64,000 nt of DNA from Macrostomum lignano (GCA_002269645.1 NIVC01001186.1:247293-311292), one strand, 5' to 3'. Shown: positions 1 to 64,000, numbered from the stretch's first letter. The notes: generated from the letters alone by a model not told the origin. A program made the numbers and translations.

Positions 1-549
1 GGAGCATTGTTTTATTTTAAAACTGAATGAAAAAAATTAAATCAGTTTTTCTACAAATCGTTTGATTTTATACTCATAAAATTCTATACTTGCCTACTGC
101 TAGTAGAGTAGGTTAAGGGAGTTTTTCATTCATTATTAAATTATTTAAAATAAAAAAATTAACTAAACAAGCCAGGCCTTGCTTTGATTTAAAAAAAAAA
201 CAACGCGCACTCAATCAATGGAAATTATACTACTGATTAACTACAAAAGATAAGTAGTTAAGTAAATATATAAAAATAAATGGCAAAAATGTTTGTTTTA
301 ATTGAAAAGATGAAAAAAGCATCGAAGAGAGCAAAAACACGATTAAGCAGCATGATTATAAAATACAGTTCAAACGCTTAAATAGTGCTATACAAATAAG
401 TGCCTAATCATGTAAATACACTAATAAAAAGTCGAAATTATACTTTTTTAGTAACTATAGTTTTTTAACGACGCGTTAATAAAAACCAGCAGCTGCAGTT
501 TTTGTTCGTTTGAAAATAATTATTAATAAAAATAACAAGAGCTACACGC

Positions 550-1229
550 CTACATGGCATGGTAGGGATATGATGGCGGATGCTGGGCAGGATGGTAGGG
601 CTGCTGCAGATAGTCAGGATATTGCTGAGCATAGTCCGGCGGAGCACTAGCAGATGATGCTGAAGCCATCATCACTTGACGTTGCGACATCAGGTGCTGA
701 TGCTGGTAGTGCTGGTACTGCTGCTGCTGATAGTAAACTGGCGGCTGCTGCTGATGCTGAGGGTACATCTGCGGGTACTGCTGCTGCTGGTAGGGTGGCC
801 CGCCGGCAGCTGAGGATGTGGCAGCGGCTGCGGCTGCCGAAGCCGCTGCGGCGGCGGCCGCTGCTGCCGCAGGCTGCGCTGTCGCAGCTGATGAAGCCGT
901 CGGAGCGGCAGCAGAAGCAGCAGCAGAAGCGGTGGCATTGGTACCACTACTACTACTAGTAGGCATGTACTGGATTGTGTTCGCACTGCGTGCGGAGATC
1001 TGCACACCGGCAGTTGATGTCGGATGCTGCGGGGGCGGCGGCTGCTGATGCTGATGATGATGATAATGATGATGAGGCGGCGGCTGAGGAGGCTGAGTTG
1101 ACTGCTGTTGCACCTGCATATGAGCCTGTGCGCCCATACCGTTAACTGTTTGATAATTCATTTGCTGGACATTCACTTGGGCATTAACGAATGTGTTGTT
1201 AACCACCATTGGCGGCTGCTGCTGAGGTG

Positions 1230-1260
<31 letters not shown>

Positions 1261-1668
1261 CTGTTGCTGCTGCGGAGGCTGGTGCACCACAGGCGGCTGG
1301 GCCATGCTGATAGACTGGAACGGACCGCCGCCCATTGGTACATCTTTGCTCAGCTTGGCTAGGCTGGCTAAGCTAGCCGAAGTGATGTTGCCTAAAGTGG
1401 AAGATCGAGACGAACAGTTTGTAGTCTGGTGCTGCTGCTGCTGCTGCGGGGGCGGCGGGTTCGGGTGATCGAAGGGCGGCATGGACTCGGCAGGCAGTTT
1501 GCAGGGCTCAGACACCACAGATGGCGGCTGCGGTGGCGGCTGCTCAACTGACTGCGGAGGCTGCTGTGGCACCTGCGGCTCCTTTTTGCGTCGCTTTGTC
1601 GTCTTGACAGCTGGCGGCGCTGCCGGAGGCGGAGGCGGCGGCGGGACGGGAGGAGGAAGCTGGGCAGC

Positions 1669-1699
<31 letters not shown>

Positions 1700-2980
1700 G
1701 GTGGTGGTGGCGGAGGGTTGTACATCATCATCATCGGCTCAGCATCATATTGAGCAGGTTGATGACCAGGCGGAGCCAGCATCCTCTGCTGATGGTGCTG
1801 ATACGGCTGGTGATAGCCTGGGTACATCTGCTGTGCATTGCTACCGCTGTTATTAGTCATATTATTATTATTACTATTGTTATTATAGGGCCGTTTAGCT
1901 GCCGCTGGCTGTTGCTTGTTGCTACCGGAAGAAGAGTTTGCTGTCGCGGCGGCTGCAGCGGCTGCAGCGGCTGCTGCTGCTGCTGCTGAATTAGGATGCT
2001 GCATCTGATGAGGCTGAGGATGCTGATGATGAGGCGGTGGCGGCATCATAGCCGTGGGCGGCGGCTGCATGAACTGCGGCTGCTGATGCTGCTGATAAGT
2101 GGCAGCTAAATAAGGATTATCCATATAGTGCTGCCTGACCATGTCTTTCCACTGCTGCTGGGCCCTGGCCTGGTCTGCGCTGTGAGGCGGCGGCAGCCCA
2201 GCCGCTGCCACCGCTGCCGCTGCCGCTGCGGCCGCCGCTCCAGACTGGACAGCAGAGGACACCGCTGAATGAGGGGGCGGCGGTGGCGGCTGTTCAACAG
2301 CAGCGGCAGCGGCTGACAGGCCAACAGACTGGCCAATCTGTTTGATTCGTTGAATTTTCTCTTCCCGCTTGCGCAACTGTTCAGGCGTAACTGCCGGCGC
2401 CTGCTGCTGCGACGTCATTCGTTCAACGCAGGCCTGATGCCATTTGTCCGGCTTTAAACTTGGCGAGCTCAGGCACTGGCGGGCGCAATCGTTGGCCATG
2501 TGACTGGTGAAGACTCGAACTGCGGGCGCGCCGCTGGGGTTGGGGTAGTACAGCTGCGGGCTCGACTGGTGATGCTGAGGATGAAGCGCCTGACAGGTGG
2601 CTGGCTGATGAGGATACGATGGCCGAGTATTCGAAGCCGGAGCGAACTGCGGAAAATCAGTGAATTAGCGAGCCATTGATTTTTCTGGAATGCGCTTATC
2701 TTACTACTCTTTCTTTGCTTCAGTAGCTAATCAAGCGTTCTCTGCGCTCATACAAGGTGTACAATCCCCTTTCTTAGAAACAGTGATAATGACTCACGCA
2801 ATCGCTGGGGCCGAACTGCTGCGACAGATCTGGTAAGTCCGAACGCGAACCCGGATAACAGCTGACAGATTGTTGCGAATAATAATCGGGATATTGTTGA
2901 TGATGAAGAGTCTGGTGATGCTGCTGATAGGGAAGCTGCTGCTGATGATAGTGCTGATTGTACATCGGCGACATTGGGTG
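550..2980 (-). CDS. BCL9: BCL9/Legless-like Wnt co-activator region (exons 2980-2798 and 2646-550), probably spliced in frame to the upstream DDT-WHIM exons (about 1241 aa in total)
   Basis: Extending the ORF upstream of 2499 gives VRVFTSHMANDCARQCLSSPSLKPDKWHQ (cf. HD1 VYVFSTEMANKAAEAVLKGQVETIVSFH) and VTPEQLRKREEKIQRIKQIGQ (cf. HD2 LSQEQLEHRERSLQTLRDIQR; Legless LTPQQRQHREEQLAKIKKMNQ). TSASLASLAK, VNNTFVNAQVNVQQMN and ANTIQYMP match motifs recalled from protostome BCL9 C-termini. Acceptor ttttccgcag lies at 2647; the stop is at 550. Confidence 0.8.
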
Positions 2981-3059
2981 CTGGAAAATAAATGATTAGG
3001 ATTACTAGCGTGTAGTTCTTACTTAAAAATTTCACTAAAATGATCATCAGTCTGACTTG

Positions 3060-3505
3060 CGCAAATCTTACCCTAGATTTCGAATCGATTTGAAATTTTA
3101 AATCTTTTTGAAAATCTCACCCTAGATTTTGAATATTTTGAAAATATCACACCAGATTTGGAATCTTTCTGAAAATCTCACCCTAGATTTTGAATGCACG
3201 CAAAAAATCTCAACCTAGATTTTGAAGGCGCGCAAAAATCTCACCCTAGACTTTGAATGCACGCAAAAAATCTCACCCTAGATTTTGAATGCACGCAAAA
3301 AATCTCACCCTAGACTTTGAATGCACGCAAAAAATCTCACTCTAGATTTTGAATGCACGCAAAAAATCTCACCCTACATTTTGAATGCACACAAAAAATA
3401 TCACCCTAGATTTTGAATGCACACAAAAAATCTCACCTTAGATTTTGAATGCACACAAAAAATCTCACCCTAGATTTTGAATGAACGCAAAAAATCTCAC
3501 CCTAG
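3060..3505. repeat. ~32-bp intronic minisatellite (aaaaaatctcaccctagattttgaatgcacgc) whose unit contains the exon-3 donor site
   Basis: About 13 visible units; the last unit overlaps the real donor AGG|GTGAGA at 3501/3500. Confidence 0.9.
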
Positions 3506-6308
3506 CATCGCGCATCAGTGCCTGCTGCTGTTGCACCTGAGCAGCTGCACAGCCGCCAACAGAAGCTGGCGCAGACATTGAAGCCGTTGCAGGCGGAGCA
3601 GAAGACGCCGACAAAGAATTCTGTTGCTGCTGATAAGATCCCGCAGAAGCGGATACAGGAGTTGACGGAGCAGCTGCGGCAGCAACAGAAGTATTGACAG
3701 ACGAAGCTAAAGATGCTGCAGGAGTAATCGAAGTCGGCGTGTGCGGAGTTGAACCACCGGGCTGATAGCCGACGCTTCTTGGGCCGCCGATCTGCGCGCC
3801 GCCGCTGTTGAAATTATTCTGCGCTGGCGGGCAGCTGTGCGGCTGCTGCGGCTGTTGATAATGATGATGCTGCTGCTGCAACTCGTGATGCTGCAGCTGA
3901 GGCGGATTCTGCTGCTCGTCCTCGAGGCCAGCGGCGGCGGCAGCTTCGGCGGCGGCGGCTTCAGCCTCGGCTTCCTCCTCAGGTGGCACGGGCTCGTTGC
4001 GGGCTTTGCGAAGTTCCCGACAGTGCAGCCGCTCCATGCGCTGCAGGCAGTCGGGCAGGAGCTCCTCGTTGCCGAGCATGTGGCTGCCCTGGCGCAGGTC
4101 GGGGACCACGACGTCTAGGAGGAAGCCCTGTAAGCAGTGGATTGGAGGCAGTACTTTGAGGAGCATTAGATTGCTTCGGGGCCATTCTCAGGGGGAATTA
4201 GGAGGCTTTTCTTAGGGCAATTAAGAGCCTATTCTCAGGGGAATCCAGAGCCTATTCTCAGGGGAATTCAGAGCCTATTCTCAGGGGAATTCAGAAGCTA
4301 TTTTTAGGGCAATTCAGAAGCTATTCTCAGGGCAATTAAGAGCCTATTCTCAGTGGAATTCATAAGCTATTCTCAGGGCAATTCAGAGCCTTTTCTCAGG
4401 GGAATTAAGAGCCTTTTCTCAGGGGAATTAAGAGCCTTTTCTCAGGGGAATTAAGAGCCTATTCGCAGTGGAATTGAGAGCGTATTCTCAGGGAAATTAA
4501 GAGGCTATTCTCAGGGGAGTTAAGAGGCTATTCTCAGAGGAGATAAGAGGCTATTCTCAGAGGAGATAAGAGGCTATTCTCAGGGGAGTTAAGAGGCTAT
4601 TCTCAGAGGAGATAAGAGGCTATTCTCAGAGGAGATAAGAGGCTATTCTCAGGGGAGTTAAGAGGCTATTCTCAGAGGAGATAAGAGGCTATTCTCAGAG
4701 GAGTTAAGAGGCTATTCTCAGAGGAGATAAGAGGCTATTCTCAGAGGAGATAAGAGGCTATTCTCAGGGGAATTCAGAGGCTATTCTCAGGGGAATTAAG
4801 AGGCTATTCCCAGAGGAATTCAGAGCCTCCTTCAGTCAGCATCCAACCAACCTGCAGGAAACCGCCCAGATCGCGCTCGTTCTCATTCTTGGAGGCCAGC
4901 ATATCGTTGGTGAACTTTTCCCAATCCTCAGCGCAGGGTCCGACAACCATCTCGTAGGCCTGCTGAGACGCCGGTGGGCTGGCGCCGCCGCCGCAGCCAC
5001 TGCCGACGCTTCCGACGCTGCAGGGGCCGCCACTGGAGCCGCCTCCGCCTCCGCCGATGCTGTCATCTAAGTCGAATCTCTGCCGATACAATCGGTGATC
5101 GTCCAAATAGAAGTGGCGCCGATTTCTGCGATCGGCGCCGCAATTGATAGCGCCGCAATCGTCCTGCTGTTGAGAGTCGTAGCGCATCTCCATTTCCCAG
5201 TTAGGGATCAGGTCGTCGTTTAAATAATCAATCACCTTTTTCAATAGGCGGGTTTTCGACTCAAAGCCCAGATCGTCCAGTTTACTAGCTGATAGCTGCT
5301 TGGCAATTTGCGGTCGCTTTTCCTAGAAATGATGCGGCAGAGGAAGGCTTTGAATTCGATGTTGGAAATGTTGTGCAGGAATTAAATAATGACACTATAT
5401 TCCTAGAAAGGGCACTATAACCCATAGAAATGGCACTTATAGTCCTAGAAATGCCAACTATACTAACAGAAATGGCACTATACTCTTAGAAATGGCACTA
5501 TACTCCTAGAAATGGCAGTATACTCCTAGAAATGGCAGTATACTCCTAGAAATGCCACTATATCCCTAGGAATAGCACTATACTCCTTTAAATGGCACCA
5601 TATTCTATATTCCTAGAAATGGCACTATACTCCTAGAAATGGCAGTATACTCCTAGAAATGGCACTATATCTCTAGAAATGGCACTATATCCCTAGGAAT
5701 GGCATTATATACCTAGGAATGGCACTATATCCCTAGAAATGGCACTATATCAATAGAAATGGCACTATATCAATAGAAATGGCACTATACTCCTAGAAAT
5801 GGCACTATATCCCTAGAAATGGCACTTTACTCCTAGAAATGGCACTTATACTAATAGAATAACTTTACTTCTAAAAATGGCGTTGTAAAACTAAAACATT
5901 TAAATTTTCAGGAAAAATAAGCAGGTAAATAATGATCAAAGTATCCAGCTAGACACTCACCTGAAAGTACAACGCCAGCTGCTGCTCAGCATTCTGCATT
6001 GTCACATTTGGATCTCCGCCTCGCATGACTCGCAATATCCTGGCCAGAATGTCTCTCAGCACGCCAGCATCCGGGTTGTCCAGCACCCGCTCCAAATCCG
6101 TGAGCCGGATTCTTGGAAATCGAAACCGTTTCTTATGGAAGGCTAAGAAATACAATATAGTAGGCAGCTGCCAGTCTTCTAGGCGACGATTTCTCTGGCC
6201 GAAACCGTTCTCGGATAAATTGGCCGACATGTTGGACATTGGACCATTGGACATTGGGCCGTTGGACATTGGCCCATTGGATAATGGCCCGCCATTGGAC
6301 TGATCCAT
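3501..6308 (-). CDS. N-terminal exons (6308-5961, 5322-4852, 4127-3501) encoding a DDT + WHIM1/2/3 module of CECR2/RSF1 type (ISWI accessory subunit family), followed by a Q/P/A-rich linker
   Basis: The spliced translation EDWQLPTILYFLAFHKKRFRFPRIRLTDLERVL...SKTRLLKKVIDYLNDD...GADRRNRRHFYLDDHRLY...AEDWEKFTNDMLASKNENERDLGGFLQGFLLDVV resembles the recalled CECR2 N-terminus (SWWEVPAIAHFCSLFRTAFRLPDFEIEELEAAL...TRVEILHRLCDYRLD...LGEDNSGALYWYFYGTRMY...EEEWRQVTESFRERTSLRERQLYKLL). All junctions are GT-AG and phase 0. No bromodomain is seen. Confidence 0.75.
4175..4830. repeat. 23-bp intronic minisatellite (gaggctattctcagaggagataa and variants)
   Basis: Tandem units read directly in the sequence. 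Confidence 0.9.
5390..5875. repeat. ~20-bp intronic minisatellite (aaatggcactatactcctag)
   Basis: Tandem units read directly in the sequence. Confidence 0.9.
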
Positions 6309-6497
6309 CACTGTAGGATGGCTGCTGACTGCCCGTTTGCGACTCTCTGGAGTAGTAATGATTTCATTAGCCGGGTGAGTTTGTGTTTTGTTGTGTTTTT
6401 AATCCAATATCAGTCTACTACCAGTAATATTATTAGGACTTGTGCATACTGAGAATTCAAGTTTATGTTATTTATGCGATAGTTGTAACTTAAAAGC

Positions 6498-7247
<750 letters not shown>

Positions 7248-8024
7248 ACTTTTGCCTATTTATAGTAGTTATCATTTATCAGTGAACTAGAAGAACTATA
7301 CTAGCTTGTAAGTTTAAGCTTCAATTCAGAATAACTTGGAAGTGTTATTGCAGCAAGGCTAAATGAAAGATAAATGTACACAAGGGAAAATACATTATCA
7401 TATTATATAAATGCACTGCTACTGGAAGCAGGAAAAAGCTGCCAAACACACGATTATTATTATAACTGTGTCAGACCGGCTGCCATCCTCTCGAACACAC
7501 ATGCACCCATCAGATGTCGGAAAACAAACCGTTGGCCGAAAAAACCCTTCCCCAAGTTTCTATCTTAGTAGACGTAGCTAAAAGCTGAAAAAAATATAGA
7601 AATCTCTGTAAAGGAAAAGCGCATTAATATACTCAGCTAGGGAGGGCAACAGACCCCAATGCAAGAAAGTGGAGATGCACGCCACTTCTAGAAGTAAATT
7701 TCGGCATTCCAAAAAAAGAATTTGCTATTGGGCTGGTGTTGGTGCAGCGGTAGAACGTATGCATATATATTGTATATATTGCTAATGCTATGTGCGCGCA
7801 TCAGCTGCAAATCTTTCACTACATACTCGTACAAACTTTGGTGCGCGTCTCTCTAGGGCCAAATAGGAAAGCCAGGGATGCAGCGGGAAAAGGGCTGGAA
7901 GCCTGAAGTATTTTAACTTATTGGGCATTCGCACACAAGTGCTGCCTATGCACCTAGCATCGCTAGACATTGCTGGCATTTAACATTGAATTCTCTCATT
8001 TTAACTGCGCTGGTATTCTATGCC

Positions 8025-8760
8025 GCTTCTCTTGCCTTTTTCTGCCTTTTCTAGCCTTTCTCTGCCGCGTTTATCTAGCCTTTCTCTGCCGTTTCTCTTG
8101 CCTTTCTCTGCCGCGTTTATCTAGCCTTTCTCTGCCGTTTCTCTTGCCTTTCTCTGCCGCGTTTCTCTTGCCTTTCTCTGCCGCGTTTCTCTAGCCTTTC
8201 TCTGCCGTTTCTCTTGCCTTTCTCTGCCGCGTTTATCTAGCCTTTCTCTGCCGTTTCTCTTGCCTTTCTCTGCCGCGTTTATCTAGCCTTTCTCTGCCGT
8301 TTCTCTTGCCTTTCTCTGCCGCGTTTCTCTTGCCTTTCTCTGCCGCGTTTCTCTTGCCTTTTTCTGCCTTTTCTAGCCTTTCTCTGCCGCTTTTCTCTTG
8401 CCTTTCTCTGCCGCGTTTATCTAGCCTTTCTCTGCCGTTTCTCTTGCCTTTCTCTGCCGCGTTTCTCTTGCCTTTCTCTGCCGCGTTTATCTAGCCTTTC
8501 TCTGCCGTTTCTCTTGCCTTTCTCTGCCGCGTTTCTCTTGCCTTTCTCTGCCGCGTTTCTCTTGCCTTTTTCTGCCTTTTCTAGCCTTTCTCTGCCGCGT
8601 TTCTCTTGCCTTTCTCTGCCGCGTTTCTCTTGCCTTTCTCTGCCGCGTTTCTCTTGCCTTTCTCTGCCGCGTTTCTCTTGCCTTTCTTTGCCGTTTCTCT
8701 TGCCTTTCTCTGCCGTTTCTCTTGCCTTTCTCTGCCTTTTCTCTGCCCTCTCTCTACGGT
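8025..8760. repeat. 22-24-bp pyrimidine-rich minisatellite (ctctgccgcgtttctcttgccttt)
   Basis: Tandem units; these explain the spurious ORFs at 7970-8956. Confidence 0.9.
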
Positions 8761-10964
8761 CTCTTCCCTTTCTCTTCTGTTTCTCTTTCATTTCTCTTCC
8801 GTTTCTCTTCCCTTTCTGTTCCCTTTACTCAGCCGGTTCTGTTTTCTATCATTTCTGCTCATCCTTCTTATTAATAACCTCATCTCATTTTACAAGCTCA
8901 AAACCTTGTTAAACAGAAAAATTTTTACACCAAAAATGCAACGAATTTCCACATGAATAGAGCTATTGTGCTGTAGTGCTGCAGCACAGAACAACTGGAC
9001 AGTAAAAAACATTCCACTTTAGTTTTGTTAACCAAAATTAAGCATTAAAGCTTGCCTAACCCACTAAACTAAGCAATGAACACAGTTGGTATTTTGCGAG
9101 AGCGACAGATACAGAAGTAGGAGTGACGTATTTGACTGAGAATGGAATTAAGACGAGAGAGAGAGAGAGAGAGAGATACTGGGACAGACGATATACATAT
9201 TTCAAGTGTACAGCTTTTTTTCTTCAAAGAATGAGCTAGTTAAGTGGTAAAGCAACGAATTTTATTAGTGGTTAGGAAAGAAAATGCTTCACTGTGTATT
9301 TTCTGATTGGCATGGTGTCAGGAGAGATGGCAAGAAAAATTCAACTTGTATAACACTCATAACACACACGCTCCCACCGTGTACGGAGGCTTTGTTGACT
9401 TTCTAATTTTCAGGCATGTGCACTCCCTGTGCCTTGGGGGTTGGTCATCCCCCATATATAAACACCATTAGCCACTAGCCTATGTTTCTAATCTCTATCC
9501 CTCTCCGCATTATTAATACAACCGGAGTGAAGCCCTCCTTCATCTCTCTCCCACAGACCAGGCCGAGTCTTGTGTGTTCCACTTCTCTCCCCCAGCTTCT
9601 CTATGTCGAATCCCAACACCATCCTAACCCTTTACAGTCCACACGCACACAACTGCACACACACAGCCAGACCTGTGCCCTCCCCGCTCTTCTCTCTCGC
9701 TCTCTAGCAAGATACGCTTAACTCTTTCTTTCTGTCTAACCATAGCTAATTCCCAGAAATCTCCCCGAGCTCTCCAAGCCGTTCAAAGCCTTTTTTCTTG
9801 CCCTTACCCACCGCCGACTCAGCCAGAGGCCAATGAAGCTTGCTACCGTCTCTCTTCTCTCGCTCCTCTCCATTCATTTTTTGCGTATCCAATCCACTGC
9901 TCTCTCGCTTTTGCCCTCGTCCCCCTTACTTTCCCCAGCCATCTTTTTACATTCTAACCAAGAAAAAAACAATAAACCAAAAAATTAATATACCGCCTAA
10001 TAATGTACCTATTAGTCAAAACTTCACAAATCGAATAGTTTCTGACCGTCTCTGTATCGCTCCCTCAATTGCAGGTAAACAAAACTCCCAAATGTCACTG
10101 GGGCCCGGGGCACAGTGCTCCCCAAACTCCCAATCTCAATGCTAACCCTGGATACAGGCATCCAGGCATAAATAACGGGGGACGAAAAAACCACTCGGCT
10201 CACAACGCAAGGGAAGGAAGGATCCGCAGACATGACGCTTGTGGAGTAAATGGAGGATAGAGATTCTGTCAAGCCTGAAAGAAGAAGAGAGAATATAAGT
10301 TAAGCCATCCAACACTCACCCAGTCATCAGTTTCTGTTCCTCTCCTTTCAAAGCCTCTCTTTCTCTCCCCCAACCCGATCTGCCCAAAAGCAACCCCAGC
10401 GCGAAAAATCCCCAAACCCTAAACCACCCCTTATATGCTAATAGATTCAAAAGGCATCTACTTCCATTTCTCCTCTCGTCCCACAGACCGTCTCTCCCAC
10501 TCTCTTTTTACCAATAATACCCGCGCACACATACACACGACCGACTACATTTACGCTGCAAAACTAAAGGACCAAGAGAAAGAGTGAATAAGAGATGGAG
10601 AGAGAGTGAGGTGGGTGCAGTTTGGGAAATACAGGGAAGCCGGCTTTTAGGGTTGCACTGACTTGAGGAATGAAGAGATGCTGCAAAGAAATTACTTGCC
10701 CAATAATTGCACGGACGATCGGATAGGCTGGCTGACTACCAAATCCCAAATCCCAAGGCAAAATCATCACCCTTGCTATAATCTTCTAGGCTGGATTCCT
10801 TTTTGTCTTGCCCTAAAAAACTTTCCCTATACCCTTTAAAAATAGCCCTTTCAAATATTGCTAATGCGTACAATTTGTTGCAATGGTTGGTTTAGTTAAA
10901 GGTTTCCGCACCAGGAACCATTAGACTGAAAAGGGTTCAAGGTTGTAAATGTTGCGATTTACAA

Positions 10965-11560
10965 CACACGGGCGCTACTATGCTCCGAAAATGGGCGCCA
11001 TTTACAACATAGTAGGCACTACTAAATGCTCCAAAAATGGGCGCCATTTACAACATAGTAGGCGCTACTAAATGCTCCAAAAATGGGCGCCATTTACAAC
11101 ATAGTAGGCGCTACTAAATGCTCCAAAAATGGGCGCCATTTACAACATAGTAGGCGCTACTATGTTCTGAAAATGGGCGCTATTTACAACATAGTAGGCG
11201 CTACTATGTTCTGAAAAGGGGCGCCATTTACAACATAGGGGGCGCTACTATTTTCTGAAAATGGGCGCCATTTACAACATAGGGGGCGCTACTATTTTCT
11301 GAAAATGGGCGCCATTTACAACATAGGGGGCGCTACTATGTTTTGAAAATAGGCGCCATTTACAACATAGGGGGTGCTACTATGTTCTGAAAATGGGCGC
11401 CATTTACAACATAGGGGGCGCTACTATGTTTTGAAAATAGGCGCCATTTACAACATAGGGGGTGCTACTATGTTCTGAAAATGGGCGCCATTTACAATAT
11501 ACGAGTAGGAGGGGTGCTACTATGCTCTGAAAAAGGGGCCATTTTGAAAATACAGGGCGC
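10965..11560. repeat. 44-46-bp minisatellite (gggcgccatttacaacatagtaggcgctactatgttctgaaaat)
   Basis: About 12 units; several contain the inverted repeat catagtag-gcg-ctactatg. Confidence 0.9.
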
Positions 11561-14116
11561 TAATATGCGGTCCAAAAAATAAAATCTAAACAAGACTAAA
11601 TAAAAACTGAAATGACATTGAACTCCATAGACAAAGTCGCTTTTGGTATAGACCTTGTCAGACCAAATGCTATTATCTAGACTTAGACAAAGGCAAACTG
11701 AGAATGGTGTCTTGTATCACTTGGCATAACGCGATAGAGAGGGGAGAAGGGGTTACAGAGCCATCTGTTCCACAAAGTTGGAAGGCAATGACGCAGAAAG
11801 AAACAGACAAGGAGGCGTCACATGAGGCGTCACCCAACCCACGTGATCGAAAAACACTTGCGCAATGGCCCTGGTCGCGGCTCGCTCGATCAAAGAGCGG
11901 CCCTATAAAAGATAGGACCAAGGAGGACTAGAACGAGCATTTGGAGTTCATTTATTTCTACTGTAACTCAGTTTAATCGTTTTGACATTATCCAAAAATT
12001 GAGCATAGATTAATAGTGCCTTTAATTTAAGAGAATTTGGTTAACTTGAACTCAGGATAATCAAGTTTTTAATCTCCATGGATAGACCACGGTCAACAAG
12101 AAGAAAAAGGAAGGTTAGGCAATATTTAGAGGGAGAGTACTGATTACTAACTGACTGAATTTCAAATACTAATCTCCTAAAATAAAGACAGGGAAGGTTA
12201 AGAATGACAATCTTTACTGTAAACCAAGGCTAATTCAGTCAAATGTGGGCAATTAGACAATCCAAGCAATAAGTTTATCTTAACTATAAAAGACAAGCTA
12301 CAAAAAAGCAATTAGAAAACTGTGACAATACAAAACCTATGAAATTCTGATGTCTGATTTCAAGGCTCTAAAATCTTTCAAAGTTAAAATTAGATGCAAA
12401 ACCATTATATCAATTGCTACATTCCCATAACTAAAATACAAATATATTGCTTCATTATAAATGATGAACAAATGTCATACATAGACAAATGTCAATTGTT
12501 GCTAGCATCCAAAATTTTAGGATTGAGATCCTATCCTACCTCTAGTCATGTCTTAGCTTATAGTAAAGATAAAAATAGAAATATTAAGGATTAGATCCCA
12601 GGGTTTAGACAAAATTGAGTGGTCAAAATTGCATTGAACTTTTACTTTGATATAATAGACTTAATTCTACACCTTTATTTGGAGTCACTATAGTAGCCTA
12701 AGTTCATTGCATCTACTCACTCATGCAACTAAACTATAAGTCATATAGCAAATCCCTTGCATATGCAGACATACCAGTATCTTAGATGGATATGTCATTA
12801 AGAATTTAAAGTCATTTTAATTATACAAGGCTAAGAGAAATGTGGTAAAGCACAAACATTTTGCTGATTCAAAAATAGCTTAATAAGAATGACTTGAAAT
12901 TTGATACACAACTATTCATCAATACACCAATTTACCTGCCTAAATGGCATTGAACTAAGTACTAATTCTTGTATCATTTCAGTTTAGGAAAAATTGTAAA
13001 CTTGTTCTACAATGAAGATATGCAATGGTGCTAACTCTGAAAGCTTGCTACTTTGGTTTAATAGCCAAAGCAGAAAATTGAGGCTGAATGAATGAAGAAT
13101 GAATGAAATAGTGATGAATCAATAAGCAGAACTTTTCTGATAGCCCTTATAGCAACAGTACAATTTGTATCTAAATCATAACTTGGCTTATACATTGCAA
13201 TATATATATATGAACTTTAAAGTGATTTGACTCATGTCACTTCACTTATACAAAAGCAAATTAGAGTTTTATTTTTCTTTCATTAAAATTAATAAACAAA
13301 GTCTATAGCCTAAGTTTTTTATCACTAGCACTAAGACACAAAATTGCATTGGATGTCTAATTTCAAAATGTAATTTGGAAAGTCAAGATATTATATAATA
13401 TTAATGTTGTATTAAAAACTTAGCCTAGGCTTTTTGCTAGTACTAGGAGGCAAAATTTCAATTAAAGTCTTATTTGAAGATGCAATATTAAAAGTCAAGA
13501 TATTATAATATCCCTATCATATAAAAAATAAACTTAGTACACAGTTATGATTGCTAATTTTAAACAGGCTTGATATAATAGTTAAGTGAAGGCTATTATA
13601 TTACTGCAACAATATATTATCAATATGGCATATTAGAAATTTGTGGTATACTAAATAGCCAAAAGCATTTTCAAGTATATTATATATAACTATTAAATTA
13701 TCATAATGTTTATTATACTATTCAAATTGACTTTTAGTTAAAAAGATACATTAACTTAAGTAGTACATCTTTAAAGAATTTATCAGTATCAAGATATTAG
13801 ACAAAAAGGGTTCTCTATAGACTTATCAATATAGTTTTTAATATTAAATATGTTAATATATAATAATTCTAGTCTTAAACTTGGAGTTGAAGATAAATCT
13901 AAATATACTAAATAAGATTATAAACCTATTTAATCTTCACATTCAAAAATTATTTTTTTTTGAAAAAAATTTAATATATACTAGAGTTTCTAAGAGCTTT
14001 TTACTAGAAATTAAAAAGGTTTTCACATGTCTAACTTTCATAAGGGATTTTAATTTTTAATAGGATTGTTAGTTGGATCTTATATTTTTGATAAAATACT
14101 ATAATCTAAGCCACAA

Positions 14117-14192
14117 GGGGGCTGTAGCCCAGCGGTCTAGCGTAGGCTCTGGTGTGCCAGGGTGCACACAACCTCCCTGCCTCTAATAAAAA
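14117..14192 (+). mobile_element. 76-bp tRNA-headed retroposon (mini-SINE) with an A-tail and a 14-bp target-site duplication
   Basis: aatctaagccacaa occurs at 14103-14116 and 14193-14206. The insert begins gggggctgtagcccagcggtctagcg (tRNA 5' arm/A-box-like) and ends aataaaaa. Confidence 0.7.
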
Positions 14193-14545
14193 AATCTAAG
14201 CCACAATTAGGATAATGTTTGCTAAAAATTCTAGCATGTAAAGCCTTTTTAGACTAATACCTTGGCATATATATTTTCAAAGATATCTTTGCAATGCATA
14301 TGGTAAAATGTATAATACAGTGGCAGTATAATATAGTAAGCAGGCATATAGCTAGGATTCACATCAAGGAGGAGGGGCAAAGATATCAATCCATCACTGA
14401 TATTATTGATAAAAGCAAAATAAAAAGGTAAGGCATGTCTTTAGTATCCCTCCTGGCAATGCTTTTAATAGTGAATATAAAATAATAAAATATTTGAATA
14501 CAATAATTTCATTATTTTTAATATATAACTGCAATATGTAGTTAT

Positions 14546-15090
14546 TAGGGATTGCAATCCCAGGATCCCAGAATCCTGAAATCCTGGGATTAGGCCCAAA
14601 TCCTAGGATTTCCAGTCTCGGGATTTAGGGTCTTAAATCCCGGGACTAATTTTTGTTATTATTTTTACAAAAAGTGCTGTAATAAGAACATAATTGGGTC
14701 CAAAACTAGTTTATTATACTGCATTATTTTCTGTTAATTGTCTAATGTTGCGTGGCACCTTTGACCTTTATAAACCCCATATTACAGATTTAAATTTAAA
14801 ATTTATTCCAATATAAGTTTTCATATATGATTTGCTTCTTTATTACTAATTAGAACTTTTATACTATTTACTTAAATACTGTTCCAAGATAATGCTGTTT
14901 TTGATCTACAAATAGATCATTAACTCTATAACAATCAAAAATGGATGAAAAAACATTTAGCGTATATTTTGCCTAAAATTTCAACCCAGAAGCTTAAAAA
15001 TCAGTATTTTTTGATCCCAGGATTGGCCACATTCTGGGATTAAATCTTAGGATCCCAGGATTGCAAGAAACTGGGATTTTGCAATCCCTA
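14546..15090. mobile_element. hAT-type MITE
   Basis: TIR tagggattgcaa...ttgcaatcccta; 8-bp flanks gtagttat / atagttat (7/8 identical); repeated subterminal atcccgggat variants. Confidence 0.8.
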
Positions 15091-17262
15091 ATAGTTATGT
15101 AACAATATAGGACTATAGGACCCTTTCTTATATTACAAAATTTGGTCTTTTATATTACCAATAGCTAGGCCTATACCATATACTACTTCTATGGCACAAT
15201 TTTCTAGCAGATTGTTCAGATACCAGATACTTTACATAAACCAATTTTTCACATAAATTGTATGCCAGAATTTTTTGGTATTTATATAAAGATTTAGGAG
15301 TAAGGAACCACTAGAAGTTATCATCCTGTCAATATATTTGTAAATAATGTTTTTTATTTTCTTTAATTTTACCACTTTATTTTTTTGCACTGCAACTTTG
15401 TTAATTCATTTAGATAGCATTTGTTTAATATGTTGACTATAAAAATAACTTTCACTATTTATAGTCATTATAACAATAATGACGGCTAATTGATATAGAA
15501 AAGGAGCCTCCTCTTTTTTAACTACTAATACTATTTTTGCTACTATTATACTATTGTAATAATGCCATTATTGCTATAGTAAGCTAGAAACAATCCCAAT
15601 TGTAGCCAATTGCCATTATTATAGATAGCATAGAGAACTTATAGAAGATATATTCTCTGCTATTATAAAGTATTATCATCTTTTAGTATTAGTGCATATT
15701 CACGCGAAAAATATTTTGGAAATAAAATTATACTTAAATAGGCTAAGCCATTAGAACCAAAACTTCATTAGCCTAAGCCAAAGTTAAGCAAAGGCTAATT
15801 AATTAGTAACTATCACTTCATTTGGTTAATAATATAAAATTTTGCTATGTGAAAAAAAAGCCAAGCCTATTCACAGTTTAAAAAAATAAAATGGTTAATG
15901 ATATATTCATTATATTATTAAAATATTAAACTTAAGTAGGCCTAGAAAAAATGAACTAAACCAAACTAGGCCCTAGGCTTTTTTCTATTTCTTTTTTAGA
16001 ATTCCAGACTATGGGTAATGGAAATTACATTTTGATAAGTCTAGTCCTCCAGAACTTGAAAATGAAATTGTAAATGCTAAATGACCAATTTAGCATTAAA
16101 TAGGCCTATTTCCCAAAAATGCAAAACTTTCATAGTACTTATTGTAAAATTTTAAAAGGTCAAAAAGGTAAAAAAGAAATGATCCTAGATTATATAGTTT
16201 TTACTTTCAAGTTAAATCACATTTTGAGCATTATAAACAAATAGAATAAAGTAATTATTGCATAGAAACTACTAATGTTGAAACAAAATAATAAAAATAT
16301 TTGTTTAACAATTTGCAAGTTTTTTAACATTATCACAAATAACTAGCAATACATTAGGATACTAAATTTTTGATTTCACTGATTTGTAGAAAAATTTTAG
16401 AAGGCTAATTTTTTCACTTCAATATTTGTACAAAACAACACAAGTGACATAGGCCTACTCTAATTTAAGTGTGTTTGGACTTTTAATTCTTTTAGACTAA
16501 TTATAATTTTCTATTTTAATTTAATAATTGCAGTGCAAATGCACTAATCAAGTTATTTAAAGTCTTATGCAATGGTCTATCAATCAAATTCTAGCCATTT
16601 GTTGTCCTGGTATCTCTTTTCTCAATTGTTAACTGGTATTTTCAAGGCTGTTAAAAAATTATAATTTATTCTAATATTCTAATTTCTAAATGAGTATGAG
16701 TCAGGCCCTAGCAATACAAAACAAAAGTATACTTATAGTTATACTACTGTAAAAGTATAGCTACTTTAAAACTACAAGCGTACAAGGCAATTCTAGTAGC
16801 CTATGGCAACAAGAATAAGCCATACAAACTAAAAGTTGCTTGAATTATTCTACTTATTGTGACATTTTTATTTGAGGATTAACTGCATGGTTAACTCTAG
16901 ACTAGCACATGCTTTTTGTTTTTTTATTTTATCTGCTTACAGTGAGACTGTGAGAGGCCAGGTGCCTAAGCATATGCCTAGCACCTCAGCAGCACCTGGC
17001 CAGTGGCCAACCCTGTGGCTATGGCCATATATTATGATATGATTAGTGACTAGAATAAAACTAAAGTGACAAACAAATGTCAAAGTCCTTGTTTGACTTT
17101 GACATTACAAACAAATGTCAAATGCATTACCATTACAACATAAAAACTTAAAGCAAACAGTATAACAATAAACACTAAACTAAACATACTAATTGTAAAT
17201 ACTGCTTAAGCCTTCCTAGAGCTTTACTACCTAACTACCTTTAATTACAATTTGATGTCGAT

Positions 17263-17480
17263 GTATCCTCGGTTTTTTTGTGCGAATGGGTGCGAATAGC
17301 ATCCTGGTCTTAAAAATCGCACCCTGAAATTTGACTCAGGGTGCGAAAAACGCACCCAAATTATTGCAAGTTTTTGTCTGAAGCAGTGCAGCGCATCCTG
17401 GTCTTGAAAATCGCACCCTGAAATCTAGCACAGGGTGCGAAATCGCACCCAAGTTATGGACGAAAAAAAAACCCAGGATG
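17263..17480. mobile_element. Small MITE-like element with imperfect TIRs and an internal direct duplication of a gcaccctga...cagggtgc hairpin
   Basis: Ends read atcctcggttttttt and aaaaaaaaacccaggat; two copies of catcctggtctt(a/g)aaaatcgcaccctgaaat. Confidence 0.5.
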
Positions 17481-18881
17481 TATCACTGTATGAGTAAAAA
17501 TTATGAGGGTATTGCTAAAATTCATATTAGCGATCTAAGTTATGTTGTAAAATAATTTTGAATAGTGTTTAAATAATAAAATAAACAGTAAACAGCGTTT
17601 TTTATATAAACATTTTTTAATACGTAAGACCTGTTATCAAAGCTTTTTTACGTGGTAATATTATTCTTTATAAAAATTTGTTAAAACCGTTTTTAAATTT
17701 ATTTGACCAAACAATAAGATCATAGTTAAAGTCGATAATAAACTTCATTTTTCTGTTCGATTGCGATTGCAGCTTTGATCAAGCGGCCTTTATATTGCAG
17801 CCTTAGTTTTTTTCACCTGTTATCCGAAATTTTATGTTTATGCACATTTTGTCTGCATATTTACGTTATAATATAACGGGGAAAAATTATAAACCTAGAG
17901 CCTAGAGGCGGGTGAAGCGATCTCTTCGTGAGAATATACATTTACCATTTTTTAGTAATTTAGTAGGGCCTATCTAGGGCTAAGCATATTTTATTCTATT
18001 CAATAGAATCTACTTAGGCGGTGAGCCTTAGTGTACATTGATTGACATAGTATATACCAATGTAGGACCTTAAGAATTCGGATATGCACTGCTGCGTGCA
18101 TTCTGTAGGTTTTTCTTGCTTCTACTATGTAGTCTGTTATATCAGTGTAGCTTGCGTTGTAACTCGTAATGCTAGGTCTAAGCCTGTCTATTAGAGTCCA
18201 ACCAATCAATCAAGAATTAGATAGTATCTTACTATAAGTATATGCCTTTGTTGTCTTATAATATTCCTAATTTATTTCACTCATTAGGCCCTACTCAGCT
18301 GCCAGTCTGTTGCTAGAGCAGCAGTTGGTTCTTGGCCACACTCTGGATCATATAGTATATGCCCTAAAATTTGGGTTTTCATTGGCTTTGCATGTCAAAA
18401 GTTAGTTGTGCATAGTTGGCATGTATGACTTCTAAGTTTAAGAAAATAATAGGCCCTACTAATAGGCCTGTAAATGTATAAGCTTATCTAGTGTATACTT
18501 TTATAGAATCATATAGAAGAGTTGGTGTTGAGAAAACAAAGTATTGAAAAATTAATATTTATATATAAATTTCAAGTTGTCTAGTTTTTATGCTCAATCA
18601 CTTTAAATAAATGATAGTTTAGGCCTAATAATAGTTACGATTTAATTCATAGTTATTTATGTTAAAACATTGAAAAAATATTAGAAACAGGTAGAGTAAA
18701 ACAAAGATACTTTTAGTGAACTGTATTATTAATTTAGAAACTTTTAAAATATACCTAAAAAGTACAATTAAACACTAGCAAAGTCTAATTTTTATTGATG
18801 TGAAAAAGTTCAGCATTATTACTTTCAGTAACAATTAAGTGTTGTTGCTCTAAAAAAAGACAAAATATAATCTTACAAAGG

Positions 18882-19899
18882 CAATTGAGTGTTTCTTTTA
18901 TTTTCTAACTTAATTTGCAGTTGTTTAAGCACTAGGTTATCTTCTTGTTTCGAAATATTTTGTTTTCTAGACTTTTTGTTAAAACTATGGAACTATAGGA
19001 ATATGGTAATACACCTTTTCACGTTCAATTTTGAACAAAGTCCAGTTCTAAAAAAACTAGCGGAAATTCAATTCAGACAATTCAGACTGGGGACAATTTT
19101 GTCTATGGCTAAACCTCGCTTCCGTAGCAGAATGTTTTGAACTGGGGTTTGTTGCCCCAGTCTGAATTGTCTGAATTGAATTTCCGCTAGTTTTTTTAGA
19201 ACTGGACTTTGTTCAAAATTGAACGTGAAAAGGTGTATTAGGGTCCCTATGGCTATGGAATATTGAAAATTGGAATAAGCCATAGTTTTGCTTATGGCTA
19301 CGGCTATGGTACATGGACCCTCCTTTTGGTCGAACATTATTTGCAATATTTGCCAATTCCAATATATAGGCAATATAATTGGGCTCTATTACTTGGCTAG
19401 TCAACTACTTTGTTTTGCTATTTTTACTACATTTTATCTTTGACTTAGTGCCATTTGTCTTTGCCTTATGCTCTTACTAGCTTCTTATGCTCTTACTAGC
19501 TTGTCCAAATCTATCTTGATATGCCTTTATCTTAGCTTATCCTACCTTATTCTGCCCCATGTTGCTCTGCCCTAGCCAATTTTGCAATGAAAAAAGCTAT
19601 CTTCTTGATTATAAAATTTAATAATAGTCATTTTAATAGTAAGTATTTAATAGTGCTTTGCTATAATAAGGGTCTAAGTGTTATCACTATAGTTGTAAGC
19701 AAAACTATGGTATGGCTTATTCCAATTCTCTGTATTCTATAGCTATAAGGACCCAAAAATTATTATATTCCCATAGTTCTCATAACCATAGCCATATTTT
19801 TAACAAAAAATCTAAGAAACAAAATATTTTAAATTAGGAAAATAACCTAGTGCTTAAACAATTACAGATCAAGGTAAAAAATAAAAAAACACTCAATTG
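18882..19899. mobile_element. Foldback element with ~110-bp degenerate TIRs, carrying a nested MITE
   Basis: caattgagtgtttcttttattttc...gttgtttaagcactaggtta at the left end matches the reverse complement of 19790-19899. Confidence 0.7.
19007..19240. mobile_element. Young MITE with ~85-bp near-perfect TIRs
   Basis: taatacaccttttcacgttcaattttgaacaaagtccagttct...cagactgggg is mirrored exactly by ccccagtctg...gaaaaggtgtatta. Confidence 0.85.
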
Positions 19900-20891
19900 T
19901 CAACTACAGCTAAAATAAATCTGTGAAATATGACAACAACTATCATATTTTTATAGTTGTAGCTGTAAGAGCAGCTATCTACTATAGGCATATCTATAGT
20001 TGTCATAGGCACCTATTTTACTATATTTGCCATAGGATCTCGTAGCTGTAGCCATAGTATTTGAATCTTAATACAATAGATACCTAACTAATGGCAAGAG
20101 TAAGCACTGTACTTTATTTAACAATTATTTGTATATACTAACAACATTAAAAATTATCATTTTTTTAATTTAAAAGATGTGTGCATTGTGCTCTATTTTA
20201 TAATGTATAGTTTTTTATATTGTATGAAATTAAACCCAAGGCCTTTCACTCTATGCAATAGGGCTATTTATTTTAGACATAATGTGCAAGTGGTTTAAGC
20301 TTTAGATACTAAAAGACAAAGCATGCTATATTTTTGGAACCCAATCATTTTAAGACAATTTTAACATCTAAATAATTGTCTTCTAAAACTAATTTAGTAT
20401 ACAAGGTGCTCATTTATAAAAAAGTGCTAGAGTATAATAGGGTTTCTTAAATGCTTGAAATCTAAAAACAAAAAATGTTATACTTTATTGAAACCTGATT
20501 CCTTCAAGAATACTTAAGGATAATTTTTAAAACCTTATAATACCTTATATAAGTTATATTTTTAAAACAATTTTTAATTTTTTAAATTGTTATGCAAAAC
20601 TGATAATACATTGCCAAATTAACAAATATAATTAAATTTTTTATTATAGCCAGATCATAATTTATTGTATTGCTTGTATTTTATAGTAAGGCCAGGATTC
20701 CAACAAAAAATATGATATACCTAAATAACTAGGAATGGGAAACTACAAATTTGAAGGCCAATCTATTAATAACTTGTCCTCGAAAAGCATTACTTGAAAA
20801 GGTTTTACCACAGATGCAAACTCACTGACTACAAGGTCAATGCCTTTTTGCTTTTAGCTCTTTTAAACCAGTGAGGACTTATGGTAATGTA

Positions 20892-22228
20892 CAAGGGTTG
20901 TGTCATAAATTCGCTGACAACTGCAAATATCAAAGAAACAAAACAAAGAACAGCTAATTGTCAACATTGCACTTCTCAACATAGTCACCCCCAAGCTGCA
21001 CACATTTGTGCCATCTCTCTGGCAGCTTGCTGATGCCCTGTGCAAAGAATTCCGTGGGGGTCCCTCGTACCCACTGGCTGATGGCCGAGCTGAGTGCAGA
21101 AAGGCTTCCATAGTGATGGCCACAAAGAGGCTTTTTCATTTTAGGGAACAACCAGTAGTCACTAGGGGCCAGGTCAGGAGAATAGGCAGGGTGAGGCAGC
21201 AACTCGAAGCCTAGTCTCCTGATGACATCCATAGTTGCATTGCAGTTGCAGGTATGCGGCCTGGCGTTGTCCTGCTGCAGCACAGTGCCCCTGGTGATCC
21301 TTCCCTGGCACTCACTCTTGATCTTCTCACGCAGCCATTCCAATATTTCACAGTAGTACTGGGCATTGATGGTTCTGCCTTCAGGTAGCCACTCGATCAG
21401 CAAGATGCCTTCTCTGTCCCAGAACACAGTGGCCATGCGCTTACCTGCTGACTGCACCGCCTTGGCCTTGACCGGTGGGGGTTCGTGAGTAGCCTTCCAG
21501 ACGCTGCTCTGCTGTTTTGTTTCCGGTTCGTAGAAGTGAAACCACGTTTCATCACCAGTCACCAGGCGGCCAAGAAAGTCGGGCTCGTTTTGATAGGCGT
21601 TGAGCAGGTGGCGGCACATCTGACCCTCTCTTGCAGTTGGACAGGAGTCAGCAGTTTAGGGACCCATCGTGCAACAACTCGTGTCATATGCAGATGGTCG
21701 GAGATGATGCGATGAATGCTCTTCATTGGTATTGCCAACAAGTCCTCTAACTGCCTCAGGGTTGCTCCACGATCATCGTCCAGGGCATGCTGCACACGCT
21801 GGATGTTGTCACTGGAAGTGGATGACCGCGGTGCACCTGGACGGGGAGCATCATCAACTGTCTCCCAGCCGTCCTCAAAGCGCTGCACCCACTTTGACAC
21901 AGTTTGTTTCGAAGGTGCATCCTCACCAACGATTTGCAGCAGCTCGCGGTAAATATCAGCCTGCTTCTTCTGCTGCTTCCATAACGACCAAATGATAGTG
22001 CGCTTGGCAGCTTCACTTTTCTCCATACTGGCTAGAAGGGTGGTTTGAATGCCACTCGATTTCTGCCTTATCTCAAAAGCCAGAGGGAAGATTTTCCATA
22101 GACAGTAAGATCGATGGTGCCTTAGTCTGTAACAAAAATTCTGCCCCAAAGTACAAAAGAAACAGACACTATGTAAATTTGTCAAGAGTTAAAGCAAGTA
22201 TGTCAGCGAATTTATGACACAACCCTCG
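20892..22228 (-). mobile_element. Full-length mariner (Tc1/mariner) transposon, 1337 bp, flanked by TA
   Basis: 28-bp TIRs caagggttgtgtcataaattcgctgaca / tgtcagcgaatttatgacacaaccctcg with 1 mismatch; TA at 20890-91 and 22229-30. Confidence 0.95.
20954..22026 (-). pseudogene. Mariner transposase with a frameshift near 21620
   Basis: MEKSEAAKR...HTH...ARWVPKLL in one frame; VTGDETW, QQDNARPH and HPAYSPDLAPSD in another. A single missing A (gtc aga [a]tg tgc) would restore the frame. Confidence 0.9.
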
Positions 22229-22426
22229 TAATTGTAACTGCTTTTTCAATAATTCCAATAACATTGCCTGTTGAAGTGTTAAACTAATCAAATCAACTTA
22301 AATCCATTAATAGCAATTTATCTATGATCTTCACTTTTGTAATGCTATACTTACAGCATAAAAACAAAAAAGCCATGCACTCGATTAAAAAGGATTAACA
22401 TTTCTTTTCCAGAGCAAATAAGCAAA

Positions 22427-23633
22427 ATGATGGCTGGCAATGGTAACCGAGGCGACAAGGAGACTGAGCAGCTCAGAAAGCTGTTTATTGGCGGCCTGAC
22501 GCCAAACGTGACAGAAGACGATCTGAAGGGCCACTTTGGTCAGTGGGGCGAGCTTGTTGACGTGGTGGTGATGAAGGACAAGGTGTCTGGCCGGTCTCGC
22601 GGCTTCGGCTTCGTCACCTACAAGGACGAGTCGAGCGTGGATGACGCGCAGGCGAACCGGCCGCACGTGCTCGACAACAAGGAGGTGGACACGAAGCGGG
22701 CGATGCCCCGGGGTGACGCGAACAAGGACGAGAGCCACGTGAGAGTGGAGAAGCTGTTTGTGGGTGGTCTGAAGCCGGAGACCACCGAGGACGATCTGCG
22801 CGAGTATTTCGGCTCCTACGGTGAGGTTGCGTCAGCGGAGATTGCCGTGATGCGGGAGACTGGCAAGCCGCGCGGCTTCGGCTTCGTCACGTTCAAGGAC
22901 TACGATCCGGTGGACAAGGCGATTCTGTACAAGCCGCACAACATCGGCGGCAATCCGCGAGTGGACTGCAAGAAGGCCCTGTCCAAAGAGCAGATGGCCG
23001 AGGTGAAGGCTCGCCAAGCTTCCGGGTTCAACGTTCGCGGCGGCTTCGCTGGGCGCGGCGGCGGCGGCGGCGGCGGCTATGGGGGTGGCTACGGAGGCGG
23101 ATATGGCGGCGGCTATGGAGGCGGCTACGGTGGAGGCTACGGCAATGGGACCTATGCTGGTGGCTATGGCGACGGCGGCTACGGCGGTGGCTATGGCGAG
23201 GCTGGTTACGCCGGAGGTTACGCCGCCGGTGCCGACATGGGCGGCTACAGCGAAGGTGGTGAAGGCGCCTACGGCAATGGCGCAGCGGCTGGCGGCGGTT
23301 TCGGCTCCTACGGCAGCCAAGGTTACGCTGGCGGCCCCGCCAAGCCGGTTGGCGGATTCGGCGGCGGCCCGCAGCGATTCCAGCCGTACGGCGCCGGCGG
23401 CCGTGGTGGAGGTCGCGGACGCGGCGGCGGTGCCACTGGTGGGTTCCGGGGTGGTCGTGGTGAGTGTTGTTAGCGAGCCGGTAGGCTTAGTTTTTGGCGC
23501 ATTTATTTTCAATTGCAAAATTGCTGGTAAAGAATTGCGCTCAAAATTAAAACTCGCTATATGGGATTAAGATATTTTTGCTCTAATATTCATCTTGTAA
23601 ATTTCACCGCAAAATATTGCAGGCGGTTACTAA
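22427..23633 (+). CDS. HNRNPA1: hnRNP A1/A2-like protein, copy 1 (2 RRMs + Gly/Tyr-rich low-complexity domain); exons 22427-23459 and 23623-23633
   Basis: KETEQLRKLFIGGL, RSRGFGFVTY, KLFVGGL and RGFGFVTF; PY-NLS-like QRFQPY. Donor G|GTGAGT at 23460 and acceptor attgcag at 23622 give the ending RGGY*. The symbol marks the family, not proven orthology. Confidence 0.9.
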
Positions 23634-25549
23634 TTGGGACTGGCTGATTAATTAACGGATGGCACAATCGACTTTTATGCTGCCTGTAATTCGAGTCTTG
23701 GGGAAAAACTGCTACTAAATCTCTCTGTCGTCTGTTTACCAATTTGATGCTGTTCTCATGGAATTCGGGGTAAGTTTGATTGCAAATTTAATCATTTTTT
23801 GTTTTTATTGCTCACTAAAATCTGTTGCTGTATGCGTGCGCCTGTTTGAACTGCGTGCAAGGCTAATCTTTTATTAGCTCAAACTATCTTTAAGAAAGTT
23901 GTTCTCTGTAAGTTAAGTGTACGGTGTTTATATGCTAAGAAAATGTGATATAATTTACTTAAGAATCAGTCATTAAATCTATATTTATATCTACTAATTT
24001 CAGGTTGAGCAAAAGTCACACACACACACCCAGTCAGTCAGTCAGTCTGAAGCGCAGGGCCACTCAGATGTTAAGCAACCTAGGAGATTGTGTGTGCCTG
24101 TTGAGACCGTTTTTTATAGCGTAAGTAGGACAGGCCTGGTCTCGACAATGGACTGAGTGAGGAGATAATTCGGGCTAAGATAATTAGCCAATCAAAAGGA
24201 GAGCACAGATCATGTTGGTAATGGAATCAGCCACGTTATTGAAAAGGTTGTTCAGCGGACTGCAGTGAAATCTCGACCCCGAAGTCAGTGAGGCAGCCAA
24301 TCACCAGCTTAACTATTAATGCATAGACGGCAAGGTCTAATAAATGTGTTGTGCAATTACTCTTTGCTAAATGGGGATTATGAACTTATTTTTTTATAAA
24401 TCTGAAGTGTGCCCATATTCCTTATTTTATTTTGTCATGAATTCTGAGGCTATGTGGGAGGGAATATTATTTAAATTGCAGCTCGAATAACTATCTGCAG
24501 CCTCAGGTGTCAGGCGGGCATTAGTAGCGACTAGCGAGTATTTTCTCAACTTAAGACTCGTTTTACTTAGCAGCTAATAGTCGATTTTTAGTGTTCATAT
24601 TTACCTATCCATATGTAATGAATAAGCTGTATACTAATTAGTCTTGTGTAATTTATCAGTTCGGTTTTTGAGAAAACTGCCACTTGTAATAATATGCCAG
24701 TTAATTAAATATTGTTTGAATTCCTCAAGCTTAAGGCAACACGCAATTTTGTGTCAATTGCTCTTACAACTTTGCTCTTGCGTGAACATGATTGTTGTCA
24801 GTTAGGCGCAAAATAACTTATTATATAACTAGTAGTAGTATAAGTATACATATAGTCGTAAGTGTAAGCGGGTGTGACTATTTTTGTAGTTATTAATTAA
24901 CTTTTCTCACGCTGAAAAACTTCACTTTCACCACAATTAGTAGCTTCATTGTTCAAATTCAAGGCTTGGGCTATTTTTATTACTTATCAAAGGCGGTAAA
25001 CTCTAATTTAGTTGATAATTGTTGTTCCATATTTCGCTTGTGTAAGATTAATAATTTGATCTGATCGACCCAATGTTAGCATCAAAAATGAACATGAGTT
25101 GACAGGCTGAAATATAAGTTATTAATGGAAAAGGAGTTACTAATCTGCCAGGCCAAGCTGTAAAAAGCTAATTATTAAATAGGCCCGGTGTTGCTCCTAG
25201 CTAGCGAAATTGTTGCTCTCGCAGCAGAGGCAGTGCGTGCGTTAGCTTAACTAGCCTTTTTCTATCGTGAAAGAGTTTCCTTAGTTGTCATTTAATTATT
25301 ATGTAATTATTCGGGCATTGTTGAAGCGTGAATGTGATTAACAATGATCTGGAATTGATTGAGCGCTTGTCTGTATGTGTTCTAGATCAATAAGGACGTT
25401 TAAGGTCAGACATTAGAAAGTTCTTTGTGTGGCTGTGATTGAAAGAATGTCATCATCATTTGAAGTCTGTAACTCTACCCTACTAGGGTTCCATTCTGTT
25501 AAATGCCCAACCAATCTAGTTGGATTGCTTTCAGACTTCAGAATTCAAC

Positions 25550-26649
25550 ATGATGGCTGGTAACCGAGGCGACAAGGAGACTGAGCAGCTCAGAAAGCTG
25601 TTCATTGGCGGCCTGACGCCAAACGTGACAGAAGACGATCTGAAGGGCCACTTTGGCCAGTGGGGCGAGCTTGTTGACGTGGTGGTGATGAAGGACAAGG
25701 TGTCTGGCCGGTCTCGCGGCTTTGGCTTCGTCACCTACAAGGACGAGTCGAGCGTGGATGACGCGCAGGCGAACCGGCCGCACGTGCTCGACAACAAGGA
25801 GGTGGACACGAAGCGGGCGATGCCCCGGGGTGACGCGAACAAGGACGAGAGCCACGTGAGAGTGGAGAAGCTGTTTGTGGGCGGTCTAAAGCCGGAGACC
25901 ACCGAGGACGATCTGCGCGAGTATTTCGGCTCCTACGGTGAGGTTGCGTCAGCGGAGATTGCCGTGATGCGGGAGACTGGCAAGCCGCGCGGCTTCGGCT
26001 TCGTCACGTTCAAGGACTACGATCCGGTGGACAAGGCGATTCTGTACAAGCCGCACAACATCGGCGGCAATCCGCGAGTGGACTGCAAGAAGGCCCTGTC
26101 CAAAGAGCAGATGGCCGAGGTGAAGGCTCGCCAAGCTTCCGGGTTCAACGTTCGCGGCGGCTTCGCTGGGCGCGGCGGCGGCGGCGGCTATGGGGGTGGC
26201 TACGGAGGCGGATATGGCGGCGGCTATGGAGGCGGCTACGGTGGCTATGGAGGTTACGGTGACGCAGGCTACGGTGGCTACGGGGATGCCGTAGGCTACG
26301 ACGCCGGAGGCTACAGCGAAGGTGGCGAAGGCGCCTACGACAATGGCGGCGGTTTCGGCTCCTACGGCAGCCAAGGCTACGCTGGCGGCCCCGCCAAGCC
26401 GGTTGGCGGATTCGGCGGCGGCCCGCAGCGATTCCAGCCGTACGGCGCCGGCGGCCGTGGTGGTGGTCGCGGACGTGGCGGCGCCGGCATTGGCGGCGGC
26501 TTTCGCGGTGGCCGTGGTGAGTGTCAAGGTTGATTTGCTTTAGTGAAATAAAATTTTGTTAAAAATGCACTTTTATACTAAATAACTTATTTGCGATCCG
26601 CCAAACCCCCTGTGTCGATGACTTTGCAGGCGGGCGTGGCGGCTATTAG
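25550..26649 (+). CDS. HNRNPA1: hnRNP A1/A2-like protein, copy 2; exons 25550-26516 and 26630-26649
   Basis: The RRMs are identical in amino-acid sequence to copy 1. Donor at 26517 and acceptor ctttgcag at 26629 give GGRGGY*. The true start is ATG 25550; the listed ORF start at 25520 is a TTG. Confidence 0.9.
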
Positions 26650-27475
26650 ACCGGGAGGAACTCTGATTGACAGCTCGACTGCAAAGGATTTTAAAGCTGT
26701 GCAGTGAACACGATTTCATAATATATATGTTATATATGAATATATATGAACTCGATCTTTTCTCCTGCCGTTCTGCTCTTGTCTATGTGTTGTGTTTTGG
26801 CTTTTGTATTGTGCATTCTGCTTTTTTATGAAGAAGCAATGTTGTCTGCGCAAGCAGTTGCTGGTCTTTTACCATAAATAAGTTTTAGTTTCTCAATTAG
26901 CGGCCCGTGAAACTTGAAAGTTAACACCTGTGCTGATAATTGCGCAATTATTGAATTATCGTTAATGAAATTTCATGGCAGCAGTTGCTGGGGTCTCTGT
27001 TAGTTTTTGTGTAAAAAATATTTTTTAAACAAAATTTAATATTCGTTATGTATTCAAATATACCGAATGGGTTTAAAGAGTTGAAGGCATGCAGTTTTTG
27101 TTCATTCTCAAATGTCTCGAGTCAGTTAATCGAAATTGTCACAAGGCAAATTTACAATCCCGAGCTATGCCTGGTCCTTGACTTCGTTTCTTTGCTGAGC
27201 CGGCTTTAAATGAAACAAAAAACTGAATCGTTGAATTCCAATGAGTTTTGAAAATATTCAATTTTTCAAATTCCATTCCTGTCTGGTTAAGAAAGTTGGC
27301 TAATTCGAAATTTTTTATATTCTTTAAAAAACGCTTGAAAATGTTTGGTTAGCAAAGTTTTATAAATAAAATCTCCAATCAGTTTTCGTTATACTTTTTC
27401 AAACACAGAACACATTGTTCGTCGCTTGCATTCAGCTCAAGACATTGAAATCAAATTGCAAAGAGATATTCTGTG

Positions 27476-30400
27476 ATGGCTGTCCAAAAGCTAACTGTTT
27501 TCCTAATATTGGCGGCCATTACTCTCGGCTTTGGTGAGCGAATACTTTTGGTTTTGATTATTATCAACTGTTAGAAATTTCTGATGAAGCGCAGTCTTAG
27601 TTTACACAGAATAACTATTGGTCTGCAATAAAATAATGTCTTGCCTTATAGCTCTGATGTTCATAAAACTTTTCGTTTAGAAAATTAGGATTCTATGGTA
27701 ATTTTATATCCCACGTACATGTACTGTGCAAAAAAATTATGAGAATGGTACAGCTAAATTTATTGGTTTTATGAATCTATACTATAATTCTTAGTTAATC
27801 ACTAAGAGCCTCTTCATATCGATGGTTCTGGTTCTGGAATATGGTTCGAGAAATTTTATCGAACCGCTGTCATGTTTACACTTTAACAGTAAAATATATT
27901 TGAAATCGTCAAGTTTTTATTATTGTTATATAATTATTCCGTTTTTTGTCATATCCAAGGCAAAACAAAGTCAAAGAACGACAAAATTAAATTGTAAAAA
28001 CTGTCAAACATAAAATGGGTATCGGAAGCTCCTCATATTACACTGGTTCTGGTTCTAGAACCGATTGCCGTGAAGAGGCTCTTAACAAAATGAAACGGAA
28101 TGATAAAAATAGATTCATAAAACCAATGACTTGAGTTGTGCCATATTTTATAAATTTTTGGCATAGGCCGGACATGCACGCTTTATGAAAATCAATTGAG
28201 AAAAGAACGCAAGACATCAAAAGATGAACAACTGTTGGTCTCCACTTCTATCAAAAGCAATAAGAATATTCGTGATAAAAAATAAAAACCTATACTCCGT
28301 ACTTTTTAAAAGAAATCTGATTATTATAAGGTTTAATAAAAATTAGTTTATCAAATAATTGTTATAAACGCTGAATATCAACTTTTTGAGCTTAAGTTCG
28401 TTTTTAAATGCGTGAAAGCCAACTAACCAGCTAGAAAACCTGACATTTGAAAGAAAACTTCACACATCTGCAGTAAACTGCAAACTTAAGCTTTAATTAC
28501 AGTATTACATTTTGCAGCCCAGGATGACCCCTTCGAGCCTTCAATTTTCGGTAAGTATAGTTGCACTCTTTAAATTACATGTAAACATACATGCATGTAC
28601 AGACTACGCCAACTATGTTAATTGTGGTGCTCCATAATGTACACGTGCATATTTACATGTACATGTATACCCACATTCAGGGGCGTCGCCATGGATTCAT
28701 GTTGGGAGGACAAAGCCAAGAAGCTACATGTACATGCACATGACCATTGCAACATGCACATCATTTTAAGAATCGGTGCGTCAGCGCTCATGTAGGCGCC
28801 GCAGGCATTTCTTTTGGTGCTGCAGGCACTCATTTTAGCGCCACAGGCATTCACTTTAGCGCCACGTGCAGGCACTCATTTTAGCGCCGCAAGCACTCAT
28901 TTTGGCACCCCATGCACTCATTTTAGCGTCGCAGGAACTTATTATGGTACATGTACCAAAGGACTCATTTAGCGCCACAGGCACTCATTTTGGCACCCCA
29001 GGCACTTATTTTAGCGTCGCAGGAACTTAATATGGTACATGTACCAAAGGACTCATTTAGCGCCACAGGCACTCATTTTAGTGCCACAGGCACTCATTTT
29101 GGCGCCGCAGACGCCGGGCGCTATATTTTGTCGCCGTGAAACAAAATTCTTGATGTCCATAACGGCAATTAAACGCGGGTCAAAAGGTAGGCCGTGGCGG
29201 GGACAAAGCATGCAATAGCATGTCCCCCATGGCTTTTACTGGGGGGACACATGTCCCCCCCCTGTCTTCTCCGGTGGCGACGCCCCTGTCTACATTCGCA
29301 TTATATTTCATTCCCACCTCAACTTTGAATCAAACTATTTTTTAGCGATTTCCGGCGACATTGATAGCCATAACGATGCAAAACCAATCAGTAAGTATAT
29401 GATAGTATACTATATGATGATACATTGTAGGGAGGGACAGCTGGGGCAGATAGAATGAAACAGCTGTGAAATGATTCGATTTTTATAGCAGCGTTATACT
29501 CATAAATCCGGCACTAATTTACTGTCACCGTATTTAAATATGTCCGAACAGCTTTGCACGATTTGACAGAGGAGCAAGCGTTGTTTGGTGAGCTGCAAAT
29601 TATATCCACGTTCGCATATTCATAATTGCATAATTATTGACTGTTACATACACACAGTTCAAGCATTGCTTAAATAAAACACTGAAAATATTTTAGCTGT
29701 CATTAACTTCGGACCGTCGATTTCTGGTGAGCATATAATGAATTTATTCATTTTACTATCTAAATATTATAATCATAATTCTAATAGATCGATTTCACCT
29801 GCCCCAATCGACAGATGTGCAACTGACAGCTCATAGCCAGCTCATATTGCGCGACACAAACTGTTCCAAGTAGCTCAAGAGAATCGAGCCCCCGACCTTT
29901 TAGTCATGAGTCCGAAGCTCTAACTACTAGTAGGCTATACAAACCACAAGCGTCGCACTCACGACTCGAAGGTCAGGGGTTCGATTCCCAATCTCACTGG
30001 AACGATTTATGTCCTTGAGAAAGACGTGTGTGCAACCCCCCCCCAGTCCTTGGACTGAACAGCCGTACGCAGCCTTCAGATGCGCCGCGCAATAGCTGCG
30101 GCTGAGCTGTCGGTTGCACATCTTACCAAATTTTGACAGGTGTAATCAATAATAATAATAATATAATAATCAATAATCAAAATTAACCAAGATAATTAAA
30201 GGCTTATACGGTTCTATACCGCTTCAGGCGCAGACGATGAGGACACCGGTCCAGGTGAGCTAATTTATATTTGTGCAGCAATGTGCCTATTATGAACCTG
30301 TTAATTAGGGAGCTTTACTGACCATATATAGTGGGTTTAAGTTTTATTGTGATTAGTTTGATGCTGTTATAGATCAGGTGAAATCTCTGACCAGACAGGT

Positions 30401-33400
30401 ATGCACACCAGGTAAAAAACAGGTAATATAAGTGGAGTAACGGTCTACATAATGTAAATAATGTAAAAATGTACAGATTTCCCATTTGAATAAAGAAGCA
30501 AAAAAGTAATCAATAAATTAGAAAGAATCCATCGTGCACCGCACCGGCTTAGCCATCTCCGTCACTGAAGCCATTGGCTTTTAAGACGACCAGGTAGAAA
30601 TCTTGTTTAGGTAAAAATAATTGTTTACAAAATAATGGCTGACCACTGGAACTTTAAGAAAGGAGCATTTTTATTTCATGGAATCGACAGACAATGTTAA
30701 CAGTAAATTAAACACCCCGGCTTGCAAGTAAACACCCCGGCTAGTAATTAAACACCCCGGCTTGAAATTAAACACCCAGCTAGCAATTAAACACCCAGCT
30801 AGCAATTAAACACCCAGCTAGCAATTAAACACCCCGGCAAGCAATTAAACACCCCGGCAAGCAATTAAACACCCCGGCTTGCAAGTAAACACCCGGCTAG
30901 TAATTAAACACTCCGGCTAGCAATTAAACACCCAGCTAGCAATTAAACACCCAACTAGCAATTAAAAACCCAGCTAGCAATTAAACACCCCGGCAAGCAA
31001 TTAAACACCCCGGCAAGCAATTAAACACCCCGGCTTGCAAGTAAACACCCGGCTAGTAATTAAACACCCCGGCTAGCAATTAAACACCCAGCTAGCAATT
31101 AAACACCCCGGCAGGCAATTAAACACCCCGGCTTGCAAGTAAACACCCGGCTAGTAATTAAACACTCCGGCTAGCAATTAAACACCCAACTAGCAATTAA
31201 ACACCCAGCTAGCAATTAAACACCCCGGCAAGCAATTAAACACCCCGGCAAGCAATTAAACACCCCGGCAAGCAAGTAAACACCCGGCTAGTAATTAAAC
31301 ACCCCGGCTAGCAATTAAACACCCAGCTAGCAATTAAACACCCAACTAGCAATTAAACACCCAGCTAGCAATTAAACACCCCGGCAAGCAATTAAACACC
31401 CCGGCAAGCAATTAAACACCCCGGCTGGCAATTAGACACCCAGCTAGCAATTAAACAAAACGCATGTAGATAACAGATCAAAAAAGTCGTCTAATAACGA
31501 GTAGCGAGAGACGAATATGAAAAGAATCTTTTACAGCATGTGTGAAAACAGGGCATATTCATAGGTAGAATATATCCTACTTCCTGCGGTAAGTACCTCA
31601 TCAATATTATCCCGACTGCTTATAATCGAATTATACATTAACCGCTTTCAGTCCCGTCGCCGCCACCAACTGAGAAGCCGACAGGTGAGTCAGGTGATAA
31701 ATATTTAATTAGCGCTTAATCAAACTCATAAACTTGATAATTATGTCATTTCAGTCCCACCGCCGCCACCAACTGAGAAGCCGACAGGTGAGTCAGGTGA
31801 TAAATATTTAATTAGCGCTTAATCAAACTCATAAACTTGATAATTATGTCATTTCAGTCCCACCGCCGCCACCAACTGAGAAGCCGACAGGTGAGTCAGG
31901 TGATAAATATTTAATTAGCGCTTAATCAAGCCAATAAACTTGATAATTCTGTCATTTTAGTCCCACCGCCGCCACCAACTGAGAAGCCGACAGGTGAGTC
32001 AGGTGATAAATATTTAATTAGCGCTTAATCAAACTCATAAACTTTATAATTCTGTCATTTCAGTCCCACCGCCGCCACCAACTGAGAAGCCGACAGGTGA
32101 GTCAGGTGATAAATATTTAATTAGCGCTTAATCAAGCCAATAAACTTGATAATTATGTCATTTCAGTCCCACCGCCGCCACCAACTGAGAAGCCGACAGG
32201 TGAGTCAGGTGATAAATATTTAATTAGCGCTTAATCAAGCCAATAAACTTGATAATTCTGTCATTTTAGTCCCACCGCCGCCACCAACTGAGAAGCCGAC
32301 AGGTGAGTCAGGTGATAAATATTTAATTAGCGCTTAATCAAACTCATAAACTTTATAATTCTGTCATTTCAGTCCCACCGCCGCCACCAACTGAGAAGCC
32401 GACAGGTGAGTCAGGTGATAAATATTTAATTAGCGCTTAATCAAGCCAATAAACTTGATAATTATGTCATTTCAGTCCCACCGCCGCCACCAACTGAGAA
32501 GCCGACAGGTGAGTCAGGTGATAAATATTTAATTAGCGCTTAATCAAACTCATAAACTTGATAATTCTGTCATTTCAGTCCCACCGCCGCCACCAACTGA
32601 GAAGCCGACAGGTGAGTCAGGTGATAAATATTTAATTAGCGCTTAATCAAGCCAATAAACTTGATAATTATGTCATTTCAGTCCCACCGCCGCCACCAAC
32701 TGAGAAGCCGACAGGTGAGTCAGGTGATAAATATTTAATTAGCGCTTAATAAGTGTGGAGTAACTTGCAAGAACTGCGAGAGTCTGGAGTTTGGAGAGTG
32801 TGGAGCTTGGAGAGTGTGGAGTTTGGAAATTATGGAGTTTTGGAAAGTGTGGAGTTTGGAAAGTGTGAAGTTTTGAAATTGTGGAGTTTGGAAAGTGTGA
32901 AGTTTGGAAAGTGTGGAGTTTGGAGAGTGTGGAGTTTGGAAAGTGTGGAGTTTGGAAAGTGTGGAGTTTGGAAAGTGTGGAGTTTGGAAAGTGTGGAGTT
33001 TGGAGAGTGCGGAGCTTGGAGAGTGTGTAGTTTGGAGAGTGTGGAGTTTGGAAAGTGTGGAGTTTGGAGAGTGCGGAGCTTGGAAGGTGTGAAGTTTGGA
33101 AAGTGTGAAGTTTGAAAAGTGTGAAGTTTGGAAAGTGTGGAGTTTGGAGCGTGCGGAGCTTGGAAAGTGTGGAGTTTGGAAAGTGTGGAGTTTGGAGAGT
33201 GTGGAGTTTGGGGAGTGTAGTTTGGAGACTGTGGAGTTTGGAAAGTGTGGAGTTTGGAGCGTGCGGAGCTTGGAAAGTGTGGAGTTTGGAAAGTGCGGAG
33301 CTTGGAAAGTGTGGAGTTTGGAGAGTGTGGAGTTTTTCAAATTTATTTATTAATTAGCTGGTGTAAAGACATTTTCGGTGACTTACAGTTCCAGAATCGA

Positions 33401-36400
33401 TCACTACGACACCTAAAACTTCAAAGCCGAAAGGTGAGCAGCCTTCATCTTGTCAATAAATGCTACTTTATTTAAGAAAACGAAAATAAGGTACATGCAA
33501 GTTCTAAAGCACTTATGTTTTCGTTTCAGTTCGTGAATGTAAGTTGAATTGTGGAATGTTTTGTTTTAATTTTGCTCTACTGATCACAGACTCCACAATG
33601 AGAGCTGCAGTTACTGATGAAGCTTTGGCTTCAACAACAATAAAAACCGCACAACTGCAGTTGAATTCGTTGGCTGCTACGCAAATGACCACGGCACCGA
33701 GACGGCCCTGGATGATATACCGCGGAGCCACCCGGAAATGACGGTAGTCGACTGTTACTTCTTTTGCACCCTGAGATTTGCCAACTATTTTGGAATTTTT
33801 GACGCAACCAAATGCTACTGCGGATTTACGATCAACACGACCCAAGTGGTGCAGGACCGCTGCAGGCTCACTTGTCCCGGAAATCCATTGGAAATCTGCG
33901 GCGGCAGCAGTGCAATCAGCATTTACGTTTTGCCGAAACCGAAAGTAGTTAGTCGGCCAGGTGAGTGTCTATGAATCGGGGTAAGTGTCCATAGGGTGTC
34001 CGTTAATCAAGGTACGTGTCTATAGGGTGAGTGTCCATTAATCGGGTTTAGTGTCCATAGGATGAGTGTCCATATTCGGGGTCAATGTCCATAGGATGAG
34101 TGTTCATAATCGGGGTAAGTGTCCATAGGGTGTCCGTTAATCAAAGTAAGTGTCTATAGGGTGAGTGTCCATTAATCGGGGTAGGTGTCCATAGGATGAG
34201 TCCATAATCGGGGTAGGTGTTTATTGGATGAGTCCATAATCGGGGTAAATGTCCATAGGATCTGTCCATAATCGGGGTATGTGTCCATAGGATGAGTGTC
34301 CATTAATCGGGGTATGTGTCCATAGGGTGAGTGTCCATTAATCGGGTAGGTGTCCATTGGATGAGTGTCCATTAATCGGGTAGGTGTCCATTGGATGAGT
34401 GTCCATTAATCGGGTTAAGTGTCCATTGGATGAGTGTCCATATTCGGGGTAAATGTCCATAGGATGAGTGTTCATAATCGGGGTAAGTGTCCATAGGGTG
34501 TCCGTTAATCAAAGTATGTGTCTATAGGGTGAGTGTCCATTAATCGGGCTAGGTGTCCATAGGATGAGTCCATAATCGGGGTAGGTGTTTATTGGATGAG
34601 TCCATAATCGGGGTAAATGTCCATAGGGTGAGTATCCATAATCGGGGTAAGTGTCCATAGGGTGAGTATCCATAATCGGGGTAAGTGTCCATAGGGTGAG
34701 TATCCATAATTGGGGTAAGTGTCCATAGGGTGAGTATCCATAATTGGGGTAAGTGTCCATAGGGTGATTATCCATAATTGGGGTAAGTGTCCATAGGGTG
34801 ATTATCCATAATTGGGGTAAGTGTCCATAGGGTGAGTATCCATAATTGGGGTAAGTGTCCATAGGGTGAGTATCCATAATTGGGGTAAGTGTCCATAGGG
34901 TGAGTATCCATAATTGGGGTAAGTGTCCATAGGGTGAGTATCCATAATTGGGGTAAGTGTCCATAGGGTGAGTATCCATAATTGGGGTAAGTGTCCATAG
35001 GGTGAGTATCCATAATCGGGATAAGTGTCCATAGGGTGAGTATCCATAATTGGGGTAAGTGTCCATAGGGTGAGTATCCATAATTGGGGTAAGTGTCCAT
35101 AGGGTGAGTATCCATAATTGGGGTAAGTGTCCATTGGATGAGTGTCCATTAATCGGGTTAAGTGTCCATTGGATGAGTGTCCATATTCGGGGTAAATGTC
35201 CATAGGATGAGTGTTCATAATCGGGGTAAGTGTCCATAGGGTGTCCGTTAATCAAAGTATGTGTCTATAGGGTGAGTGTCCATTAATCGGGCTAGGTGTC
35301 CATAGGATGAGTCCATAATCGGGGTAGGTGTTTATTGGATGAGTCCATAATCGGGGTAAATGTCCATAGGGTGAGTATCCATAATCGGGGTAAGTGTCCA
35401 TAGGGTGAGTATCCATAATCGGGGTAAGTGTCCATAGGGTGAGTATCCATAATTGGGGTAAGTGTCCATAGGGTGAGTATCCATAATTGGGGTAAGTGTC
35501 CATAGGGTGATTATCCATAATTGGGGTAAGTGTCCATAGGGTGATTATCCATAATTGGGGTAAGTGTCCATAGGGTGAGTATCCATAATTGGGGTAAGTG
35601 TCCATAGGGTGAGTATCCATAATTGGGGTAAGTGTCCATAGGGTGAGTATCCATAATTGGGGTAAGTGTCCATAGGGTGAGTATCCATAATTGGGGTAAG
35701 TGTCCATAGGGTGAGTATCCATAATTGGGGTAAGTGTCCATAGGGTGAGTATCCATAATCGGGATAAGTGTCCATAGGGTGAGTATCCATAATTGGGGTA
35801 AGTGTCCATAGGGTGAGTATCCATAATTGGGGTAAGTGTCCATAGGGTGAGTATCCATAATTGGGGTAAGTGTCCATTGGATGAGTGTCCATTAATCGGG
35901 TTAAGTGTCCATTGGATGAGTGTCCATATTCGGGGTAAATGTCCATAGGATGAGTGTTCATAATCGGGGTAAGTGTCCATAGGGTGTCCGTTAATCAAAG
36001 TATGTGTCTATAGGGTGAGTGTCCATTAATCGGGCTAGGTGTCCATAGGATGAGTCCATAATCGGGGTAGGTGTTTATTGGATGAGTCCATAATCGGGGT
36101 AAATGTCCATAGGGTGAGTATCCATAATCGGGGTAAGTGTCCATAGGGTGAGTATCCATAATCGGGGTAAGTGTCCATAGGGTGAGTATCCATAATTGGG
36201 GTAAGTGTCCATAGGGTGAGTATCCATAATTGGGGTAAGTGTCCATAGGGTGAGTATCCATAATTGGGGTAAGTGTCCATAGGGTGAGTATCCATAATTG
36301 GGGTAAGTGTCCATAGGGTGAGTATCCATAATTGGGGTAAGTGTCCATAGGGTGAGTATCCATAATCGGGGTAAATGTTCATAGGGTGAGTGTCCATAAT

Positions 36401-36888
36401 CGGGATAGGTGTCCATAGGGTGAGTATCCATAATTGGGGTAAGTGTCCATTAATCGGTCCGTCATTCTATGAACACCTTCTCAAGTACATAGAAATACAT
36501 ACAAATTGTACAACCCTGAAGCCTAAGATGAATTGTTATTATGGATAAACAGTAAAAAGATTTTTAATTATTGCAACTTTCAGAAGATCCTGTTGGCTGC
36601 TATTTTGCCAGTGATTCATCAACGCTGGGAGGACCCAAACTGTCCAGCTCGGACATGACTCAGTCAGTTTGCGCCAGTGAGTGTGCCAAGTACCTGACCA
36701 AATATTTCGGCTTGATGACAAAGGACTCACAAGGGAGCTGCCATTGCGGCAACGAAATTCCATCTGGGGAGCAAAACCAATACGACATGAGCTTCTGCCA
36801 GTACAAGTGCCCCGGGGTGAGATTCCACATGGAAGTGTGCGGGAGCGACATGTTTATGCTGGTGTTCAAACTGAATATACAGTCCTGA
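27476..36888 (+). CDS. Secreted micro-exon gene: signal peptide, acidic micro-exons, 11x VPPPPPTEKPT, Thr-rich linker, two WSC domains
   Basis: Exons 27476-27533 (MAVQKLTVFLILAAITLGF), 28518-28550, 29346-29390, 30228-30254, 11 x 33 nt from 31652 to 32714, 33389-33433, 33530-33538, 33590 (or 33661)-33960 and 36584-36888; all junctions are GT-AG phase 1. WSC signatures: FVGCY...MTVVDCYFFC...YFGIFDATKCYCG...CRLTCPGNPLEICGG and PVGCY...MTQSVCASEC...YFGL...CHCG...CQYKCPG...VCG. A frame break lies near 33645. Confidence 0.8.
28678..29288. mobile_element. hAT-like MITE in intron 2 of the micro-exon gene, with internal ~21-bp tandem repeats
   Basis: 14-bp TIR caggggcgtcgcca / tggcgacgcccctg; flanks cccacatt / tctacatt (6/8 identical). 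Confidence 0.75.
29814..30122. mobile_element. Two divergently oriented tRNA-derived SINE-like copies
   Basis: The plus copy has aaggtcaggggttcgattccc (B-box-like); the minus copy has aaaggtcgggggctcgattctc. Both end in a shared tail, tgagctgtc(g/a)gttgcacatc. Confidence 0.6.
30710..31455. repeat. 19-20-bp minisatellite (aaacaccccggctagcaatt)
   Basis: Tandem units read directly. Confidence 0.92.
31652..32750 (+). repeat. 103-bp tandem array, 11 units, each containing acceptor + 33-nt exon + donor
   Basis: Exon starts at 31652, 31755, 31858, 31961, 32064, 32167, 32270, 32373, 32476, 32579 and 32682. The unit is tttcag|TCCCACCGCCGCCACCAACTGAGAAGCCGACAG|gtgagt with 70-nt introns. Confidence 0.92.
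32770..33335. repeat. 16-bp minisatellite (gtggagtttggaaagt)
   Basis: Tandem units read directly. Confidence 0.92.
33961..36450. repeat. 34-bp minisatellite (gggtgagtatccataattggggtaagtgtccata; a dimer of 17-mers) with a 743-bp higher-order duplication
   Basis: The identical 248-aa pseudo-ORFs at 34509 and 35252 are offset by 743 bp. Confidence 0.93.
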
Positions 36889-37369
36889 AACTCAGTTCAG
36901 GCCGGAGTGAACTAGTGCGAGTTTAAACAGAAACTCGAATCTCGAATAAATAAAAGAAGTAAATCGCAAAAAGTTGAAATTCTTTGTTTATTTCTTTTTA
37001 TTGCATTTTAATTTTCATTATATCCCTCGTTCTGCTGATCCCAAATGACATCAACTCTCTTGAATGCTGCAAAATGACTTCGGTAAATGACTGGTGTATA
37101 TCACACTCCTCTAAGCCACACCTGAATGCACATCCATGACTTTTAGCCCAGCAATTGGGAGGGAACAAAAAGCAATGAAGGCGGAAGCCTAGTTTGAAAT
37201 ATTCTGTTGCTTTAAAAGTTATTTGCTTCTCCAAGTTTCTGCAAGTTAAACGGGGGTGGGAAGCCGGGAGCTACCCGCGGATCAGCCCTGGGAGGGGCTC
37301 TGCCGCTGAGGGGCACTAACAGCGGCATATAGCCCGAGATTGGACCCTGACGTCTGGGCCAGGGGAATC

Positions 37370-38820
37370 TGCCAACCCAAGCCTATGGACTAAGACACCG
37401 CCAACCCAAACCTATGGACTAAGACACCGCCAACCCAAACCTATGGACTAAGACACCGCCAACCCAAGCCTATGGACTAAGACACCGCCAACCCAAACCT
37501 ATGGACTAAGACACCGCCAACCCAAGCCTATGACTAAGACACCGCCAACTCAAACCTATGAACTAAGACACCGCCAACCCAAACCTATGACTAAGACACC
37601 GCCAACCCAAACCTATGGACTAAGACACCGCCAACCCAAGCCTATGACTAAGACACCGCCAACTCAAACCTATGAACTAAGACACCGCCAACCCAAACCT
37701 ATGAACTAAGACACCGCCAACCCAAGCCTATGAACTAAGACACCGCCCGCCAACCCAAGCCTATGAACTAAGACACCGCCAACCCTGTAGAAAAATAACT
37801 GAAGAAATAACACTGGCCAGTGAATACGTTGACAATAACAACTTGAAAACCAAAGTTAGGATGAAAAGGCTCCTCCAGCAGTATATTTATTTGCGTGGTT
37901 GAGAGAGGGGGGTAGAGAATAGATAAGAAGAAAATGGGTAAGAAGGGCGAGGGCTAAAATGCTCTAACGAGACCGAGGGGGGGGGGGCTGACTGAAAACT
38001 CACCGATCGATAATCGGAAAACAAGATAAGAATGTACAGTACGTAGAGCGCGGTAGATAGAAGATGGACTAGGCACACAGGGAATGGAAGAAAATGAAAA
38101 GGGAGCAAGTGAATTCTATTAGCGCAAGCTGAAATTTCGCGACAAACCCAAACCTATGGACTAAGACACCGCCAACCCAAGCCTATGACTAAGACACCGC
38201 CAACTCAAACCTATGAACTAAGACACCGCCAACCCAAACCTATGACTAAGACACCGCCAACCCAAACCTATGGACTAAGACACCGCCAACCCAAGCCTAT
38301 GGACTAAGACACCGCCAACCCAAGCCTATGGACTAAGACACCGCCAACCCAAGCCTATGACTAAGACACCGCCAACTCAAACCTATGAACTAAGACACCG
38401 CCAACTCAAACCTATGAACTAAGACACCGCCAACCCAAACCTATGAACTAAGACACCGCCAACCCAAGCCTATGAACTAAGACACCGCCCGCCAACCCAA
38501 GCCTATGAACTAAGACACCGCCAACCCAAACCTATGGACTAAGACACCGCCAACCCAAGCCTATGGACTAAGACACCGCCAACCCAAACCTATGGACTAA
38601 GACACCGCCAACCCAAGCCTATGGACTAAGACACCGCCAACCCAAGCCTATGGACTAAGACACCGCCAACCCAAGCCTATGGACTAAGACACCGCCAACC
38701 CAAGCCTATGGACTAAGACACCGCCAACCCAAGCCTATGGACTAAGACACCGCCAACCCAAGCCTATGGACTACGACACCGCCAACCCAAGCCACCGCCA
38801 ACTAAGACACCGCCAACCCA
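37370..38820. repeat. 29-30-bp minisatellite (ccaacccaagcctatggactaagacaccg) interrupted by a ~350-bp unrelated insert (37790-38145)
   Basis: Tandem units on both sides of the insert. Confidence 0.9.
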
Positions 38821-39359
38821 AAAGTGGAACCAGAGACGGTGCTAAGACCGAGTCCACCCAAGCCACCACCCGGCAGACAAGTCCCAGGAGTGCGCGAAAA
38901 AAGATTGGAAAAATCTTGAAATACTACTGAAAAGCGGTCCGAGAGCGGGGAGACGCCAAAGTCTCGGAAATGGCTGTATTTTGGAGCGAGTCTGGAAGGC
39001 TTGTTTCCGAGGGCGAGACTCCTATCAGGCCACCAGAAAACCTATTGGGCTGCAAGCCACAAGGGTGTCACCTATCCAGCTCTATATTGGAGGCCAGGCC
39101 AAGGGGTCGGGAAGGAGCAACTTCAGAATTGCAGTTCAATTGTGGGAATTCGATGAAAACTTTGAAATTTGAGCAGAAAAAAGTGACCATTAAATTTGGT
39201 TGGCAGTCACGGTAATTTATATTGTTTTTTAATAAAACACAAATTAATCGCTCTCTCACAATAAAATATATAATTAGGACAACAGATATATTGCACCTAC
39301 CAGCATAGAATGTTGAATTCAATCAAATTTGAATAATAATATAATAATTGTCAAAACTT

Positions 39360-42300
39360 TCAGCGCCGTTTAATAGCAACGTAAATATTCCAAAGAAGAG
39401 ACAGGCCGCACATGAACAGCACTCGGTACTGAAATTATTAATACAAATTATTTATAATATATATTCATAAAGACTCATGCATACACAATGTTCAAAAACA
39501 AAGACTCACCTTTTGCGGTACATAGTTGATATTAATAAACTGGAACAGGGACCAGATCTTCACGTTCATTTTCAGCACGTCTAAGAAGCTGTCCTTGACT
39601 TTGGCGTGCGCGAACGCCAAGGATCGGCCCTGCGAGATTAAAGATTTTGTCCGAATTAAATACTCTATTATCACTTTTCTACTTAGCATTAGTAGCCATT
39701 CGTGTCCCAATCTACATCTACTCAATTCCTATCTACCCAATCCCTATCTACCCAATCCCTATCTACCCAATCCCTATCTACCCAATTCCTATCTACCCAA
39801 TTCCTATCTACCCAATCCCTATTTACCCAATCCCTATCTACCCAATCCCTATCTACCCAATCCCTATCTACCCAATCCCTATCTACCCAATCCCTATCTA
39901 CCCAATCTCCATCTACCTAATCCCTATCTACCCAATCCCTATCTACCCAATCCCTATCTACCCTATCCCTATCTACCTAATCCCTATTTACCCAATCCCT
40001 ATCTACCCAATCCCTATCTACCCAATCCCTATCTACCCAATCCCTATCTACCCAATCCCTATCTGCCTAATCCCTATCTACCCAATTCCTATCTACCCAA
40101 TTCCTATCTACCCAATCCTTATCTACCCAATCCCTATCTACCTAATCCCTATCTACCCAATCCCTATCTACACAATCCCTATCTACCTAATCCCTATCTA
40201 CGAGTACCTAATCCCTTATCTACCTAATATCCATCTACCCAATCCCTATCTACCCAATCCCTATCTACCCTATCCCTATCTACCTAATCCCTATCTACCC
40301 AATTCCTATCTACCCAATCCCTATCTACACAATCCCTATCTACCTAATCCCTATCTACCCAATCCCTATCTACCCAATCCCTATCTACCCAATCCCTATC
40401 TACCCAATCCCTATCTACCCAATCACTATCTACCCAATCCCTATCTACCCAATCCCTATCTACCCAATCCCTATCTACCCAATCTCCATCTACCTAATCC
40501 CTATCTACCCAATCCCTATCTACCGAATCCCTATCTACCCTATCCCTATCTACCCAATCCCTATCTACCCAATCCCTATCTACCCGATCCCTATCTACCC
40601 AATCCCTATCTACCCAATCCCTATCTACCTAATCCCTATCTACCCAATTCCTATCTACCCAATCCCTATCTACCCAATCCCTATCTACCCAATCCTTATC
40701 TACCCTATCCCTATCTACCCAATCCCTATCTACCCAATCCCTATCTACCCAATCCCTATGTACCCAATCTCCATCTACCTAATCCCTATCTACCCAATCC
40801 ATATCTACCCAATCCCTATCTACCCAATCCCTATCTACCCAATCCCTATCTACCCAATCCCTATCTACCCAATCCCTATCTACCCAATCCCTATCTACCC
40901 AATCCCTATCTACCCTATCCCTATCTACCTAATCCCTATCTACCCAATCCCTATCTACCCAATCCCTTTCTACCCAATCCCTATCTACACAATCCCTATC
41001 TACCTAATCCTTATCTACCTAATCCCTTATCTACCTAATATCTATCTATCCAATCCTATCTACCCAATCCCTATGTACCCAATCTCCATCTACCTAATCC
41101 CTATCTACCCAATCCATATCTACCCAATCCCTATCTACCCTATCCCTATCTACCTAATCCCTATCTACCCAATCCTTATCTACCCAATCCTTATATACCC
41201 AATCCCTATCTACCCTATCCCTATCCATCTAATCCCTATCTACCCAATCCCTTATCTACCCAATCTCCATCTACCCAATCTCCATCTACTCTATCCCTTA
41301 TCTACCCAATCTCCATCTACTCTATCCCTTATCTACCCAATCTCCATCTACTCTATCCCTTATCTACCCCATCTCCATCTACCAAATTTCCATCTACCCA
41401 TTCTCTATCTAGTCTATCCTTATCTACCAATCTCCATCTACCCAATCCCTACGTACCCAATCTCCATCTACCCTATCTATCTACCATATCCAACTAATCT
41501 TCATCTACCTCTCAGTCTCACCTCGAACAGCGGCACTGAATAGTAGAGCAACAGCAGGTAAGGCGGTGCCAACAGCAGCCTGTCAATCAGAGTGCGTTTC
41601 AACGCTACAAACTGTTGGTCAGAGTCCTTGGGCAGAGCCCTGTCCAACTGGCGATAGAAAGCGTGAATCAACGGGCCAGAAATAAAGAAGCCAAAGGCTG
41701 AATAAGCGAAGGTGCTTCTCAGGCTAAACTGGCCGCCAGTGCCGGGTTTGGGCGCGATCAGCTGTGACAGAATGTCGCCTAGGCCGAAAATTGTGCCGCT
41801 AAGATGACGGATGGTTGTTGAGGGGTGAAGCTTGAATATTAATCATTGGATTTGTGACCCGCAACCATTCGGCTCACTGCTAGCTTATATTATCTCACAC
41901 TCTTTGGTTCAAAGGTGTCACCTGACCCCTCTCGATTCATATCCTTCACAGAAGGGGTCACCTGACCCCTCCCGTTTCATATACTTCACTGACAGGGGTC
42001 ACCTGACCCTCCCGATTCATATTCTTCACTGACAGGGGTCACCTGACCCCTCCCGATTCATATACTTCAGACAGGGGTCATATGACCCTCCCAAATCATA
42101 TACTTTAGACAGGGGTCATATGACCCTCCCAAATCATATACTTCACTGACAGGGGTCATATGACCCTCCCGATTCATATACTTCACTGACAGGGGTCATT
42201 GACCCTCCCGATTCATATACTTCACTGACAGGGGTCACCTGACCCCTCCCGATTCATATACTTCACTGACAGGGGTCTCCTGACCCCTCCCGATTCATAT

Positions 42301-43309
42301 ACTTCACTAACAGGGGTCACCTGATCCCTCCCGATTCATATACTTCACTGACAGGGGTCATTGACCCTCCCGATTCATATACTTCACTGACAGGGGTCAC
42401 CTGACCCCTCCCGATTCATATAATTCAGACAGGGATCATCTGACTCCCCCCGATTCATATACTTCACTAACAGGGGTCACCTGACCCTTCCCGATTCATA
42501 TACTTCACTGACAGGGGTCATTGACCCTCCCGATTCATATACTTCACTGACAGGGGTCACCTGACCCCTCCCGATTCATATACTTCAGACAGGGATCACC
42601 TGACCCCTCCCGATTCATATCCTTTACTGACACGGGTCACCTGACCCCTCCCGATTCATATCCTTTACTGACACGGGTCACCTGATCCCTCCCGATTCAA
42701 ATCCTTTACTGACACGGGTCACCTGATCCCTCCCGATTCATATCCTTTACTGACACGGGTCACCTGACCCCCCCCCCGATTCATATCCTTTACTGACACG
42801 GGTCACCTGATCCCTCCCGATTCAAATCCTTTACTGACACGGGTCACCTGATCCCTCCCGATTCATATCCTTTACTGACACGGGTCACCTGACGATTCAA
42901 ATCCATCATCACTGATTCTATTTTCTTACGCTAAGATCATTAATTCACACTGGCAAGGGGCCGGTTACTTGCCCTCTCAACTGATCATGGCATAACTATA
43001 GTCACAGTGTCATTCCTTAGATTTATGATATCTTGACCCTTGTACATTTACATTTACATAAAGGGGCTCATCTAACTGCTATGATATATACATATAATCC
43101 TATATTTATATAGAAAAGTCTAATAACATAAGATCCAAAAAATAATCCAACCTTGTCGCAGCTTTTGTAAGCAAAGGTCGTTCGTTGAGCAGTCGGTCGT
43201 ACTTTTTAATTAGACTCATAATAGTAGCCATCAAGGACTCATCAGCTTTACCGCCATCGCTTCCGCCTTTCTTGCCCGGGGCTGGGCTATGCGAAGATTT
43301 GGTGGACAT
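39360..43309 (-). CDS. PXMP2: Peroxisomal membrane protein 2 (Mpv17/PMP22 family), 207 aa; exons 43309-43152, 41798-41522, 39629-39510, 39428-39360
   Basis: The spliced sequence YDRLLNERPLLTKAATSGTIFGLGDILSQ...GFFISGPLIHAFY...LIDRLLLAPPYL...MNVKIWSLFQFININYVPQKYRVLF matches recalled PXMP2 motifs (KAATSG, GPLSHFFY, LLLDRL, FININYVP). Splice phases are consistent. Confidence 0.9.
39715..41500. repeat. 15-bp minisatellite (ccctatctacccaat) in PXMP2 intron 2
   Basis: About 1.8 kb of tandem units; the source of the spurious PYLPN/IYP ORFs. Confidence 0.95.
41915..42895. repeat. ~41-bp minisatellite with the internal palindrome ggggtca-cc-tgacccc, in PXMP2 intron 1
   Basis: Unit gacaggggtcacctgacccctcccgattcatatacttcact. 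Confidence 0.92.
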
Positions 43310-43389
43310 AGCAACTGTGTTCAAGAGACTCGGTGAGGACAGCTCATTAACGTACATTGGTGGTGAGGGCGGGTGGAGAGCGAGGTAAT

Positions 43390-44245
43390 GAGAGTGTACA
43401 TTGGGGATGAGGGTCGGGGAGAGCCAGTGTACATTGGGGATGAGGGTCGGGGAGAGCCAGTGTACTTTGGGGATGAGGGTCAGGCGAAAGCCAGTGTACA
43501 TTAAGGATGAGGGTCAGGCGAAAGCCAGTGTACATTAAGGATGAGGGTCAGGCGAAAGCCAGTGTACATTAAGGATGAGGGTCAGGCGAAAGCCAGTGTA
43601 CATTGGGGATGAGGGTCAGGGGAGAGCCAGTGTACATTGGGGATGAGGGTCGGGGAGAGCCAGTGTACATTGGGGATGAGGGTCGGGGAGAGCCAGTGTA
43701 CATTGGGGATGAGGGTCGGGGAGAGCCAGTGTACATTGGGGATGAGGGTCAGGGGAGAGCCAGTGTACATTGGGGATGAGGGTCGGGGAGAGCCAGTGTA
43801 CATTGGGGATGAGGATCGGGGAGAGCCAGTGTACATTGGGGATGATGGTCAGGGGAAAGCCAGTGTACATTGGGGATGATGGTCAGCGGAAAGCCAGTGT
43901 ACATTGGGGATGATGGTCAGCGGAAAGCCAGTGTACATTGGGGATGATGGTCAGCGGAAAGCCAGTGTATATTGGGGATGATGGTCAGCGGAAAGCCAGT
44001 GTACATTGGGGATGATGGTCAGGGGAAAGCCAGTGTACATTGGGGATGATGGTCAGCGGAAAGCCAGTGTACATTGGGGATGATGGTCAGCGGAAAGCCA
44101 GTGTACATTGGGGATGATGGTCAGCGGAAAGCCAGTGTATATTGGGGATGATGGTCAGCGGAAAGCCAGTGTATATTGGGGATGATGGTCAGCGGAAAGC
44201 CAGTGTACATTGGGGATGATGGTCAGCGGAAAGCCAGTGTACACC
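43390..44245. repeat. 33-bp minisatellite (ggggagagccagtgtacattggggatgagggtc) just upstream of PXMP2
   Basis: Tandem units read directly. Confidence 0.92.
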
Positions 44246-44639
44246 AGGACAAGACGAACAATTAAAAAGACGGAAATGTATCAATTCTGTAACAACGTTA
44301 AGGATTAATAATTTTTTTATTTAGAATGCATAAATAAAAAATGCAAAAACGATGGGGACATATTCTCGTATATTAAATGAAAATCCATTTTATCGATGTT
44401 TTTTAAATAACAGTTCAGATAGAATCGCCGTCAGAAGAGCTGTCAGTCACTACAGTGCAAACAAATAAGCAGGTGTTACTCGTTTTACTTAAGAGAGTTG
44501 GGGACTAACAAAAAAGAAGTGGATAACAATTTGAAAGTATTTTATGTCTATTTGTACCAAGGCTAATCTAGAGACTGACAACTAATATAAGCAGAATTTT
44601 ATCCCGTTTAAATAAACTTTATTCAAAACCTATTGTTCA

Positions 44640-45330
44640 TCAATCAAGCCATCAAGCACCTGTCAAGCAAGCCATCAATCACCTATCAATCAAGCCATCA
44701 ATCACCTATCAATCAAGCCATTAATCACCTATCAATCAAGCCATCAATCACCTATCAATCAAGCCATTAATCACCTATCAATCAAGCCATCAATCACCTA
44801 TCAATCAAGCCATTAATCACCTATCAATCAAGCCATCAATCACCTATCAATCAAGCCATTAATCACCTATCAATCAAGCCATCAACCATCTATCAAACAA
44901 TACCCATTAATCACCAATCAATCAAGCATCAATCACCTATCAATCAAGCCATCAACCGCCTATCAATCAAGCCATCAACCATCTATCAAACAATACCCAT
45001 TAATCACCAATCAATCAAGCATCAATCACCTATCAATCAAGCCATCAACCATCTATCAAACAATACCCATTAATCACCTATCAATCAAGCATCAATCACC
45101 TATCAATCAAGCCATCAACCGCCTATCAATCAAGCCATCAACCATCTATCAAACAATACCCATTAATCACCAATCAATCAAGCATCAATCACCTATCAAA
45201 CAGGCCATCAATCACCTATCAATCGAGCCATCAACCACCTATCAATCAAGCAATAATCACCTATCAAACAAACCATCAACCACCTGTCAATCAAGCCATC
45301 AATCACCTATCAATCAAGCTATTCATCACC
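44640..45330. repeat. ~23-bp minisatellite (caatcaagccatcaatcacctat) immediately 3' of the DHX36 stop
   Basis: Tandem units read directly. Confidence 0.9.
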
Positions 45331-45344
45331 TATCTAGCTAGCGG

Positions 45345-48300
45345 TCACTCGTCACCAGCCAGAAGATCGGCGATGGCATTCAGAATTTGAGCATCGAAAG
45401 CCGTTTGAGAGTCGTTGGCAGCCTCGGCCGACCAGATTTTCAGACAGCGGCCGGGCCTGTGGATCAGATCGGCCAACAGCAGGTCGAGACGGTGGCGGAG
45501 AACCTGAAATGATGTCGGGGGGTGGAATGTGAAGCTTTGATGAGGGGTGGGGGGATAAAACTTTTGTATTTTGCATGCATTATCGAGAACGAGAATAGAT
45601 TTTTAAATCAGCGATGGGATCGAATTATTGTTTTAATGTCCTGATATCTTAATCTAAGTGTCCCTGGTGTCCGTGTGTTCCCAGGGTTTTGGTGTCATAG
45701 TGTCTTAATATTCTAGTATTTTAGTGTCCTCGTGTCTTTATGTCCTAGTGTCTCGATGTCTTAGTGTCCCATTGTCCTAGTGTCTTCATGTTTTAGAGTC
45801 TCAATGGCCTACAGTTACAATGTCTTGGTGTCTCGATGTCCTAGTGTCTCAAAGTCCTAATGTCTAAATTTCTTGGTGTTTTAATGTCCTAGTATTTTAG
45901 TGTCTCCGGAGTCTCAATGTCCTAGTGTCTCGATGTCTTAGTGTCTTTATGTCCTAGTGTCCTTATGTCATGGTGTCTTAATGGCCTAGTATTTTAATGC
46001 TCTAGTGTCAACGGCTTACTGTCACAATGTCTTGGTGTCACAATGTCCTAGTGTCTCAATGTCCTAGTGTCTCAATGTCCTGGTGTCTCAATGTCCTAGT
46101 GTCTCAATGTCCTGGTGTCTCAATGTCCTAGTGTCTCAATGTCCTAGTGTCTCAATGTCCTGGTGTCTCAATGTCCTGGTGTCTCAATGTCCTAGTGTCT
46201 CAATGTCCTGGTGTCTCAATGTCCTGGTGTCTCAATGTCCTAGTGTCTCAATGTCCTAGTGTCTTAATGTCCTAGTGTCTCAATGTCCTGGTGTCTCAAT
46301 GTCCTAGTGTCTCAATGTCCTGGTGTCTCAATGTCCTGGTGTCTCAATGTCCTAGTGTCTCAATGTCCTGGTGTCTCAATGTCCTGGTGTCTCAATGTCC
46401 TGGTGTCACAATGTCCTGGTGTCTCAATGACCTGGTGTCTCAATGTCCTAGTGTCTCAATGTCCTGGTGTCTCAATGTCCTGGTGTCTCAATGTCCTGGT
46501 GTCTCAATGTCCTGGTGTCTCAATGCATAAATGCATAAATTATAGTATTCTAGTGTCCGAGTGTCTCAGTGGTCTCAATGACTGTCTGTCTGCCCGCCAG
46601 CCCGCAGCACGCACCAGCACTGTGGAGAAGGCGGCGGGTGTGGCAGCCAGCCGGATCCAGTCGTCCAGCACGGCCAGTTGAACGCCGCATTCGTGCGAGT
46701 GCCGAGCCTGGGCGCAGCAGAACAGCAGGTGGATCGGCCGGGTCAGGGAGGCGTCAAACAGCGACACTGTGCGCCTGTCGTTCAGCAGGCATTTCTCAAA
46801 GTAGGCCAGCCAGGCCGGCTCTTCAAATCCGCAGGCGACGCTGCCTTGCGGCAGTTCGTAAGACGGCTCGCCGGGTCTGCCGACGGCTTTCTTCGATTTG
46901 AGGGATTTGCAGCGAACTATATTGGGATAGAGACCGGCGGTGACCACGGCGCGGATCAGTTCTAATCGGTGACTGTTGCGATTCAACAGCGGATGATCAG
47001 ATGTCAACTGAATAGAGGGAGTTGATCGGCTTCGGCGAAGTGTGAGTGGCTTTGCAGATTGGTCAGACCGATTTACAGATTGGTCAAACCGATTTACAGA
47101 TTGGTCTGAACGATTTACAGATTGGTCTGAACGATTTACAGATTGGTCTGAACGATTTACAGATTGGTCAAACCGATTTACAGATTGATCAAAACGATTT
47201 ACAGATTCGTCAGACCGATTTACAGATTGGTCAGACACGGAAGACTCTGATTGAGCTTCTTCGTCGTAGAACTGATCGCTCATGGACATGTACTGGGCTA
47301 GTTGGTCGGTCAGTTGCGCCTTCAATTCCTCGATCGTCTGCAGTACAGTTGGGGACAAATAATTTCGCCTAGCAAAATCGTAGGCGGCATTCAGCCCTCT
47401 GTTGCGCTTGGTCCGATACCAAGCTTTGTAGGCCAACCAGAGCAACAGGTGGTCGGACTCGCAGCCTTCGGCTAATTGCAATTTGCACTGTTTCACTTCT
47501 TGCTCGGCGCCTAGCGGTGTCTCGAATGGCGTGCGATGAGACAGAGAAGCGGCGATGGTCAGCACCGGGTCCAAGCAGGAGAAACAGACCGCCAGCAGCA
47601 CCATCTTGGCTAGCTGGCAGGGTAAAGGTAGGCGAGCAATGTGCCTTCCCATTGGCGTGAGCTCCTCGTCGGGTGTCAGGGCGCCGAGCTCCTGGAGCAG
47701 GTGTTGAGCCTGACGTACGTGCTCCTGAGGCGGCGGGTCCGGCATCTGCGCCAGGAACTCGGCGGCGGGTAGGTCCGGGTGGAGCAGCTTTACCTGGGCG
47801 ACGGGGATTTGAAGGCTACAAGGTTAAGACTAAGGTTAAGTACGTTTGAAGACTATCACGGACATCCCAGGTAGTCACAGACACCCCAGACTAATCACAA
47901 ACACCTTAAGCTAATCGCAGACACCCCAGGCTAATCACAGATATCCAGGCTAATCAGAGATATCCAGGCTAATCACAGACATCCAGAATAAGCACAGACA
48001 ACCCAGACTTATCACAGACACCCCAGACTAATCACAGACACCCCAGACTAATCACAGACACCCCAGACTAAGCACAGACAACCCAGACTAATCACAGACA
48101 CCCCAGACTAATAACAGACAACCCAGACTAATCACAGACACACCAGACTAATCACAGACACCCCAGACTAATCACAGACACCCCAGACTAAACACAGACA
48201 CCCCAGACTAAACACAGACACCCCAGACTAATCACAGACACCCCAGACTAAGCACAGACACCCCAGACTAATCACAGACACCCCAGACTAATCACAGACA

Positions 48301-51300
48301 CCCCAGGCTAATCACAGACACCCCAGACTAATCACAGACACCCCAGACTAAGCACAGACACCCCAGACTAATCACAGACACCCCAGACTAAACACAGACA
48401 CCCCAGACTAATCACAGACACCCCAGACTAAGCACAGACACCCCAGACTAAGCACAGACACCCCAGACTAAGCACAGACACCCCAGACTAATCACAGACA
48501 CCCCAGACTAAGCACAGACATCCCAGACTAAGCACAGACACCCCAGACTAATGACAGACACCCCAGACTAATCACAGACACCCCAGACTAATCACAGACA
48601 ACCCAGACTAATCACAGACACCCCAGACTAATCACAGACACCCCAGACTAATCACAGACACCCCAGACTAATCACAGACACCCCAGACTAATGACAGACA
48701 CCCCAGACTAAGCACAGACACCCCAGACTAATGACAGACACGCCAGACTAATCACAGACACCCCAGACTAAGCACAGACACCCCAGACTAATGACAGACA
48801 CCCCAGACTAAGCACAGACACCCCAGACTAATCACAGACACCCCAGACTAATCACAGACACCCCAGACTAAGCACAGACACCCCAGACTAAGCACAGACA
48901 CCCCAGACTAATCACAGACAACCCAGACTAATCACAGACAACCCAGACTAATCACAGACACTCCAGACTAATCACAGACAACCCAGACTAATCACAGACA
49001 CCCCAGACTAATCACAGACACCCCAGACTAATCACAGACACTCCAGGCTAAACACAGACACCCCAGACTAAATACAGACACCCCAGACTAAGCACAGACA
49101 CCCCAGACTAATCACAGACACCCCAGACTAATCACAGACACCCCAGACTAATCACAGACAACCCAGACTAATCACAGACACTCCAGGCTAATCACAGACA
49201 CCCCAGACTAATCACAGACACCCCAGACTAATCACAGACACCCCAGACTAATCACAGACACCCCAGACTAATCACAGACACCCCAGACTAATCACAGACA
49301 CCCCAGACTAAGCACAGACACCCCAGACTAATCACAGACACCCCAGACTAAGCACAGACACCCCAGACTAAGCACAGACACCCCAGACTAAGCACAGACA
49401 CCCCAGACTAATCACAGACACCCCAGACTAATCACAGACAACCCAGACTAATCACAGACACCCCAGACTAATCACAGACACCCCAGACTAATCACAGACA
49501 CCCCAGACTAATCACAGACACCCCAGACTAAGCACAGACACCCCAGACTAATCACAGACACCCCAGACTAAGCACAGACACCCCAGACTAAGCACAGACA
49601 CCCCAGGCTAATCACAGACACCCCAGACTAATCACAGACACCCCAGACTAATCACAGACACTCCAGGCTAATCACAGACACTCCAGGCTAATCACAGACA
49701 CCCCAGACTAATCACAGACACCCCAGACTAAACACAGACACCCCAGACTAATCACAGACACCCCAGACTAATCACAGACACCCCAGACTAAGCACAGACA
49801 CCCCAGACTAATGACAGACACCCCAGACTAAGCACAGACACCCCAGACTAATCACAGACACCCCAGGCTAATCACAGACACTCCAGGCTAATCGCAGACA
49901 CCCCAGGCTAATCACAGACACTCCAGACTAATCACAGACACCCCAGACTAAGCACAGACACCCCAGACTAATCACAGACACCCCAGACTAAGCACAGACA
50001 CCCCAGACTAATGACAGACACCCCAGACTAATCACAGACACCCCAGACTAATCACAGACACCCCAGACTAATCACAGACACTCCAGGCTAATCACAGACA
50101 CTCCAGGCTAATCACAGACACCCCAGACTAATCACAGACACCCCAGACTAAACACAGACACCCCAGACTAATCACAGACACCCCAGACTAATCACAGACA
50201 CCCCAGACTAAGCACAGACACCCCAGACTAATGACAGACACCCCAGACTAAGCACAGACACCCCAGACTAATCACAGACACCCCAGGCTAATCACAGACA
50301 CCCAGACTAATCGCACAGACACCCCAGACTAAGCACAGACACCCCAGACTAAGCACAGACACCCCAGACTAAGCACAGACACCCCAGACTAATCACAGAC
50401 ACCCCAGACTAAGCACAGACACCCAGACTAAGCACAGACACCCCAGACTAATGACAGACACCCCAGACTAATCACAGACACCCCAGACTAATCACAGACA
50501 ACCCAGACTAATCACAGACACCCCAGACTAATCACAGACACCCCAGACTAATCACAGACACCCCAGACTAATCACAGACACCCCAGACTAATGACAGACA
50601 CCCCAGACTAAGCACAGACACCCCAGACTAATGACAGACACCCAGACTAATCACAGACACCCCAGACTAAGCACAGACACCCCAGACTAATGACAGACAC
50701 CCCAGACTAATCACAGACACCCCAGACTAATCACAGACACCCCAGACTAATCACAGACACCCCAGACTAAGCACAGACACCCCAGACTAATCACAGACAC
50801 CCCAGACTAATCACAGACAACCCAGACTAATCACAGACAACCCAGACTAATCACAGACACCCAGACTAATCACAGACACCCAGACTAATCACAGACACCC
50901 CAGACTAATCACAGACACCCCAGACTAATCACAGACACCCAGACTAAACACAGACACCCCAGACTAAACAGACACCCCAGACTAATCACAGACACCCCAG
51001 ACTAATCACAGACACCCCAGACTAATCACAGACACCCCAGACTAATCACAGACAACCCAGACTAATCACAGACACCCAGACTAATCACAGACACCCCAGA
51101 CTAATCACAGACACCCCAGACTAATCACAGACACCCCAGACTAATCACAGACACCCCAGACTAATCACAGACACCCCAGACTAATCACAGACACCCCAGA
51201 CTAAGCACAGACACCCCAGACTAATCACAGACACCCCAGACTAAGCACAGACACCCCAGACTAAGCACAGACACCCCAGACTAATCACAGACACCCCAGA

Positions 51301-54300
51301 CTAATCACAGACACCCCAGACTAATCACAGACACCCAGACTAATCACAGACACCCCAGACTAATCACAGACACCCCAGACTAATCACAGACACCCCAGAC
51401 TAATCACAGACACCCCAGACTAAGCACAGACACCCCAGACTAATCACAGACACCCCAGACTAAGCACAGACACCCCAGACTAATCACAGACACCCCAGGC
51501 TAATCACAGACACCCCAGACTAATCACAGACACCCCAGACTAATCACAGACACTCCAGGCTAATCACAGACACCCAGACTAATCACAGACACCCCAGACT
51601 AATCACAGACACCCCAGACTAAACACAGACACCCCAGACTAATCACAGACACCCCAGACTAATCACAGACACCCCAGACTAAGCACAGACACCCCAGACT
51701 AATGACAGACACCCCAGACTAAGCACAGACACCCCAGGCTAATCACAGACACTCCAGGCTAATCGCAGACACCCCAGGCTAATCACAGACACTCCAGGCT
51801 AATCACAGACACCCCAGACTAAACTCAGACACCCTGTCTAATAACAAACATTTTAAAATGATTTACCTGCAACAGGAAATCCTCCAGACTCAATCTGAGC
51901 ACTTCCGGCGGTAACCTATGCGGCATTCTGGATTCGGCAAATTTCGAATACAATCGATAGCAGACGCCAGGCTGCACTCGACCAGCTCGACCTTCGCGTT
52001 GTCGAGCATTGTCCAGACTGATGGGACTGGCTGACAGGCTGTCGGACATGGCCAAATGATGATAGCCGGACAGCTTAGCAAAGCCGGTGTCAATCACGTA
52101 CACAACGTCGTCAATGGTGAGGGAAGTCTCAGCAATATTAGTAGCCAATACTACCTTTCTTTTGCCGGCTGGTGCAGGTAGGAATACCTGGCGCTGATCC
52201 CGGCTGGGCAGACGAGAGTGCAGAGGCAGTACGTGACAACCATTGGTGCAGGCGGAGTCGGAGTTCTGCCCGATTTTAATTGTTGGTTCATAAATAATAT
52301 CATTTGGTTTTTTTATTGCGTCCTGACTAATTTTTATAGCTAAAAACTAGAATTTCTACTACAAGTAGCGCAGTTAATACGTGCCTAGTATTAAAAATAT
52401 TTTCCTACTTAATTTTTTTAATTTGAGCTTAGGAGCAGTTGACTTAATCCAGAGTGGCAGAGCGCTGCACTCAAAACAACTGCTGCCTTTAGTCTATGGC
52501 CCAAATGCTTAACTAGTGAGTAGTAATTGAAAATTACGTACATATACTCCAATTTTCAATTGCAAAACAAGTAGTAAGGTACCTGTCAGAAATTATGTAC
52601 CACATTTTCCCATTACGAATCAAATAGTAAGGTACCGAACCAGCTGGAACAGGGTATTCTACAGGAATTCCCAATACACAGTAGGGAGGGGGGGACACGC
52701 TTGCTATCTGGGGGCCCGGGGTGCTTACTATCTGGGGGTGCTTGCTATCTGGGGTATGCTTGCTATCTGCGGGATGCTTGCTATCTGGGGGATGCTTGCT
52801 ATCTGGGGGATGCTTGCTATCTGGGAGATGCTTGCTGTCTGGGGGATGCTTGCTGTCTGGGGGATGCTTGCTGTCTGGGGGATGCTTGCTATCTGGGGGT
52901 GCTTGCCATTTGGGGGGATGCTTGCGGTCGTGAAGATGCTTTCTATTTAGGGGGAATGCCTGCTATCTTTGTGAAGGCTTTTTATGTTGTGGTTTTGTTA
53001 CATTTAGAAAAAAAAGAGATTCATAGAAAGCATCTTGGTCCGTGACAATTTTACTGGAATAAGGTGATTATAAAGCTGAAGAAGGAATTGGTTGCTAAAA
53101 TGTTCTGTTTTAATGGATTTGCATGACTAATTTTTGCTCCTTGCTCCTCCCAAGTGTCCCGAAGGGGGGCACTAGATTGCTAGTCCATATACTAAAATCG
53201 GATACTACAAATGATAGAAAAAATCACAGAATATTTGATTACCAGCAGCGTAATTAAATCCTTAATCTGCTTCATTCCGGGCACAAAGACTAGCACAGCC
53301 CCAGCCGGCTGTGTCCTATGCACGTAACTAATCATGTGAGCCACCAGTTCCACGGGCGGCTCCTCGCAGCCCATAGCAACCAGCAGATCCGCATGGCTGG
53401 ATGACAATTGAAACTTCTTCACAGCCTCATTGGCAGCCAATCGGAGCTCGCGTTCCCGCTCAGCCAATCGGGATCGAGCTTCGCGCGGAGCGATCCGATC
53501 AGACCTCAGCCGATTCTGCATTGCCTGCCGATTCTTATTGGCCAGGCTGGTCAAACTGGAGCCCGATTTTGAGAAGAATTCAAAATTTGACTCGCTAAGG
53601 CACTGTTCCAGAGAGCGAACTTTAACCGGGTACAGGCGGCCTTCAACTGACGCGCTTTCGCTTGACGGCCCGAAGTAGCGGCAGAACTGTTCGGCGTCTA
53701 GCGTGGCAGACATGAGCACGAGTTTGAGATCTGGTCGGCTAGGCAAGATTGTTCTCTTTAATTCAGCGAGCAGTAAGTCCGTTTCCGCGCTGCGCTCGTG
53801 TACCTGACAAGTTTGACGAGTCAACAGGTGTACAGGGGTACATGCACTGGAATAATGGGCCGGATGTGCTCAGGCGCAACTATGTCAGAGTCAAATCTCA
53901 TTTCAGTCTTGAGTCCGACGCTCTAACCAACTAGATAATATACTCGTACAATATGAAAGAATTTCACGTCACCTCGTCAACAATCAGATGGCTGACGCTG
54001 GCCAGTGACGGGTCGCTTTCCAGCCATCGCAGCAGAATGCCAACGGTGCAGTACACGATTGAGCCCGCCAGGCGCTGCGGCATCTTGCGCTCCAGACGAA
54101 CCTTTGACGGAAGAATTGGTGAGATTGGAGACATGATTAAAGTGGCGATATAAATGGCCACAGCTGAGGATCTGGGAGGCTGGCCCAGCAGCTGAGGATC
54201 TGGGAGGCTGGCCCAGCATCTGAGGATCAGGGAGGCTGGCCCAGCAACTGACACTCTGGGAGGCTGGCCCAGCAACTGAGGATCTGGGAGGCTGGCCCAG

Positions 54301-56627
54301 CAACTGAGGATCTGGGAGGCTGGCCCAGCATCTGAGGATCTGGGAGGCTGGCCCAGCATCTGAGGATCTGGAAGGCTGGCCCAGCAACTGAGGATCTGGG
54401 AGGCTGGCCCAGCAACTGAGGATCTGGGAGGCTGGCCCAGCAACTGAGGATCTGGGAGGCTGGCCCAGCAACTAAGGATCTGGGAGGCTGGCCCAGCAAC
54501 TAAGGATCTGGGAGGCTGGCCCAGCAACTGAGGATTTGGAAGGCTGGCCCAGCAACTGAGGATCTGGGAGGCTGGCCCAGCAACTGAGGATCTGGAAGGC
54601 TGGCCCAGCAACTGAGGATCTGGGAGGCTGGCCCAGCAACTGAGGATCTGGGAGGCTGGCCCAGCAACTAAGGATCTGGGAGGCTGGCCCAGAAACTAAG
54701 GATCTGGGAGGCTGGCCCAGCAACTGAGGATCTGGGAGGCTGGTGGCCCAGCAACTGAGGATCTGGGAGGCTGGCCCAGCAACTGAGGATCTGGGAGGCT
54801 GGTGGCCCAGCAACTGAGCATCTGGGAGGCTGGCCCAGCAACTGATGATCTGGGAGGCTGGTGGCCCAGCAACTGAGCATCTGGGAGGCTGGCCCAGCAG
54901 CTGAGGTTCTGGAGCTGATATACGCTACAGCAGTCCCGAACCTGGTATCCAACAGACACTCCAAGCCACTCGCCCCGCTCCTCAGCTACTCGTTCAGCTA
55001 GCGCGGTGGCCGCCAGGCGCCTTGGCTGGGTGACCACAACTCGAGCCGTGGAGCCATGACCAGTTGCAATGGCTGAGTCAATCAGCAGCTGCGACATCTG
55101 GGTGGACTTCCCGGATCCAGTCGGGCCGGACATAACCAGCACCTGGCAATTCGCAGAAAGTTGTGTTAAAAAACTACCAAGATATTGGAGCTACACTTGT
55201 CGTATCTCGCTTATATAGACAGACAGACAACACACAAAACACAGACAGGCAGCACATAAAACACAGACAGCACACAAAACACAGACAGGCAGCACATAAA
55301 ACACAGACAGACAACACATAAAACACAGACAGGCAGCACATAAAACACAGACAGACAGCACATAAAACATAGACAGACAGCACACAAAACAAAGACAGGC
55401 AGCACATAAAACAGACAGACAACACATAAAACACAGACAGGCAGCACATAAAACACAGACAGACAACACATAAAACACAGACAGGCAGCACATAAAACAC
55501 AGACAGGCAGCACACAAAACACAGACAGGCAGCACATAAAACACAGAAGGCCCCAATAAGAATCGCACAGCCCCCCCTCACCTGATCGCAGCGGTTCACG
55601 GCGGCAACCAGCCGTTCCCTGGCCTGCCATACGGGCAGCCGCTGCCTGCATTCGGCAATCGCAGGCGAAATTCGCTTCTCCCTCAGCTGCAGCTCCTTCA
55701 TCAGCTTGGCATCCAGTTGGGCATTCGGTTTCAAAGCTTTGTAATTCGCTGAACGACAAGCGACAGCTTCGTCAACCGACATCGCAGACAAACCGGTATC
55801 TCCGCTAACGCCGCCGCTAGCAACACCAGCGTCTGTAGCAACGCCTAGCAACTGTTGCAATCGGACAGCGGTTGAATCGCTCAGTTGAATCAGTTCTGGC
55901 GCATGAAAAATATCCTCAAACTGTCGTTTCTCGCGTTGACGATTGGCGTAAAATAGGCCGATGTCACGGCCGCGAAGGTGGCTGGGATGACGCGAGCCAC
56001 TGGCGGCCGGCTGCTCGGTCCAAGCATCCACCCAGCAACTGCCGGCGGCCTGCTGCTGTTGCTTCCGCTGCTTCCGATCTGCTTTTGATCCTCCAGGAAC
56101 GCCTTTCTTCTTGGCGTCGCGCTGACGCCGACTGGTTGGGTTGTTAGGATCTAGCGACACTGGGTGAAAGAATCGGGTTGGATTAATTAATAAAGTTTAT
56201 TACACTACATATCGGTGGGTTTCATAGACTCGAACTTTTTGCATCAACCAAGATAACATTTTTCACATCTCTAGACACTAATAAAATTACCTCTACAAAA
56301 TAGTTTACACTACATATCGGTAGACAATTTATTATTTGCCTTTTTAAAATTTGTCAATTTCATTGTAAACCTGCTTTACCAGTTTAATGCCAATTTTTCC
56401 TTTAATTAAAGATCCTCCAACTTTGAGAATAACAATATAGCTTCTAGAATCGTGTATTGCAAGCAGAATTACACTCACTTCTATATGATAGCGATAGCCG
56501 GTGACAATTAGCGAGTGGTCTGCTAGTACGGCCGCTTGACAGTAGTTGATATATTCGACTTGTCAGCATGAAATGTTAGTGTCAAATTAAGAGAATCATG
56601 TCAATTTATATCTATACTGTACTTACT
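45345..56627 (-). CDS. DHX36: DEAH-box G-quadruplex helicase DHX36/RHAU, about 1068 aa; exons (A at 56627), 56159-55582, 55142-54942, 54101-53973, 53803-53243, 52265-51867, 47793-46615, 45503-45345
   Basis: The RHAU-specific motif [18 protein letters not shown] (cf. HPGHLKGREIGMWYAKKQ), plus [16 protein letters not shown]|[23 protein letters not shown], and HA2/OB-fold regions. Internal junctions are GT-AG phase 0. The 5' exon is tentative. Confidence 0.92.
45660..46530. repeat. 16-bp intronic minisatellite (tgtcctggtgtctcaa)
   Basis: Tandem units read directly. Confidence 0.92.
47050..47240. repeat. Exonic 21-bp repeat encoding (DQSVNRS/F)n inside DHX36
   Basis: About 9 in-frame 7-aa units in ORF 46540..47745. 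Confidence 0.9.
47860..51830. repeat. 20-bp minisatellite (cacagacaccccagactaat), about 4 kb, in a DHX36 intron
   Basis: About 200 tandem units. Confidence 0.97.
52700..52925. repeat. 18-bp intronic minisatellite (tgcttgctatctggggga)
   Basis: Tandem units read directly. Confidence 0.88.
54165..54910. repeat. 28-bp intronic minisatellite (ctgaggatctgggaggctggcccagcaa)
   Basis: Tandem units read directly. Confidence 0.93.
55215..55545. repeat. 22-bp intronic minisatellite (aacacagacaggcagcacataa)
   Basis: Tandem units read directly. Confidence 0.9.
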
Positions 56628-56649
56628 TATAGATAGATCACCAGCTGTA

Positions 56650-57035
56650 TAGATTGGTCAGATCATTTTTAAGATTGGCCTAATCATTTTTAAGATTGGC
56701 CTGATCATTCTATTGACTGATCGGATCATTAATTTTAGATTGGTCTGATCATTGTATAGATTGTTTTGATCATTGTATAGAGTGGCTTGATCATTGTATA
56801 GATTGGTCTGATCATTGTATAGATTGTTCTGATCATTGTATAGATTGGTCTGATCATTGTATAGATTGTTTTGATCATTGTATAGAGTGGCTTGATCATT
56901 GTATAGATTGTTCTGATCATTGTATAGAGTGGCTTGATCATTGTATAGATTGGTCTGATCATTGTATAGATTGTTCTGATCATTGTATAGATTGGTCTGA
57001 ACATTGTATAGATTGGTCAGATTAATGATAGATTG
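56650..57035. repeat. 21-bp minisatellite (gattggtctgatcattgtata) at the 5' end of DHX36
   Basis: Tandem units read directly. Confidence 0.9.
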
Positions 57036-58313
57036 GTCGCGTCATTGTAAAAAAAACATAATTACTGAATACCATTCAATTAAAAAATATCCTATAATCA
57101 ACACAAAAATAACCAATAGCAGTAAGAATATAAACAAATTAAGCCTTTTTAAAAGAAAGAAATATAAACGAAACAGTAAATTTATTTGAGATGCAACAAC
57201 TTTGCGAAATCAGCACCAAACAATCTTTAAGACTGTCGCTCAGATGCACCAATATTATAGATAAGCAGAGTTAGTAATGCCTAGGTGTGTATAATGTAAT
57301 TGCCGATCCAAAAATTACTTTGTTATTCAATGAACAGGTAAGGAAGTGATTATCATTGGAATCTAATGAATATGCAACATTATAAAACTTTTCATGGAAA
57401 ATGAGCTATTACGACTTTCAAATAAATTAACTCCAAGAAACATATCGCCTTATGAAAGAATAAGTAAAGATAGCAACAAAATAACAAATTATAAAGTACA
57501 GATAGAAAATGCTTCTCCAGAAAAATGCTTACTTAAAATTTTTTGACTTTAAACGCAAAACTGAAAGGTCCATGGATATTTTAAGCAACAAATTTATTAA
57601 TATATTATTACTATAAGTAGTCATACAATTACGTGAATTGAACAATTTATAAAGCAAATCTGATACGAAAAAAATGTTGCATTAATGAACAGGTCATTTT
57701 TACACGCAGGTTAGGTGAAGACCACAGATACTAAAATAAATAGGCATAGGCATTTATACTTAGCAAAACAGCTTTCTACTTTCAGTTCAGTAGCAAAGAA
57801 GAATACAGAAGCTATTTTATAAAACTACAGATAGCTGAAATGACTTTGATAAGTTTAGAAGCCTTGGTTCAACAATAATGTACATTAGCCAGTCCACTGA
57901 AATGTACATTGCAGCTTTAGGCTGGAATTCCGAGAAAGGCAATAAAAATTGGGGTGGTAGTGTGGAAAGGCGCGGTTGGAAAGAGGCAATAAATGAACCT
58001 TGGCTTTAAAAATACATAAAAATGCTTCAGTTTAACTTGCTACTGAACTGAAAGTAGTTTACACGCAAATGTGCTGAGTGGCCCATTTAGTTATGCCAGT
58101 ATCTGTGGTAAAGACAAGGTAAGGTGCACCAGCTCAAAACCCTGATTAACCGGTCAGGAACACCACATCAAATATACGCTTTAATAACCGATATAGTACA
58201 ACCTAAACAACCTGGTTATCTGAAGACTTCACAGAAACGAAAAACATACTGAAGCAAGACGCTAATATACAGAACAAGAAAGGTCAATCAAGCATATTTA
58301 AACACACATAAAG

Positions 58314-61300
58314 TCAGGACTTGTTTCTCAATTCAGTGAGCAATTGTTTAACGCCAAATCTGGCTGGTCGATCGCGAATCAAACAGCCAGTCAGACAGGC
58401 TGCTAAAGCGGTAGACAAGGCGAACCCTGTGTCCGACCGGTGCCTGGGCAGCCAATCAGGCAGCGGCACCGGGTCCCGGCCGTGTCTCAACTGATAGGCA
58501 AGCGACGGGAAATCTTTGAGATGAGCAAACGGAGTGCTGCCCCACAGCATCAGGTACAGGATGCAGCCAAGCGACCACACGTCGGATTTGCGAGAAAAAA
58601 TCGGCTTCTCATCTGGACTCCACACAATAGTCTCCGGAGCCATGAAACCTAATGTGGCGTGTACTTCATTTTTCAGCATGTCGCTAGTAACCGATTGGTC
58701 AAGCACGTGAGCGGCACCCAGATCGATCAGCTTAGGCAGGCCCCGGCATAGGACAAAATTAGCCGGCTTTAAGTCCATGTGTACGCAGCCGACAGAGTGC
58801 ATGGCTTGCACGCAAAGCAGCATTTGTTCCCAGTAAAACGCCACCCCGCTTAGCGGCAGGCCGGGATTTGCCGACAGAAATTTAGCGAAATCGCAGTCGC
58901 CATATTCTATTAGTAGTAGGAGACGGTTGTTGCGAATTTCGTGAGCGAATAGCTTCACTACCTGCGGGTGGGCGGCGGTGGTACCGGTTCTTCAGGGAAT
59001 GCCGATTTTCACAATCTCAGATTCTTCAGGGAATGCCGATTTTCACACTTTCAGATTCTTCAGGGAATGCCGATTTTCACACTCTCAGATTCTTCAGGGA
59101 ATGCCGATTTTCACACTTTCAGATTCTTCAGGGAATGCCGATTTTCACACTGCCAGATTCTTCAGGGAATGCCGATTTTCACACTCTCAGATTCTTCAGG
59201 GAATGCCGATTTTCACACTCTCAGATTCTTCAGGGAATGCCGATTTTCACACTTTCAGATTCTTCAGGGAATGCCGATTTTCACAGTCCCTGATTCTTCA
59301 GGAAATGCCGATTTTCACAGTCCCTGATTCTTCAGGGAATGCCGATTTTCACACTCTCAGATTCTTCAGGGAATGCCGATTTTCACACTCTCAGATTCTT
59401 CAGGGAATGCCGATTTTCACACTCTCAGGTTCTTCAGGGAATGCCGATATGGACCCCCGATGCCTCAGGGAATGCCGATCTGGACCCCCGATGCCTCAGG
59501 GAATGCCGATTTTCACACTGCCAGATTCTTCAGGGAATGCCGATTTTCACACTCTCAGATTCTTCAGGGAATGCCGATTTTCACACTGCCAGATTCTTCA
59601 GGGAATGCCGATTTTCACACTCTCAGATTCTTCAGGGAATGCCGATTTTCACACTCTCAGATTCTTCAGGGAATGCCGATTTTCACACTCTCAGATTCTT
59701 CAGGGAATGCCGATTTTCACACTCTCAGGTTCTTCAGGGAATGCCGATTTTCACACTCTCAGGTTCTTCAGGGAATGCCGATTTTCACACTCTCAGATAC
59801 TTCAGGGAATGCCGATTTTCACACTCTCAGATTCTTCAGGGAATGCCGATTTTCACACTCTCAGATTCTTCAGGGAATGCCGATTTTCACCTCTCAGATA
59901 CTTCAGGGAATGCCGATATGGACCCCCGATGCCTCAGGGAATGCCGATCTGGACCCCCGATGCCTCAGGGAATGCCGATCTGGACCCCTTTGGATTTGAA
60001 CGCTGCTAAACTCTCCAATACTTCAGGGAATGCCGCTACACCCTCCAATACTTCAGGGAATGCCGCTACACTCTCCAATACTTCAGGGACTTCCGCTACA
60101 CCCTCTCTTCAGCTTAGCCAACAAAACGCCAGTCTCACCTTTCCAGAATCCTTCAACAGCTGCAAATACTTTAACTCTTTCTGCTCCTCAATCGATCCCT
60201 CGCCTTCCAATCTAGTATCCTTGAGCGCGAAGAACTCTCCTTTAGTGGAGGCCACCAGGCTGACCGTACCGAAGCCACCTCGGCCGATTTCGCGCAGCAC
60301 TCGAAGCTGATAATCACCCAGGCTGACCAGTTGACCCCAGGACTCCGCACCGCCGCAGTTGCCAGTGCCAATTGAAGTGCCTCTAGCGCGACCAGTTGCT
60401 GTTGAACAATCGGCATGATTAGCCGTGTGCTCAGCCGATCCAACTTTCATCAGAGTGCTCAAACCGCCAGCATTGGTCAGATCGGCGTAGCCGGACTCGC
60501 CAACCAGCTCGGCTGGGCAGATCTGTCGGAGAGCCGCCCGACGTAGCAGCGGCACGCAGTCAGACTCGAGATAGCGCAGCGCGTTCAACGGACTGTCTGT
60601 AGCAGGTTGGCCGCCAGGGCTTGACCGTTTGCCTGTCAACATAGCCAGAGCCGATGACAGCGCAGATGACACGGAGCCTGACAGGGCGGCAGCCAAATGG
60701 ATGGCTTCTTCTAATCGTTTGGCAGCCATCTCGGAGTCTGAGCAGCCGCGGAGCAGGCCTCCGCCGCCCAGGATGTAGCCGGCGCGGAGTACAGCGCAGG
60801 CGCTAAGGCACAGCGACAGGGGGCGAGTAGCCAAGTGCTGCTTGATTGACACGGCCTGTGGAAATGGACCAGCGGCTTTACAATATAACAGAGGCATACA
60901 TGCGCAACTGCTGACTGACCTGGCCGATCCCGCCACCATAAATTGTGGTCGACCAGGGGTAAGTCGCAAAAATGCCCACCCGAAAAAATACAGGCGTAGT
61001 ACTAATTAGATGACGAGGAATCCAGCCTTTATAAGACAGTTATAGTTACTCCTGCCTTTTACCCATAATTGCGTTAATTGCTTAAAGGTTTATTTCATAG
61101 GTAAGTCGCATGGCCAGTGTAAATCAATGTTTGCAATGTTGTTTGCAATGACTCTTTTATCGATTCTTGTCACGATAGCGTTTTCAAAGAGGATTTAAAA
61201 ATTAGAAAGAATTAACGGGAGCCTAACACTAAGGACGACTTAAGTAGTAGGACGGGATATATTATTTCTTAGAAATTTTTTGAAGGCAGGTATTTCCAAA

Positions 61301-63108
61301 AAAATACACTATTATGGAGATAGGAAGTGTTCATTTTTTCAACACAAAAATTGTTATTGCTTTCGATAGGAAGCAGATCCAGTGTTCATCTTTTGATATG
61401 TTGAGCATTTCTTATTGCTCTATTGATAGTCATAAAGCTTTTTGTTCAGAAAATTAGGATTCTAATGTTAATTTTTTATTTCACGTACATTTCTTGTACC
61501 TAAAAATTTTATAAAAATACATGGCACAGTTCGACTCTGGTTTTATGAATCTACTTTATCATCTCGGTTGCACCATATTGTTTTACAGTCAGCTGAGAAT
61601 GATAAAATCGATTGTTATTGCTTTCACATTTTTTGATAACAATTTTTTGCTGAAGAAAATGAAAACTTCCTATCTCCGTAGTGTATTTTTTAGGAACGAC
61701 TTGCCTTCAAAAATTTGCCGTCCTTGTTATACACATTCACACAGGGTGTAAAGCGGCCCTGACTTTCCAATCGCGAGGCATCGAACCAGGGGTTGCACAC
61801 CGTTGAGCTGGGGGGGGGGGGGGGGGGGTACAAGAACTCACACTAAATGACATCAGATAGCAGTCGGCAGCAACAGACATATTGCTAAGCCGCAATTCAA
61901 TCAGAATCAGATCGGCCAGATGCCCAGCCGGGTTGTCCTCAGCCAGCGGTGCCAGCTGCCTCTGCACTCGCCAAGCGTAGTGCACAGCCACATACTGCGG
62001 CAGCTGGTTCACCGTGACAGCAAGTCGGCCAACTAGAAAAGCTGGCCAAACGCTGGCGGGCAAGCGCCGATTACTGAAGACCTCCTTGGCGGCCGATTCC
62101 CACTCTAACAGTTCGGGCAGAAGCTCCGGAGGCGGCTGCTCTTCTTCATCCTCTTCTTCTTGGCCGTCTTCTTCTTCTTCTTGTTCAGCGTCGTCTTCTA
62201 CATTGTTGCGTTCGAAATCTTCGTCGTTAAAATTTCTACTGTCGCCAGCGTCGATTTCCATATCGCAGTCGGTGGTGACGTCATCGTCGTTGGCCAGCCG
62301 CGGCTGGGACGATTTCGATATGGTTGTCAGAAAAAATGAGATATTTAGGTAAACAGCGAGAGTAACTATGACTACTATATAATTATGAAACACATTTTCA
62401 TCTAATCAGTAGTTTAGAACAACCCTAATATTTTAGTCAACTCTAAATTTACATTAGTGACAAAGAATACATATATATATACTTGAAAAAATACTTCTGA
62501 TTACTATAGGTGCAATACACCTAGTCTTGATTTTTTGTTTCTTTTTTTAAATTTGTTTAAAAAGATAGGCATAACTTATACACTTACAACACAAATGGCC
62601 AGCATACAAAGATGACACATACATTACAACACTAATAAAATAATTCTAGGTGACAGACATTTTGGTGAAAAGAGAATGCTTTTGTGACAGGTCATTTTGA
62701 CAAAGTAAAGCAGTAGAGAGCATTCTAATTTCTAATGAGTAAATAAAAAAGATGGAAGATAATACAGTTGGTATATGCAAGAGAACTTTTGACTTGTTTT
62801 TTTCTGTTTGACTGATTGTTCAGTCAAGGCTAAATCAATAATTAGGGGCAGTGTATTAAGTCTGCTAGACTAGAAGTAGAGCTGCTGGGAAAACACAGTC
62901 AACATTTAATTGTTGGCATTAGCATCCAACCAAGCAAAGAATTGATATGCTACCAGATTGTATATTTATAATTTTGAGCTACCTGTCAAGGTTATTATTA
63001 TACCTTTGAAAGAGTAGGCCTGCCCAACGAATTGATTAGTTTTTTGGCAGTGAAAGAAGCACCAGGTTTGTTTCTGCCTGCTCTGCTTGAGTCATTCAAG
63101 ATGGTCAT
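58314..63108 (-). CDS. TTK: Mps1/TTK-like protein kinase, about 643 aa; exons 63108-63004 (tentative), 62303-61842, 60855-60139, 58961-58314
   Basis: EIGRGGFGTV, FALK, VHMDLKPANFVL, LKLIDLG, FMAPE and [22 protein letters not shown] resemble Mps1 ([22 protein letters not shown]...[22 protein letters not shown]). Junctions are phase 0. The N-terminus is acidic and unrecognised, and orthology is unproven. Confidence 0.7.
58990..60070. repeat. 34-bp intronic minisatellite (gattcttcagggaatgccgattttcacactctca)
   Basis: Tandem units inside the kinase-domain intron. Confidence 0.93.
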
Positions 63109-63276
63109 GTAATCAGACAGCTGAACTAGCACAATCATGGTGAAGATGGCGCATGCTATAGCATATAGGAGGCCATATGTGGCATCAAGGCTAATGCATG
63201 ACAGACACAAGACCCTACTCCAGTAAGCATCATGCACTGAAGAAAATGGTTCACAATGTGCAACATGACCATAAAG

Positions 63277-64000
63277 CATGGGTCCCCAACCTGCGGCCCG
63301 CGGGCCGCATGCGGCCCGCGAGCCCTTTTTGTGCGGCCCGCGGCACCTTCCAGTAGTTTGCATTACATGCGGCCCGCCGAGTCTATCACTGGATTTCACT
63401 GCGGCCCCCGAAAATGTTAAAGTTTTCCTAGCTGTATTGAAAATATGCCCAGAAATCTCTTACCCCCCCAACCGCTAGAAGCGACGCTTCAATTCATTTG
63501 GATTGCTATTTTAGCCACTCCTAGCGCACAAATGTACATGCAGTCAAGAGTTGAAGTGAAAAGTAGGAAGGAATGCTAGCTAATATCAATAAGGTTCAAG
63601 GCAAAGGAGGTGGGGTTGGGGTAAGGGCTCTACTGCCTCTCTCTCTCTCATGAAAGCTAGTTTAGTTCAGTCGATATTTTCTCTCCCCCACAGTGCGCTG
63701 ATTCAACCTCCGCTGATTCAACCCCTCACCGCTTCAAACCTCTCTCTCCATATCTGGCTACGCATGCGTGGGGGAAGGGGGAGTGACGCACAACACAACC
63801 CCCCACTTTCCCTCCCCCCGCACTAGTATATTCTCGCTAGCAGTTTATTGGCTGCTTCTTTCTCACTGTACAATGAAACGGCCTGACGGGTCTGCGGCCC
63901 AAAGCCTCGCTGGGGGTGGCATTTCGTCTCTAGTCCAGCCCATAGTTCTTGTAACCAATAGAAACTTATCGATTTTTCTTCTACACCCTTTTTCATGGGT
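63277..64000 (+). mobile_element. Left end of a hAT (Charlie/SPIN-like) DNA transposon; the right end is not seen in the window
   Basis: catgggtccccaacctgcggcccgcgggccgcatgcggccc, with repeated gcggccc subterminal motifs typical of this family. Confidence 0.6.

What the first reader, a model, noticed from the sequence alone, without database searches (positions are those of the whole stretch)
27476..36888. Secreted micro-exon gene ending in two WSC domains
Seen: after a signal-peptide exon come internal exons of 33, 45, 27, 11x33, 45 and 9 nt, all multiples of 3 and phase 1-1, so any subset can be skipped in frame. The ORF track misses all of them. Established: this symmetric design defines schistosome micro-exon genes (MEGs), which generate secreted variants by exon skipping; WSC is a putative glycan-binding domain. 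Inference: a MEG-like variable-stalk lectin (mucus, adhesion or immune recognition), possibly in a free-living lineage and attached to a globular domain, which classical MEGs lack.
Basis: partly seen in the sequence, partly recalled or inferred. Interest (0 to 1): 0.8.

Follow-up and report, generated by a model that had tools for sequence, protein, structure and literature searches.

The report
Flatworm seminal-fluid micro-exon WSC gene
[quoted passage not shown] It encodes a secreted seminal-fluid protein with 18 tiny in-frame exons ahead of two sugar-binding WSC domains, a gene layout so far associated mainly with parasitic flatworms.

Summary
**Observation: confirmed.**
- The window is an exact piece of the M. 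lignano Mlig_3_7 contig NIVC01001186.1.
- The locus is GenBank gene BOX15_Mlig001594g1.
Two more micro-exons were missed (36 nt and 30 nt).
- The full product is 416 aa: a signal peptide, an acidic segment, 11 copies of VPPPPPTEKPT, then two WSC domains.

**Transcript support.** Published ISH primers and amplicon sizes (196, 614 and 864 nt) are reproduced only by splicing these micro-exons. They identify the gene as Mlig-pro21/-pro32/-pro51, which is prostate-gland limited and a seminal-fluid candidate. RNAi of pro32 reportedly raises partner "suck" behaviour.

**The 11×33 run.** It is a tandem array of 103-bp cassettes, each a 33-nt exon plus a 70-nt intron. The three gene copies carry 11, 7 and 8 cassettes, so stalk length varies at the DNA level, as in the schistosome SmPoMuc genes.

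**Exon skipping: unresolved.** Short-read models carry 2, 2, 5 or 7 units, and assembly collapse could explain that.

**MEG status.** The gene meets an operational structural definition of a micro-exon gene. However, only 47% of the CDS is micro-exonic, it has globular domains, and it has no MEG homology.

**Paralogue.** Mlig-pro5 also has two 9-nt phase-1 micro-exons.

The parts
27361..27368 (+). TATAAATA box, about 40 nt upstream of the 5' end of the known transcript sequence
   Evidence: Motif position. The Mlig-pro51 forward primer, which lies in transcript sequence, starts at 27407. Promoter role is inferred.
27476..27533 (+). Exon 1 coding part (58 nt, ends in phase 1): signal peptide MAVQKLTVFLILAAITLGF. 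The 5'UTR reaches at least 27407.
   Evidence: Identical to the start of GenBank protein P0003.
28518..28550 (+). Micro-exon of 33 nt (AQDDPFEPSIF). An alternative acceptor at 28503 adds 15 nt in frame (VLHFA).
   Evidence: The Mlig-pro32 forward primer spans exon 1 joined to 28503, and the 196-nt amplicon is reproduced exactly. The acceptor sequence is conserved in all 3 gene copies.
29346..29390 (+). Micro-exon of 45 nt (AISGDIDSHNDAKPI)
   Evidence: present in P0001-P0003.
29552..29587 (+).
   Evidence: Present in P0001-P0003. The Mlig-pro21 forward primer spans its junction with the next exon.
29697..29726 (+).
   Evidence: present in P0001-P0003.
30228..30254 (+). Micro-exon of 27 nt (GADDEDTGP)
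   Evidence: The Mlig-pro32 reverse primer spans its junction with the first 33-nt unit.
30255..30569 (+). Intron sequence present in the de novo transcript RNA815_26553 (Mlig-pro51). It reflects read-through of the 27-nt exon donor. The ORF would end after 89 aa (…TGPGELIYICAAMCLL*) with no WSC domain.
   Evidence: The reverse primer maps to 30548-30569. The predicted amplicon is 613 nt against 614 published. Whether this is a mature isoform or pre-mRNA is unknown.
30706..31457 (.). Intronic 20-bp minisatellite (AATTAAACACCCCGGCTAGC, about 38 copies)
31646..32750 (+). Tandem array of 103-bp cassettes, each a 33-nt exon plus a 70-nt intron.
- Eleven exons start at 31652, 31755, 31858, 31961, 32064, 32167, 32270, 32373, 32476, 32579 and 32682; each is 33 nt.
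- Unit 1 encodes VPSPPPTEKPT; units 2-11 encode VPPPPPTEKPT.
- A 309-bp higher-order repeat is visible: the intron variants of units 3-5 recur in units 6-8.
   Evidence: TRF period 103, 10.7 copies, 96% matches. Splice borders. Unit alignment. The homeologous copies have 7 and 8 units.
32781..33335 (.). Intronic 16-bp minisatellite (AGTGTGGAGTTTGGAA, about 35 copies)
33389..33433 (+). Micro-exon of 45 nt (VPESITTTPKTSKPK)
   Evidence: present in P0001-P0003.
33530..33538 (+). Micro-exon of 9 nt (TTCGTGAAT; VRE plus the first base of F)
   Evidence: Present in the models for g1 and g5, and required by the 864-nt Mlig-pro21 amplicon. Absent from the g18 model although the DNA there is intact.
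33661..33960 (+). Exon of 300 nt, phase 1-1: WSC domain 1, with 8 cysteines
   Evidence: Pfam PF01822, best stretch aa 196-275 of the 394-aa model. tblastn.
33960..36450 (.). Intronic 34-bp minisatellite, about 74 copies, starting at the WSC1 donor site. Each unit contains GGTGAGT and GGTAAGT, which resemble 5' splice sites.
   Evidence: This intron is 2623 nt here, against 365 and 1517 nt in the other copies.
36584..36888 (+). Last coding exon (305 nt including the stop): WSC domain 2, with 8 cysteines
36945..36954 (+). Overlapping AATAAA poly(A) signals, 57 nt after the stop codon
   Evidence: Function is inferred.

Best explanation
**Identity (shown).** The locus is the annotated M. lignano gene BOX15_Mlig001594g1. 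It is one of three about 97%-identical homeologous copies (g1, g5, g18). The de novo transcripts of this gene are known from in situ screens as the prostate-gland-limited transcripts Mlig-pro21, -pro32 and -pro51. It therefore encodes a secreted seminal-fluid protein candidate.

**Protein layout (shown).**
- a signal peptide;
- a 56-aa acidic segment (pI about 4) built from five unique micro-exons;
- a proline/threonine-rich stalk (VPPPPPTEKPT)n;
- a short Thr/Lys linker from a 45-nt and a 9-nt exon;
- two WSC domains, each on its own roughly 300-nt exon.

Every intron is in phase 1.

**How the stalk varies (shown).** The stalk is encoded by a tandem array of 103-bp cassettes, each a 33-nt exon plus a 70-nt intron with near-consensus splice sites. 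Because the cassette exon is symmetric (1-1), gain or loss of cassettes changes stalk length in 11-aa steps without breaking the frame. The three copies carry 11, 7 and 8 cassettes.

**Inferred steps.**
- Cassette number changes by unequal recombination or replication slippage. The 309-bp higher-order repeat supports this.
- The default splicing outcome is inclusion of most or all units, because the introns are short and identical.
- The stalk is an extended, probably O-glycosylated spacer that presents the glycan-binding WSC pair.
- The protein is transferred in the ejaculate and acts on the partner. This rests on a second-hand literature report that RNAi of Mlig-pro32 increases partner suck behaviour.

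**Family context (shown).** The basic family plan of signal-peptide exon, phase-1 micro-exons, WSC1 exon and WSC2 exon is shared with the paralogue Mlig-pro5, which has only two 9-nt micro-exons.
For: **Source and annotation**
- The window matches NIVC01001186.1 exactly over 29,425 nt, and the annotated gene spans 27464-36888.
- GenBank protein P0003 equals my spliced model except for the number of units.
- The annotation was built from RNA-seq (StringTie/TACO plus BLAT-mapped Trinity contigs).

**Link to the prostate transcripts**
- Brand et al. 2020 Additional file 16 maps Mlig001594.g5 to Mlig-pro21/32/51 and labels all three 'prostate' after Weber et al. 2018.
- Their primers sit on exon-exon junctions of my model.
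- The published amplicon sizes are reproduced: 196 of 196, 613 of 614, and 864 = 7 units plus the 9-nt exon.

**Domains and relatives**
- Two WSC domains, E=1.4e-25. The closest solved WSC domains are 7PZ2 and KREMEN1.
- phmmer against 1.84 billion representatives hits only the WSC part, at 36% identity or less.

**The array**
- Period 103, 96% matches. Copy numbers are 11, 7 and 8. The higher-order repeat is shown.
- Exons are more conserved than introns between copies: 0.98% against 3.3%, and 0.43% against 1.7%.

**Paralogue**
- Mlig-pro5 has two 9-nt phase-1 micro-exons. Its spliced model equals 304 nt of the published transcript and is collinear with our WSC pair (E=3e-22).

**Function**
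- The RNAi effect of Mlig-pro32 on partner suck propensity is stated in bioRxiv 10.1101/734301.
- The two transcripts with that effect are named suckless-1 and suckless-2 in bioRxiv 10.1101/727685.
Against: - No transcript sequence of the array itself was available. All three GenBank models carry fewer units than the DNA (2 of 11, 5 of 7, 2 of 8). Full inclusion is therefore inferred, not shown.
- Glycan binding by these WSC domains, O-glycosylation of the stalk and transfer to the partner have not been tested for this protein.
- The RNAi phenotype is second-hand (an introduction citing a then-unpublished paper). I did not see the pro32-to-suckless name mapping written out.
- Signal-peptide cleavage was judged by eye, not with SignalP.
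- Within the array, the exon-versus-intron difference in variable sites is not significant (Fisher p=0.43).
Confidence: 0.78

Rival explanations
1. The symmetric micro-exons are used as in schistosome MEGs: stochastic or regulated exon skipping produces a ladder of secreted isoforms with different stalk lengths and N-terminal peptides from each gene copy.
For: - All 18 internal micro-exons and the WSC1 exon are phase 1-1, so any subset is in frame.
- Transcript models and contigs carry 2, 2, 5 and 7 units, against 11, 8 and 7 genomic units.
- The 9-nt exon is absent from the g18 model although its DNA and splice sites are intact.
- An in-frame alternative acceptor (+15 nt) at exon 2 is documented by a junction-spanning primer.
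Against: - Identical 33-nt tandem repeats in mRNA are collapsed or looped arbitrarily by de Bruijn assemblers. They multi-map in STAR, which was run with up to 1000 multimaps.
- 9-nt exons are often missed by aligners. The GenBank model of Mlig-pro5 lost its whole 5' part with its two 9-nt exons.
- The 70-nt introns with consensus CAG|GTGAGT donors would favour neighbour-to-neighbour splicing (inference).
- The one size-constrained contig holds 7 units, far more than the genome-guided models.
Confidence: 0.3
2. The gene also makes a genuine short, MEG-like product, Mlig-pro51. The donor of the 27-nt exon is not used, the transcript ends in the following intron, and an 89-aa secreted peptide results that is made almost only of micro-exons and has no WSC domains.
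For: - De novo contig RNA815_26553 (724 nt, no BLAST hit) contains exons 1-6 spliced, plus at least 315 nt of the downstream intron. Its amplicon is reproduced at 613 of 614 nt.
- The read-through sequence and its stop codon are identical in all three copies.
- AATAAA motifs occur at 30489 and 30512.
Against: - The reverse primer lies downstream of both AATAAA motifs.
- The contig probably stops where the 20-bp satellite begins, as expected for an assembled pre-mRNA of a very highly expressed gland transcript with a slowly removed 1.4-kb satellite-bearing intron.
- No poly(A) evidence was seen.
- Pfam finds nothing in the 89-aa product.
Confidence: 0.2
3. Only the few units present in the GenBank model are real exons. 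The remaining 33-nt units are intronic pseudo-exons, or the 11-unit count is an assembly artefact.
For: The GenBank model for this locus uses 2 of 11 units. The Mlig_3_7 assembly is known to be redundant and repeat-rich.
Against: - All 11 units have identical exon sequence and intact AG/GT borders, so nothing distinguishes used from unused units.
- A de novo contig requires 7 units.
- Three independently assembled copies all show multi-unit arrays of 11, 7 and 8.
- The array is only 1.1 kb.
Confidence: 0.07
4. The product is an epidermal, mucus, adhesive-organ or immune lectin rather than a seminal-fluid protein.
For: The architecture is a WSC lectin-type pair on a mucin-like stalk. Other WSC-domain proteins appear in M. 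lignano adhesive-footprint proteomics tables.
Against: - All three probe sets for this gene are recorded as prostate.
- Mlig-pro numbers were given only to prostate-limited transcripts.
- Mlig001594 is absent from the parts of the adhesion paper's supplements that are held.
Confidence: 0.05

Closest known systems
[quoted passage not shown] 2010; Philippsen et al. 2015, PMC4350168; Olson et al. 2020, PMC7653826)
   Same: - A signal-peptide exon is followed by a long run of very small symmetric exons divisible by 3, from 9 to 45 nt.
- The product is secreted from a gland.
- The mature N-terminal part is lineage-specific, with no detectable homologues.
- It passes Olson's operational criteria: 21 exons, 18 micro-exons, a run of 18.
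   Different: - It comes from a free-living macrostomorphan flatworm.
- Micro-exons account for only 47% of the CDS.
- It ends in two globular WSC domains on ordinary 300-nt exons.
- Eleven of the micro-exons are one tandemly duplicated cassette with 70-nt introns.
- Exon skipping is not demonstrated.
- The product acts, by inference, on a mating partner rather than a host.
SmPoMuc polymorphic mucins of Schistosoma mansoni (Roger et al. 2008, PMC2576457)
   Same: - A Pro/Thr-rich repeat region is encoded by a micro-exon (27 bp there, 33 nt here) that is tandemly repeated together with its flanking intron.
- The number of repeats differs between gene copies.
- Repeats are homogenised in a concerted-evolution pattern.
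- The gene is studded with micro- and minisatellites.
   Different: - The cassette is about 1 kb in SmPoMuc and 103 bp here.
- No hammerhead ribozyme or any Rfam match is present in the window.
- There is no sequence similarity.
- The C-terminal part is a WSC pair.
- Expression is in the prostate of a free-living hermaphrodite rather than in sporocyst apical glands.
Mlig-pro5 (RNA815_80.4; Arbore et al. 2015, PMC4490696), a paralogue in M. lignano
   Same: - It is prostate-gland specific.
- It has a signal-peptide exon ending in phase 1, phase 1-1 micro-exons, then one exon per WSC domain (297 and 295 nt).
- It is collinear over both WSC domains, with the inter-domain intron at the same place.
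   Different: - It has only two 9-nt micro-exons and no acidic segment or proline stalk.
- Identity is 27%.
- Its reported RNAi phenotype is loss of MPr-1 antibody staining.
WSC-domain proteins (Pfam PF01822: fungal Wsc1-type sensors, KREMEN1, WSCD1/2)
   Same: Two canonical 8-cysteine WSC domains. The best solved matches are 7PZ2 (E=1.7e-7) and KREMEN1 (E about 3e-4).
   Different: - It has no transmembrane segment, kringle/CUB or sulfotransferase part.
- Its nearest relatives are generic multi-WSC proteins of a diplonemid, oysters and fungi, at 36% identity or less.
Phase 1-1 modular extracellular proteins (the exon-shuffling rule; from my own knowledge, Patthy)
   Same: The signal-peptide exon ends in phase 1 and each domain sits on a 1-1 exon, so modules can be inserted or duplicated in the phase-1 intron without breaking the frame.
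   Different: Here the inserted modules are not folded domains. They are 3-15-aa peptide segments and a tandemly amplified 11-aa unit.

Membership tests
Micro-exon gene (MEG), operational structural definition of Olson et al. 2020 | [quoted passage not shown] | tested here: met
   21 exons, 18 micro-exons, a run of 18. The criteria are quoted. The 2-unit GenBank model also passes (12 exons, 9 micro-exons).
Micro-exon gene (MEG), classical schistosome sense | Symmetric micro-exons, with the same phase at both ends | tested here: met
   All internal exons start and end in phase 1.
Micro-exon gene (MEG), classical schistosome sense | Most of the coding region is represented by micro-exons, and the product is a small protein without known domains | tested here: not met
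   588 of 1251 nt (47%) is micro-exonic. The two WSC domains occupy 605 nt. The definition is quoted. The longest S. mansoni MEG protein is 189 aa, against 416 aa here.
Micro-exon gene (MEG), classical schistosome sense | N-terminal signal peptide; product secreted from glands or epithelia | tested here: met
   The n/h/c layout with GFA|Q was read directly from the sequence; SignalP was not run. Prostate-gland in situ patterns come from the literature.
Micro-exon gene (MEG), classical schistosome sense | Protein variants generated by skipping of micro-exons | tested here: inconclusive
   Models and contigs carry 2, 2, 5 and 7 units against 11, 8 and 7 genomic units. The 9-nt exon is absent from one model. 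All of this comes from short-read assemblies. An alternative acceptor (+15 nt) is shown.
Micro-exon gene (MEG), classical schistosome sense | Sequence homology to a described MEG family | tested here: not met
   phmmer against 1.84 billion representatives found no match to residues 1-113 outside the gene's own cluster. A word-indexed search of the N-terminal part found nothing. MEGs evolve fast, so absence of a hit is weak evidence.
SmPoMuc-type tandem exon-repeat mucin gene | A micro-exon plus its intron is repeated in tandem, the number differs between gene copies, and it encodes a Pro/Thr/Ser-rich repeat | tested here: met
   103-bp cassette in 11, 7 and 8 copies. The stalk is 50% Pro and 19% Thr. 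SmPoMuc features are quoted.
SmPoMuc-type tandem exon-repeat mucin gene | Sequence homology to SmPoMuc; an intronic hammerhead ribozyme | tested here: not met
   No homologue of the non-WSC part was found. There are no Rfam matches in the window.
WSC domain proteins (PF01822) | Match above the Pfam gathering score; 8 conserved cysteines per domain | tested here: met
   89.8 bits against a cut-off of 27.8, in two stretches. Eight Cys are present in each domain, read directly from the sequence.
M. lignano prostate-limited seminal-fluid candidates (Mlig-pro1-76, Weber et al. 2018) | The transcript used for the prostate-limited in situ pattern derives from this gene | tested here: met
   Primers of Mlig-pro21, -pro32 and -pro51 map to this gene's exons and junctions, and the published amplicon sizes are reproduced.
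M. lignano prostate-limited seminal-fluid candidates (Mlig-pro1-76, Weber et al. 2018) | The protein is transferred in the ejaculate | not testable with these tools
   This needs ejaculate proteomics or a tagged protein. The only indirect support is the reported partner-behaviour effect of pro32 RNAi.

The most novel reading that the evidence does not exclude
MEG-type gene architecture is not an adaptation to parasitism. It is an older flatworm way of building fast-evolving secreted proteins for conflict interfaces.
- In the free-living M. lignano, prostate genes place runs of symmetric phase-1 micro-exons between the signal peptide and a lectin module.
- They would diversify the product both by unequal crossing-over of exon+intron cassettes and by exon skipping.
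- The result would be a population of seminal-fluid isoforms that manipulate partner behaviour (the suck response).
- This would give a genetically tractable model, with RNAi and transgenesis, for how MEG splicing works.
Probability: 0.2. Interest if true: 0.75.

Novelty: new variant of a known kind. Interest (0 to 1): 0.55.

Why it matters
**Evolutionary question.** Micro-exon gene organisation has been listed as a proposed gain of parasitic flatworms. Laumer et al. [quoted passage not shown] Olson et al. 2020 call curation of MEGs across flatworm lineages a high priority.

**What this locus adds.**
- It is a transcript-supported gene in an early-branching free-living flatworm that passes the structural MEG criteria.
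- It combines those criteria with a SmPoMuc-like tandem exon cassette and a lectin module.
- A paralogue, Mlig-pro5, also carries phase-1 micro-exons.
- The gene is not anonymous. It is a prostate-limited seminal-fluid candidate, and knock-down of one of its transcripts reportedly changes partner behaviour. Stalk-length variation could therefore be tied to a measurable phenotype in an organism with RNAi and transgenesis.

**Practical consequences.**
- Three numbered seminal-fluid candidates (pro21, pro32, pro51) are one gene present in three copies.
- Short-read annotation of such genes under-counts repeat units and loses micro-exons.

Tried and rejected
1. **Same gene as RNA815_80.4?** I first suspected the gene was RNA815_80.4, the published prostate transcript with two WSC domains. 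Its sequence is different, so it is a paralogue, Mlig-pro5.
2. **Relatives of the N-terminal and stalk part.** The word-indexed search found none. phmmer against all representatives hit only the WSC region. The best named hits are generic multi-WSC proteins of a diplonemid, oysters and fungi.
3. **SmPoMuc-like extras.** I looked for a hammerhead ribozyme or other structured RNA, and for tRNA-derived elements. There were no Rfam or tRNA hits.
4. **Selection within the array.** Variable sites number 1 of 33 in the exon and 7 of 70 in the intron. The difference is not significant (p=0.43), so I make no claim from it.
5. **Unit number from contig length.** I tried to infer unit number in RNA815_11100.2 from its length (1183 nt against 1358 nt). 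The unknown UTR ends make it indeterminate, so I dropped it.
7. **Promoter/terminator scan.** This tool is prokaryote-oriented and is irrelevant here.
8. **Literature.** I found no paper describing micro-exons in Macrostomum and no text mention of Mlig001594. The supplements of Grudniewska 2018 and Wunderer 2019 do not list the gene.
9. **Paralogues in the window.** There is no other WSC exon in the 64 kb.

Full report
**Where the window comes from**

A search with the WSC part of the spliced product returned two Macrostomum lignano proteins at 97-98% identity. A third cluster member, P0003 (PAA71100.1, BOX15_Mlig001594g1), is identical to the window's product apart from the number of repeat units. 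The 29,425-nt locus fetched for P0003 is an exact substring of the window, at window positions 17464-46888. The window is therefore contig NIVC01001186.1 of assembly Mlig_3_7 (GCA_002269645.1).

**The observation**

They splice into an open frame whose C-terminal half scores as two WSC domains (PF01822, E=1.4e-25, 89.8 bits against a 27.8 cut-off). Each domain has the eight cysteines.

They are 36 nt (29552-29587) and 30 nt (29697-29726), both phase 1-1 and both in all three GenBank proteins.

The complete model has 21 exons, of which 18 are micro-exons:
- 33, 45, 36, 30 and 27 nt;
- eleven of 33 nt;
- 45 and 9 nt.

The CDS is 1251 nt and encodes 416 aa. A TATAAATA box lies at 27361 and AATAAA signals at 36945.

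**Are the micro-exons in mRNA?**

The Mlig_3_7 annotation was derived entirely from RNA-seq, using STAR, StringTie and TACO plus BLAT-mapped de novo contigs. The GenBank models are therefore transcript evidence in their own right.

Independent evidence comes from Brand et al. 2020 (PMC7336406, Additional file 16). It assigns Mlig001594.g5 to three transcripts of the older de novo assembly MLRNA110815 and lists their in situ primers and amplicon sizes.

- **Mlig-pro32 (RNA815_11100.2).** The forward primer joins the end of exon 1 to an alternative acceptor 15 nt upstream of exon 2. The reverse primer joins the 27-nt exon to the first base of the 33-nt unit. My model gives 9+15+33+45+36+30+27+1 = 196 nt, the published size.
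- **Mlig-pro21 (RNA815_11100.1).** The forward primer spans the 36/30-nt exon junction and the reverse primer lies in WSC exon 2. The published 864 nt is obtained only with seven 33-nt units and the 9-nt exon included.
- **Mlig-pro51 (RNA815_26553).** The forward primer is in the 5'UTR (27407). The reverse primer lies in the intron after the 27-nt exon (30548-30569). Exons 1-6 spliced plus read-through gives 613 nt against 614 published.

That condition is not met.

A further check is sequence conservation between the three copies. Exons differ by 0.98% and 0.43%, and introns by 3.3% and 1.7%. The 258 nt of unique micro-exons show 1 and 0 mismatches.

**What the 11×33 run is**

It is a tandem array with period 103, 10.7 copies and 96% matches. 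Each cassette is a 33-nt exon (TCCCACCGCCGCCACCAACTGAGAAGCCGACAG) plus a 70-nt intron that begins with GTGAGT, so the donor reads CAG|GTGAGT, and ends with TTTCAG or TTTTAG. Ten exons are identical and encode VPPPPPTEKPT. The first differs at two bases and encodes VPSPPPTEKPT.

Intron variants repeat with a 309-bp higher-order period, units 3-5 matching units 6-8. This is a sign of recent three-cassette duplication.

The two other gene copies, L001 (g5) and L002 (g18), are collinear with the window at about 97% over exons, introns and flanks. They carry 7 and 8 cassettes. Stalk length therefore demonstrably varies at the DNA level in 11-aa steps. The symmetric phase is what allows that. The eleven exons count as one observation, not eleven.

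**Is there exon skipping?**

The GenBank models contain 2 of 11 units (g1), 5 of 7 (g5) and 2 of 8 (g18). The de novo contig contains 7, and its reverse primer matches g1 and g18 but not g5.

These numbers disagree with each other and with the DNA. They all come from short reads, in which identical 33-nt tandem repeats form loops in assembly graphs and multi-map. STAR was run allowing 1000 multimaps.

The 9-nt exon is missing from the g18 model although its DNA is intact. Aligners commonly lose 9-nt exons, though. The GenBank model of the paralogue Mlig-pro5 starts at an internal Met because its signal-peptide exon and two 9-nt exons were lost.

What is shown is one in-frame alternative acceptor (+15 nt) and one read-through form (pro51). 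The read-through form would encode an 89-aa peptide made only of micro-exons, but it may simply be an assembled pre-mRNA.

I rate substantial exon skipping at about 0.3. The short identical introns with consensus sites would, by inference, favour neighbour-to-neighbour splicing.

**What the gene is and does**

Mlig-pro numbers were given only to transcripts with prostate-limited in situ patterns (Weber et al. 2018). All three probe sets for this gene are recorded as prostate. Weber et al. themselves warned that some fragments might belong to one protein. Here pro21, pro32 and pro51 are one gene, in three copies.

The introduction of bioRxiv 10.1101/734301 states that RNAi of Mlig-pro31 and Mlig-pro32 substantially increased the suck propensity of mating partners. 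bioRxiv 10.1101/727685 names the two transcripts with exactly that phenotype suckless-1 and suckless-2. By inference this gene is one of the suckless genes. I did not see the name mapping written out.

The mature protein, about 43 kDa with pI 4.9, has three parts:
- a 56-aa acidic N-terminal segment;
- a 136-aa stalk that is 50% Pro and 19% Thr;
- a 202-aa WSC pair.

My mechanistic reading is inferred beyond the architecture. The proline stalk is an extended, probably O-glycosylated spacer of heritable variable length. It presents a carbohydrate-binding WSC pair, and an acidic peptide, in the ejaculate, where the protein acts on the partner's reproductive tract or on sperm.

**Relatives**

phmmer against 1.84 billion representatives found 2573 hits. 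All are to the WSC region, at 36% identity or less. The best named ones are multi-WSC proteins of Diplonema, oysters and fungi. Nothing matches the N-terminal or stalk part. The closest solved WSC domains are 7PZ2 and KREMEN1.

Within M. lignano, the paralogue Mlig-pro5 (RNA815_80.4) is prostate-specific, and RNAi against it abolishes MPr-1 antibody staining (Arbore et al. 2015). Its plan is the same:
- a 61-nt signal-peptide exon;
- two 9-nt micro-exons;
- a 297-nt WSC1 exon;
- a 295-nt WSC2 exon.

All its introns are in phase 1. My spliced model reproduces 304 nt of the published transcript exactly. The two proteins are collinear at 27% identity with E=3e-22. Phase-1 micro-exons between the signal peptide and the WSC module are therefore a family trait. 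The acidic segment and the amplified stalk are specific to Mlig001594.

**Comparison with known kinds**

| Test | Result |
|---|---|
| Olson et al. 2020 operational MEG criteria | Passed |
| Classical description: most of the CDS in very small symmetric exons, small domain-less secreted proteins | Failed on coding fraction (47%), on size and domains, and on homology |
| SmPoMuc-type array: a 27-bp exon repeated with its intron in about 1-kb units, up to about 20 times, differing between paralogues and homogenised by concerted evolution | Closest analogue of the array. Here the unit is 103 bp, and no ribozyme is present |

The overall plan also follows the classical phase 1-1 rule for modular extracellular proteins (my own knowledge). 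I therefore file it as a new variant: a hybrid of MEG and SmPoMuc architecture fused to a lectin module, in a free-living flatworm's seminal-fluid gene.

I found no paper describing micro-exon genes in Macrostomum.

**Verdict**

- The gene itself is already annotated and already studied as a prostate-limited seminal-fluid candidate.
- What appears undescribed is its micro-exon and cassette architecture, and the recurrence of micro-exons in a paralogue.
- Interest is 0.55.

Noticed in passing
window 33960-36450: The 34-bp intronic minisatellite (about 74 copies) begins exactly at the donor site of the WSC1 exon. Every unit carries GGTGAGT and GGTAAGT, giving roughly 150 sequences inside one intron that resemble 5' splice sites. 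This intron is 2623 nt here, against 365 and 1517 nt in the other two gene copies. Use of the first such site downstream would run into a stop codon shortly after WSC1, as read from the sequence.
   Followed up: partly
L004 4936-6614 (NIVC01000084.1), GenBank protein P0163 / BOX15_Mlig005381g2: The GenBank model of the paralogue Mlig-pro5 starts at an internal Met in the WSC1 exon. The true gene has a signal-peptide exon and two 9-nt micro-exons (5094-5102, 5512-5520), as proven by the published transcript. Micro-exons are therefore under-annotated in Mlig_3_7.
   Followed up: yes
window 22427-23473 and about 25550-26533 (+): Two intronless, tandemly duplicated hnRNP A/B-like genes, each with two RRM domains (E=1.8e-36) and a GGY-rich tail, lie just upstream. 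They are about 91% identical to each other and are present at all three homeologous loci.
   Followed up: partly
window 20954-22185 (-): A mariner/Mos1-type transposase remnant is split into two ORFs: HTH_48 at 21559-22185 and the partial DDE domain Transposase_1 at 20954-21619.
   Followed up: partly
whole window, e.g. 47850-51834, 39716-41485, 6499-7248: Minisatellite density is extraordinary. TRF reports 69 rows, including a 20-bp unit in 200 copies (4 kb) and a 15-bp unit in 117 copies. Many arrays create long spurious ORFs on both strands.
   Followed up: no
window 30706-31457: The 20-bp intronic satellite AATTAAACACCCCGGCTAGC contains the poly(A)-signal variant ATTAAA in every unit. It lies just downstream of where the Mlig-pro51 contig must end.
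   Followed up: no
window 12001-20000: An 8-kb stretch has much lower G+C (27-32%) than the rest of the window (41-56%). It was not examined.
   Followed up: no
window 37464-46888 (L003 20001-29425): Downstream neighbours lie on the minus strand: an Mpv17/PMP22-family gene and a DEAH-box helicase (DEAD, Helicase_C, HA2). They are syntenic at the g1 and g5 loci; at the g18 locus the fetched stretch shows only Mpv17.
   Followed up: no
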